Under the pieces are notes generated by a model. That model made no database searches and had not been told where the DNA came from. It saw nothing but the letters and a program-made list of their open reading frames with translations. Positions 1 through 42,491 of a stretch of DNA of 42,491 nt are shown here, in pieces. The stretch comes from Rikenella sp. (GTDB lineage Bacteria; Bacteroidota; Bacteroidia; Bacteroidales; Rikenellaceae), in assembly GCA_029054535.1 (NCBI GenBank), contig JAIDFC010000031.1:1-42491 (forward strand), in the 5' to 3' direction. Position numbers and translations under genes: made by a program. Numbering within the stretch: position 1 is the first letter of the stretch; every line of letters begins with the position of its first letter.

Positions 1-430
1 GGGTCGGACGCCCGGGAGCGGCTGCAATCAATGACGCGTAAACGGCATACTTGCGGGCCTCCCGGGTGGGAGGCGTTTGGCCCGCGCGCCCTGCGATCGC
101 GGTTTCTCTCGAGCTGAAAACGGGTCGGAGCTTGCGAGGCCCGCCGCGCGTCAGCGAGAAATAGCGGGCCTTCGCGGGGCGAAGCTCCGGCCCGCCATGG
201 GGAGATCGTAGAGGATTTCAGTGGGCGACATGCAAAAAGAATATTCGGGTCGAACGCCCGGGATTATTAGGGTAGAGGCTGCCGGTAAAAGACGCTGTGC
301 GTCCCTCCCGAGGGGAGGCGTTTGGCCCGCACGCCCTTCGGGCGCGGTTTTCTTCGAATAGAGAAAGGCCCGCAACCAGCGCGATTTTTTCAAGCAATTT
401 CCGACTCGTAGAGTCGGTCGGTCAACAAAA
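1..430. repeat. Mosaic of dispersed GC-rich palindromic intergenic repeat modules
   Basis: 267-322 is identical (56/56) to 4449-4504. 1-105 matches the reverse complement of about 38095-38199. 199-229 (gggagatcgtagaggatttcagt..) matches the reverse complement of about 38241-38270. Confidence 0.85.
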
Positions 431-450
431 CACCGCGTTCCGTCCTCTCC

Positions 451-660
451 CTATTCCTGGAGGCAACGCAGCTGAAGACCGTATCCACGAGGATTGTTGA
501 TATTTCGGTTCATTCCGTCGTAATTGAAGTACAAGTTGTAGGCATAGATACCTGTAAAAGACGAAGCCCAACTGTGTCCGTTGCCGCCGACGGCACACAA
601 CGTACCTCCGGCACTATTTCCTCGGATACCGCTGTCGCGGAAGCCCGGAGCCGGGTAAAA
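451..660 (-). pseudogene. Silent variable cassette 1: C-terminal segment of a Fib_succ_major/C-type-lectin-like adhesin domain
   Basis: Manual translation gives FYPAPGFRDSGIRGNSAGGTLCAVGGNGHSWASSFTGIYAYNLYFNYDGMNRNINNPRGYGLQLRCLQE*. There is no ATG/GTG/TTG between the upstream in-frame TAA (739-741) and FYPAPG. Its ends are shared with cassettes 2 and 3. Confidence 0.8.
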
Positions 661-749
661 ACACCTCCCCGCAAACGGAACCCGGAAAAATCGAACCGAC
701 AGATCCGACCGCGCACCCCTTCCGACACGGCTATCCGATTAAAATACCG

Positions 750-757
750 TATCTTTG
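750..757 (+). promoter_or_regulatory. Bacteroidota sigma-A -7 element (TATCTTTG)
   Basis: Matches the TAnnTTTG consensus, 8 nt before the ATG at 766. Confidence 0.65.
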
Positions 758-765
758 TTCCCCGT

Positions 766-1974
766 ATGTCGTTTTCCCTGTTCGTCGCCCGGCGGCACCT
801 TTTCAGCCGCAAGTCTCGCTCGGTGGTCAACCTGATCGCCGGGGTGAGCGTCGTGGCCGTAGCCGTACCGGTCATGGCGCTGGTGTCGATCCTGTCGTTC
901 CACAACGGTTTGGGCGAATTTATCGGCCGGATGTACAGCGAGTTCGACTCCGAGATTCGGGTAACGCCGCGCGAAGGGCGATTCTTCGATGGCGACACCG
1001 TGCGGCGACGGATCGAGACACTGGCCGAGGTCGAATGCGTGGGGACGACCGTCGAACAGCCCGTGCTGCTCACGTACGGCGGCCGACAGTGGGTCGCGCT
1101 GATGCGGGGGGTGGACTCGGCCTATCGGCAGGTGGTGCCGATCGAACGGTTGATCGTGCAGGGCAAGTACCGGCTGCGGAGCGAAGAACCGGTCGAGATC
1201 GTGATCGGACAGGGAATCGCCTACACGCTCGGCGTGCAAACCGCATTGCCAGAACCGATCCGCATCTATGCGCTTCGACCGGGGAGCGGCAATACGTCGT
1301 TTCTGCCCACGACCCTCTACAATACCGCGTCGGCACGGCCCGTAGGGATCTACGCGCTGGACGAACAGACCGATTCGCGGTACGTTTTCGTAGCGTCGGA
1401 CCTGGCCCGGCGGTTGGCCGGGACGCGGGGCAAAATTTCGTCGCTGGAGATCCGGCTGCGAGAAGGGATCTCGGCAGAAGCCGGTTGCAACGCCGTTCGG
1501 CAGGCGGTCGGCGACGCGTTCGACGTGAAAAGCCGATTCGAACAGAAAGAGACCGTCTACCGCATGGTGGCTCAAGAGAAATGGGTCATCTACCTGCTGC
1601 TGATGTTCGTCGCTGCGATCGCCGCGCTGAGCCTCGTGGGTTCGGTGGTGATGCTGGCGGCCGACAAGGAACGGGATAGCGACATTCTGTTGGCCATGGG
1701 CGGAACGAAACGGATGTTGGTGCGAATCTTCGCTTGGGAGGGTATTTTGATTACGGCCTCGGGTGTAGCGGCAGGAATGGCGCTGGGGGTCGGTTTCGCC
1801 GGACTGCAAAAGTCATTCGGCCTGATCCGGATGAGCGGCGAGACGTTTTTAATGGAAGCCTATCCGGTGCGGATCGAGTGGTTCGACCTGACGATCGTCG
1901 CCGGCGGCGTACTGTTGCTCGGGGGGGCGATCAGTGCGGCCACGGCGGCCGGATTGATGAAACGGAAAGCATGA
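766..1974 (+). CDS. LolC/E (FtsX/MacB) family lipoprotein-releasing ABC transporter permease
   Basis: MSFSLFVARRHLFSRKSRSVVNLI N-terminus, TM1, large periplasmic domain, C-terminal TMs, and EK(W)..LL / LLAMG motifs. Start moved from the ORF-track 574 to ATG 766. Confidence 0.85.
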   Translation: MSFSLFVARRHLFSRKSRSVVNLIAGVSVVAVAVPVMALVSILSFHNGLGEFIGRMYSEFDSEIRVTPREGRFFDGDTVRRRIETLAEVECVGTTVEQPVLLTYGGRQWVALMRGVDSAYRQVVPIERLIVQGKYRLRSEEPVEIVIGQGIAYTLGVQTALPEPIRIYALRPGSGNTSFLPTTLYNTASARPVGIYALDEQTDSRYVFVASDLARRLAGTRGKISSLEIRLREGISAEAGCNAVRQAVGDAFDVKSRFEQKETVYRMVAQEKWVIYLLLMFVAAIAALSLVGSVVMLAADKERDSDILLAMGGTKRMLVRIFAWEGILITASGVAAGMALGVGFAGLQKSFGLIRMSGETFLMEAYPVRIEWFDLTIVAGGVLLLGGAISAATAAGLMKRKA

Positions 1975-2885
1975 AAAAGATTCTATATATCCTCGTACTG
2001 GCCTGTCTGAGCTTCGGCACCTCGTGTCGTCGGGGTCCGCAGGTCATTCCGGAAAAGACGCTGCGGGAGATCATGCGCGACGCGCTGGTGAGCCAAGCGA
2101 TTCTCCATGTCGACCGGGCCGGAAAGCCCAACCAGCTACCGCCCGACTCGATGGACATCCATACGGCGGTTTTGGCCCGGTACGGTTATACGATAGACGA
2201 CTTTCGGTACACCATCCGCGAGCTGTCGATGCGGAAGAGCAACCCGATGGCCAATATCCTGGGCCAGGTGGCCGAAGACATCAAAATATCTCGACAGGCC
2301 GCCGAACAACGCTATCGCGAGGTGTTGCGGGTCGACTCGATCGCCCAGGCCCGAACGGCCGACACCGTCTGGCGGAGCGACACGGTGGTTCGTGGACGGC
2401 TGGAGGGATACCGGTTCGCCTATGCCGACACGCGAGGCGGACAGGATTCGCTGGTCCCGGCCGGGACCTACCGATTGGTTTTCGACTACTCGACGGGCGG
2501 GCATGCCCGATCGTACACCAAATCGGTACGGACCAAGCGGACCACGCGGAGCGGCCAGACCATCGAGACCACGCTTTGGTTGCCGCCGGCCCGGGACACG
2601 ACCGGATACGAAGGGGAGATACGCGTCGGGGGAGAGACCCGGTCGTTGGAGGTGATCTTCGGCGAGAGCGTGCGGCGGGACCTGCCGCCAGACACCTGCT
2701 ACCTGACCCGGCTGCGGTTAGTCCACATCCTGCCGACGGCCGAGGCCCGCGCAGCGCTGCAGAGGCAGATCACCGGATTTCCGGACAACATCGAGGCATA
2801 CTATGACGAAATTTACTACGACACCCTCGGCCGAAGCGGCGGGACGGACGCTGGCCGCACCGTACCTCCTCGGATCGGACGGTAG
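1971..2885 (+). CDS. Putative lipoprotein, DUF4296-like N-terminal domain
   Basis: MKKILYILVLACLSFGTSC lipoprotein signal, VIPEKTLREIM..D and VLARYGYTIDDF..T motifs. ATGA overlap with the upstream stop. Confidence 0.7.
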   Translation: MKKILYILVLACLSFGTSCRRGPQVIPEKTLREIMRDALVSQAILHVDRAGKPNQLPPDSMDIHTAVLARYGYTIDDFRYTIRELSMRKSNPMANILGQVAEDIKISRQAAEQRYREVLRVDSIAQARTADTVWRSDTVVRGRLEGYRFAYADTRGGQDSLVPAGTYRLVFDYSTGGHARSYTKSVRTKRTTRSGQTIETTLWLPPARDTTGYEGEIRVGGETRSLEVIFGESVRRDLPPDTCYLTRLRLVHILPTAEARAALQRQITGFPDNIEAYYDEIYYDTLGRSGGTDAGRTVPPRIGR

Positions 2886-4026
2886 GTTGCGGCGAAACGG
2901 CGTGGTTCGTTTCGCCGCGGACGGCACGGTACTGAGCGTCGAAACAGAATGCGAACGCATCGACTCGCTGCCCCGCACCGAATACCATAACGGCATCCTG
3001 ATCCCGGGGATGGTCAACGCCCATTGCCACCTGGAGCTCTCGTGTTTCCGGGGGGCGATCCCGCCCCAGGCGGGGATGGTGGAGTTCATCCGCCAGGTGG
3101 TGTCGCGGCGGAACGACTTCCCGCGCGAGGTCCAGATCGAACGAGCGATCGAAGAAGACCGTACGATGTGGGCGGAGGGGATTCAGGCGGTGGGAGATAT
3201 CAGCAACGACACGACATCGTTTCCGGCCAAAACGCAGGCTTTACGCGAAGGGCGGACCGTATACCACACTTTCGCCGAGTACTTCGGTCTGCCGGCCGAA
3301 GAGGAGGCCGAAGCATTCTACCACCGGACGGTCGACCCGCTGCTGACGGCGGGCGCCGAGGCCGGACTGGTCGTTACGCCGACTCAACACTCGACTTACT
3401 TCGTTTCGGAGAAGCTCTTCCGGCTGGGAGCCGACTCGCCACGCATGTCGATCCACTTCATGGAGACGCCGGCAGAGGTCGACTTCTTCGACCGGCGGGG
3501 CGGAATCTACGACCTCGTAACGGCTTCGGCGGGGCGGGAACCGGACTTCCTGCGCTACGGGGGGCATGCCGAACGGCTCGTCGGGTCGCTGCCGCGAGAG
3601 GCACACCTCGTTCTGATCCACAACACCCAGATGCGACGGAAAGACTTGGACTCGATCCTCAGCCATTTTGAAGATGTAACATTCGTCCTCTGCCCCCGGT
3701 CGAACTACTACATCGACGCCGACTTCCCACCGGCCCGGATGCTCCTCGAGGCGGGTGCGCGGGTGGCGCTGGGGACAGACAGCCTCTCGTCGAACACCTC
3801 GCTCTCGCTGGTCGAGGAGGTGCGATGGCTCGCGGAACACGACCCGTCGCTACCGTTGGAGACGATGTTGCTGTGGGCGACGCTCGGAGGAGCTCAGGCT
3901 TTGGGACTCGGCGACTGCCTCGGAAGTTTCGAGCCGGGAAAACGGCCGGGAGCGGTTCTGCTTTCGGGGGTAGACTTCTCCACCCTGCGGCTCACGAAGG
4001 ATGCCCGGACGGTGCGGCTGCTCTGA
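2803..4026 (+). CDS. Metal-dependent amidohydrolase/deaminase (COG0402-type; substrate uncertain)
   Basis: PGMVNAHCHLELS (HxH), GDISN, IHFME, IHN, LCPRSN and ALGTDS motifs. Confidence 0.85.
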   Translation: MTKFTTTPSAEAAGRTLAAPYLLGSDGRLRRNGVVRFAADGTVLSVETECERIDSLPRTEYHNGILIPGMVNAHCHLELSCFRGAIPPQAGMVEFIRQVVSRRNDFPREVQIERAIEEDRTMWAEGIQAVGDISNDTTSFPAKTQALREGRTVYHTFAEYFGLPAEEEAEAFYHRTVDPLLTAGAEAGLVVTPTQHSTYFVSEKLFRLGADSPRMSIHFMETPAEVDFFDRRGGIYDLVTASAGREPDFLRYGGHAERLVGSLPREAHLVLIHNTQMRRKDLDSILSHFEDVTFVLCPRSNYYIDADFPPARMLLEAGARVALGTDSLSSNTSLSLVEEVRWLAEHDPSLPLETMLLWATLGGAQALGLGDCLGSFEPGKRPGAVLLSGVDFSTLRLTKDARTVRLL

Positions 4027-4029
4027 CAG

Positions 4030-5050
4030 CGGTTTAGCCGGATTTGGAGTTTTCTGCCGGAGGGTAGTAAAACGCCCTGTGGGCGCGCCTCCGCGGCGGA
4101 AGCGGAGCCCGGCCGGCCGACGCGTTCGCGCCACGGCGGCCGGCCTTTATTAGGGATAGACGCAATCCCGCGCGCGATTTCCGCCAGCGCGCGGGCAAAC
4201 ATGGTTTTTGGGACGTTATAGCGATGCGTAGCATCGCCCGCTCGCCGCGAGCACGCGGCCCCGCGCGGGAGCGCAGTTTTTGCATGTTGCCGAGCAAGCT
4301 TCAGTTTTCGAGTGCCGAGCTGCTCCGTCGCCCGCCCGCCTAAGTAGGAATTTCAAAAGTTTCGCTCTTGGCGAAATCTTTATGAAATTCCCGCGGGCGA
4401 CGGCTGCGGTGGATTTTTAGTGGCACCGGGTCGGAGACCCAGGATTATTTAGGGTAGAGGCTGCCGGTAAAAGACGCTGTGCGTCCCTCCCGAGGGGAGG
4501 CGTTCGGCCCGCGCGCCTGCGGCGCGGTTTGTTGCGAATCTTCATGAATCGCCCGGCGCGCGGTCAAAAACGGTCTGAGTCGCCGCTTGTTTCGGAGTTA
4601 AGATACACGGGGCGAAGCCAGCGGAGGTGCCCATGAGCGAAGCGAGTGTTGCATGCAGGCCTCCGCCCGGGGTGGCTTCGGCCCGCGCGACCGTAGGTCG
4701 CGGTTTATGACGGCTCTGAATGAATCGCCTGACGCGAGTGTCGACTGCGGGGAATTTTTACCGGTTTCGGCCCGGCGCCAGCGCGGTCGCAATCGAGCTC
4801 CGCGAGAAATTGCGTCCGTCGCCGGGGGTGGCGCCGGACCGCGCACCCTGCGGGTGCAGTTCATTGCGAAAAAGCGTGTCTCGGCAACTTGCAACCCGAA
4901 GGGTTGCCGGCCTTGTCGCCCAGCGGCGAAGCTGCTCGGGGGGCCCGAGAACGAAGTTTTCTTGAAAACGCACTTCGCCCGGCAAGCCAAAACCGGCCAT
5001 TACTCGGGGGAACACCGGTAGGTTCGCGCGCCCGGCGACGACCGCCGCGC
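4030..5050. repeat. Mosaic intergenic repeat region
   Basis: 4255-4320 vs 7954-8019 match at 62/66. 4449-4504 = 267-322. About 4614-4682 resembles about 8179-8244. 4816-4837 = 30290-30311. Confidence 0.85.
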
Positions 5051-5123
5051 ACCGAAACGTATAGATAACAAAAAGACAGATGCCAAGAACCGAACGGTTC
5101 GATCGATAACGAGGAGATGTATT

Positions 5124-7634
5124 ATGGAGAATGACTACTTATCCGGTCTGAACGGTCCGCAGCGGAGCGCCGTGGAAAACTACAACGGTCCGTCGCTGAT
5201 CATCGCCGGCGCCGGTTCGGGAAAGACCCGCGTGCTGACGATGCGGATCGCCCATATGTTGCGGGAAGGGATTTCGCCGCGGAATATCATGGCGCTGACC
5301 TTTACGAACAAGGCCGCCCGGGAGATGCGGGATCGGGTTGCGAAGATCCTGCCTTACGAGGCTGTTCGAGGACTGTGGATGGGGACCTTCCACTCGTTGT
5401 TCTGCCGGATCCTGCGGGCCGAGGCGCAGTTACTGGGCTTTCCGGAGGCTTTCACCATCTACGACACGGCCGACAGCCGGAACGTCGTCAAAGCGATCGT
5501 GCGACAGCTCGAACTGCCCGACGAACAGTACAAACCGAACGACGTGGCGGCCCGGATCTCGCTGGCTAAGAATAATTTGGTGCTGCCCGAGGCTTATGCC
5601 GCCAACGCCACCCTCGTCGGCGAAGACGCCCGAGCCAAACGGCCGCGGCTGGCCGAGGTTTATGCGGCCTACATGCGGCAGTGTCGACAGAACGGCGCGA
5701 TGGACTTCGACGACCTGCTGCTGTATATGAACATCCTGCTGCGCGACCATCCTGAGGTGGCCGAGCGGTACGGCGACCTGTTTCAGTACATCCTGGTGGA
5801 CGAGTACCAGGACACGAACTACTCGCAGTATCTGATCGTCAAGAAGTTGGCGGGCGTCCGGCGGAATATCTGCGTGGTGGGCGACGACTCGCAGAGCATC
5901 TACTCGTTCCGCGGAGCGCGGATCGAAAACATCCTGCGGTTCCAACAGGACTATCCCGAGGCGAAGATCTTCAAGCTGGAGCAGAACTACCGGTCGACCC
6001 GGACCATCGTCGAGGCGGCCAACAGCGTGATCGAAAAAAACAGCCGGAAGCTGCCCAAGCACCTCTTCTCCGAGAACGAACAGGGAGATCCGATCCGGGT
6101 GCTTTGTACCCTGAGCGACAAGGAGGAGGCCCAACGCGTAGCGTCCGACATTCATGCGACGTTGTACGGCGAGCAGGCTTCGGCCGACGACTTCGCGGTG
6201 TTGTACCGGACCAACGCCCAGTCGCGCGTGATCGAAGAACACTTGCGGGGGAATAATATTCCGTATCGGGTGTACGGCGGTCAGTCGTTCTACCAGCGGG
6301 CCGAAATCAAGGACGCGCTGGCCTACCTGCGGCTGGCGATCAACCCGCGCGACGACGAGTCGCTGCGGCGGATCATCAACGTACCGGCCCGCGGAATCGG
6401 GGATACGTCGGTCTCGAAGATCGTGGCCGCCGGTCAGGCCGAAGGGTGTTCGATGTGGGAGGTCCTGTTGCGACACACGCCCGAAGAGCTGGGGATTCGC
6501 GGCGGAGCGGTCCGGAGCGTCGGCGGATTCGTCCGGAACTTCACCGAGCTGTTCCGGCAGTCGGGCGAAATGGACGCCTACGCGCTGGCGACGGAGGTGA
6601 TGACCCGGTCGGGACTGGTGGCGCACTACAAGAACAGCGCCTCGGTCGAAGACGAATCGAGGCTTCAGAACGTCGAAGAGTTGCTCAACTCGATCCACGA
6701 GTTCGTCGAAGAACAACAGTCGGCAACGGAAGAGGAGGTCTCGGAGCTGTCGCCTGCGCCCGCAGCAGAGGCGGCAGAGGCGGAAACGCCGGCCGAGGCC
6801 GAACCGGCGGAGGCAGCGGCGCAACAAGCGAAGCCGGTTACGCTCGACCGGTGGCTTCAGGAGGTGGCCCTGCTCACCGACATGGACACGAACAAGGAGG
6901 ACAACACGCCGCGGGTAACGCTGCTGACGGTCCACGCCTCGAAAGGGCTGGAGTTCAAATACACCTATATCGTGGGGTTGGAGGAGAACCTTTTTCCGAG
7001 CCAGCACGGGAGCGTCTCGGCCGAAGATGTCGAGGAGGAGCGGCGGCTGTTCTACGTAGCGCTGACACGCGCCGAGAAACGGGCGACGCTGAGTTTCGCC
7101 CTCTCGCGGTTCAAGTGGGGGACGGTAGTACCTTCGCAGGCGAGCCGGTTCATCCGGGAGATCGACCCGAAGTACCTCGACATGCCGACCTTGCCGGACA
7201 GCGATGCATTCGGCTCTGCGGACGATGCGGAGAGCGAGGTTTCAGGCTTGCGAAACCGCTGGAATGCGGGCGGTACGGTCTCGACGCGGCGGGGGGACGA
7301 TCCGCGTCCGGCATTCGACCGCTACCAGCGGCGGACTTCGGCGGGGTCGGCGGGCTCTTCTGGTTCTACTGGGGGGTCGCAGCAGGCTCCGCCGGCGGGG
7401 TTCCGAAAGGTGGCTTCGAGGCCGACGGCTGCGACTCCAGCCGCTACGGAGGGCAAACCGCTCGACTCGGCGGGCGACCTGACCATAGGCGCACGGGTGG
7501 CACACAACCGATTCGGCATCGGCACGATAACCGCTTTTGAACAGACGGCCACCGATACGAAAGTTACGGTCCGATTCGAAGCAGCGGGGCTCAAAACGCT
7601 CCTGCTGAAATTCGCCAAGCTCCGCCTGCTCTGA
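5124..7634 (+). CDS. pcrA: ATP-dependent DNA helicase PcrA/UvrD
   Basis: AGAGSGKT Walker A, TFTNKAA, DEYQD, VGDDSQSIYSFRGA, LEQNYRS, TVHASKGLEF and EERRLFYVALTRA motifs, plus a C-terminal Tudor-like domain. Confidence 0.95.
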   Translation: MENDYLSGLNGPQRSAVENYNGPSLIIAGAGSGKTRVLTMRIAHMLREGISPRNIMALTFTNKAAREMRDRVAKILPYEAVRGLWMGTFHSLFCRILRAEAQLLGFPEAFTIYDTADSRNVVKAIVRQLELPDEQYKPNDVAARISLAKNNLVLPEAYAANATLVGEDARAKRPRLAEVYAAYMRQCRQNGAMDFDDLLLYMNILLRDHPEVAERYGDLFQYILVDEYQDTNYSQYLIVKKLAGVRRNICVVGDDSQSIYSFRGARIENILRFQQDYPEAKIFKLEQNYRSTRTIVEAANSVIEKNSRKLPKHLFSENEQGDPIRVLCTLSDKEEAQRVASDIHATLYGEQASADDFAVLYRTNAQSRVIEEHLRGNNIPYRVYGGQSFYQRAEIKDALAYLRLAINPRDDESLRRIINVPARGIGDTSVSKIVAAGQAEGCSMWEVLLRHTPEELGIRGGAVRSVGGFVRNFTELFRQSGEMDAYALATEVMTRSGLVAHYKNSASVEDESRLQNVEELLNSIHEFVEEQQSATEEEVSELSPAPAAEAAEAETPAEAEPAEAAAQQAKPVTLDRWLQEVALLTDMDTNKEDNTPRVTLLTVHASKGLEFKYTYIVGLEENLFPSQHGSVSAEDVEEERRLFYVALTRAEKRATLSFALSRFKWGTVVPSQASRFIREIDPKYLDMPTLPDSDAFGSADDAESEVSGLRNRWNAGGTVSTRRGDDPRPAFDRYQRRTSAGSAGSSGSTGGSQQAPPAGFRKVASRPTAATPAATEGKPLDSAGDLTIGARVAHNRFGIGTITAFEQTATDTKVTVRFEAAGLKTLLLKFAKLRLL

Positions 7635-7699
7635 TTCTCGGATTCTCCGAGACTACGCGCGCCTAAAGGGCGAGATCTGCCGTCTAACACTCGACTGCA

Positions 7700-8840
7700 A
7701 CAGTATTTTTAGAATGACATAGCGATGCGCAGTATCGGACGCGTTGCGTCTTTTACTTGGATTTTCACTGCCTTATAGTTGCCCGCCGCGGGCCACCCGG
7801 ACGCCGCCCGCGCAGGGCAGTCAGACACGGTTTTTAAGCGCGCCACGCCTAAAGAGGGAAATTATTCTTAGAACGGTATGGCGAAACTTCGTTTCGCAAG
7901 CCCACCGCGGGGCCCCGTCGGGGCTTTTGTTGGGGTTCTCTCTGCCTTATTTGGCGGCCCCGCGCGGGAGCGCAGTTCTTGCATGTTGCTGAGCAAACTC
8001 CAGTTTTCGAGTGCCGAGCGGCACCCCGCGCGCGACTGCTGGGGTAGGAAATCGTTCAGAAGCATGAATCGCTTTTGATCAAGATTTCCGCCAGCGCGCG
8101 GACAGACATGGTTTCTTTTGAGAAAGCCCGTCGCCCGCGGGCGGCGCGCAAAGACTGTTTTGCAACTGTTTTAGGGCCGAAGCCAGCGGAGGCGCGCATG
8201 AGCGAAGCGAGTGTTGCAGGCCTTCCGCCGGGGGTGGCGTCGGCTGTCATAGGGAGATCGCGAAAAATTGCGGGCGATGGCAGAACCTTTCTGAACAAAC
8301 CCAATTTTCGAGCGGCACTGGGTCGAACGCCCGAGAGGAACTGCAATTTTTGACGCGCAAGCGGCATAATTGCGGGCCCGGCCGATGGGCGGCGACCGCC
8401 CCACGCGCCCTGCGGGCGCGATTTGCTTAACTGGCAAAGCGCAGGCCGGATCTGTTACCGAATCGAGGACGCGCGACTCAATGAGTCGCGCGTCCCAGAA
8501 CCACCCGAAGCGGCGGGCCGAACTTTCGCAATGCTCACTCGTCCACTCCGCGGGCTACGGCCCGAATCCGAGGAGCATGGTTCCTTGTGAGCAAGCGTGT
8601 TTCAGCAATATGCGACCTAAAAGGTCGCCGGCCTGTGCGCCCAGGCGCTTTGCGCCTCGGGGGATGGCGCAAGGCCGAAGAGGCGAAACGGTGGTATCGG
8701 GCGTAGTTTCTTTAAATAGCAACAGCCCGGGACCCGGCGCGGAATTTCAGAGCAAACCCCAGTTTTCGAGTGCCGAGCAGCAGCAACATCCCCTAAAGGC
8801 GCATCAACAGAGTCGAGCCCTCGCCACGCAGAACCAATAG
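7700..8840. repeat. Mosaic intergenic repeat region
   Basis: 8026-8114 is a near-identical reverse complement of 36018-36106. 8252-8378 matches the reverse complement of about 38141-38270. Palindrome with 14-bp arms at 8467-8495, whose core recurs at 35630-35648. Confidence 0.85.
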
Positions 8841-8879
8841 CTATCGATTACTAAAACCGGAACCGTCAAAATACCCTAT

Positions 8880-9911
8880 ATGCGCAACCCCTACATCAGT
8901 TTTCTGCAAGCCTTCGGAATCCTGCTCGTCGTGGTCGGCCACGCCTTTCCGACCGACGGCCACGACAACCTGCTGTACCGATGGATCTACAGTTTCCATA
9001 TGCCGTTGTGGGTTTTCCTCTCCGGCTACCTGCTGCGGTACACCGCGCCGGAACCGAATCCGAGCGAGAGGTGTCCGCTGGTCGGGATCCCTTTCGGACC
9101 ATTCGTTGCCAAGAAGACGAGGCGATTGTTAATCCCTTATCTGCTTCTCTCCACGCTGGTCTTCGTCCCCAAAGCGTTCCTGAGCCGCTGGGCCGTCAAA
9201 CCTGTCGAACTATCTTGGAGCGCATACGTCGAGATGCTGCTCGTACCGTCGAAAAACGTAATCGTTTACTATTGGTTTCTGCCGACCATTTTTATCTTGC
9301 TGACCGGAACCGTACTGCTCGCCAAGGCGATATCGAAAGCTCGGATCGGCGGACGTATACCGCTTTGGACCTGGATCGCCGTCGCGTTAGGGCTTTCGGT
9401 CTTCAATCCGTTGGGCGGGGTGTCGTGGCTCAACCTGAGCGGGGTGGTGAAGTTCGGTTTCTTCTTCCTGCTCGGCATCGCCTACTGCACTTACCGAGAA
9501 CAAATCGACCGCACCCTGAACCTGCGCCACCCGTGGACCACGCTCGGCTGGGGAGCCACTTCCGTGGCGGCGGTTTTGATGGGATACGGGAGCCTCAACC
9601 CGCTGTTCGAACGACTCGCTGCCGTGTGCGGCATCCTCTTTGCGTTGTCTCTGGGACACGTCTACCTGCGGAGCGGGTGGCGTTTTCTGTCGCCGCTCGA
9701 CGGGTCGACCTACGCCATCTTTCTCTTCTCGTGGTTTCCGCAATCGACTCTGCGGGTGTTGCTCTACGACTGGAGCGAACTCTCCCCTTGGATCGGTGTC
9801 CCTCTGAGCACAGCGGCCGGAATCGCCGTACCGTGGTTCCTGTGGCAAGGCCTGCTATGGGCAAAACGGTGGCGGGCGGGACGCATTGCGACTATGTTAT
9901 GCGGGCAATAA
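8880..9911 (+). CDS. Acyltransferase family 3 (OafA-like) membrane O-acyltransferase
   Basis: GILLVVVGH, IYSFHMPLWVFLSGY and KKTRRLLIPY motifs; multi-pass membrane protein. Confidence 0.9.
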   Translation: MRNPYISFLQAFGILLVVVGHAFPTDGHDNLLYRWIYSFHMPLWVFLSGYLLRYTAPEPNPSERCPLVGIPFGPFVAKKTRRLLIPYLLLSTLVFVPKAFLSRWAVKPVELSWSAYVEMLLVPSKNVIVYYWFLPTIFILLTGTVLLAKAISKARIGGRIPLWTWIAVALGLSVFNPLGGVSWLNLSGVVKFGFFFLLGIAYCTYREQIDRTLNLRHPWTTLGWGATSVAAVLMGYGSLNPLFERLAAVCGILFALSLGHVYLRSGWRFLSPLDGSTYAIFLFSWFPQSTLRVLLYDWSELSPWIGVPLSTAAGIAVPWFLWQGLLWAKRWRAGRIATMLCGQ

Positions 9912-9968
9912 CCGACCTGAATCACCTCAAGACCGATGGAACTACTTTTATCCATTTCGATACATCCA

Positions 9969-10802
9969 TTATAACTTATCTTGTAGATACCGGTTAAAAA
10001 TGTCGCGATTCACTTGCCTACGCTCCCTATCGAACACCCAGCCATATTTATTGAAATAATAGACAATCGATTTTACATGAACCCACAATAGTTTAAGATT
10101 ACGATAAGATTCTTTATTATGAGCATGTACGATTGTAATATCGGGGAAAAAACGAGTTGTCCAACGATCCGAAGTGTAGATCCGCCGCGAGAGGTCTAGG
10201 TCTTCGCCATACATAAAGATGCGATCATCGAACAGTCCAAGCTCTCGTAATGTTTCCGTACGCAGAAACATGAAACATCCGGAACAAAACGGAACATCCA
10301 TCTCTCGGTCGTATCCGCTATCTCGCATCTCGAAACAGCGGTTGCGCTTTGCGGTGGAAGGCAAGAAACCCAGGAATCGTCGCCCGATCAAATCCATCGG
10401 CGTGGGCAATCGCTTACACAGGTATTGCAATCGCCCCTCCGGATAAATCACACGAGGCATCAGCCATCCGACCTCTGGATGATTGTCCATATATTCACAT
10501 AAGGTCTGAATGTCCTGTGATTGAAATTCGATGTCTGGATTAAGCACGATATGATATTCGGCACCGATCTCCAAAGCTTGCCGAATGGCGATGTTGTGGG
10601 CTGCTCCATATCCGACATTTCCTTGTCCGTGTATGTATTCGATTTTTGGGGATAAACCTCGTACGAGGTCGCCCAAAATTGGTTCGGACGAGTTATCGAC
10701 CACATAAATACGGTCGACCGCAGAGTCCACAGTACAGGCTATAACGGTCCGCAGTTGTTCCGGATCGGTCTGGTAGGTTACTATACTAGAGGTAATTCTC
10801 AT
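9969..10802 (-). CDS. Glycosyltransferase family 2 (WbbL-like putative rhamnosyltransferase)
   Basis: SIVTY, VVDNSS, NVGYGAAHN, LNPD, SGCFMFLR and FMYGEDLDLSRR motifs. ATG 10802 overlaps the upstream TGA. Confidence 0.9.
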   Translation of the reverse strand: MRITSSIVTYQTDPEQLRTVIACTVDSAVDRIYVVDNSSEPILGDLVRGLSPKIEYIHGQGNVGYGAAHNIAIRQALEIGAEYHIVLNPDIEFQSQDIQTLCEYMDNHPEVGWLMPRVIYPEGRLQYLCKRLPTPMDLIGRRFLGFLPSTAKRNRCFEMRDSGYDREMDVPFCSGCFMFLRTETLRELGLFDDRIFMYGEDLDLSRRIYTSDRWTTRFFPDITIVHAHNKESYRNLKLLWVHVKSIVYYFNKYGWVFDRERRQVNRDIFNRYLQDKL

Positions 10803-11395
10803 ATCCGGCACCATGATTGTAAAGTTCGATCATAGTATTTCACCGAACAAGCAGGTTGCCCGACAGCGATAGTTTCCGCCGGTATATCTTTCGTAACGAC
10901 CGAGTTGGCTCCGACAATCGCACCGTTTCCGATGGTTACACCAGGTAATACAACAACTCCTTCACCAATCCATACATTATCGCCTATTCGGACAGAAGCA
11001 ATACGATAAGGCCGTTGAATAGGAGGAATGTTCGGATCCGTATCGTCCGCTGTACCTTTGTAACAACCGTGCGAGTTGTCCGAAATGTAGATATGTCCGG
11101 CCATCAGAACATTATTCCCAATCGTAACCTCGTGCATGGCACAGATATGCACATAATCGTTCAATTGCACTCGATTACCAAGATGCAAGGTTTTTGTCCG
11201 TCCATCAGGTGAAAACGCTTCCAATCGACATCCTACGCCGGTGGTCAAGTTTTTTCCCAGATCAATATAACGTTTCCCTCGAATATCGAACGGAAAACGA
11301 ATGAGTCGGGCCTGACGACACAACAATTTGGTACGCAGGAGCCACCAGGCCAAACGTAATTTCGCGATGAAACTATATGAGTTCTTTATTTGCAT
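10799..11395 (-). CDS. Hexapeptide-repeat (LbH) polysaccharide O-acetyltransferase, WbbJ-like
   Basis: ISDNSHG and VRIGDNVWIGEGVVVLPGVTIGNGAIVGANSVVTKDIP hexapeptide repeats. Confidence 0.9.
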   Translation of the reverse strand: MQIKNSYSFIAKLRLAWWLLRTKLLCRQARLIRFPFDIRGKRYIDLGKNLTTGVGCRLEAFSPDGRTKTLHLGNRVQLNDYVHICAMHEVTIGNNVLMAGHIYISDNSHGCYKGTADDTDPNIPPIQRPYRIASVRIGDNVWIGEGVVVLPGVTIGNGAIVGANSVVTKDIPAETIAVGQPACSVKYYDRTLQSWCRI

Positions 11396-12201
11396 AATTT
11401 TCTGTATCGGGATATGATCCACCGTCGGATAAATTTAGCGATGGAGAAACTAACGGCAAACAGATAATACCCCAAAGATATATACTTGAACTTATAAGCA
11501 GTATGTATATTATACAGTTCGCCTTGTTCCATTTTGAGCAAATTGCCGGACAGTCCGCTCTCACCCCACCGAGCCTTATCAGTAATGGGTTCTGCTACAT
11601 TTTTCTGCATAAAAACAGCATGGCAGAGATAACTAACATTATTGAAAAAGAAACCTTCCTCGGCATATCGGAGTTCCTCATTGAACATGCCTGCTTTTTC
11701 GATTACATGGTGGCGAAAAATAACAGTCGGAGGCGAAAAATAATTTTTGGACACTTGTGCCCGAATAGTAATTCGAGTAGTTTCCCCTAACCGAATCAGA
11801 GAACCTTTCTGAAAATTATCAGATCCATAACCACACCCGAGCAGGTCCACTTCCGGATGTGCTGCCATGTATTCCATTTGGAGCGCAATTTTTCCCGGCA
11901 ACCATCGGTCATCCGAATCGTTAAAGGCGATGTATTCACCTTGAGCAACCCGCAAACCTGCATTACGCGCTGCTGCAGCACCCCCATTTCGTTGCCGAAT
12001 CAGCCGAATCTGCTTCTTGTACGGCGATTTGTCCAAGTAGTCTTGCACACAGCCAACCGAGTCATCCATTGACCCGTCGTCCACCAAAAGCAGTTCCCAG
12101 GAGTATGGATTCCCAGCACATTCACGGACCACAGAATCGACAGACTCCTCTACGGTGGTCGCTGAATTATAGATGGGAATAATTATTGATATGTCAAACA
12201 T
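11386..12201 (-). CDS. Glycosyltransferase family 2
   Basis: ISIIIPIYNS, VDDGSMD, NGGAAAARNAG and FNDSDD motifs. Confidence 0.92.
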   Translation of the reverse strand: MFDISIIIPIYNSATTVEESVDSVVRECAGNPYSWELLLVDDGSMDDSVGCVQDYLDKSPYKKQIRLIRQRNGGAAAARNAGLRVAQGEYIAFNDSDDRWLPGKIALQMEYMAAHPEVDLLGCGYGSDNFQKGSLIRLGETTRITIRAQVSKNYFSPPTVIFRHHVIEKAGMFNEELRYAEEGFFFNNVSYLCHAVFMQKNVAEPITDKARWGESGLSGNLLKMEQGELYNIHTAYKFKYISLGYYLFAVSFSIAKFIRRWIISRYRKLCK

Positions 12202-13289
12202 TATCCGAAAACGGTTTTATAAGGTACATAAAGGTCGTAATAACCACCGGTCGTAACAGTGTACAACCGAAGAGCAATATACGCGAAAGATACCAGAATA
12301 GCAAACAAGCGTAACGGACGACCATTAATCGATCGAATAATATACGGAAGTATAATGATCTGCAAGATATCGAACGAATAACCCAACCGAGCCAAACCTG
12401 CACTGATGGTGATAGTCATCAAAAATATAACCGCTCCCAACCAATACAAATTCAAATATCCCCGAAATTCCGGATACTTTCTTTCGATACGTTTAACTAC
12501 AATAAGGGCTACAACAATCAATAAAAGTTTACTGAAAAAAGCTTTGGCAATAATAATCGGCATGGATTGGCTTAGCCCAAAAGTCTCACCACGCAATTCA
12601 CCAGTATAAGCATCGATTTTCATCTGGATTGCCCCTCCGACTAAAGAACCGAACGATTGCATGATTGCATCGGCTACACCGGCAAGTCCGATAGCTACTA
12701 ATACTCCGAGAATCATGACCCACGCCGATATACGCCACTGATAAACCCAATAAGCTAACAAAAATATAATCGAAGAGCGATGAAACAGCGAGGCACTGAA
12801 CAAACAAATGACAAATGGCCAAAATCTTCGATCTCGAATAAAAAGAATCGAATAAAGCAAAATAGCACCCGCTATAGTCTGCCTTACGAAAAAGACACCT
12901 GCATAATTAATTCCAAACCAAAATAATAATGAAAAAATCGGATAAGGACTTAATCGCCAAATTGCCGTACTTTGAAACAAGAAAATAATCACTGCACAAA
13001 AGAATAACATCACTGTATATTCAGTTGTGATGGATTTAGTCAATCCAGCCAAAAAAGTATATCCGATTTCAAAGTTACTTTCCGGCATCCAAGTGTTAGA
13101 AGGAATCGACTGAAAAAAGGTAAGATACGCAGTCCAATCGGTACCTCGTTCCCACCGTAAAAACGACATGGCAAACAGCCCAAAGCAAAGCATGACATAA
13201 AGTTTCAGTACATCATGTCGCTTAAGGCCGTACAATTCGAGAAAACTATACAGTGCAATAATCAAGAATATGCCATAGTAAAATAACAT
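12201..13289 (-). CDS. wzy: EpsG-family polysaccharide polymerase (Wzy)
   Basis: Highly hydrophobic; LRWERGTDW..Y, FEIGY, VRQTIA, LFHRSS and C-terminal YVPYKT motifs. TAATG coupling at 13289. Confidence 0.8.
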   Translation of the reverse strand: MLFYYGIFLIIALYSFLELYGLKRHDVLKLYVMLCFGLFAMSFLRWERGTDWTAYLTFFQSIPSNTWMPESNFEIGYTFLAGLTKSITTEYTVMLFFCAVIIFLFQSTAIWRLSPYPIFSLLFWFGINYAGVFFVRQTIAGAILLYSILFIRDRRFWPFVICLFSASLFHRSSIIFLLAYWVYQWRISAWVMILGVLVAIGLAGVADAIMQSFGSLVGGAIQMKIDAYTGELRGETFGLSQSMPIIIAKAFFSKLLLIVVALIVVKRIERKYPEFRGYLNLYWLGAVIFLMTITISAGLARLGYSFDILQIIILPYIIRSINGRPLRLFAILVSFAYIALRLYTVTTGGYYDLYVPYKTVFG

Positions 13290-14461
13290 TACAACCAATT
13301 TATGGTACTTAACGCTGTTTTCAACTCTGCGCATAAGACCTCGGGGCTCATCTTATGGCGCAATTCGTCGAAATCAATCGCTGAACATTGTAACTCGCCT
13401 TGTCCGAGCTGTTCAATAAGATGAAGCAAGTGCGATGTATCCTCTGCCAAGAATCCAAAATTTCCATATTTATTGAATAAATACGAAAAATAATCATTCC
13501 GCAGCGAAACAATTGGCCGGGCCTTATCTACTGCATCCATTACAGCACCGCTGGCAATCATCCTGTAACTATCTGTCGGATAAAGAAACAATATATAATC
13601 AAGCCGTTCGATACGCTCCCGAAATTCTTCGTCTTCCAACGGAGCTATACCTTTATTGCAAGGTAAATCCACCCCGAAACGTTCCAACGGCTCAATATCG
13701 GCAAAAATACGACCTGTAACTGTAAGTTTTACCTTTTTCATAGCCTGAAGCCTCTCTGCCAACACACATAAAGTATCATATCCTTTAGCCTCGGTCAATA
13801 CGCCTACGGTTCCGATTTGCAACGGTTTATTCACTTCAACTCTCGGCCTTGTCGAACCAAAAATATAACTGTGATCGACCGAAATAAACCGTTCAGCCAA
13901 CTCCGGACTCACAGTTTGGCGAATATGGAATAAAATCGAATCTCCCATTACGACAAAATAAAGGCGTGATTTACGTTTAGAGGCCAAGAAGAACCTGACT
14001 GCTATTTTTCGTTGTAATTTAACGAAAAATCCACCCCAATTCTTCTTATCCAAAATGAATTCCATCTCGCCATGACAACAAATCAATACTCGCCGCTGGA
14101 ATATTCGACATAACCAATCCACGGCCAACAGAGAAAAAAGATTGTTGTAGTTGAATAACAACAACTTTTCCGCTCCGGCACACAAAACAATACGGATATT
14201 CTGGAACGCACTTAATAGAAGGCGCAATATGTTATTTATACGAGAAAATCCTCCCCCCCAAACCCATAAAGATTTATGATGAATCCGTGATCGATCGATA
14301 GAACACCGTTCCAACAGTTGATCCACCCGCTTCCGACTACTGCAACCACTATGGTATTCCACTCGATCATATACCAAAGCACACATCGTCAAAAGCGATG
14401 CGTTGAATTGTTCATGTATGGTGTGGTGCGAATAGGTGTCTATATACCGTATCGTTTTCAT
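13289..14461 (-). CDS. Putative GT-B glycosyltransferase (divergent)
   Basis: Operon position; GTVGVLTEAKG and YPTDSYRMIASGAVMDA..PIV segments resemble the GT-B C-terminal nucleotide-binding region. Confidence 0.65.
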   Translation of the reverse strand: MKTIRYIDTYSHHTIHEQFNASLLTMCALVYDRVEYHSGCSSRKRVDQLLERCSIDRSRIHHKSLWVWGGGFSRINNILRLLLSAFQNIRIVLCAGAEKLLLFNYNNLFSLLAVDWLCRIFQRRVLICCHGEMEFILDKKNWGGFFVKLQRKIAVRFFLASKRKSRLYFVVMGDSILFHIRQTVSPELAERFISVDHSYIFGSTRPRVEVNKPLQIGTVGVLTEAKGYDTLCVLAERLQAMKKVKLTVTGRIFADIEPLERFGVDLPCNKGIAPLEDEEFRERIERLDYILFLYPTDSYRMIASGAVMDAVDKARPIVSLRNDYFSYLFNKYGNFGFLAEDTSHLLHLIEQLGQGELQCSAIDFDELRHKMSPEVLCAELKTALSTINWL

Positions 14462-15351
14462 TAATCCGCGAATCTTTTACCTTTTTTGAGACGGTAACCC
14501 CACCGAAAAACAAAATTAGGCAACAAACTAATTATCAGGTGTTTGAATGAACGGCTTCCATAATTAACCACCATCGTTCGACACACATAGCAGCCGTATC
14601 CTTGAGCGACCACAGTCAAATTGAATGGCACGTGTTCGCACATCGCCTCAAACAAACGACTGCGGTGATTAGGTTGCGCACGATAATTGTGATCTTTAAT
14701 CACACCCCATTTATATACCCCGACCCCTCCAAAAGCGGATAAACACGAGACATACTCTTGGTTTCGGATTCGGCGTGTGATACGTTTGCTTTCAAAAAAC
14801 AATTCATCTTGCTTCTGATCCGGTTTATTTTCACATCCTTCAGGCACGTAGGCGTACAGATCAAAAAAATAAGGGAATTTCGAACAATAATAACGATTCC
14901 CATTGGCAAATAACCCTCCCCAATCGGATGGAGCTTTTTCGATCGAAGTAACAATCCCCTCCACCGAGAAATCCTGAACATCCACATCCACTACAATCAA
15001 ATAGTCCGGCTCCCAATCTAACGACCGCACATAATCCATGTACATATTCCGATAACAGGCCATTTTCTCAATGCGATGCAATGAAGTAGCCGGATTCTTA
15101 TTCTCTGTCGAAACCTGGGGAATCGTTACCGTACCAAAATCATTTATCACTGCCTCAACTCCCGGACTCCGTATCGCCCACTGTTTCAATGTCTCTTTCG
15201 TATCGTCTTTACTATCGTTCTCGATCACCACAACTTGAGACCGGACAAATCGACTCCGCAAAGATTCGATACGCGGGATATTGCGAATCAATGATTCATT
15301 GCAATCTCGTGCTAATGCGGCGATAACAATACTTTTCTCAATCATTAACAT
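14461..15351 (-). CDS. Putative GT-A glycosyltransferase, CAP59/GT69-like
   Basis: ALARDC, IENDSKDDT, RIEKMACYRN, VVDVDV (DxD), FDLYAY, SAFGGVGVYK and CEHVPFN motifs. Start is 15351 or 15345. Confidence 0.6.
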   Translation of the reverse strand: MLMIEKSIVIAALARDCNESLIRNIPRIESLRSRFVRSQVVVIENDSKDDTKETLKQWAIRSPGVEAVINDFGTVTIPQVSTENKNPATSLHRIEKMACYRNMYMDYVRSLDWEPDYLIVVDVDVQDFSVEGIVTSIEKAPSDWGGLFANGNRYYCSKFPYFFDLYAYVPEGCENKPDQKQDELFFESKRITRRIRNQEYVSCLSAFGGVGVYKWGVIKDHNYRAQPNHRSRLFEAMCEHVPFNLTVVAQGYGCYVCRTMVVNYGSRSFKHLIISLLPNFVFRWGYRLKKGKRFAD

Positions 15352-15417
15352 TTTTTGGGATGATGTATATGAAATATGCAGTCAGCGATTGAGTAATGAA
15401 CTCAATAATAACTTTTT

Positions 15418-16656
15418 TCAATCTTTGGGAAACTTCTTAATTAGGAACCGCTGATTCTCATAACGAGTCAACTCTGTCAGATTATTGAGCAATGCCATGT
15501 AGTACCGAATGCCGAACGTCTTCTTCACCAGACATAACAATTGTCGGAGCAAGATTACAAATCTTCCTTTCTTTGCCGTCTCACCGGGAGAAAAAGTCTT
15601 AAAAGCAGAACTCTTAATCCCACTCAATAATTTATTGGTTTGTAACAATCGATATATACGACTCTCTACAGCAAACGGATTAGGATCAGCAACTTTTTGT
15701 TCTAAAGAACGATAGATCCGTCGATGAATGGGCATAATATTTTCACCATTCTCAAACGAATTAAATGAATAGCATAATTTACTAAATTTATCATATCCAT
15801 TTCGGTATTCTGCCACCACATATTCATCGATCAACGGCTTGAATGACGGAAATTGTTCAATACCATACTTAGAATGCCTACGGTTGAGTACGGTAGGATT
15901 GAACGGGTCGAAGCCCGAAAAGTGGAAGAATAACAGCGGGAACAGTTCTTTCGATTCCGTATTCCGGATCATATATGTCCCCTCTGCTGTGATCTCCAAT
16001 TCCCGTTCGTGCAGGTTCCATATGGCAGGATTGATTCCCATATGATGGGTAATGTGTACATCGTTCGGGAAAAAACCAGGAACAAAATCAAGCCATTTCT
16101 GGTCTACATGCAATCCATCTATCGGATCAGCATAACATTTATTTTCCAGTCGATTACACCACCATTCGACGATTTTCCGCCCTACCTCATCGTTTTTTAT
16201 AGCCCCAAAACCTAAGTTGTAAATCCCTACCCACAATAATTCTTCTTCGGGTACGGAACCAGTATAGTCAATCTGAATATTACAATAATGCGGACTCAAC
16301 ACGATCGATTTAGCTTCAAGCATCGAAAAAACTGGTGTCAGGTCTGCCATGACATACATGTCCGGATCCAGATATATTACCCGATCATATCCGGCCTTGA
16401 ACAATTTAGCAAAACAAAATGGTTTGATCGAAGTTGAAAACTCAATTACACTATACTTAAAAGCCATTTGCCGCCAAGCCGGAATCCACTCCTCGTCCAG
16501 TTCGACCACCGAATCGGGCACTTCGGGTGAGTCTTTCAAGTCGGAGATGAACAGAAAGAAATCGACGTCCGGATTGTGCCGACAGACAGTCTCTTGGAGG
16601 GTCAATGCCTGCGCCAGATAATTTTTGGCGCAGATGGTAAATATCGCGTTTTTCAT
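15418..16656 (-). CDS. Putative glycosyltransferase (GT8-like GT-A fold)
   Basis: FTICAKNYL, YLDPD (DxD), GIYNLGF, DQKWLD and FFHFSG motifs. Confidence 0.75.
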   Translation of the reverse strand: MKNAIFTICAKNYLAQALTLQETVCRHNPDVDFFLFISDLKDSPEVPDSVVELDEEWIPAWRQMAFKYSVIEFSTSIKPFCFAKLFKAGYDRVIYLDPDMYVMADLTPVFSMLEAKSIVLSPHYCNIQIDYTGSVPEEELLWVGIYNLGFGAIKNDEVGRKIVEWWCNRLENKCYADPIDGLHVDQKWLDFVPGFFPNDVHITHHMGINPAIWNLHERELEITAEGTYMIRNTESKELFPLLFFHFSGFDPFNPTVLNRRHSKYGIEQFPSFKPLIDEYVVAEYRNGYDKFSKLCYSFNSFENGENIMPIHRRIYRSLEQKVADPNPFAVESRIYRLLQTNKLLSGIKSSAFKTFSPGETAKKGRFVILLRQLLCLVKKTFGIRYYMALLNNLTELTRYENQRFLIKKFPKD

Positions 16657-17489
16657 AGACTGCGTTGAGGTGTTTTTTTCCGCAAACCGTCATAAAAGCC
16701 CAAAATAATGGCTTTGAGTTTTTTCCATTTATTCTGTTCGCCCAAGATGATTTTTGGAATTCCTCGGATCAAAAAAGTGTGTACGAAAAAATCCTTTTGA
16801 GCAAATAATCGAGGATATTCTTTCCACATAATAACGAAATTCCGTGTTATGTGATAACACCGAAATGCCGAATAGTTAAGCGTATGGAATCCCCATCGTG
16901 TTTTCGTCAGATTTCCATATTGCTGTTGAAGTTCTATTTCGGGGATGATATATGTATTATATCCCTGTTCCTTAGCCCGATAACAGATCTCTATGTCCAC
17001 GGCATCAATGCCGAAATCCTCGCGAAATCCGTTTATCTCAAGTATTTTCTGCACATCGTACACGCTGCCGGAAGTAATGACATCCGGATAAAGAAACGGT
17101 TCGCAATCAGCCGGGACCAAATGATTCGGATTGACTCCGAATATCGCGCTCCGAGGGTTGGAATCTATCAGTTTTTCGACAATTGGAACCAGGTTCGTAA
17201 GTCGATTTGCAAAACGGCTATCCTGGTCCAAGGTCAATAGATGCGTATAGCCATTGCAGGCACACCATTCGAGGACTTTATTCAACGGTTTTGCGATAAG
17301 CAAATTTTCCCCGGTTCCCATGACCAGCACATCGTTCGGTTCGGTCAAACGCTCTAAGCTAGGTGTCCCTCCCGGAGTATTATCCCAAACGATCAATTGT
17401 CCGACACATTGTCGATAACTCTCCAAATTGTCGGCAAGTTCATTGAGATCGGGGTTATAAATTATAACAACAGCGGCTAATCTCATCAC
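16653..17489 (-). CDS. Glycosyltransferase family 2, rhamnosyltransferase-like
   Basis: VVIIYNP, VWDNT, LTLDQDS, VITSGS and GFREDFGIDAVDIE motifs typical of RfbF-type rhamnosyltransferases. Confidence 0.85.
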   Translation of the reverse strand: MMRLAAVVIIYNPDLNELADNLESYRQCVGQLIVWDNTPGGTPSLERLTEPNDVLVMGTGENLLIAKPLNKVLEWCACNGYTHLLTLDQDSRFANRLTNLVPIVEKLIDSNPRSAIFGVNPNHLVPADCEPFLYPDVITSGSVYDVQKILEINGFREDFGIDAVDIEICYRAKEQGYNTYIIPEIELQQQYGNLTKTRWGFHTLNYSAFRCYHITRNFVIMWKEYPRLFAQKDFFVHTFLIRGIPKIILGEQNKWKKLKAIILGFYDGLRKKTPQRSL

Positions 17490-18355
17490 AAAACACTGTA
17501 TAATACGGCGTTCAGAAGTTTAACCGAAGATTTTTCCGTTCTGAGTTTATGCCGAATAAACATACTTGTTAAGAACTCTGCTATAAACCCTTCGCCTCGC
17601 GCAAAAACTTTTTCCCTCATCGGATCGATCAACAGTTCTTTGTCCACTAATGATTTTTCGTGAGTCTGCAAAACATCAAATAGCATCGAAGCATACCGTT
17701 CGAATACATCTCGTCGCATGATGGTCATGTTTCCGTAGTACGATTCGTTGGAATGCAGGGAGGCTATGAAATCGGGAAAATAGTCGGGATATTTTCGGGC
17801 AATGATTTCTTGGACGAGTTCCATGATGACTTCGCCAAAGATATTTTTGAATAATATACCAAATTCAACGCCACTATGCTTTACAGGCTTAAGAGCATAT
17901 ACGGTATATTTCCCTCGAGCAATACTTCGGCTGATGTCGGTAGAAAATTCATGGGCCAAACGGAGGAAATCATTTTCACGATCGACATAGTGTGCGTTCC
18001 AATCCGTGAGCCAACCTCCGATATGTCGAAACGGCATCAGATAGATTGCCAAATAATATTTGATCTTCTCTATAAAATTTCGTCGTGTTTTCGGTCTTTT
18101 CATCGAAAATACTCTTCGATAATGGCACAGACCGATATAATCCGAATCCCGGTCGTTTTTCCAGGCCCAATAAGCGGCTGTCATTTCACAATAAAGCGGA
18201 TTTTTCCGACTGATATTGTCTCCGGTATCGTCGCCAATCGTTCCCGGAATATCGACTTCGGACAACGCTTTGCCTACGTGGATCGGACGATAGACCGAAC
18301 CGCTCACGATGGGCGCTGGCTTATGGTAAGCCACGTAGATAGTAACCTTGGGCAT
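17486..18355 (-). CDS. DUF4422 protein (WciB-like putative galactofuranosyltransferase)
   Basis: YVAYHK, PIHVG and DDTGDNISRKNPLYCEMTAAYWAWKN..DYIGLCHYRR motifs; directly downstream of glf. Confidence 0.88.
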   Translation of the reverse strand: MPKVTIYVAYHKPAPIVSGSVYRPIHVGKALSEVDIPGTIGDDTGDNISRKNPLYCEMTAAYWAWKNDRDSDYIGLCHYRRVFSMKRPKTRRNFIEKIKYYLAIYLMPFRHIGGWLTDWNAHYVDRENDFLRLAHEFSTDISRSIARGKYTVYALKPVKHSGVEFGILFKNIFGEVIMELVQEIIARKYPDYFPDFIASLHSNESYYGNMTIMRRDVFERYASMLFDVLQTHEKSLVDKELLIDPMREKVFARGEGFIAEFLTSMFIRHKLRTEKSSVKLLNAVLYSVL

Positions 18356-18363
18356 GACAATGC

Positions 18364-19461
18364 TTAAATGGTGGATTTGAGCTGCAACACCTGTTTAATC
18401 ACATGGTGCATGTCGAAATATTGATATTGGGCTAACCGACCTCCAAAAATAACATTTTCCTCCCCTGCAGCCAAATCGCTGTATTGTTTGTAGAGTCGAT
18501 CGTTCCGGGTATCGTTGATCGGATAGTAAGGTTCGGCCCCTTCGCACCATTCTCCGGGATATTCGCGGGTGATCACCGTATGAGGTTGAGTTCCGAACTC
18601 GAAATGTTTATGTTCGATGATTCGGGTGTAAGGGATTTCACGTTCCGTATAATTCACCACGGCATTTCCCTGAAAATTCTCGGTTTCCAGCCACTCCTCC
18701 TCGAACCGCAAGGTACGATAAGCCAGTTTTCCGAACCGGTATCCGTAATATTCGTCGATCATACCGGTAAACACCACCTTGTCGGCCAAAGTATCCCAGT
18801 CGCTTTTCCCGGCGAGATAATCGACTCCGAGCCGTACATCCGCCTTGGCGAGCATCTTTTCAATCAATACGTTATAACCTCCGACAGGAATCCCTTGGTA
18901 GGCGTCGTTGAAGTAGTTATTGTCAAAAGTCAAACGCACCGGCAGACGTTTGATGATAAACGGCGGCAGTTCGGTACAAGCACGTCCCCATTGTTTCTCG
19001 GTATAACCTTTGATCAGTTTTTCATAAATATCGCGACCGACCAACGAAATCGCTTGTTCTTCCAAATTTACGGGTGTTCTACCTGCCATTTCAGCGCGTT
19101 GTTCCTCGATCTTGGCCACTGCCTGAGCCGGAGTCCTCACCCCCCACATCTGGTAGAAAGTGTTCATATTGAAAGGCAGATTATAGAGTCTGTCTTTGTA
19201 AATTGCCACCGGCGAATTGATGTAACAGTTGAATTCCGCCAACGAATTGACATATTCCCACACTTCACGATCCGAGGTGTGAAAGATATGGGCTCCGTAT
19301 TGATGTACGTGAATGCCTTCCGCATTTCGACAATAAAGATTCCCGCCAATATGTTCGCGACGATCGATCACTAAGCACCGTTTCTCTTTTAATCCCGCTT
19401 GATGGGCAAAACAGGCTCCGTACAAGCCGGCGCCGACGATCAAATAATCGTATTGCTTCAT
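18364..19461 (-). CDS. glf: UDP-galactopyranose mutase
   Basis: YDYLIVGAGLYG, YGAHIFHT, GYTEKQWG, TRIIEHKHF, EPYYP and GGRLAQYQYFDM motifs. Confidence 0.97.
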   Translation of the reverse strand: MKQYDYLIVGAGLYGACFAHQAGLKEKRCLVIDRREHIGGNLYCRNAEGIHVHQYGAHIFHTSDREVWEYVNSLAEFNCYINSPVAIYKDRLYNLPFNMNTFYQMWGVRTPAQAVAKIEEQRAEMAGRTPVNLEEQAISLVGRDIYEKLIKGYTEKQWGRACTELPPFIIKRLPVRLTFDNNYFNDAYQGIPVGGYNVLIEKMLAKADVRLGVDYLAGKSDWDTLADKVVFTGMIDEYYGYRFGKLAYRTLRFEEEWLETENFQGNAVVNYTEREIPYTRIIEHKHFEFGTQPHTVITREYPGEWCEGAEPYYPINDTRNDRLYKQYSDLAAGEENVIFGGRLAQYQYFDMHHVIKQVLQLKSTI

Positions 19462-19463
19462 TC

Positions 19464-20192
19464 TTAAATCTTACTATACGTACTACCTGGAAATAAGGCA
19501 AGTATTTCATCCACTCGCGCACGATCCGAAACTGCGAACTCCGTTTGCTGTACCCCCAAGCGAATCCCTTTACCGATCCCTAAAGTATGGTATTGCAAAA
19601 ACTCAGGAGCCGGGAGCAAATACTTGGCCTGCAACTCGCGTAGTCGTTCTATATTTTCTTTTTGATCGGTCATCCCCGCAATCAGCACCATACGCAAAGT
19701 TGCAATCTTGGTACGAATATATGATAAGTTTTCTTCAAAATCAACCGTTCTATTATATCGAGCATGCAAAAACGGGTGCCCTACAAGTTTAATGTCTACC
19801 AAATAAAAGTCTACATACGGATCGATCTGTCGAATCGCGGGAAAAGGAACATAGAGCGAACTTTCAATACATATACCGATCTCTGCCTCCCGAAGTCGTC
19901 GGAGCAACGGAAGTAAACTTTCGGTTTGTAACAGCGGCTCCCCTCCGGAGAATGTTACTCCTCCGATCCGACCGTAATAGGCTCGGTCGGCAACCAATTT
20001 ATCGAACAATTCGTCGGTCGAATATCGTATAGCTACAGGCGTTCCCTCCTTGAATCGATCGGGCATGCCTAATTTAGTCTCGGGATTGCAACACCAAGGA
20101 CAGTCGAGCGAACACCCTTTCAAAAATACAGTGGTACGTATCCCCGGCCCGTCCTGTATACACAACCGCTGAATGGCAGTAACCTCAAGCAT
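19464..20192 (-). CDS. Glycyl-radical enzyme activating protein (radical SAM)
   Basis: DGPGIRTTVFLKGCSLDCPWCCNPE (CxxxCxxC), GGVTFSGGEPLLQ, DIK and YHTLG motifs. No auxiliary ferredoxin insertion. Confidence 0.93.
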   Translation of the reverse strand: MLEVTAIQRLCIQDGPGIRTTVFLKGCSLDCPWCCNPETKLGMPDRFKEGTPVAIRYSTDELFDKLVADRAYYGRIGGVTFSGGEPLLQTESLLPLLRRLREAEIGICIESSLYVPFPAIRQIDPYVDFYLVDIKLVGHPFLHARYNRTVDFEENLSYIRTKIATLRMVLIAGMTDQKENIERLRELQAKYLLPAPEFLQYHTLGIGKGIRLGVQQTEFAVSDRARVDEILALFPGSTYSKI

Positions 20193-20206
20193 GATTTTTC
20201 GGCATT

Positions 20207-22255
20207 TTAAGCCGCACTGTTCATCGCGCGTTCAATCAACATATCCTTATATGCATCGGGTAGATCATTAAAATAAGCGCTGAAACCCCACACCCGAACA
20301 ACCAAATGAGGATACAAAGAAGGGTCTGCTTTAGCCGCAATGAGTTGATCGACATTCAAGACATTGAGTTGCAGCTCATAGACTCCTTTCTGAAAAGCCA
20401 CCCGGAGAATCTGGACAAATTTTTCTCTATGCCGTACAAACTGATCCGAAAGAATAAAATCGACTACATTTCCGTTGATTTTATTACCCGAATAGTCCAG
20501 TTGTCCTGCGAAATCAATAATTTCGGCGAAATCAATCTCTTTGGAAACCGGCGAAATATGAGTAGCAAACGGTTCTCCATTACGCCGACCGTCCGGCGTG
20601 GCCGGCGTAATGGTTCCAGCAGCCAGATAAGCCGGAGAACTGAACCCGACTTTTGCTCGAGAACCATTGATCGTCGTTCGTTCGATCTTTCGAGCGACAA
20701 ACTCCATAATACGCCGAGAAAGAGCCAATACATCCGGATCCGAAAGACCAAATTTTTTGCTACCTAACCATAATCGTTCCCGTAACGATTCATATCCGAC
20801 ATAATTCTTCCGTAATGCTCGACATAATTCTCCATACGAGATCGTAACTCCCGACCCGAACACTTCCGTACTCACATTAAGCAACGAATTAACCGCATTT
20901 GGTAATCCGGTCGTTAAAAAACCGTGATAATTATATTTGGCTCCTCCGCAAGCAACATCGGCCCTATTCACCAGACAATCCTCCATCCAAAGTGATTGCA
21001 AAGGGGCACGATCAAATTCGATATGTTCTGACTTAACAGCAATACGGTCAATTTCACCGCCCAAGGCATCAAAAAATGCAGCCTCGAATGCCTCATACGA
21101 ACCGTATTCTTGGCTTTCGTCCATAATTCGCGCCACAATCAACGGCAAATTGATACTATCCGTACAATTGTTCTGATCAAACGATTTGCCAATAATCAAC
21201 GGTTCCCAGCAAGCCGAAGTTCCGAAATCGACCGTATCGGCTGCTTCATAACCAAACTGTTCCATCAATCCCCTGATTTTAGGATCATTAGCTAATAGTG
21301 GCGAACCATTCCCGCGCGACAGACAAGCAATGGCCTTAGCCCAAATCCCATCACTCGTCTGTTCTGAAACACGCAAAATCAATTTCGGATCCGGAACATT
21401 CAGTTCTGCAACAACCTCCAGAAACAAATGCGTCAAGTCATTCTCCACATAATCCCCCCCCCTATCTATCCCCGACAGAAGAATCACCTGTCCCGTATCG
21501 CCAATCATTCCTTCACTCTTGAAAGCTGTATGTGTTCCCAAAATTGAAACGAACTGACGAATCATCTCCTTAGCCCGCTCCCGATTCAACCGACCAGCCT
21601 CAACATCAGCCCGATAGTAAGGTTCCAAGATCACATCCAAACGTCCCAATCCGATATGACGTTGACGATTCATCCACATTAAAGCATTGAAAAAAAGAAT
21701 TTTTTGGAGTGCTTCATCCAACGACTCAGGAACCGTATCCATTATACGATCCAGGTAGACACGAATACGCCTGTCATGCACACCATACCATCCCAAAGCC
21801 CTTCTGCGAATACAATCTATGGCATCGATGGTCAAGACCATCGAACAACTGAAATCATCCGTAGCCTCCTGCATTTTTCGACGAACAGCCCACAGGTCCA
21901 TAGTCAACACTTTGGCATAATCCTGCGTCAAACTCACCACGGCTTGCGTTCCAGCCGGAATAATACGAATTACTTTCGTATCGAGCGGATAAAAATAAGG
22001 TTCTGTAATCATATGCGTAAACCGAATCCGCCGAGCGATGATAGCAAACTGACGAGCGGCAGCCCGATTCGGTTCCAATTCTCTCTCCGGATAAACCAAA
22101 CAACGTGTACAAGCATATCGAAACACATCCATCACTCTGCGAACCATTCCCCTTCCGGAACGATGAAATGAATAGTCCCGCACGATCAATTCACGCACAG
22201 CTCTTAATCGCATAGGGACCAACGGCTTAATCACCTTTTTGAGCAATCGTTTCAT
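20207..22255 (-). CDS. Glycyl radical enzyme (PFL-like superfamily, uncharacterised class)
   Basis: EALQ, GRLD..L.PYY, SACWEP Cys loop, ATPDGRRNGEP, QLNVL and LVVRVWGFSAYF glycyl-radical motif. Confidence 0.92.
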   Translation of the reverse strand: MKRLLKKVIKPLVPMRLRAVRELIVRDYSFHRSGRGMVRRVMDVFRYACTRCLVYPERELEPNRAAARQFAIIARRIRFTHMITEPYFYPLDTKVIRIIPAGTQAVVSLTQDYAKVLTMDLWAVRRKMQEATDDFSCSMVLTIDAIDCIRRRALGWYGVHDRRIRVYLDRIMDTVPESLDEALQKILFFNALMWMNRQRHIGLGRLDVILEPYYRADVEAGRLNRERAKEMIRQFVSILGTHTAFKSEGMIGDTGQVILLSGIDRGGDYVENDLTHLFLEVVAELNVPDPKLILRVSEQTSDGIWAKAIACLSRGNGSPLLANDPKIRGLMEQFGYEAADTVDFGTSACWEPLIIGKSFDQNNCTDSINLPLIVARIMDESQEYGSYEAFEAAFFDALGGEIDRIAVKSEHIEFDRAPLQSLWMEDCLVNRADVACGGAKYNYHGFLTTGLPNAVNSLLNVSTEVFGSGVTISYGELCRALRKNYVGYESLRERLWLGSKKFGLSDPDVLALSRRIMEFVARKIERTTINGSRAKVGFSSPAYLAAGTITPATPDGRRNGEPFATHISPVSKEIDFAEIIDFAGQLDYSGNKINGNVVDFILSDQFVRHREKFVQILRVAFQKGVYELQLNVLNVDQLIAAKADPSLYPHLVVRVWGFSAYFNDLPDAYKDMLIERAMNSAA

Positions 22256-23697
22256 CTCAAGTGTAATTTTGTATACAACTTATCCCGGATTTCCATTGCC
22301 ATCGGATCGCGAAATACAATAAGTTCCAACAGGATGAACGTCATAGCTGAACAAATTGTTATTCCGGTGAGCGACCCGATCGGAGAGTCGGACCATTGAA
22401 TAAACAAATATCCATACAGGAACATCGGAAGAGAGGCAATTATTGATTGGATCAATGGCCGATAATTCGGACGTATTTGAGGTACTAACCTATACGCAAA
22501 CCACATCACCATTCCTGTAACAATCGTTTCAGCTACTACGGAAGCCCATGAAGCCCCGACAGCTCCCCAACGCGGAATAAAAAACAGATTAAGCAAGAAA
22601 TTACTCCCCGTACCGAAAAGAACGGCATATAAAAACCATTTTTCGTTATCAGTAGGGACCAATATCTGTGGTCCGTAAAAATTATTGATTCCGATCAATA
22701 TCACAAGTAATGAAACAATCATCATCGACGGAACAGCTCCCACAAATTCGGCTCCGAAAAAAAACGGAACAAAAGGCGAAGAAATCACAACCAAACCAAT
22801 AGTAATCGGCGGAGCCAGAAGCGACATAAACGAAAATGACTTATCGGTTACCCGCCGCAACTCGGATATATCATTTTCCTTATACAAATGTGCGATCCGA
22901 GGAATCGCCACCATGGCCGAAGCAGTTACAACAGGCAATAACAATCGACTGATCTTGATCGCTGACGAATAGTACCCCACTTCGGTATATGTCGATAAAA
23001 AACCCAGCATCAACACATCGAGCATCGTATAAATGCTTATAGCCAGCGAAGAAAGCGAAAGAACAATCACCGGTTTCAAATGGCGTTTGATTTTTAATCT
23101 TCGCCAGCGTAACCGTACATCGTGCCGCAACATATAGACAAATGTCCATACCTGTGCCAACCCGTTCGTTAACGCATTAAGGACCAAATAAAGCAACAAA
23201 TCATTCGGCGTACGAATCCAAACAAATAAAATCATCAATCCCACCGCCTTGACTATCAGATTCCGAACAGCCGATATTTTGAGATTTTCACGGCCGGTAT
23301 AATACCAATCGACATTAAACGATGAAAACAGCAATCCTACACCAGCAGCCATCAAAAAAGGCCATTCCTGGCGCAAAGTAGGAACAACAGCAATCGATAC
23401 AACGTATCCCGCCGTAAAGATAAGCGAACTGACCAGCATAATATTGAATAACTCACTGACTACATAATCACGTTGAATCGGTGCATTTCGTAATTTTCCA
23501 ATCTCCCTCGTTCCATAGATCGGAATCCCCAAATAAATAAACAATGTAAAATATGAAGCATAAGTTAACGCAAAATTAACCACACCAATATTTTCTACAC
23601 CGAACACACGTGAGACATAAGGAACGGTAACAATAGGGACCGCAACGTTCAATACATTGATCAGTATATTGTAGATGACGTTTTTAGTTGCCGACAT
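22252..23697 (-). CDS. wzx: Polysaccharide flippase (Wzx)
   Basis: KNVIYN, PYVSRVFG, GIPIYGTREI, SIYTMLDVLMLG, VGYYS and IPRWGAVGASWASV motifs; multi-TM protein. Confidence 0.93.
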   Translation of the reverse strand: MSATKNVIYNILINVLNVAVPIVTVPYVSRVFGVENIGVVNFALTYASYFTLFIYLGIPIYGTREIGKLRNAPIQRDYVVSELFNIMLVSSLIFTAGYVVSIAVVPTLRQEWPFLMAAGVGLLFSSFNVDWYYTGRENLKISAVRNLIVKAVGLMILFVWIRTPNDLLLYLVLNALTNGLAQVWTFVYMLRHDVRLRWRRLKIKRHLKPVIVLSLSSLAISIYTMLDVLMLGFLSTYTEVGYYSSAIKISRLLLPVVTASAMVAIPRIAHLYKENDISELRRVTDKSFSFMSLLAPPITIGLVVISSPFVPFFFGAEFVGAVPSMMIVSLLVILIGINNFYGPQILVPTDNEKWFLYAVLFGTGSNFLLNLFFIPRWGAVGASWASVVAETIVTGMVMWFAYRLVPQIRPNYRPLIQSIIASLPMFLYGYLFIQWSDSPIGSLTGITICSAMTFILLELIVFRDPMAMEIRDKLYTKLHLR

Positions 23698-23765
23698 GAA
23701 AAAATATCATTTAAGCACTTCCATTTGCCACGCTCTCATAGAGACTGAAGTGATTCTCTTTTACA

Positions 23766-23773
23766 CAAAGGTA
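23766..23773 (-). promoter_or_regulatory. Bacteroidota -7 element (TACCTTTG) facing the polysaccharide operon
   Basis: caaaggta on the + strand reads TACCTTTG on the minus strand, 68 nt upstream of the wzx ATG. Confidence 0.65.
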
Positions 23774-23964
23774 AGGATTTCATTTCAATCTACTTGAATT
23801 TGAGAATTCAGAGATTTTAACATTTACCGAATAGACATTCAGTTATGCATTTCAGAAGCGAATCTCTATTTTTTAGTGGCAAAAATCTGATTAAAACAAT
23901 CGGATCGGCCGGGAAACAGTACCGTTTTTCGTATATTCGGGGCATGGAAATCGACCGAAATACG

Positions 23965-26148
23965 ATGAAAAAAAGACTCTTACTGCTCGGAATGGCTCTT
24001 GTCGCGACTACCAGCGTCGCTTGCGGGGCCGCCAAAACGCGAGCCAACTCCGGAACGAAGCCGCAGCCCGTGCGGGTGGCCTGCGTCGGGAACAGCATCA
24101 CGTACGGGATGCTCGTCGAAGACCGTGAACGGAACTGCTACCCCGCTGTGCTGGGTCGGATGCTCGGAGCGGGATACGACGTGCGGAACTTCGGCCACAG
24201 CGGCGCCACACTCCTCAACCGGGGGCACAACCCATATACCAAGACCCCGGAGTATGCCGATGCCGTTGCTTTTCGACCCGATATCGCCGTAATCCACCTC
24301 GGGATCAACGATACCGATCCGCGGAACTGGCCCAATTATCGGGACGAGTTCATTCCGGATTACACCGCGCTGATCGACAGCTTTCGACGGGCCAATCCGA
24401 CGGTGAAGATCTACGTTTGCCGGATGACCCCGATCCCGCATCGGCATCGGCGGTTCAAAGCCGGGACACGCGAGTGGCACCGCCAGATCCAGGAGGCCAT
24501 CGAACGGGTGGCTGCGGCTCAGGGAACCGGACTGATCGATCTCGAGCCTGTTTTGAAAGACCGGCCCGAGCTGTTGCCCGACGCCGTACATCCGAACGTC
24601 GAGGGGGCGAGGCTGCTGGCCGAGCGGATCTACAGCGCCCTGACGGGCGATTACGGGGGACTGCGGATGTCGCCGATCTACACCGACCGTATGGTGTTGC
24701 AACGCGGATTCGAGACCCGGATCGGCGGCGTGGCCGATGCGGGTCGGACGGTGAGCGTGGCGGTTTCCGACAGCGTGCGGCGGAGGCGGAACGGAGGGGC
24801 GAAACCACTCGGCAAGATTTATGCTTCCGGGACTGCGTCGGTGGGCGAGGACGGTCGGTGGGAAGTGCGATTGCCGTTGAAAGAGGTGTTGCTCTCGGGC
24901 GTGCTGACCGTCGCGACCGAAGACACGACGGCCGTCTATCGGGACGTGGCGGTGGGGGATGTGTGGATGGCCAGCGGACAGTCCAATATGTCGTGGCCGG
25001 TGGCGAACGCGGCCGAGCGGGCCGAAGCGAGACCGAATCCGAACATTCGACTCTTCCGGGCGAATCCGACCTTCGCCGACGAACGAGGAGAGCTGGACAG
25101 CACGGAACTCGCCCGGCTCAACCGACTGGACTATATCCGCAACCCGGCCGGTTGGGTGCTGGGGAGCGATCGGAAAGCGATGGAAGAATTTTCGGCCGTA
25201 GCCTGGTTTTTCGGCCAGATGCTGACCGATTCGTTGATGCCCGGCGTGCCGATCGGCCTGATCGAGACCTCGTTGGGAGGCGCCCCGGCCGAAGCGTTCG
25301 TGGCCCGTCGACGGTTGGAAGACGACCCGACCCTGGTGGACGTGCTCTACGACTGGCGGACGAACGAGATGGCGCAGCCGTGGGTTCGAGACGTGATTCA
25401 GGGCAACTTGAAAAAGGTCGAGAATCCGTTGCAGCGGCACTTTTTCGAACCCGCTTACTTGTACGAGAGTCGGATCGCTCCGCTGGCCTCGGGGTACGAT
25501 GCGCTGGGGGTGATCTGGTACCAGGGGGAGAGCAATGCCCACAACGTGGAGTTGCACGAGCGGCTGTTTCCGGCCGTCGTGGAGAGCTTTCGCGAAGCGT
25601 TCGGACGTCCGTCGATGGCATTTCACTTCATACAGCTGTCGTCGCACGACCGTCCCAGCTGGCCGCACTTCCGCGACAGCCAGCGGCGGCTGGCCGAGGC
25701 ACTGCCTCGGGTCGAGATGGTGGTGAGTTCGGATCTGGGGGACTCGACCGACGTCCACCCGCGGCGAAAGAAACCCGTCGGCGAGCGACTGGCGTTATCG
25801 ATTCCGCTCGGCAGAGCGATTCCTAAATATCCCGACTTCGAGTTTGCCGCCCGAAGCAACGATACGGTCTATTGTTTGGCCTCTTCAAGGCTTCGCACGT
25901 CGGACGGCGAGGCGCCGCGGACTTTCGAGCTGGCGGGCGAGGACGGCGTTTTCCACCCGGCACAAGCGCAAATCATCAACGGAGATGCCGAAATCGCCGT
26001 TTGGTCCGATCTTGTCAAAGAGCCTCGATGGGTGCGCTACGGGTGGCAACCGTTCACACGGGCCAACCTCTGCGGACGCTGGAAACGAGGCCACTGGATG
26101 CCGATTTCGACTTTCCAACTGCCGGTCGTCCGATCCTCGGGGCGGTAA
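23965..26148 (+). CDS. Sialate O-acetylesterase-like protein (N-terminal SGNH/GDSL domain plus SASA domain), exported
   Basis: ACVGNSITYG, HLGIND and DAVHPN motifs; then GDVWMASGQSNM, IWYQGESN and DVHP. Signal peptide MKKRLLLLGMALVATTSVAC. Alternative start at 23944. Confidence 0.88.
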   Translation: MKKRLLLLGMALVATTSVACGAAKTRANSGTKPQPVRVACVGNSITYGMLVEDRERNCYPAVLGRMLGAGYDVRNFGHSGATLLNRGHNPYTKTPEYADAVAFRPDIAVIHLGINDTDPRNWPNYRDEFIPDYTALIDSFRRANPTVKIYVCRMTPIPHRHRRFKAGTREWHRQIQEAIERVAAAQGTGLIDLEPVLKDRPELLPDAVHPNVEGARLLAERIYSALTGDYGGLRMSPIYTDRMVLQRGFETRIGGVADAGRTVSVAVSDSVRRRRNGGAKPLGKIYASGTASVGEDGRWEVRLPLKEVLLSGVLTVATEDTTAVYRDVAVGDVWMASGQSNMSWPVANAAERAEARPNPNIRLFRANPTFADERGELDSTELARLNRLDYIRNPAGWVLGSDRKAMEEFSAVAWFFGQMLTDSLMPGVPIGLIETSLGGAPAEAFVARRRLEDDPTLVDVLYDWRTNEMAQPWVRDVIQGNLKKVENPLQRHFFEPAYLYESRIAPLASGYDALGVIWYQGESNAHNVELHERLFPAVVESFREAFGRPSMAFHFIQLSSHDRPSWPHFRDSQRRLAEALPRVEMVVSSDLGDSTDVHPRRKKPVGERLALSIPLGRAIPKYPDFEFAARSNDTVYCLASSRLRTSDGEAPRTFELAGEDGVFHPAQAQIINGDAEIAVWSDLVKEPRWVRYGWQPFTRANLCGRWKRGHWMPISTFQLPVVRSSGR

Positions 26149-26164
26149 AGCGGACCGAAACGAC

Positions 26165-26172
26165 TATCTTTG
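26165..26172 (+). promoter_or_regulatory. Bacteroidota -7 element (TATCTTTG)
   Basis: Consensus TAnnTTTG, 41 nt upstream of the GH92 ATG. Confidence 0.65.
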
Positions 26173-26213
26173 CGACACATAATCCAAAACTCACACACAA
26201 CACACAGAGCAGT

Positions 26214-28514
26214 ATGAGATTCAAACACACGCTTCTCTACCAAACGATCGGCCTCGGCCTGTTGGCGGGCGGAGTGCTGACCGCTTGCACGGGCGGAGCC
26301 GCGGACCAGAGCGACGACCTGGCCCGGTACGTCGATCCCCGGATCGGATCGGCAGGACACGGACACGTTTTCGTCGGGGCCAACGTTCCGTTCGGCGGGG
26401 TACAACTCGGACCGACCAACATCACGCAAGGTTGGGACTGGTGTTCGGGGTATCATGCCAGCGACACCACCGTGGTGGGCTTCGCGCACACCCACCTGAG
26501 CGGGACCGGGATCGGCGACAAGGGAGACATTCTGTTGATGCCGCTGACGGGGCGCGTTTCGACGCCGGTCAAGGCGGCGAACTACCTGTCGACCTACTCG
26601 CACGCGCGGGAAGAGGCGCAGGCGGGTTATTACCGGACCCATCTGGATCGGTACGGCGTGGATGCCGAGCTGACCGCTACGGCTCGGACCGGTTTCCATC
26701 GGTACACCTTCCCGGCCACGGATTCGGCCCGCGTGCTGGTGAACCTCTTCAACGGCATCGGCTGGGACGCGGCCGATCAACTGCGCCTGGTGGCGGCCAA
26801 CGACTCCACGATCGAAGGGTACCGGATGTCGCGGGGTTGGGCGCCGGACGACCGGGTCTACTTCGTGGCCGAATTTTCGCGACCGTTCAGCGGGATGACT
26901 GTGTATGCCGACACGACGGTCGTTCCGGCCCGCGACGGGCGGCCGGAACGGACCGTCGTCGTGCCGCAGGCTTATGGGGTGCTCGACTTCGGGGCGTTGC
27001 CCGAAGGGGGGCAGATCGAAGCGCGCGTGGCGATCTCCGGGGTGAGCGTGGCCGGGGCGAAAGTCAACCTCGCCACCGAAGCGAAACGCGGCGACGGACA
27101 GGTGCGCTCGTTCGACGAGACCCGCGCGGAGGCGCGACAAGCCTGGAACGATCTGCTGGGCCACATGCGCGTCGAGTCGAACGATACGGCGCGGCTGCGG
27201 ACCTTCTATACGGCGGTTTATCACGCCTCGTTCTTCCCGGCGATCTTCAGCGACGCCACGGGCGAGTATCGCCGCGCCGACGGGTATCCCTCCAGGGACA
27301 CGAGCGACATCTACACGATCTTCTCGCTGTGGGACACCTACCGTTCGGCCCATCCGCTCTTCACGATCACCGCGCCGGAACGGGTCGGAGCCTTCGTGAA
27401 CAGCTTCATCCGCATCTTCGAGCAGCAGGGGAAGGTGCCGGTGTGGCACCTGGCGGGTAACGAAACCAATTGCATGGTGGGCGTTCCGTCCGTACAGGTC
27501 ATTGCGGACGCGATCCTGAAAGATATTCCGGGCTTCGACGTCGACAAGGCGTACAGCGCGATCGCCCTCTACTCGCGGCTCGATGAAAACGGTCTGAAAG
27601 AGGTTCGCGAACGGGGCTATATCCCGGCCGACGGCCAATGGGAATCGGTGGCCAAAGCACTGGAATACTGCATCAGCGACTGGAGCATCGCCCAGGCGGC
27701 CAAAAAGCTCGGGCGACAGGAGGATTACGAATACTTCCTCGAACGGTCGAAGAACTACCGCCACTACTTCGACACGACGGACCGCTTCATGAAGGGTCGG
27801 CTGGCGGACGGCAGCTGGCGGACACCATTCAACCCGCTCTACTCGACCCACCGCGAGGACGATTACTGCGAGGGGAACGCTTGGCAATATACGTGGCTCG
27901 TGCCACACGATTTCGAGGGATTGTTCGCGCTCTTCCCCTCGCCGGAGGCTGCGGAAGCGAAGCTCGACAGCACGTTCGCCGTACCGTACGACGGCGGTCC
28001 CAACGCCTCTCCGGACATCTCGGGACTCATCGGCCAGTACGCGCAGGGCAACGAACCGAACCATTCGACGATCTACGCCTATGCCTACCTGGGTAAGCAG
28101 TGGAAGACGGCGCGGTTGGCACGGCAAATCATGGACGAGTTCTTCACGGATCGGGTGGACGGCCTGTGCGGCAACGAAGATTGCGGCCAGATGTCGGCCT
28201 GGTATGTCTTCAACGCGTTGGGATTCTACCCGGCCAATCCGGTCAACGGGGCTTTCGTGCTGGGGAGTCCGGTGTTCGACCGGGTAACGTTCCCGGTGTC
28301 GGACGGACGGACTTTCACGGTGGTGGCCGAGAACAACGGACCGCAGAACATCTACATCCAGTCGGCCGTGCTGAACGGGAAACCTTACACCAAGGCATAC
28401 ATCACCTATCGCGATATTATGGACGGGGGTGAGTTGAGGCTGGTGATGGGTCCGGAGCCGAACGAGTCGTTCGGCGCGGCGACGGAGGATCGGCCGCGGT
28501 CGGAGATGCAATAG
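26214..28514 (+). CDS. Glycoside hydrolase family 92 (alpha-mannosidase), lipoprotein
   Basis: YVDPRIG, GANVPFG, DWCSGY, HTHLSGTG, FSLWDTYR, EGNAWQY, GNEP and GNEDCGQMSAWY motifs; lipobox LTAC. Confidence 0.95.
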   Translation: MRFKHTLLYQTIGLGLLAGGVLTACTGGAADQSDDLARYVDPRIGSAGHGHVFVGANVPFGGVQLGPTNITQGWDWCSGYHASDTTVVGFAHTHLSGTGIGDKGDILLMPLTGRVSTPVKAANYLSTYSHAREEAQAGYYRTHLDRYGVDAELTATARTGFHRYTFPATDSARVLVNLFNGIGWDAADQLRLVAANDSTIEGYRMSRGWAPDDRVYFVAEFSRPFSGMTVYADTTVVPARDGRPERTVVVPQAYGVLDFGALPEGGQIEARVAISGVSVAGAKVNLATEAKRGDGQVRSFDETRAEARQAWNDLLGHMRVESNDTARLRTFYTAVYHASFFPAIFSDATGEYRRADGYPSRDTSDIYTIFSLWDTYRSAHPLFTITAPERVGAFVNSFIRIFEQQGKVPVWHLAGNETNCMVGVPSVQVIADAILKDIPGFDVDKAYSAIALYSRLDENGLKEVRERGYIPADGQWESVAKALEYCISDWSIAQAAKKLGRQEDYEYFLERSKNYRHYFDTTDRFMKGRLADGSWRTPFNPLYSTHREDDYCEGNAWQYTWLVPHDFEGLFALFPSPEAAEAKLDSTFAVPYDGGPNASPDISGLIGQYAQGNEPNHSTIYAYAYLGKQWKTARLARQIMDEFFTDRVDGLCGNEDCGQMSAWYVFNALGFYPANPVNGAFVLGSPVFDRVTFPVSDGRTFTVVAENNGPQNIYIQSAVLNGKPYTKAYITYRDIMDGGELRLVMGPEPNESFGAATEDRPRSEMQ

Positions 28515-28533
28515 CGGCGGGGATGATGCGACG

Positions 28534-28578
28534 AAACACGGTGCAAATTTTCGGAAATTTGCACCGTGTTTTCTTTTT
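28534..28578 (+). terminator. Intrinsic terminator after GH92
   Basis: 17-bp perfect stem aaacacggtgcaaattt/aaatttgcaccgtgttt with a 4-nt loop, followed by a T-rich tract. Confidence 0.8.
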
Positions 28579-28588
28579 GCTACCTTTG
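28558..28588 (+). promoter_or_regulatory. Bacteroidota sigma-A promoter (TTTG-N19-TACCTTTG)
   Basis: -33 TTTG at 28558-28561 and -7 TACCTTTG at 28581-28588 with canonical spacing. Confidence 0.75.
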
Positions 28589-28643
28589 TTCGTATTCAAA
28601 CCGACTTGCCGATGAGATAAACCCTCTTTGTTAGGACATACAT

Positions 28644-28809
28644 AAAAGCGTTTAGCTTCACTTTTTGCTATCCGAAACTTAGACACTTTCATTAGCAACC
28701 AAAAGTAAAGCGGTAACGCTCACGTGGCGACACGTGGGCTTTACTTATTTGGTTGCATAGGTAGTCTAAGACCTCGGATAGCAAATAAGATTCAAGGCCC
28801 ACGCTTTTT
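28644..28809 (+). ncRNA. Putative structured cis-regulatory leader RNA (copy 1)
   Basis: Nested stems at 28664-75/28774-85, 28678-84/28764-70, 28695-703/28748-56 and 28704-11/28738-45, with a GCGA-capped apex. Same architecture as 40024-40194. Confidence 0.7.
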
Positions 28810-28857
28810 GTTTGTATACATTTCCTTTTTTACTCACCAAAAACAAACAAAAAAGCC

Positions 28858-30156
28858 ATGAGAAAAATCCTTCTCTTGTTGAGTCTCGGCCTCGTCGCCC
28901 TGACCGGATGTAAGAAAGATTCGACCCCGTCGTTGGTCGAAACCCCCGTTTTACCACCTGCCACCGAAACATTCGCGCCCGGAGCATCGGTAACTATCAA
29001 GGGATCGGGCTTCACCGCCGCGGACGAAATCTGGTTCCGCGCTCAGACCAAAGCCACGGACGACATTCAGGCTACGATCACCAAACAGACTGCCACCGAA
29101 ATCACCTTTATCGTCCCGCAGGGACTTCCGGCGGGCGAACAGACCGTTCTGCTCAAACGCGACGACCAGGAGATGCCTCTCGGCAAAATTACCGTAGCCG
29201 AAGCGACTACTTCCACCAAGCTCTATGCAATCGGTTCAACTGACGACAGTGATACCGAGGTTCTTTGGGAGATCGACAAAACCACAGGCGAACTGACCGA
29301 AATCGTAAAGTTGCCAACTGAATCCAATGAGGATTCGTTTGAATCTCCTGTAGTGGACCCGACCAACGGCAATATCTATCTCTATCAATGGATTGAAACA
29401 ACAGATGCGCTCGATCTGTATCGTATAAACCCGGCTAACAAAATGCTTGAAAAAATCGGGCGACTAAAAGAGGGAAACGAAGATACTCACTATGATTTGT
29501 GTGTGATTGATAACCGGTTGCATGCTTTGATCGAAAAAGAACAGTATGAAAACGAAGATAATCAAGAGACATTCTACTCTTTAGTTGCGATAGACCCGAA
29601 TACCGCCGAACAAACCTTAGTCGCCGATTTCGGATCGCTGCACCAGGCCCTGAATATTCCACTTTCCGTATCTGCCGGTTTAGATGGTGTCGGAAAATTT
29701 TTCGGCTATGATATGGCTACGAAAAGTTTAATTGTACCGATATTTAAGGATGTAGAGGGCGATTGTTGGCAATTAACTCGATTCGACATTGTCAACCAAA
29801 AGATTATCCCCGGAGTCGGGAGTTCTGACAATTACATATCTCTTTTCGTGAAAGATAGCAAGGCTTGTGGGGCATTCTATAATGACGACATAAACACTGT
29901 CGATTTTCGATTAATCGACACGGAAAATCTGACGATCGGCGAATCGCTGGGAAGTGCTTTCACGGGGAGTAACAATAAATTCTTTGGGGAGACTTGGGGT
30001 TACGATGCTGCCACGGGTAAAGGCTACACGACAATGGATTTTGAAAATTCTTCGGACGAGTATAGTGTCTTCGGTGCTTTCGACTTCAATTCCAAGGAGT
30101 TCAAAGAAATCAAGAAATACACCAATGGCATTGTGCTGTGGACGATTTTTAATTAG
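28858..30156 (+). CDS. Surface lipoprotein with N-terminal IPT/TIG (Ig-like) domain and beta-propeller-like C-terminal region
   Basis: Lipobox ALTGC followed by KKD. GASVTIKGSGF...ITFIVP IPT pattern. Repeated L(W/Y)xIDxxT units. Confidence 0.75.
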   Translation: MRKILLLLSLGLVALTGCKKDSTPSLVETPVLPPATETFAPGASVTIKGSGFTAADEIWFRAQTKATDDIQATITKQTATEITFIVPQGLPAGEQTVLLKRDDQEMPLGKITVAEATTSTKLYAIGSTDDSDTEVLWEIDKTTGELTEIVKLPTESNEDSFESPVVDPTNGNIYLYQWIETTDALDLYRINPANKMLEKIGRLKEGNEDTHYDLCVIDNRLHALIEKEQYENEDNQETFYSLVAIDPNTAEQTLVADFGSLHQALNIPLSVSAGLDGVGKFFGYDMATKSLIVPIFKDVEGDCWQLTRFDIVNQKIIPGVGSSDNYISLFVKDSKACGAFYNDDINTVDFRLIDTENLTIGESLGSAFTGSNNKFFGETWGYDAATGKGYTTMDFENSSDEYSVFGAFDFNSKEFKEIKKYTNGIVLWTIFN

Positions 30157-30178
30157 CGGGTAGGAGCGCGAACGAAGA

Positions 30179-30221
30179 CGGGGCTGTTTGTTTTGTAAAA
30201 CAAACAGCCCCGCTCGCTTTT
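30179..30221 (+). terminator. Intrinsic terminator-like hairpin
   Basis: 15-bp perfect stem cggggctgtttgttt/aaacaaacagccccg downstream of the lipoprotein gene. Confidence 0.7.
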
Positions 30222-30239
30222 CCCGCCTGGTATCCCGCA

Positions 30240-30510
30240 GCACAGGGCCGGAGCCAGCGCGGGCAAAACCGAGCTGGCGAGGGTTGCGCCCGTCGCCGGG
30301 GGTGGCGCCGGGGCGCTGTGCCTACGGCACGCAAAAATCCAATTCTCTCGTTTTCGGCCTTGCGCCCCCCAATCGTCCCCTCCGCAAGCTGCGTTCCGAA
30401 AGCCCATACTCGAAAACCGCAATCGAAAGATTGCGCATTCCTTGCAGGCGGCTCCCGAAAATCCTAATCGCTCGCAGCCGTCGCCCGCCCGACATGCAAG
30501 CCCTCCCGCC
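30240..30510. repeat. Mosaic intergenic repeat region between convergent genes
   Basis: 30290-30311 is identical to 4816-4837. gattgcg..ttccttgcaggcggc at about 30429-30452 recurs at about 32469-32490. Confidence 0.65.
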
Positions 30511-30518
30511 GCCCCCAG

Positions 30519-31493
30519 CTACAACGCCCGGTGGCCGACCGGACGGGAAAACGACTTGTTGAACAACCAGTTGACCCCGATCATGCTGTAATACTCGAAA
30601 TTGGACTTGTAGAGTACCACAAGACTCTTTTCGTAGTCCATGCGACACGAAACCGTGATCGCCAGGTTTCGGAGCAGCGTAACGCTCGCATCCACCTCCG
30701 CCACCCAGTGCGGATAGTGGTGCCGCATCCGCGGATAACGCTCCGTAACCGCACGGGGATAGGGATTCAGCAAACCCTCCTGGATGTAGCTGCCGATGTT
30801 GATCTGCAACCGTTTGAGCACCTTCAGCTGAAGGTCCACGTAGAGCATCGCCTTGAGGTCGAAAAACCGGTAGTACTGTCCCTTGTGGAGCCGCAGACGC
30901 TCGTTCACGAAAGCGATCTGCTCCTGTTTGGCGGGCGAGAGCTTGGCGATGTCGGCGGTGTTGTACATGTCCCAATTCTCGAAACTCGCCACCGGCCCCA
31001 GGCCGAAACTGAAGCCGAACCATTTGTTCTGGTAGTGCCACGGGCTGACCATCCCGCCGATCTGCAAGGCACCGCGCAACCCCCGGTCGCTGTTGGCGTT
31101 GAAGAAGAGCAACGGCATGAACTGCACGGTATGTGCCTGAAGCTCGCCGGTCGTCGGATCGACCCGATATTTGCCTATCGTGGGATTGAACAAGAGCGTC
31201 GTTTTACGCCCGAACCCACCGTCGTCTTTCTGTTCCCAAAACTGGCGCGCATAGAAACTATACTCCGTCCGCTGGTTGATGTACCGAAACTTGGCCGAAG
31301 CCAAAAGCGTGATGTCGGTCTGTTTGTTGTCCTGGTCGTTGCTGACGGTCATCTGCATCCCCACCAGCCCCGATAACAGCCGCGGAGCGGCGCTGTCGAA
31401 AACGAACGTAGTGATCTGCTTGACCTGTCCGTAACCGGCGGTTACGGACAAGACCAATACGAAAAACAGGAGTATCGGATATTGCCATCGCAT
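30519..31493 (-). CDS. Putative outer-membrane beta-barrel protein (DUF481-like)
   Basis: Signal peptide MRWQYPILLFFVLVLSVTAGYG, alternating beta-strand pattern, and YYSMIGVNWLF near the C-terminus. Start moved from the ORF-track 31844 to 31493. Confidence 0.6.
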   Translation of the reverse strand: MRWQYPILLFFVLVLSVTAGYGQVKQITTFVFDSAAPRLLSGLVGMQMTVSNDQDNKQTDITLLASAKFRYINQRTEYSFYARQFWEQKDDGGFGRKTTLLFNPTIGKYRVDPTTGELQAHTVQFMPLLFFNANSDRGLRGALQIGGMVSPWHYQNKWFGFSFGLGPVASFENWDMYNTADIAKLSPAKQEQIAFVNERLRLHKGQYYRFFDLKAMLYVDLQLKVLKRLQINIGSYIQEGLLNPYPRAVTERYPRMRHHYPHWVAEVDASVTLLRNLAITVSCRMDYEKSLVVLYKSNFEYYSMIGVNWLFNKSFSRPVGHRAL

Positions 31494-31586
31494 GATTTCG
31501 AGTCGCTCGTATACCCCGCACCTAACAACTTTCATTCCATAATTCGGTCTTTTTTCGCCTTTTTGGGGGAGGCCGGCGATGCACCG

Positions 31587-31797
31587 TTTTACCCGACTCC
31601 GGTCCGCGTGCCCGCGGTGGGGTGCCGCTGGGCACTCCAACCGGGAGTTTGCTCGGAAAGCCTCCGCTGGCGGCGGGCACAGTGCAATTCCCTTTGAAAA
31701 ATGGGAATATTCTTCACTTCGGCTGCGATATTTTTCTCGCCCGGCAGGCCAGGTTGGTGTGCCCAGCGGCACCGTTGACTCCGGGAATGGGGAGAGG
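31587..31797 (+). repeat. Non-coding element with cassette-type ends and an internal 22-bp inverted repeat
   Basis: Begins ttttacccgactccgg and ends ctccgggaatggggagagg. IR at 31621-31642/31752-31773 matches 21/22. Homologous to 35280-35477. Confidence 0.8.
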
Positions 31798-31855
31798 TTT
31801 ACTGGCCTGCTGATCGAGAAAGCTCGACACTCGAATCGGGTCATTCGGTCGATAA

Positions 31856-32047
31856 AACCCGGCTCCGGGCGACCGCTATCGTGATAATGGTCGGTTGTAT
31901 CGCGTCGGCGTCAGCGGGTTCAGTTGGTCGTCGTTCGCATCGGGCTACAATAGCTACTACTTATACTTCCACCTCGGCGAGATTCACCCCAATTACGACG
32001 GTAGCTATCGGGCAAGCGCTCTTCAGCTGCGTTGCCTCCAGGAATAG
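31856..32047 (+). pseudogene. Silent variable cassette 2
   Basis: Translation is NPAPGDRYRDNGRLYRVGVSGFSWSSFASGYNSYYLYFHLGEIHPNYDGSYRASALQLRCLQE*, immediately preceded by an in-frame TAA (31853-31855). Confidence 0.82.
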
Positions 32048-32053
32048 GGAGAG

Positions 32054-32500
32054 GTGCCGAGCGGCACGCGAAAACTGAACTTTGCTCCGGAAACTTTTGC
32101 TGGCGGTCGACCTATTTCTGCTCAAGGAAAACCGCGACCGGCGGTCGCGCGGGCCAGCCGCCGCCCAACGGCTGGCTCCGCAACTCGACGGAGCTCGTTG
32201 CGGCTCCATCCAGCGGCAGGCCCGAAAACAACATTGAAACAGCCTCTGCGCGTCGCCCGCCTTACTTCAAGATCTCCCCATGACGAGCCGAAGCCACCCC
32301 CGGCGAAAGGCCTGGTGCCGCTCGGCACCCGAAAATTGGAGCTTGCTCGAAACACTTCCGCTGGCGTCGGCTCTGTTCACCATTCTCCCGAAACAAACCG
32401 CGCCTGCAAGGCGCGCGGATCGCCGCCTCCCCACGCGGCGGACCGCAACCCTGAATCGCTGACGCGAGGATTGCGTTCCTTGCAGGCGGCAATCCAGAGC
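32054..32500. repeat. Mosaic intergenic repeat region
   Basis: 32315-32349 is the reverse complement of the cagttttcgagtgccgagcggcac module (about 7990-8024). aaccgcgcctgcaaggcgc at 32397-32415 recurs at 37938-37956. Confidence 0.75.
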
Positions 32501-32523
32501 CTCTAAAAAATCCACCGCAGCCG

Positions 32524-33888
32524 TCAATCGAAACAGAGGCGTTGTCCGCGGACCGTTTCGTCGACTCCCCCCGCTTCGGTGTCGTAAACCCGAGCGCCGT
32601 TCACGAACGTCGCTCGGACCCTGGCCGTGAGCGTGAGCCCCTCCAACGGCGACCAGCCGCACTTCGACAAGATACGTTCCCCCGGCTCTCCGTTTTCGCG
32701 ACGCACGACCCAGGGCGTATCCAGGTCGACGACAGCGATATCCGCCCAGTATCCCGGCCGCAGAAACCCACGTTCCGAGATTCGGAACAGTCGAGCCGGC
32801 GCGTGGCACATCCGCTCGACCACCTGGGGCACCGTAAAGATCCCTCCGGCCGCCAGCGTCAGCATCGCCGGAAGCGAGTGTTGTACGAGCGGTCCGCCGG
32901 AAGGGGCCGAGAGATAAGGGTTCTGCTTTTCGGCCAACAGATGCGGAGCATGATCCGTCGCCACCACATCCGCCAATCCGCTCCGCACCGCCGCCCGCAG
33001 CGCGTCCCGATCCGAAGCCGACTTCACCGCCGGATTCCACTTGATAAGGTTTCCCCGCTCGGCATAGTCCGCCGCGCTGAACCACAGATGATGAACACAC
33101 ACCTCGTTCGTGATGCGTTTCTCTTCGATCGGTCGGTCCGCCTCGAAGAGAGTCAGCTCCCGCGCCGTACTGAGGTGGAGCACATGGAGTCTCCCGCCAT
33201 ATCGGTGGGCCAGTTCGACCGCATGAGCCGTCGAACGGTAGCAGGCCTCTGCGCTCCGGATGAACGGGTGCATCGCCGTCGGAATCCGGTCGCCGAAAGC
33301 CGCCCGAGCCGAAGCGAGGTTGGCTCGAATCGTCGCCTCGTCCTCGCAGTGAGTCGCCACCAGCACCGGCGAACGACGGAAAATCCCGGCCAGCGTCTCC
33401 TCGTTGTCCACCAGCATGTTCCCCGTCGACGACCCCATGAAAACCTTCACCCCGCAAATCCGATGCGGGTCGATCCGCTCGATCTCGGCCAGGTTTTCGT
33501 TCGTCGCCCCCAGGTAGAACGAGTAGTTCACGGCCGACACCTCGGCCGCGCGGGCGTACTTCTCCTCCAACAGGTCGAGCGTCGTGGCCGGCGGACGCGT
33601 ATTGGGCATCTCCATGTAGGAGGTAACCCCTCCGGCCGCGGCCGCTCGCGATTCGGTGAAAATTTCAGCTTTCTCGGTAAGCCCCGGTTCGCGGAAATGA
33701 ACCTGATCGTCGATCACGCCCGGCATCACCAAAGCCCCCTGCGCATCGAAAACTTCGGTCGCTCCGTCCCGCACCTCCTCCGGACACGCCCCCTCCCCTA
33801 CCCGACCGATCCGCTGGCCGTCGACCGTCAGCCAACCGCGATACGTACGCCCTTCGTTGCAAAGCAACGCATTATTTATCAGCAACAT
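32524..33888 (-). CDS. pyrC: Dihydroorotase
   Basis: PGVIDDQVHFREPG, EMPNT, GVKVFMGSSTG, HCED, HVLHLST, KWNPAVK and ATDHAPH motifs. Confidence 0.92.
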   Translation of the reverse strand: MLLINNALLCNEGRTYRGWLTVDGQRIGRVGEGACPEEVRDGATEVFDAQGALVMPGVIDDQVHFREPGLTEKAEIFTESRAAAAGGVTSYMEMPNTRPPATTLDLLEEKYARAAEVSAVNYSFYLGATNENLAEIERIDPHRICGVKVFMGSSTGNMLVDNEETLAGIFRRSPVLVATHCEDEATIRANLASARAAFGDRIPTAMHPFIRSAEACYRSTAHAVELAHRYGGRLHVLHLSTARELTLFEADRPIEEKRITNEVCVHHLWFSAADYAERGNLIKWNPAVKSASDRDALRAAVRSGLADVVATDHAPHLLAEKQNPYLSAPSGGPLVQHSLPAMLTLAAGGIFTVPQVVERMCHAPARLFRISERGFLRPGYWADIAVVDLDTPWVVRRENGEPGERILSKCGWSPLEGLTLTARVRATFVNGARVYDTEAGGVDETVRGQRLCFD

Positions 33889-33923
33889 ATATCTTACTTA
33901 TTGATCGTTTCTCTACTCGACGG

Positions 33924-34889
33924 TTATTTGGCTGGAATCCGCACCAGCACCCGTGTTCCTCCGCCTCCGGGCCGACTGTCGAGGGTCAGCTCGCCGCGGA
34001 TCGAACTGATCCGCGACGCGATGTTCGACAATCCCATCCCATCGTATTCCGCCTCGGGGTCGAAACCGACGCCGTCGTCTTCGACCGTGGCCGTAATCCA
34101 CTCCCGATCGCGCCGGATATCGATCGTCAGCCGACCGGCCCGAGCGTGTTTCAAGGCATTGTTAATCAGCTCGCAGACCACCCGATAGAGGATCACCTCG
34201 CGATCCGCCTCAAACCGCGCCTCGCGAAGCTCGCCCGGACGAAACTCGATCCGAGTGGTCGGACACATCGGCTGGAGTTTGCGGATAAAGGTACTCAGCG
34301 CCCGCGCCACCCCGAAATTATTCAACACGTGCGGACTCAAGTTGTTGGAGATCTCCGTAAGCCCCTTGACAGCTTCGTTGATGACATACTCGGTATTGGC
34401 CAATATCTCGCGCTGGGTATCGTTCATCGGTTGGGTCGAGAGGGCCGAAATGCTCATCCGAACGGACGACAACAACGGACCCAGCCCGTCGTGCAGCTCT
34501 TTCGAGATGATCTGCCGCTGGTTCTCCTCGGCCCGGATGACGGCGCTCAAAACGCGTTTTTCACTGTTCCGCCGCCGCTCCTCGCGCAGCGCGAGGTAGT
34601 TCAGGATCTTTTTGACCATAAAAACCCCGACGGCGAAACACAGCGACGTCGCAATCCCCACCCAAACATAATACTCCTCACGCATCACCATGATACTGGT
34701 CCGCCCGCCGGTCAACGCCGAAAGCTGGCGGGCGAACTCATCGAACCGCATCACGCACATCAACACCAGCGCGATCGTGAACAGAATCCACGACGAGTTG
34801 AACTTCGTGGTGTGCGTCAAACGAACGGCGACGCCGGCCGCAAAGATCTGCAACACGATCGATATGACTAACAGAAAAAGGAGTACCAT
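33924..34889 (-). CDS. Membrane sensor histidine kinase (HisKA_3/NarX-like + HATPase_c)
   Basis: Three N-terminal TMs, ISKELHDGLG H-box, ELINNALKHA, EDDGVGF and GMGLSNI motifs. Confidence 0.92.
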   Translation of the reverse strand: MVLLFLLVISIVLQIFAAGVAVRLTHTTKFNSSWILFTIALVLMCVMRFDEFARQLSALTGGRTSIMVMREEYYVWVGIATSLCFAVGVFMVKKILNYLALREERRRNSEKRVLSAVIRAEENQRQIISKELHDGLGPLLSSVRMSISALSTQPMNDTQREILANTEYVINEAVKGLTEISNNLSPHVLNNFGVARALSTFIRKLQPMCPTTRIEFRPGELREARFEADREVILYRVVCELINNALKHARAGRLTIDIRRDREWITATVEDDGVGFDPEAEYDGMGLSNIASRISSIRGELTLDSRPGGGGTRVLVRIPAK

Positions 34890-35057
34890 GATACGACGCT
34901 AAAGATAGGGATTTTTCCGTTCCGCATGCGGAAATCTGTCCGACGGAATGTCTCGCCCGTGATTTTTCCTCCCGACAGAGGCCCGATTCAAGGGACGCGC
35001 GCGCCCATCGGGCATTTTATTGGGGTAGACACAGCCCGGCTCGAGGACCCAGCGGCC

Positions 35058-35252
35058 TTTTACCCGGCTCCGGGCAGCCGCGCCAGCGGTTCCGGTGCGT
35101 TGTGGAGCGTCGGTAGCTATGGGTATAGCTGGACATCGTTTACCTCGGATAGCTACTACGGTTATCATCTGGACTTCCGCTATACCCGAATCTACCCGAG
35201 TACTACGACGTATCGTGCGAACGGTTTTCAGTTGCGTTGCCTCCAGGAATAG
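35058..35252 (+). pseudogene. Silent variable cassette 3
   Basis: Translation is FYPAPGSRASGSGALWSVGSYGYSWTSFTSDSYYGYHLDFRYTRIYPSTTTYRANGFQLRCLQE*. The upstream in-frame ATG (34926) gives an unconvincing N-terminus not shared with the other cassettes. Confidence 0.82.
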
Positions 35253-35279
35253 GGAGAGAGGACGAAGCGGCACTTTTTG

Positions 35280-35477
35280 TTTTACCCGGCTCCGGTCCGC
35301 GTGCCCGCGGTGGGCAGTAGGCCGTGTCTGCTTCAAACAGCGACAATGACGGGTACGACCGGTCGTCGACGATTCCCTTGGGGTAATACCCAACTATCTC
35401 AGCTGCGACATTTTTCTCGCCCGGCAGGCCAGGTTGGAGTGCCCAGCGGCACCGTTGACTCCAGGAATAGGGAGAGG
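35280..35477 (+). repeat. Non-coding element with cassette-type ends, in tandem with cassette 3
   Basis: Begins ttttacccggctccgg and ends ctccaggaatagggagagg. 35381-35422 matches 37691-37732 at 41/42. Confidence 0.8.
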
Positions 35478-35479
35478 GG

Positions 35480-36165
35480 CCGATCGGCGTTTTGTTGACC
35501 TGCCGGTTGTACCACTGACCCGACAACAGCCTGCCGATTGCCTTCCGGGCGTTTAGCCGTGTCCGACGCCGGCGGAGAGACCCAAGAGCCTTAGCGAATG
35601 GTGTCCTCCGCTCCGGGCGGCGTCGGACACGCGACTCATTGAGTCGCGGTTTTTCAACCTGCCCAAAGCTGCTTTCGGATCGCAATAATTGCAACAGAAT
35701 TTATTGTGCCTCCTTCGGCCTGTCGCCCATCCCCCCCGAGGCGCAAAGCGCCTGGGCGACGAGGCCGGCGATTCTTCGAATCGCAATAGGCTGAAACGAT
35801 ATTTATTCTTCGCAATGAACCACGCCCAACGGGCGCGCGGGTCGCCGCCACCCCACGCGGCGGGACGCAACTTCTCGCGAGGCTCGATTGCGCCCTTGCT
35901 GGCGGCGACCCAAGCCCAAACCGTAATTGACCGCGCGCCTGCGAAATCATTCTCGATAAACTCTCCGTTTATCGAGTGATTTCGCTACTTAGGCGTGGCG
36001 CGCGGATTTCTCTTCGAAAACCGTGTCTGTCCGCGCGCTGGCGGAAATCCTGTTCAAAAGCGATTCACGCTTTTGAACGATTTCCTACCCCAGCAGTCGA
36101 GCGCGGAACCATCCGGAAAAGAAACCGTGTCAGACGCGCTCAGGCCGCGCGCCGGCTCGGCCGAA
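35480..36165. repeat. Mosaic intergenic repeat region
   Basis: 36121-36150 is identical to 38488-38517 (30/30). About 35709-35733 recurs at about 37817-37841. 36018-36106 is an inverted copy of 8026-8114. Confidence 0.82.
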
Positions 36166-36170
36166 AAACC

Positions 36171-37568
36171 CTACCTATTTCCGAAAACCCGCCGCGCCAA
36201 TTCGTCCACCCGATTGACATAGATCACCTCGATCCCCTTGGTCGCATGGCTCAACGCCTTTCGCGCATAGCCCGAGACCACGATAGTCCGGAACCCGAGC
36301 CGAGCCGCCTCCGAGACCCTTTGTTCCGTTTTGGAGGCCGGGCGCACCTCGCCCGAGAGTCCCACCTCGCCCGCAAAACAGATGTCCGCATCCAACGCAA
36401 TATCCAGCCCCGAGGAGATCACCGCCGCGATGATCGCCAAGTCCAGCCCCGTATCCGCCACCCGAAAACCGCCCGCCAGATTCAGAAAGACATCCTTCGT
36501 CCCGAGCTTGAACCCCAGCCGCTTTTCGAGCACCGCCAACAGCATGTTGAGCCGCTTGTAATCGACCCCCGTCGCCGATCGTTGCGGCGTCCCGTAAGCC
36601 GATGAGCTGACCAGCGCCTGCGTTTCGAGCAGAAACGGCCTCACCCCTTCGATCGTCGCCCCGATGGCGATGCCGCTCAGCGGCTCGTCGTAGTGCGAAA
36701 CGAGGATCTCCGACGGATTGTCAACCTCCCTCAACCCTTCGTTCAACATCTCGAAAACGCCGATCTCGTTCGTCGCCCCGAACCGGTTCTTGATGCTCCG
36801 CAGGATTCGGTAAGCGTTGTTGCTGTCGCCCTCGAACTGGAAGACGACGTCCACGATATGTTCCAGAATCTTCGGTCCGGCGATCGACCCCTCTTTGGTG
36901 ATGTGGCCGATCATCAGCACCGGCACTTTGGTCTCCTTGGCGTACTTGAGCAGCATCGCCGCACACTCGCGCACCTGGCTGACGCTCCCGGGCGACGATT
37001 CGATCCGCTCGGAATAGAGCGTCTGGATCGAGTCGATCACCACCAGCTCCGGAGCCGTCTCGGCCAACTGCGTGATGATGTTTTCGAGCGAGGTCTCGCT
37101 CAGGATCATGCACTGCTCGTTGACCACCCCGAGCCGATCGGCCCTCATTTTGATCTGCTCGGGACTCTCCTCGCCCGAGACGTACACGATCGGTACGCCG
37201 GCCATTCGGACAGCGATCTGCAAAGCCAATGTCGATTTCCCGATCCCCGGTTCGCCCCCCAACAGCACCAGCGAACCCGGCACCAAGCCGCCCCCCAGTA
37301 CCCGATTGACCTCCTCGTTCAGCAGGTCCATCCGCTGAAAGGCGCTCCGTTCGACTTTATGCACCGGAATCGGTCGATTCCGCTCCCCCACTCCGCTCCC
37401 GCCGCCCGACAACCCGAAATAGTTGTTCGTCGTCAGCGGCGAACTCTTGGCCGAAACGATCTCTTCGGTATAGGTGTTCCACTCGCCGCACGCCGGACAT
37501 TTCCCCACCCACTTCGGAGACTCGTTCCCGCAGGCGGTACAATAATAGCTCTTTTTTAACTTCGCCAT
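36171..37568 (-). CDS. radA: DNA repair protein RadA/Sms
   Basis: CxxC-CxxC zinc finger, GEPGIGKST, DSIQT and KNRFG motifs, and a Lon-like C-terminus. Confidence 0.97.
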   Translation of the reverse strand: MAKLKKSYYCTACGNESPKWVGKCPACGEWNTYTEEIVSAKSSPLTTNNYFGLSGGGSGVGERNRPIPVHKVERSAFQRMDLLNEEVNRVLGGGLVPGSLVLLGGEPGIGKSTLALQIAVRMAGVPIVYVSGEESPEQIKMRADRLGVVNEQCMILSETSLENIITQLAETAPELVVIDSIQTLYSERIESSPGSVSQVRECAAMLLKYAKETKVPVLMIGHITKEGSIAGPKILEHIVDVVFQFEGDSNNAYRILRSIKNRFGATNEIGVFEMLNEGLREVDNPSEILVSHYDEPLSGIAIGATIEGVRPFLLETQALVSSSAYGTPQRSATGVDYKRLNMLLAVLEKRLGFKLGTKDVFLNLAGGFRVADTGLDLAIIAAVISSGLDIALDADICFAGEVGLSGEVRPASKTEQRVSEAARLGFRTIVVSGYARKALSHATKGIEVIYVNRVDELARRVFGNR

Positions 37569-37619
37569 AGGCTTTGATATCTTTCGATTTAGTCGGTTGC
37601 TTTCATCCGTCGGCGGGAC

Positions 37620-38690
37620 GAGGGGTCGGGTCTGCCTGCAACGGCAGCCTCTGCGGATACGGTTGGTCGTTGACGATTCCCTTTGAGGGGGGGTAATACC
37701 CTACTATCTCAGCTGCGACATTTTTCTCGCCCAGTAAACCCGATCGGTGTGCCCAGTCAAAGGCCTCCGGTTCTGGGCCTGCCAGGCCAAAAAGCGATCA
37801 CCGCCACCCCGTTGCGCCTCCTTCGGCCTGTCGCCCATCCCTTTCTCCGAACAAACTCCCGGCTGGAGTGCCCAGCGGCACCGACGAGGCCGGCAACCTT
37901 TCGGGTTGCATTTTTTGAAACACCCCTTCCCGCCGACAACCGCGCCTGCAAGGCGCACGGGACGGCCACCGCCCAACGGCCGGATCCGCAACTTCGTCGG
38001 CGCTCGTTGCTTCCCTTGCTGGCGGCGACCCGTTTTTCAATTCGCCATAAACCACGATCGCAGACCACGCGCCGGACATTTTCCTAAGCGTAATAAACCG
38101 CGACCTCTGGTCGCGCGGGCCGAACGCCTCCCACTCGGGAGGCCCGCAATTATGCCGCTTGCGCGTCAAAGATTGCGGCCGCTCCCGGGCGTTCGACCCG
38201 GAGCCACTCGAAAATTGGGTTTGCTCAAAAAGGTTCTGCCGTCGCCTACTGAAATCCTCTACGATCTCCCTAGTCGGGCCGAAGCCACCCCCGGCGGAGG
38301 GCCGCGTTCCTCGCTTGCTCGGGCGACCGCTCCGCTGGCTCCGGCCCTTTTTGATTTCAAAACGTCTTTGCCCGCGCGCTGGCGGAAAACGTTCTCTGCT
38401 CGCGCGCCAGGCGATTCATTCGGATTCGGCTTACGCCGAACCGTTGAATCGCCTCCTTTGGCGTGGCGCGCGAAACCTACCAAAAGCGAAACCGTGTCAG
38501 ACGCGCTCAGGCCGCGCTGCCCCGCGTGCCCGCGGCGGGCGGGCAATGCTCCGCATTGCTTGGGCCATCCGGCAGTGAAAGCAATGCCCAAAGAGAAAAC
38601 CCAACAAAAGATGCGGCGTATCGCTATAACAACAGTTTCTGACCGCGCCAAGACTGCAAAAACGAAAAAAACGCCGGAGCGGTAGAAACC
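37620..38690. repeat. Mosaic intergenic repeat region
   Basis: Shares modules with 1-105, 4891-4918, 8252-8378 and 31621-31657 (inverted) and with 35381-35422 and 36121-36150 (direct). Confidence 0.85.
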
Positions 38691-38715
38691 GGTCAAACCG
38701 CCAATCCCTAATATT

Positions 38716-39858
38716 CTACGCCTTGAATTTGCGGAAAGTGGCCACCGCCAGGAAACCCATGACGATCGCAAAGCAAGCGAGCGCGACCCAATGCAGGCCG
38801 AGATCGGCCGCCGTACTCCCCTTGACCAGGATCATTTTGACCGCCGCGATGAGATGGGCTAACGGATTGACGACATTGATCCGTTGCGCCCAGAGGGGCA
38901 TGCTTTCGACCGGCGTAAAGAGTCCGCTCATCAGGACAAGAATCATGATGAGAAAGAAAGCCGGAAAAATCGTTTGCCCCTGCGTTTCGGAGAAGTTGGC
39001 GATGACGAATCCCAAGAAAAGAACCCCCGCCAAATAGAGCGCCACGATACCGTACAGTACGCCGACGCTCCCCAGCAACGGCACCGCATAGACCGTCCGG
39101 GCAATCACCAGTCCGACGGTGAACTGCACGAACCCGATCACAATGAACGGAATCATCTTGGCCAGCATATAGCGCGTTCTGCTCATCGGCGTAACATTGA
39201 GTTGTTCGATCGTACCGTACTCCTTTTCCCGGACGGCGTTGGAGGCCATCATCGAGAGCCCGACCACCGTAAGCAGCATAGCCAGAATCCCCGGCACAAT
39301 GACCGTTTTGTAGTTGAATCTCGGGTTGTACCACTCCTGGACGACCGTTTCGATCCGTACGGGCGGTCTCCCCGTAGTTTCATCGGTCGACGCAGCAGCG
39401 GGCAGCAACCGTTCGGCCACCAGTTCAACCCGGAACTCCCCGGCGATCGAATTGAGATATCCGGCCGCCACCCCTGCGCTAAGACCGTCGATCGCCGAAA
39501 TATGGACCGATATTTCGGGTCCTTGTCCCATGACCCAGTCTCGCTCGAATCGGTCCGGGATTTCGACGATAGCGTCCACCTGCCCCTGTTCGATCATCCG
39601 TTCGGCCTCGGCCCACGAAGCCGCCGCCGCGGTCGTCGAGAAATAGCCTCCGGCCTGAATCTTGGTCAGCAACCGACGGCTGAATGAACTCCCGTCGCGA
39701 TCGATCACCGCCAGGCGGAAGTTTTCGAGGTCGTAGTCGGCAGCCAGCGGCAGCACCAACAGCTGGAAAATCGGGATCAGAATCACCACCCGCAACAGGA
39801 ACTTGTCGCGGAAGATCTGTAGAAACTCTTTTTTGAGCAGTATGGCGAGTTTGCGCAT
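38716..39858 (-). CDS. ABC-2 type transporter permease (YbhR/YbhS-like)
   Basis: LKKEFLQIFRD, WYNP, VREKEYGTIEQLNVTP, AKMIP and MSGLFTPVESMP motifs. Start moved from the ORF-track 40107 to 39858. Confidence 0.92.
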   Translation of the reverse strand: MRKLAILLKKEFLQIFRDKFLLRVVILIPIFQLLVLPLAADYDLENFRLAVIDRDGSSFSRRLLTKIQAGGYFSTTAAAASWAEAERMIEQGQVDAIVEIPDRFERDWVMGQGPEISVHISAIDGLSAGVAAGYLNSIAGEFRVELVAERLLPAAASTDETTGRPPVRIETVVQEWYNPRFNYKTVIVPGILAMLLTVVGLSMMASNAVREKEYGTIEQLNVTPMSRTRYMLAKMIPFIVIGFVQFTVGLVIARTVYAVPLLGSVGVLYGIVALYLAGVLFLGFVIANFSETQGQTIFPAFFLIMILVLMSGLFTPVESMPLWAQRINVVNPLAHLIAAVKMILVKGSTAADLGLHWVALACFAIVMGFLAVATFRKFKA

Positions 39859-39911
39859 CGGAAAAGCCGGTTGAGCGGATTTACACTTTCGGAATAATAA
39901 AGCTCTTCCTA

Positions 39912-39956
39912 CAAAAGTACGCTTTTTTCCGTACCTCGGAAAACATCGTACCTTTG
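39912..39956. promoter_or_regulatory. Divergent pair of Bacteroidota -7 elements
   Basis: TACTTTTG on the minus strand (39912-39919) towards the permease; TACCTTTG on the plus strand (39949-39956) towards the LTA-synthase-like gene. Confidence 0.65.
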
Positions 39957-40023
39957 TCGGTGAAACAACCGAGCGAATAAGATCGAAAAAATTTAAGACA
40001 ACATAACGAAAAACCATACTACG

Positions 40024-40194
40024 TAGCTTCAGGTTCCGCACTTGAAAACTAAGAGACTTCACGGCCGCGGGAACAGAAAGCCACATGCTTGTATTGTATC
40101 TGACCAAGAACCATCAATACGGCATGAGGGCTTCTGTCCGCGGCCGGGTTTCTCTTAGTACCTCAAGTGCAGGCAGTCGTCCCTCATGCTTTTT
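40024..40194 (+). ncRNA. Putative structured cis-regulatory leader RNA (copy 2)
   Basis: Stems at 40038-45/40163-70, 40048-56/40151-59 and 40062-70/40138-46, plus acaga..gcc/ggcttctgt and catgc..gtattg/caatacggcatg. Same internal loop and flanks as copy 1. Confidence 0.7.
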
Positions 40195-40214
40195 CACCAT
40201 CGAAAGCCTCTGAG

Positions 40215-42224
40215 ATGACAACCCATGAACGACTGCGACCCTGGTTGCACAACAGCCCGACCGTCCTGGTGTGGCGGCTGGCGATCGTGTACGTATTGTT
40301 ATTCGTGTTGCGCGCGATTTTCTACCTCGCGAACACCGACACCCTCGGCCCTTTGAGCCGGGGCGAGATCCCGGCCCTCGTGCGCGGCGGGATACTGTTC
40401 GACACCGCCAACATCTGTTACTGTTATTGTCTGTTCGTGGTGCTGTCGTTGCTACCCTTTCGGATTCGAGAGAGGGCGTGGTACCAGCGAATGCTGTTTT
40501 GGATGTGGATCGTCGTAGCCGGCGTGATCGTGTCGATGAACCTGGCCGACACCGTCTACTTCCACTACGCCAAGAAGCGGATCACCGTCGACGAACTGCA
40601 CTTCGCCGACAACGACAACACCGGACATATCCTGTGGCGGGCCGCGGGCGAGAACTGGTACCTGATTTTGGTAGGCGCAGTGCTGGTTTGGGGAGCAGCG
40701 TGGCTCTACCGGCGGGTGAAACCCGCGCCGAGCAGGATCCGCAATCCGTGGGTGTTCGGCGGGGTGTACGGTGCTCTGACCCTCGTGTCCGGGGTGCTGC
40801 TCGTGGGCGGCATGCGAGGCGGGCTGAGCCACGCCATCCGGCCTATCGCGATGAGCCAGGCCGCACAGTTCGCCGCCTCGCCCGCCAAGGCGTCGGCCGT
40901 GCTCAGCAACCCGTTCTGCTTGCTGCGGACGATGAGCAATCGGAAGATCAGCTACGTGAAGTACTTCGCCGACAGCGCGGAGCTGGCCGCACGGTTTTCG
41001 CCCTACCACTACCCTGTTCCCGATAGTTTGCGTCATGCGCGGTTCGGGAGCCAGCACGGGAAGAATATTCTGATTTTCGTCCTGGAGAGCTTCAGCTACG
41101 AACATTCGGCTTACCTCAACCCCGAATTGTACAAAGGCGAGGTCAGCTACACCCCTTTCCTCGACTCCTTAATGCGAGAAGGTTACCTCTTCCGCCGCGG
41201 CTATGCCAACGGGCGGAAGTCGATCGACGCGCTGCCGTCGGTGTTGAGTTCGATTCCGTCGTTCAAAACGCCGTTCGTCATCACGCCCCAGTCGCTGGGC
41301 GAGACCCGAGGCCTGGGACGGCTGTTGGGCGAAGAGGGATACTCGACCTGGTTTTTCAACGGGTCGGAGAATAAATCGATGGGATTCGTGGCCTATGCCA
41401 AGCTGTCCGGGGTGGAGAACGCCCGCACCCGCGAAAACTACGAAGCACGGATGGGGCGGCAGGATTACGACGGCTACTGGGGGATCTGGGACGGTCCTTT
41501 CATGCAATACATGGCCCGCGAACTGGACGAGGCGCCGAAACCGTTCTTCGCGACGATCTTCACCCTCTCGTCCCACCACCCGTTCGTGGTGCCGGAGGAG
41601 TACGAAGCGATCTTGCCCGAGGGACGGACCAAGGTGCAACGACCGGTGGCTTATACGGACCGTTCGTTGCGCGACTTTTTCGACTATGCACGGCGGCAGC
41701 CGTGGTACGACAACACGCTCTTCGTCTTCACGGCCGACCACGTGTCGAGCGAGGTCTACGGCGAGGAGTCGAAGACCCCGACCGGCAATTCGCACATCGT
41801 TTTCTTTATGTACGCCCCCGACGGTTCGCTGCGGGGCGACGATCCGCACACCGCGCAGCAGATCGACCTGATGCCGACCCTGCTGGGGCTGACCGGCTAC
41901 GAAAAACCCTTCTTCGCCTACGGACAGGACATTTTCGAGGTGCGCGCCGACTCGACCCGGGCCGCTACGGAGGGATTCGCGATCAACTACGTGAACGAAG
42001 CGTTCCAGTGGATCACCGACTCGACGGCGATGTTCTTCGACGAACACGACGTAACCCACCTGTTCGACCTGCACCGCGACCCGTTGGAGCAACACAACCT
42101 CATCGAACGAGGCGTGCGTCCCGATCCGGCGCAGGTAGAGCGGCTCAAGGCGCTGCTTCAGACCTACTACGAACACTTGGAACGGAGCGACTTCACGGTT
42201 CGCCCGGAGGCCGAAAAACGATGA
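40215..42224 (+). CDS. LTA synthase/MdoB family phosphoglycerol-transferase-like sulfatase-fold membrane protein
   Basis: About five N-terminal TMs; NILIFVLESF, TPFLDSL, ANGRKSIDALP, TLSSHHPF, TADH and QIDLMPT motifs. Confidence 0.9.
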   Translation: MTTHERLRPWLHNSPTVLVWRLAIVYVLLFVLRAIFYLANTDTLGPLSRGEIPALVRGGILFDTANICYCYCLFVVLSLLPFRIRERAWYQRMLFWMWIVVAGVIVSMNLADTVYFHYAKKRITVDELHFADNDNTGHILWRAAGENWYLILVGAVLVWGAAWLYRRVKPAPSRIRNPWVFGGVYGALTLVSGVLLVGGMRGGLSHAIRPIAMSQAAQFAASPAKASAVLSNPFCLLRTMSNRKISYVKYFADSAELAARFSPYHYPVPDSLRHARFGSQHGKNILIFVLESFSYEHSAYLNPELYKGEVSYTPFLDSLMREGYLFRRGYANGRKSIDALPSVLSSIPSFKTPFVITPQSLGETRGLGRLLGEEGYSTWFFNGSENKSMGFVAYAKLSGVENARTRENYEARMGRQDYDGYWGIWDGPFMQYMARELDEAPKPFFATIFTLSSHHPFVVPEEYEAILPEGRTKVQRPVAYTDRSLRDFFDYARRQPWYDNTLFVFTADHVSSEVYGEESKTPTGNSHIVFFMYAPDGSLRGDDPHTAQQIDLMPTLLGLTGYEKPFFAYGQDIFEVRADSTRAATEGFAINYVNEAFQWITDSTAMFFDEHDVTHLFDLHRDPLEQHNLIERGVRPDPAQVERLKALLQTYYEHLERSDFTVRPEAEKR

Positions 42225-42232
42225 TCCCGGCG

Positions 42233-42278
42233 GGCCGGACGTAACGCAAGCTACGTCCGGCCGTTCTCTCTCTTTTTT
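42233..42278 (+). terminator. Intrinsic terminator
   Basis: Stem ggccggacgta/tacgtccggcc followed by a pyrimidine/T tract. Confidence 0.75.
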
Positions 42279-42291
42279 CATCGGAATATAC

Positions 42292-42299
42292 TACCTTTG
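42292..42299 (+). promoter_or_regulatory. Bacteroidota -7 element (TACCTTTG)
   Basis: Consensus motif 49 nt upstream of ATG 42349. Confidence 0.6.
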
Positions 42300-42348
42300 C
42301 GACAAAATCCGTCGGGCGATCCAGCCCGACGCATCGATTCGCGTCGCC

Positions 42349-42491
42349 ATGAAGATGAACAAAACCGCCGAATACCGTTTTACGATCGTCGTCCCGGTCT
42401 ATAACGAAGAGGACAACATCTACGCTTTGGAGGATAGGTTGAGGGCATACCTGCCCTCAACCTATGCAGGGGGGCAGCCCGCCTGCATAGG
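42349..42491 (+). CDS. Glycosyltransferase family 2 (DPM/ArnC-like), 5' part only, runs off the window
   Basis: Manual translation MKMNKTAEYRFTIVVPVYNEEDNIYALEDRL..., containing the IVVPVYNEE GT2 N-terminal motif. Confidence 0.8.
   Translation, partial: MKMNKTAEYRFTIVVPVYNEEDNIYALEDRLRAYLPSTYAGGQPACI

What the first reader, a model, noticed from the sequence alone, without database searches (positions are those of the whole stretch)
19464..22255. Glycyl radical enzyme and activase embedded in a surface-polysaccharide biosynthesis operon
Seen: the order is wzx > GRE > activase > glf > glycosyltransferases > wzy. The wzx stop overlaps the GRE start (ATGA, 22252-22255), there are 14 bp to the activase and 2 bp from the activase to glf, and all share the same low-GC composition, so they appear native to the operon. 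The GRE has the RVWG glycyl motif and a single-Cys loop SACWEP, is only 682 aa, and begins with a basic amphipathic tail (MKRLLKKVIKPLVP). Established: characterised GREs are mostly catabolic or ribonucleotide reductases of roughly 750-850 aa. PFL has a Cys-Cys pair, while CxE loops (GCVEP) typify eliminases/dehydratases. I know of no characterised GRE in glycan biosynthesis. Inference: anaerobic radical tailoring of an NDP-sugar or repeat unit (deoxygenation, C-C cleavage or ring contraction), or supply of an unusual substituent. Apart from glf, the locus has no other sugar-synthesis enzymes but does have several atypical transferases.
Basis: partly seen in the sequence, partly recalled or inferred. 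Interest (0 to 1): 0.87.

Follow-up and report, generated by a model that had tools for sequence, protein, structure and literature searches.

The report
Radical enzyme in surface-glycan assembly
An oxygen-sensitive radical enzyme and its activator sit inside cell-surface sugar-polymer gene clusters of many gut anaerobes, next to or fused with the sugar-transfer and export genes, where it likely remodels a galactofuranose sugar, a job not described for this enzyme class.

Summary
Observation confirmed. The 682-aa glycyl radical enzyme (GRE; Cys349-Trp-Glu351, Gly657) and its activase lie between wzx and glf. It belongs to an uncharacterised clade of about 670-aa GREs (194 sequences at 90% non-redundancy, catalytic residues invariant) in Bacteroidota, Bacillota, a spirochaete and a methanogen. 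Of 59 non-redundant loci with long flanks, 58 carry glycan genes, 46 wzx, 43 glf and 53 glf or a Galf-transferase-like gene. Controls: 0 of 20 sister-clade loci are glycan loci; 2 of 134 wzx-like hits in the window's order have glf nearby. Fifty longer family proteins are fusions, all to glycosyltransferases (41 GlfT1-like) or Wzx. The neighbouring Glf looks canonical and no redox partner is constant. So a biosynthetic role tied to galactofuranose is well supported; the reaction is inferred. Best guess: radical dehydration of the Galf C5-C6 diol on the lipid-linked repeat unit before flipping (about 0.4); action on UDP-Galf and epimerisation are close rivals. A June 2026 GRE review has no glycan role. 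This scan noted the same family earlier on another genome (e1-1097927).

The parts
22252..23697 (-). wzx, repeat-unit flippase (481 aa); its stop overlaps the GRE start (ATGA)
   Evidence: PF01943 E 2.5e-29; 25% identical to E. coli RfbX; overlap read
20207..22255 (-). Glycyl radical enzyme, 682 aa; Cys349-Trp350-Glu351 loop, Gly657 in RVWG, basic amphipathic N-terminal helix
   Evidence: PF02901, PF01228; AlphaFold2 model pLDDT 89.5, Z 33-39 to solved GRE eliminases and isomerases; conservation
19464..20192 (-). Radical-SAM GRE activase, 242 aa, CxxxCxxC (C27, C31, C34), no auxiliary ferredoxin domain
   Evidence: PF04055, PF13353; TIGR02494 164 bits; alignment; 1 of 136 family activases has a ferredoxin-type motif
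18364..19461 (-). glf, UDP-galactopyranose mutase, canonical-looking active site
   Evidence: TIGR00031 above cut-off; 60% identical to E. coli Glf; no column separates GRE-linked from control Glf
17486..18355 (-). DUF4422 glycosyltransferase, likely galactofuranosyltransferase
   Evidence: PF14393 E 1.7e-55; matches the N-terminal part of WbbM, PDB 6u4b, E 5.6e-32; the Galf-transferase role of that domain is recalled
16653..17489 (-). GT2 glycosyltransferase (rhamnosyltransferase-like, below cut-off)
   Evidence: TIGR01556 99.7 bits
15418..16656 (-). GT8-like protein (weak)
   Evidence: PF01501 E 1.3e-4
14461..15351 (-). CAP59-like glycosyltransferase
   Evidence: PF11735 E 8e-7
13289..14461 (-). 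390-aa ORF without a family match, probably a glycosyltransferase (inferred from context)
   Evidence: No Pfam or NCBIfam hit; 29% homologues in three other GRE glycan loci
12201..13334 (-). wzy-like polymerase (EpsG family)
   Evidence: PF14897 E 1.9e-47
11386..12201 (-). GT2 glycosyltransferase
   Evidence: PF00535 E 1.4e-30
10799..11422 (-). WbbJ-like O-acetyltransferase
   Evidence: NF007240 209 bits; 43% identical to E. coli WbbJ
9969..10814 (-). GT2 glycosyltransferase, last gene of the operon
   Evidence: PF00535 E 7.9e-12

Best explanation
The gene pair encodes a glycyl radical enzyme and its activase that are built into Wzx/Wzy surface-glycan loci and likely modify a galactofuranose (Galf) residue of the lipid-linked repeat unit, most likely by radical dehydration of its side-chain C5-C6 diol, before Wzx flips the unit out. 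Steps: (1) Glf makes UDP-Galf (annotation shown, activity assumed); (2) a DUF4422, GlfT1-like or WbbI-like transferase adds Galf to the undecaprenyl-PP-linked unit (inferred from family); (3) the activase installs the radical on Gly657, relayed to Cys349 (follows from known GRE chemistry; residues shown); (4) the enzyme, held at the inner membrane face by its basic helix or by fusion to the transferase or flippase (fusions shown, location inferred), abstracts H from a Galf carbinol while Glu351 deprotonates it, and the neighbouring OH leaves as water, giving a 6-deoxy-5-keto or 5-deoxy-6-aldehyde furanose (inferred); (5) the modified unit is flipped and polymerised. My odds by layer: biosynthetic role in the glycan locus about 0.9, Galf as target about 0.7, lipid-linked rather than UDP-linked about 0.55, dehydration rather than epimerisation or another rearrangement about 0.55; these layers are not independent.
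For: Context: 58 of 59 non-redundant loci with at least 4 kb on both sides carry glycan genes; activase 56, wzx 46, glf 43, a Galf-transferase-like gene 43, glf or such a gene 53. Controls: 0 of 20 sister-clade loci have wzx, glf, DUF4422 or WbbI; in the window's family glf is in 3 of 3 genomes with this GRE and 9 of 118 without; in 45 other genomes of the order 2 of 134 wzx-like hits have glf within 10 kb; in Clostridia samples DUF4422 is in 4 of 71 genomes and the GlfT1-like subfamily in 2 of 119 besides the centre genome, against 12 and 14 of 33 Bacillota GRE loci. Fusions: 50 of 51 long hits are family members, fused to a GlfT1-like GT2 (41), Wzx (6), GT8 (2) or another GT2 (1), none to Glf or a nucleotide-sugar enzyme. 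Tight coupling: 69 of 75 wzx-GRE and 117 of 125 GRE-activase junctions are within -60 to +50 bp. Chemistry: C349, W350, E351 and G657 are invariant in 194 sequences; CxE marks the eliminases and isomerases that act on a carbinol next to a leaving group, including vicinal diols and sugars (PMC13450708 sections 5.6, 5.7); the model matches those folds best. The basic N-terminus is a family trait (net charge +5 or more in 69 of 94 and 46 of 64, against 5 of 39 in the sister set). Linked Glf looks canonical, placing the GRE downstream of UDP-Galf. Sister-clade loci often lie next to galactosidase or arabinofuranosidase families (8 of 20).
Against: No activity, glycan structure, knockout or expression data. 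The His that acts as acid in glycerol dehydratase (His164, PMC13450708) aligns, through YbiW His165, with Ser108 (Asn or Ser in the family), so the usual acid is missing (sequence alignment, weak in this region). No constant reductase, so the carbonyl would stay in the polymer, and none of 14 listed papers points to such a residue in a polysaccharide (listings and abstract starts only). Six of 59 loci have neither glf nor a recognised Galf transferase in the flank, and L019 has no recognised glycan gene. glf is in 96 of 101 genomes of the family of G132, so finding glf elsewhere in 24 of 28 genomes says little for Clostridia. Wzx fusions can arise simply from the ATGA-type overlap. Invariant Lys246, Lys291 and near-invariant Lys535 would also suit a UDP-sugar. 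Related loci are not independent draws.
Confidence: 0.4

Rival explanations
1. The enzyme acts on the soluble donor UDP-Galf, just after Glf, and the modified sugar is then transferred by the adjacent or fused transferase.
For: glf is the commonest first gene after GRE-activase (16 of 59); invariant Lys246, Lys291, His566 could bind a diphosphate; UDP-Galf is the common factor across three unrelated transferase types; fusion to a GlfT1-like domain could channel a donor.
Against: No fusion to Glf among 50 fusions; fusions to Wzx and the basic helix point to the membrane; Lys291 is shared with the catabolic sister clade. Whether linked transferases are specialised for an altered donor could not be tested (too few controls).
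Confidence: 0.22
2. The enzyme is a radical epimerase or isomerase of Galf, for example inverting the side-chain C5 to give L-altrofuranose, or opening or rearranging the ring in the manner of YbiW and PflD.
For: No constant redox partner, so a stable isomer is attractive; the dehydratase acid His is absent; a side-chain C5 radical can rotate, so one Cys could serve both faces, which would explain the need for the furanose (inference); CxE GRE sugar isomerases exist.
Against: No GRE epimerase is among the seven classes of the 2026 review; no second conserved active-site Cys is evident; invariant Glu351 fits elimination chemistry; epimerisation would give mixtures.
Confidence: 0.2
3. The enzyme is a radical lyase that clears stalled Galf-containing lipid intermediates, or makes a small substituent (from a polyol or similar) for the polymer.
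For: The sister clade sits with glycosidases under AraC or LacI regulators (12 of 20 loci); both clades lack about 70 residues before the first barrel strand relative to YbiW, which may open the site; some loci carry IspD, SDR and LicD genes.
Against: Substituent pathways vary between loci and are absent from this window; fusion to transferases and flippase fits assembly better than disposal.
Confidence: 0.12
4. The pair is a bystander insertion, or a pyruvate formate-lyase supplying acetyl-CoA to the O-acetyltransferases.
For: Automatic names say formate C-acetyltransferase; acyltransferases occur in 20 of 59 loci; it is the only PFL-like gene found in this 80%-complete genome.
Against: No Cys-Cys pair; TIGR01255 scores 43 bits against a cut-off of 994; recurrence in glycan loci across five phyla and repeated fusion to glycan enzymes.
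Confidence: 0.03

Closest known systems
GRE 1,2-eliminases (glycerol dehydratase 1R8W, propanediol dehydratase 5I2A/5I2G, CutC 5FAU, HypD 6VXC, HpfG/HpsG)
   Same: Fold (Z 33-39, rmsd about 2.4-2.5 A over about 625 residues), single-Cys CxE loop, C-terminal Gly loop, dedicated activase.
   Different: About 22-24% identity; all NCBIfam scores far below cut-offs; about 110-130 residues shorter; CWE and RVWG motifs; acid His position is Ser/Asn; activase lacks the ferredoxin domain; biosynthetic rather than catabolic context.
GRE sugar isomerases YbiW (8ID7) and PflD (8ID0, 8YJO)
   Same: CxE loop, sugar substrates, redox-neutral chemistry (PMC13450708 section 5.7); Z 34-36; among the best sequence matches in the PDB.
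   Different: They act on free anhydro-alditol phosphates with PTS and aldolase genes nearby; active-site positions differ (His165 to Ser/Asn, Asn383 to Lys291, Gly690 to His566); NF007437 134 bits against 1109.
Uncharacterised AACWEF / RxWGWS sister clade in Clostridia
   Same: Short (about 660 aa), CWE, GD.GQ, DPK and Asn363 motifs, short activase; nearest group in the tree.
   Different: No basic N-terminal helix; stand-alone two-gene units with AraC or LacI regulators and glycosidases; 0 of 20 in glycan loci. Its function is also unknown.
Galf-containing Wzx/Wzy loci such as E. coli K-12 O16 (rfbX-glf-wzy-wbbIJKL)
   Same: wzx and glf adjacent, WbbJ-like acetyltransferase, Galf transferases.
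   Different: Here a GRE-activase pair is inserted between wzx and glf; no match in E. coli genomes by distant blastn.

Membership tests
PFL-like glycyl radical enzyme superfamily | Ten-stranded alpha/beta barrel GRE fold | tested here: met
   Model pLDDT 89.5, pTM 0.90; Z up to 39.3 to solved GREs; PF02901 above cut-off
PFL-like glycyl radical enzyme superfamily | C-terminal Gly loop and Cys loop | tested here: met
   G657 and C349 in 194 of 194 sequences; they align with YbiW G786 and C441
PFL-like glycyl radical enzyme superfamily | Cognate radical-SAM activase with CxxxCxxC | tested here: met
   Adjacent gene; 56 of 59 loci; motif in 134 of 136
PFL-like glycyl radical enzyme superfamily | Glycyl radical formed on activation (EPR) | not testable with these tools
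   Needs anaerobic biochemistry
GRE 1,2-eliminases | [quoted passage not shown] | tested here: met
   C349-W350-E351 invariant; criterion from PMC13450708
GRE 1,2-eliminases | General-acid His (glycerol dehydratase His164) for the leaving hydroxyl | tested here: inconclusive
GRE 1,2-eliminases | Net elimination of water, amine or sulfite | not testable with these tools
   No assay
Named equivalogs (CutC, HypD, HpfG, HpsG, PflD, HPAD, IAD) | Curated HMM cut-off | tested here: not met
   94-158 bits against cut-offs of 1000-1150; TIGR01774 214 against 678
Pyruvate formate-lyase | Adjacent Cys-Cys pair (recalled) and TIGR01255 cut-off | tested here: not met
   Loop is SACWEP; 43 bits against 994
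Class III ribonucleotide reductase | NrdD-type sequence and fold | tested here: not met
   No NrdD family hit; Z 20-21 against 33-39 for PFL-like GREs
GRE isomerases (YbiW, PflD, HplG) | CxE loop with isomeric product | tested here: inconclusive
   CxE met; pocket residues differ from YbiW and PflD; product not testable
Wzx/Wzy-dependent polysaccharide locus | Flippase, polymerase and glycosyltransferases in one operon | tested here: met
   no initiating phosphoglycosyltransferase was recognised in this operon

The most novel reading that the evidence does not exclude
This clade is the first glycyl radical enzyme class dedicated to cell-surface glycan biosynthesis: a membrane-tethered radical tailoring step, coupled to the Galf transferase and the flippase, that converts galactofuranose in the repeat unit into an undescribed deoxy-carbonyl or epimeric furanose on the surface of gut and rumen anaerobes, making capsule chemistry depend on the absence of oxygen.
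Probability: 0.6. Interest if true: 0.92.

Novelty: new variant of a known kind. Interest (0 to 1): 0.82.

Why it matters
Characterised PFL-like GREs are almost all catabolic; the June 2026 review lists seven classes and never uses the words polysaccharide or glycan. A GRE that edits a capsule or O-antigen would add an anabolic role and probably new sugar chemistry, and it predicts an unrecognised residue in surface glycans of commensals such as Rikenella microfusus, Parabacteroides distasonis and Muribaculum intestinale (named members), with possible effects on phage binding, glycosidase resistance and immune recognition. The proteins are now misnamed as formate acetyltransferase or hydroxyphenylacetate decarboxylase. 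Cultured hosts exist, so the question is directly testable.

Tried and rejected
Single-sequence scan of genome contigs found nothing; the alignment query worked. Altered-substrate Glf: rejected, no column separates 55 linked from 27 control Glf and the groups mix in the part of the tree displayed (20 of the control stretches came from GRE-carrying genomes and at least one, L185, is in a GRE locus). Dedicated reductase or dehydrogenase partner: none constant. Genome-level glf co-occurrence in Clostridia: uninformative. Test of specialised Galf transferases: too few unlinked controls. Expression: no RNA holder was listed. Search for a host with a known glycan structure: only distant hits in plasmids and phages and none in E. 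coli. ESM Atlas gave only generic PFL-like names. Promoter scans upstream of wzx gave no convincing site. Literature: ten searches, one a corrected repeat; none listed a paper on a GRE in glycan biosynthesis; subscription papers are mostly absent, and the WbbM paper was not held. No complex prediction was run: GRE plus Wzx exceeds the size limit and binding is not claimed.
Full report
OBSERVATION. The minus-strand operon 23697-9969 reads wzx, GRE, activase, glf, DUF4422, GT2, weak GT8, CAP59-like, unassigned 390 aa, EpsG-family wzy, GT2, WbbJ-like acetyltransferase, GT2. The ATGA overlap, the 14-bp gap and the 2-bp gap are as reported. The operon is a low-GC island (39-47% against 57.8% for the genome), and the GRE and activase match it. 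The genome (80% complete) has one PFL-like gene and one glf, both here. The closest named homologue is from Rikenella microfusus, 59% identical, with wzx, GRE and activase in the same order, then one extra gene, glf and DUF4422.

THE PROTEIN. The AlphaFold2 model (42-row alignment, pLDDT 89.5) has the PFL-like GRE fold, closest to eliminases and isomerases (Z 33-39), further from PFL (Z 27) and class III RNR (Z 21). No named equivalog cut-off is approached. One search gave 441 hits, the best 120 shown at 41-59% identity (self apart) and mostly about 670 aa. Among 194 sequences at 90% non-redundancy (from 257 aligned), C349, W350, E351, G657, K246, S247, D253, K291, N362, N363, S539, H566 and D599 are invariant down to 30% identity, which argues for one function. 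A FastTree tree of 188 sequences puts 118 of 119 motif-defined members plus 6 others in one clade (SH 0.99); the nearest group is an AACWEF/RxWGWS clade (support 0.51 for the pairing, 0.84 with one further sequence). Against E. coli YbiW, about 70 residues before the first barrel strand are missing in both clades, and His165 aligns with Ser/Asn108. The basic N-terminus is typical of this clade and not of the sister set. The activases lack the auxiliary ferredoxin domain (1 of 136 with the motif), as PFL and RNR activases do (PMC13450708 section 2.1).

NEIGHBOURHOODS. I fetched 67 genome loci and the best 80 of 180 metagenome loci. The genome loci are Clostridia 45, Bacteroidia 11, Bacilli 6, Spirochaetia 2, and one each of Mycoplasmatota, Erysipelotrichia and Methanobacteria. 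ORFs were clustered; 84 cluster representatives were labelled by Pfam and 23 proteins by NCBIfam, and local HMMs spread the labels. Dereplication at 90% left 102 loci; 43 were dropped for flanks under 4 kb. Of the 59 kept: activase 56, wzx 46, glf 43, DUF4422 19, GlfT1-like 20, WbbI-like 9, any of those three 43, glf or any of them 53, any glycan gene 58, SDR-type 18, UGD 6. At 50% dereplication the picture holds (20 of 20 glycan, 19 of 20 glf or Galf transferase). The GlfT1-like and WbbI-like labels are best hits below curated cut-offs. The GRE ORF is 600 aa or longer in 127 of 130 loci that are not cut by a contig end. The family is rare per genome: 3 of 121 in the window's family and 2 of 401 in Clostridia (a floor, as only two candidates per genome were scored).

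CONTROLS. Sister clade: 0 of 20 loci with wzx, glf, DUF4422 or WbbI. Of 97 neighbouring ORFs I scanned 61: AraC or LacI regulators in 12 loci, and GH2, GH36-type, GH4 or GH127 glycosidases in 8. A further GRE group in the window's family is not near wzx in 5 of 5 genomes. glf is in 9 of 118 family genomes without this GRE and 3 of 3 with it. In 45 other genomes of the order, one per family, 2 of 134 wzx-like hits have glf within 10 kb (my count; the hits include MOP transporters of other roles, and common gut families are under-represented). In Clostridia, DUF4422 (4 of 71) and the GlfT1-like subfamily (2 of 119 besides the centre) are scarce, but glf is near-universal in the family of G132 (96 of 101), which empties the 24-of-28 result for that group. 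Kin are not independent, so I give no P values.

FUSIONS. The 50%-representative search and a search for longer forms show fusions. Of 51 long hits, 50 carry the family motifs: 41 with an N-terminal GlfT1-like GT2, 6 with Wzx, 2 with GT8 and 1 with another GT2; one more Wzx fusion came. They form five groups at 50% identity. All partners handle the lipid-linked repeat unit; none is Glf or a nucleotide-sugar enzyme. Single fusions could be read-through artefacts, but the groups of 41 and 6 are diverse.

GLF. The window's Glf is 60% identical to E. coli Glf, and linked Glf proteins keep the same active-site columns as controls. The GRE therefore probably acts after UDP-Galf is made.

MECHANISM. 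In characterised CxE GREs the thiyl radical takes H from a carbinol carbon, the Glu binds or deprotonates that hydroxyl, and a neighbouring C-O, C-N or C-S bond breaks, giving an elimination product or an isomer with no redox partner (PMC13450708 sections 5.6, 5.7). Galf differs from Galp in carrying an open-chain C5-C6 diol that resembles glycerol or propanediol (established chemistry, recalled). That, the Galf linkage, the lack of a constant reductase, the basic helix and the fusion partners lead me to dehydration of that diol on the lipid-linked unit (0.4). Action on UDP-Galf (0.22) and epimerisation or rearrangement (0.2) remain close; a lyase or substituent supply (0.12) and a bystander or PFL role (0.03) are less likely. 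Shown: gene content, motifs, fold, context, fusions. Inferred: membrane location, substrate, reaction.

WHAT IS KNOWN. From PMC13450708 I saw the abstract, the outline, a term search and sections 2.1, 4.3, 5.1, 5.6, 5.7 and 7: seven GRE classes, with no occurrence of 'polysaccharide' or 'glycan' in the main text. From PMC7478625 I saw two passages, unrelated to this question. All other papers were seen as search listings with abstract starts. Ten searches listed no paper on a GRE in glycan biosynthesis; subscription journals and supplements were not seen, so a mention there cannot be excluded. The roles of DUF4422/WbbM, GlfT1 and WbbI as Galf transferases rest on family names and on recall.

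VERDICT. A real, well-supported finding: a member of the PFL-like GRE superfamily, of no named family, in a role not found in the literature searched. New variant of a known kind, interest 0.82; the chemistry is open and testable in cultured commensals.

Noticed in passing
L151:1492-3744(-), L152, L153:1102-3351(+), L154, L155; P0408: A group of about 750-aa GREs (motif GCWEA) in the window's family begins with a twin-arginine-like leader. An exported glycyl radical enzyme would be odd; an adjacent activase was seen only in L153, within short flanks. Not near wzx.
   Followed up: partly
L220-L239: Catabolic sister clade (AACWEF, RxWGWS, about 660 aa): two-gene GRE-activase units under AraC or LacI regulators, often beside galactosidase or arabinofuranosidase families; uncharacterised. 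L224 and L235 carry a second, different GRE.
   Followed up: partly
L023 (Methanobacterium sp. MAG) and L024, L053 (Breznakiella homolactica): The wzx-GRE-activase module occurs in an archaeal MAG, followed by a GlfT1-like gene, and twice in one spirochaete chromosome. Binning of the archaeal contig was not checked.
   Followed up: no
L030, L037: Two GRE copies about 9.5 kb apart in one glycan locus.
   Followed up: no
L001:12776-13822, L014:8800-9768, L002:13745-14794: Three recurring families without a clear Pfam match lie beside the GRE (clusters 16, 18 and 49, in 10, 9 and 4 loci); the first resembles GT2-like proteins by language-model features. Candidate new furanosyltransferases.
   Followed up: partly
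L019:9767-20792: The one long-flank locus with no recognised glycan gene: GRE, activase, a HAD-like 676-aa protein, unknown ORFs and a B12-binding radical SAM protein.
   Followed up: partly
window:8880-9911(+), 23845-28514(+): The low-GC operon is flanked by high-GC genes on the other strand: an Acyl_transf_3 acyltransferase converging on its end, and a GDSL/sialate O-acetylesterase and a GH92 upstream.
   Followed up: no
G143:C32:15253-15870 and G628:C5:34169-34789: glf matches lying in open frames of 646 and 697 aa, possibly Glf fusions.
   Followed up: no
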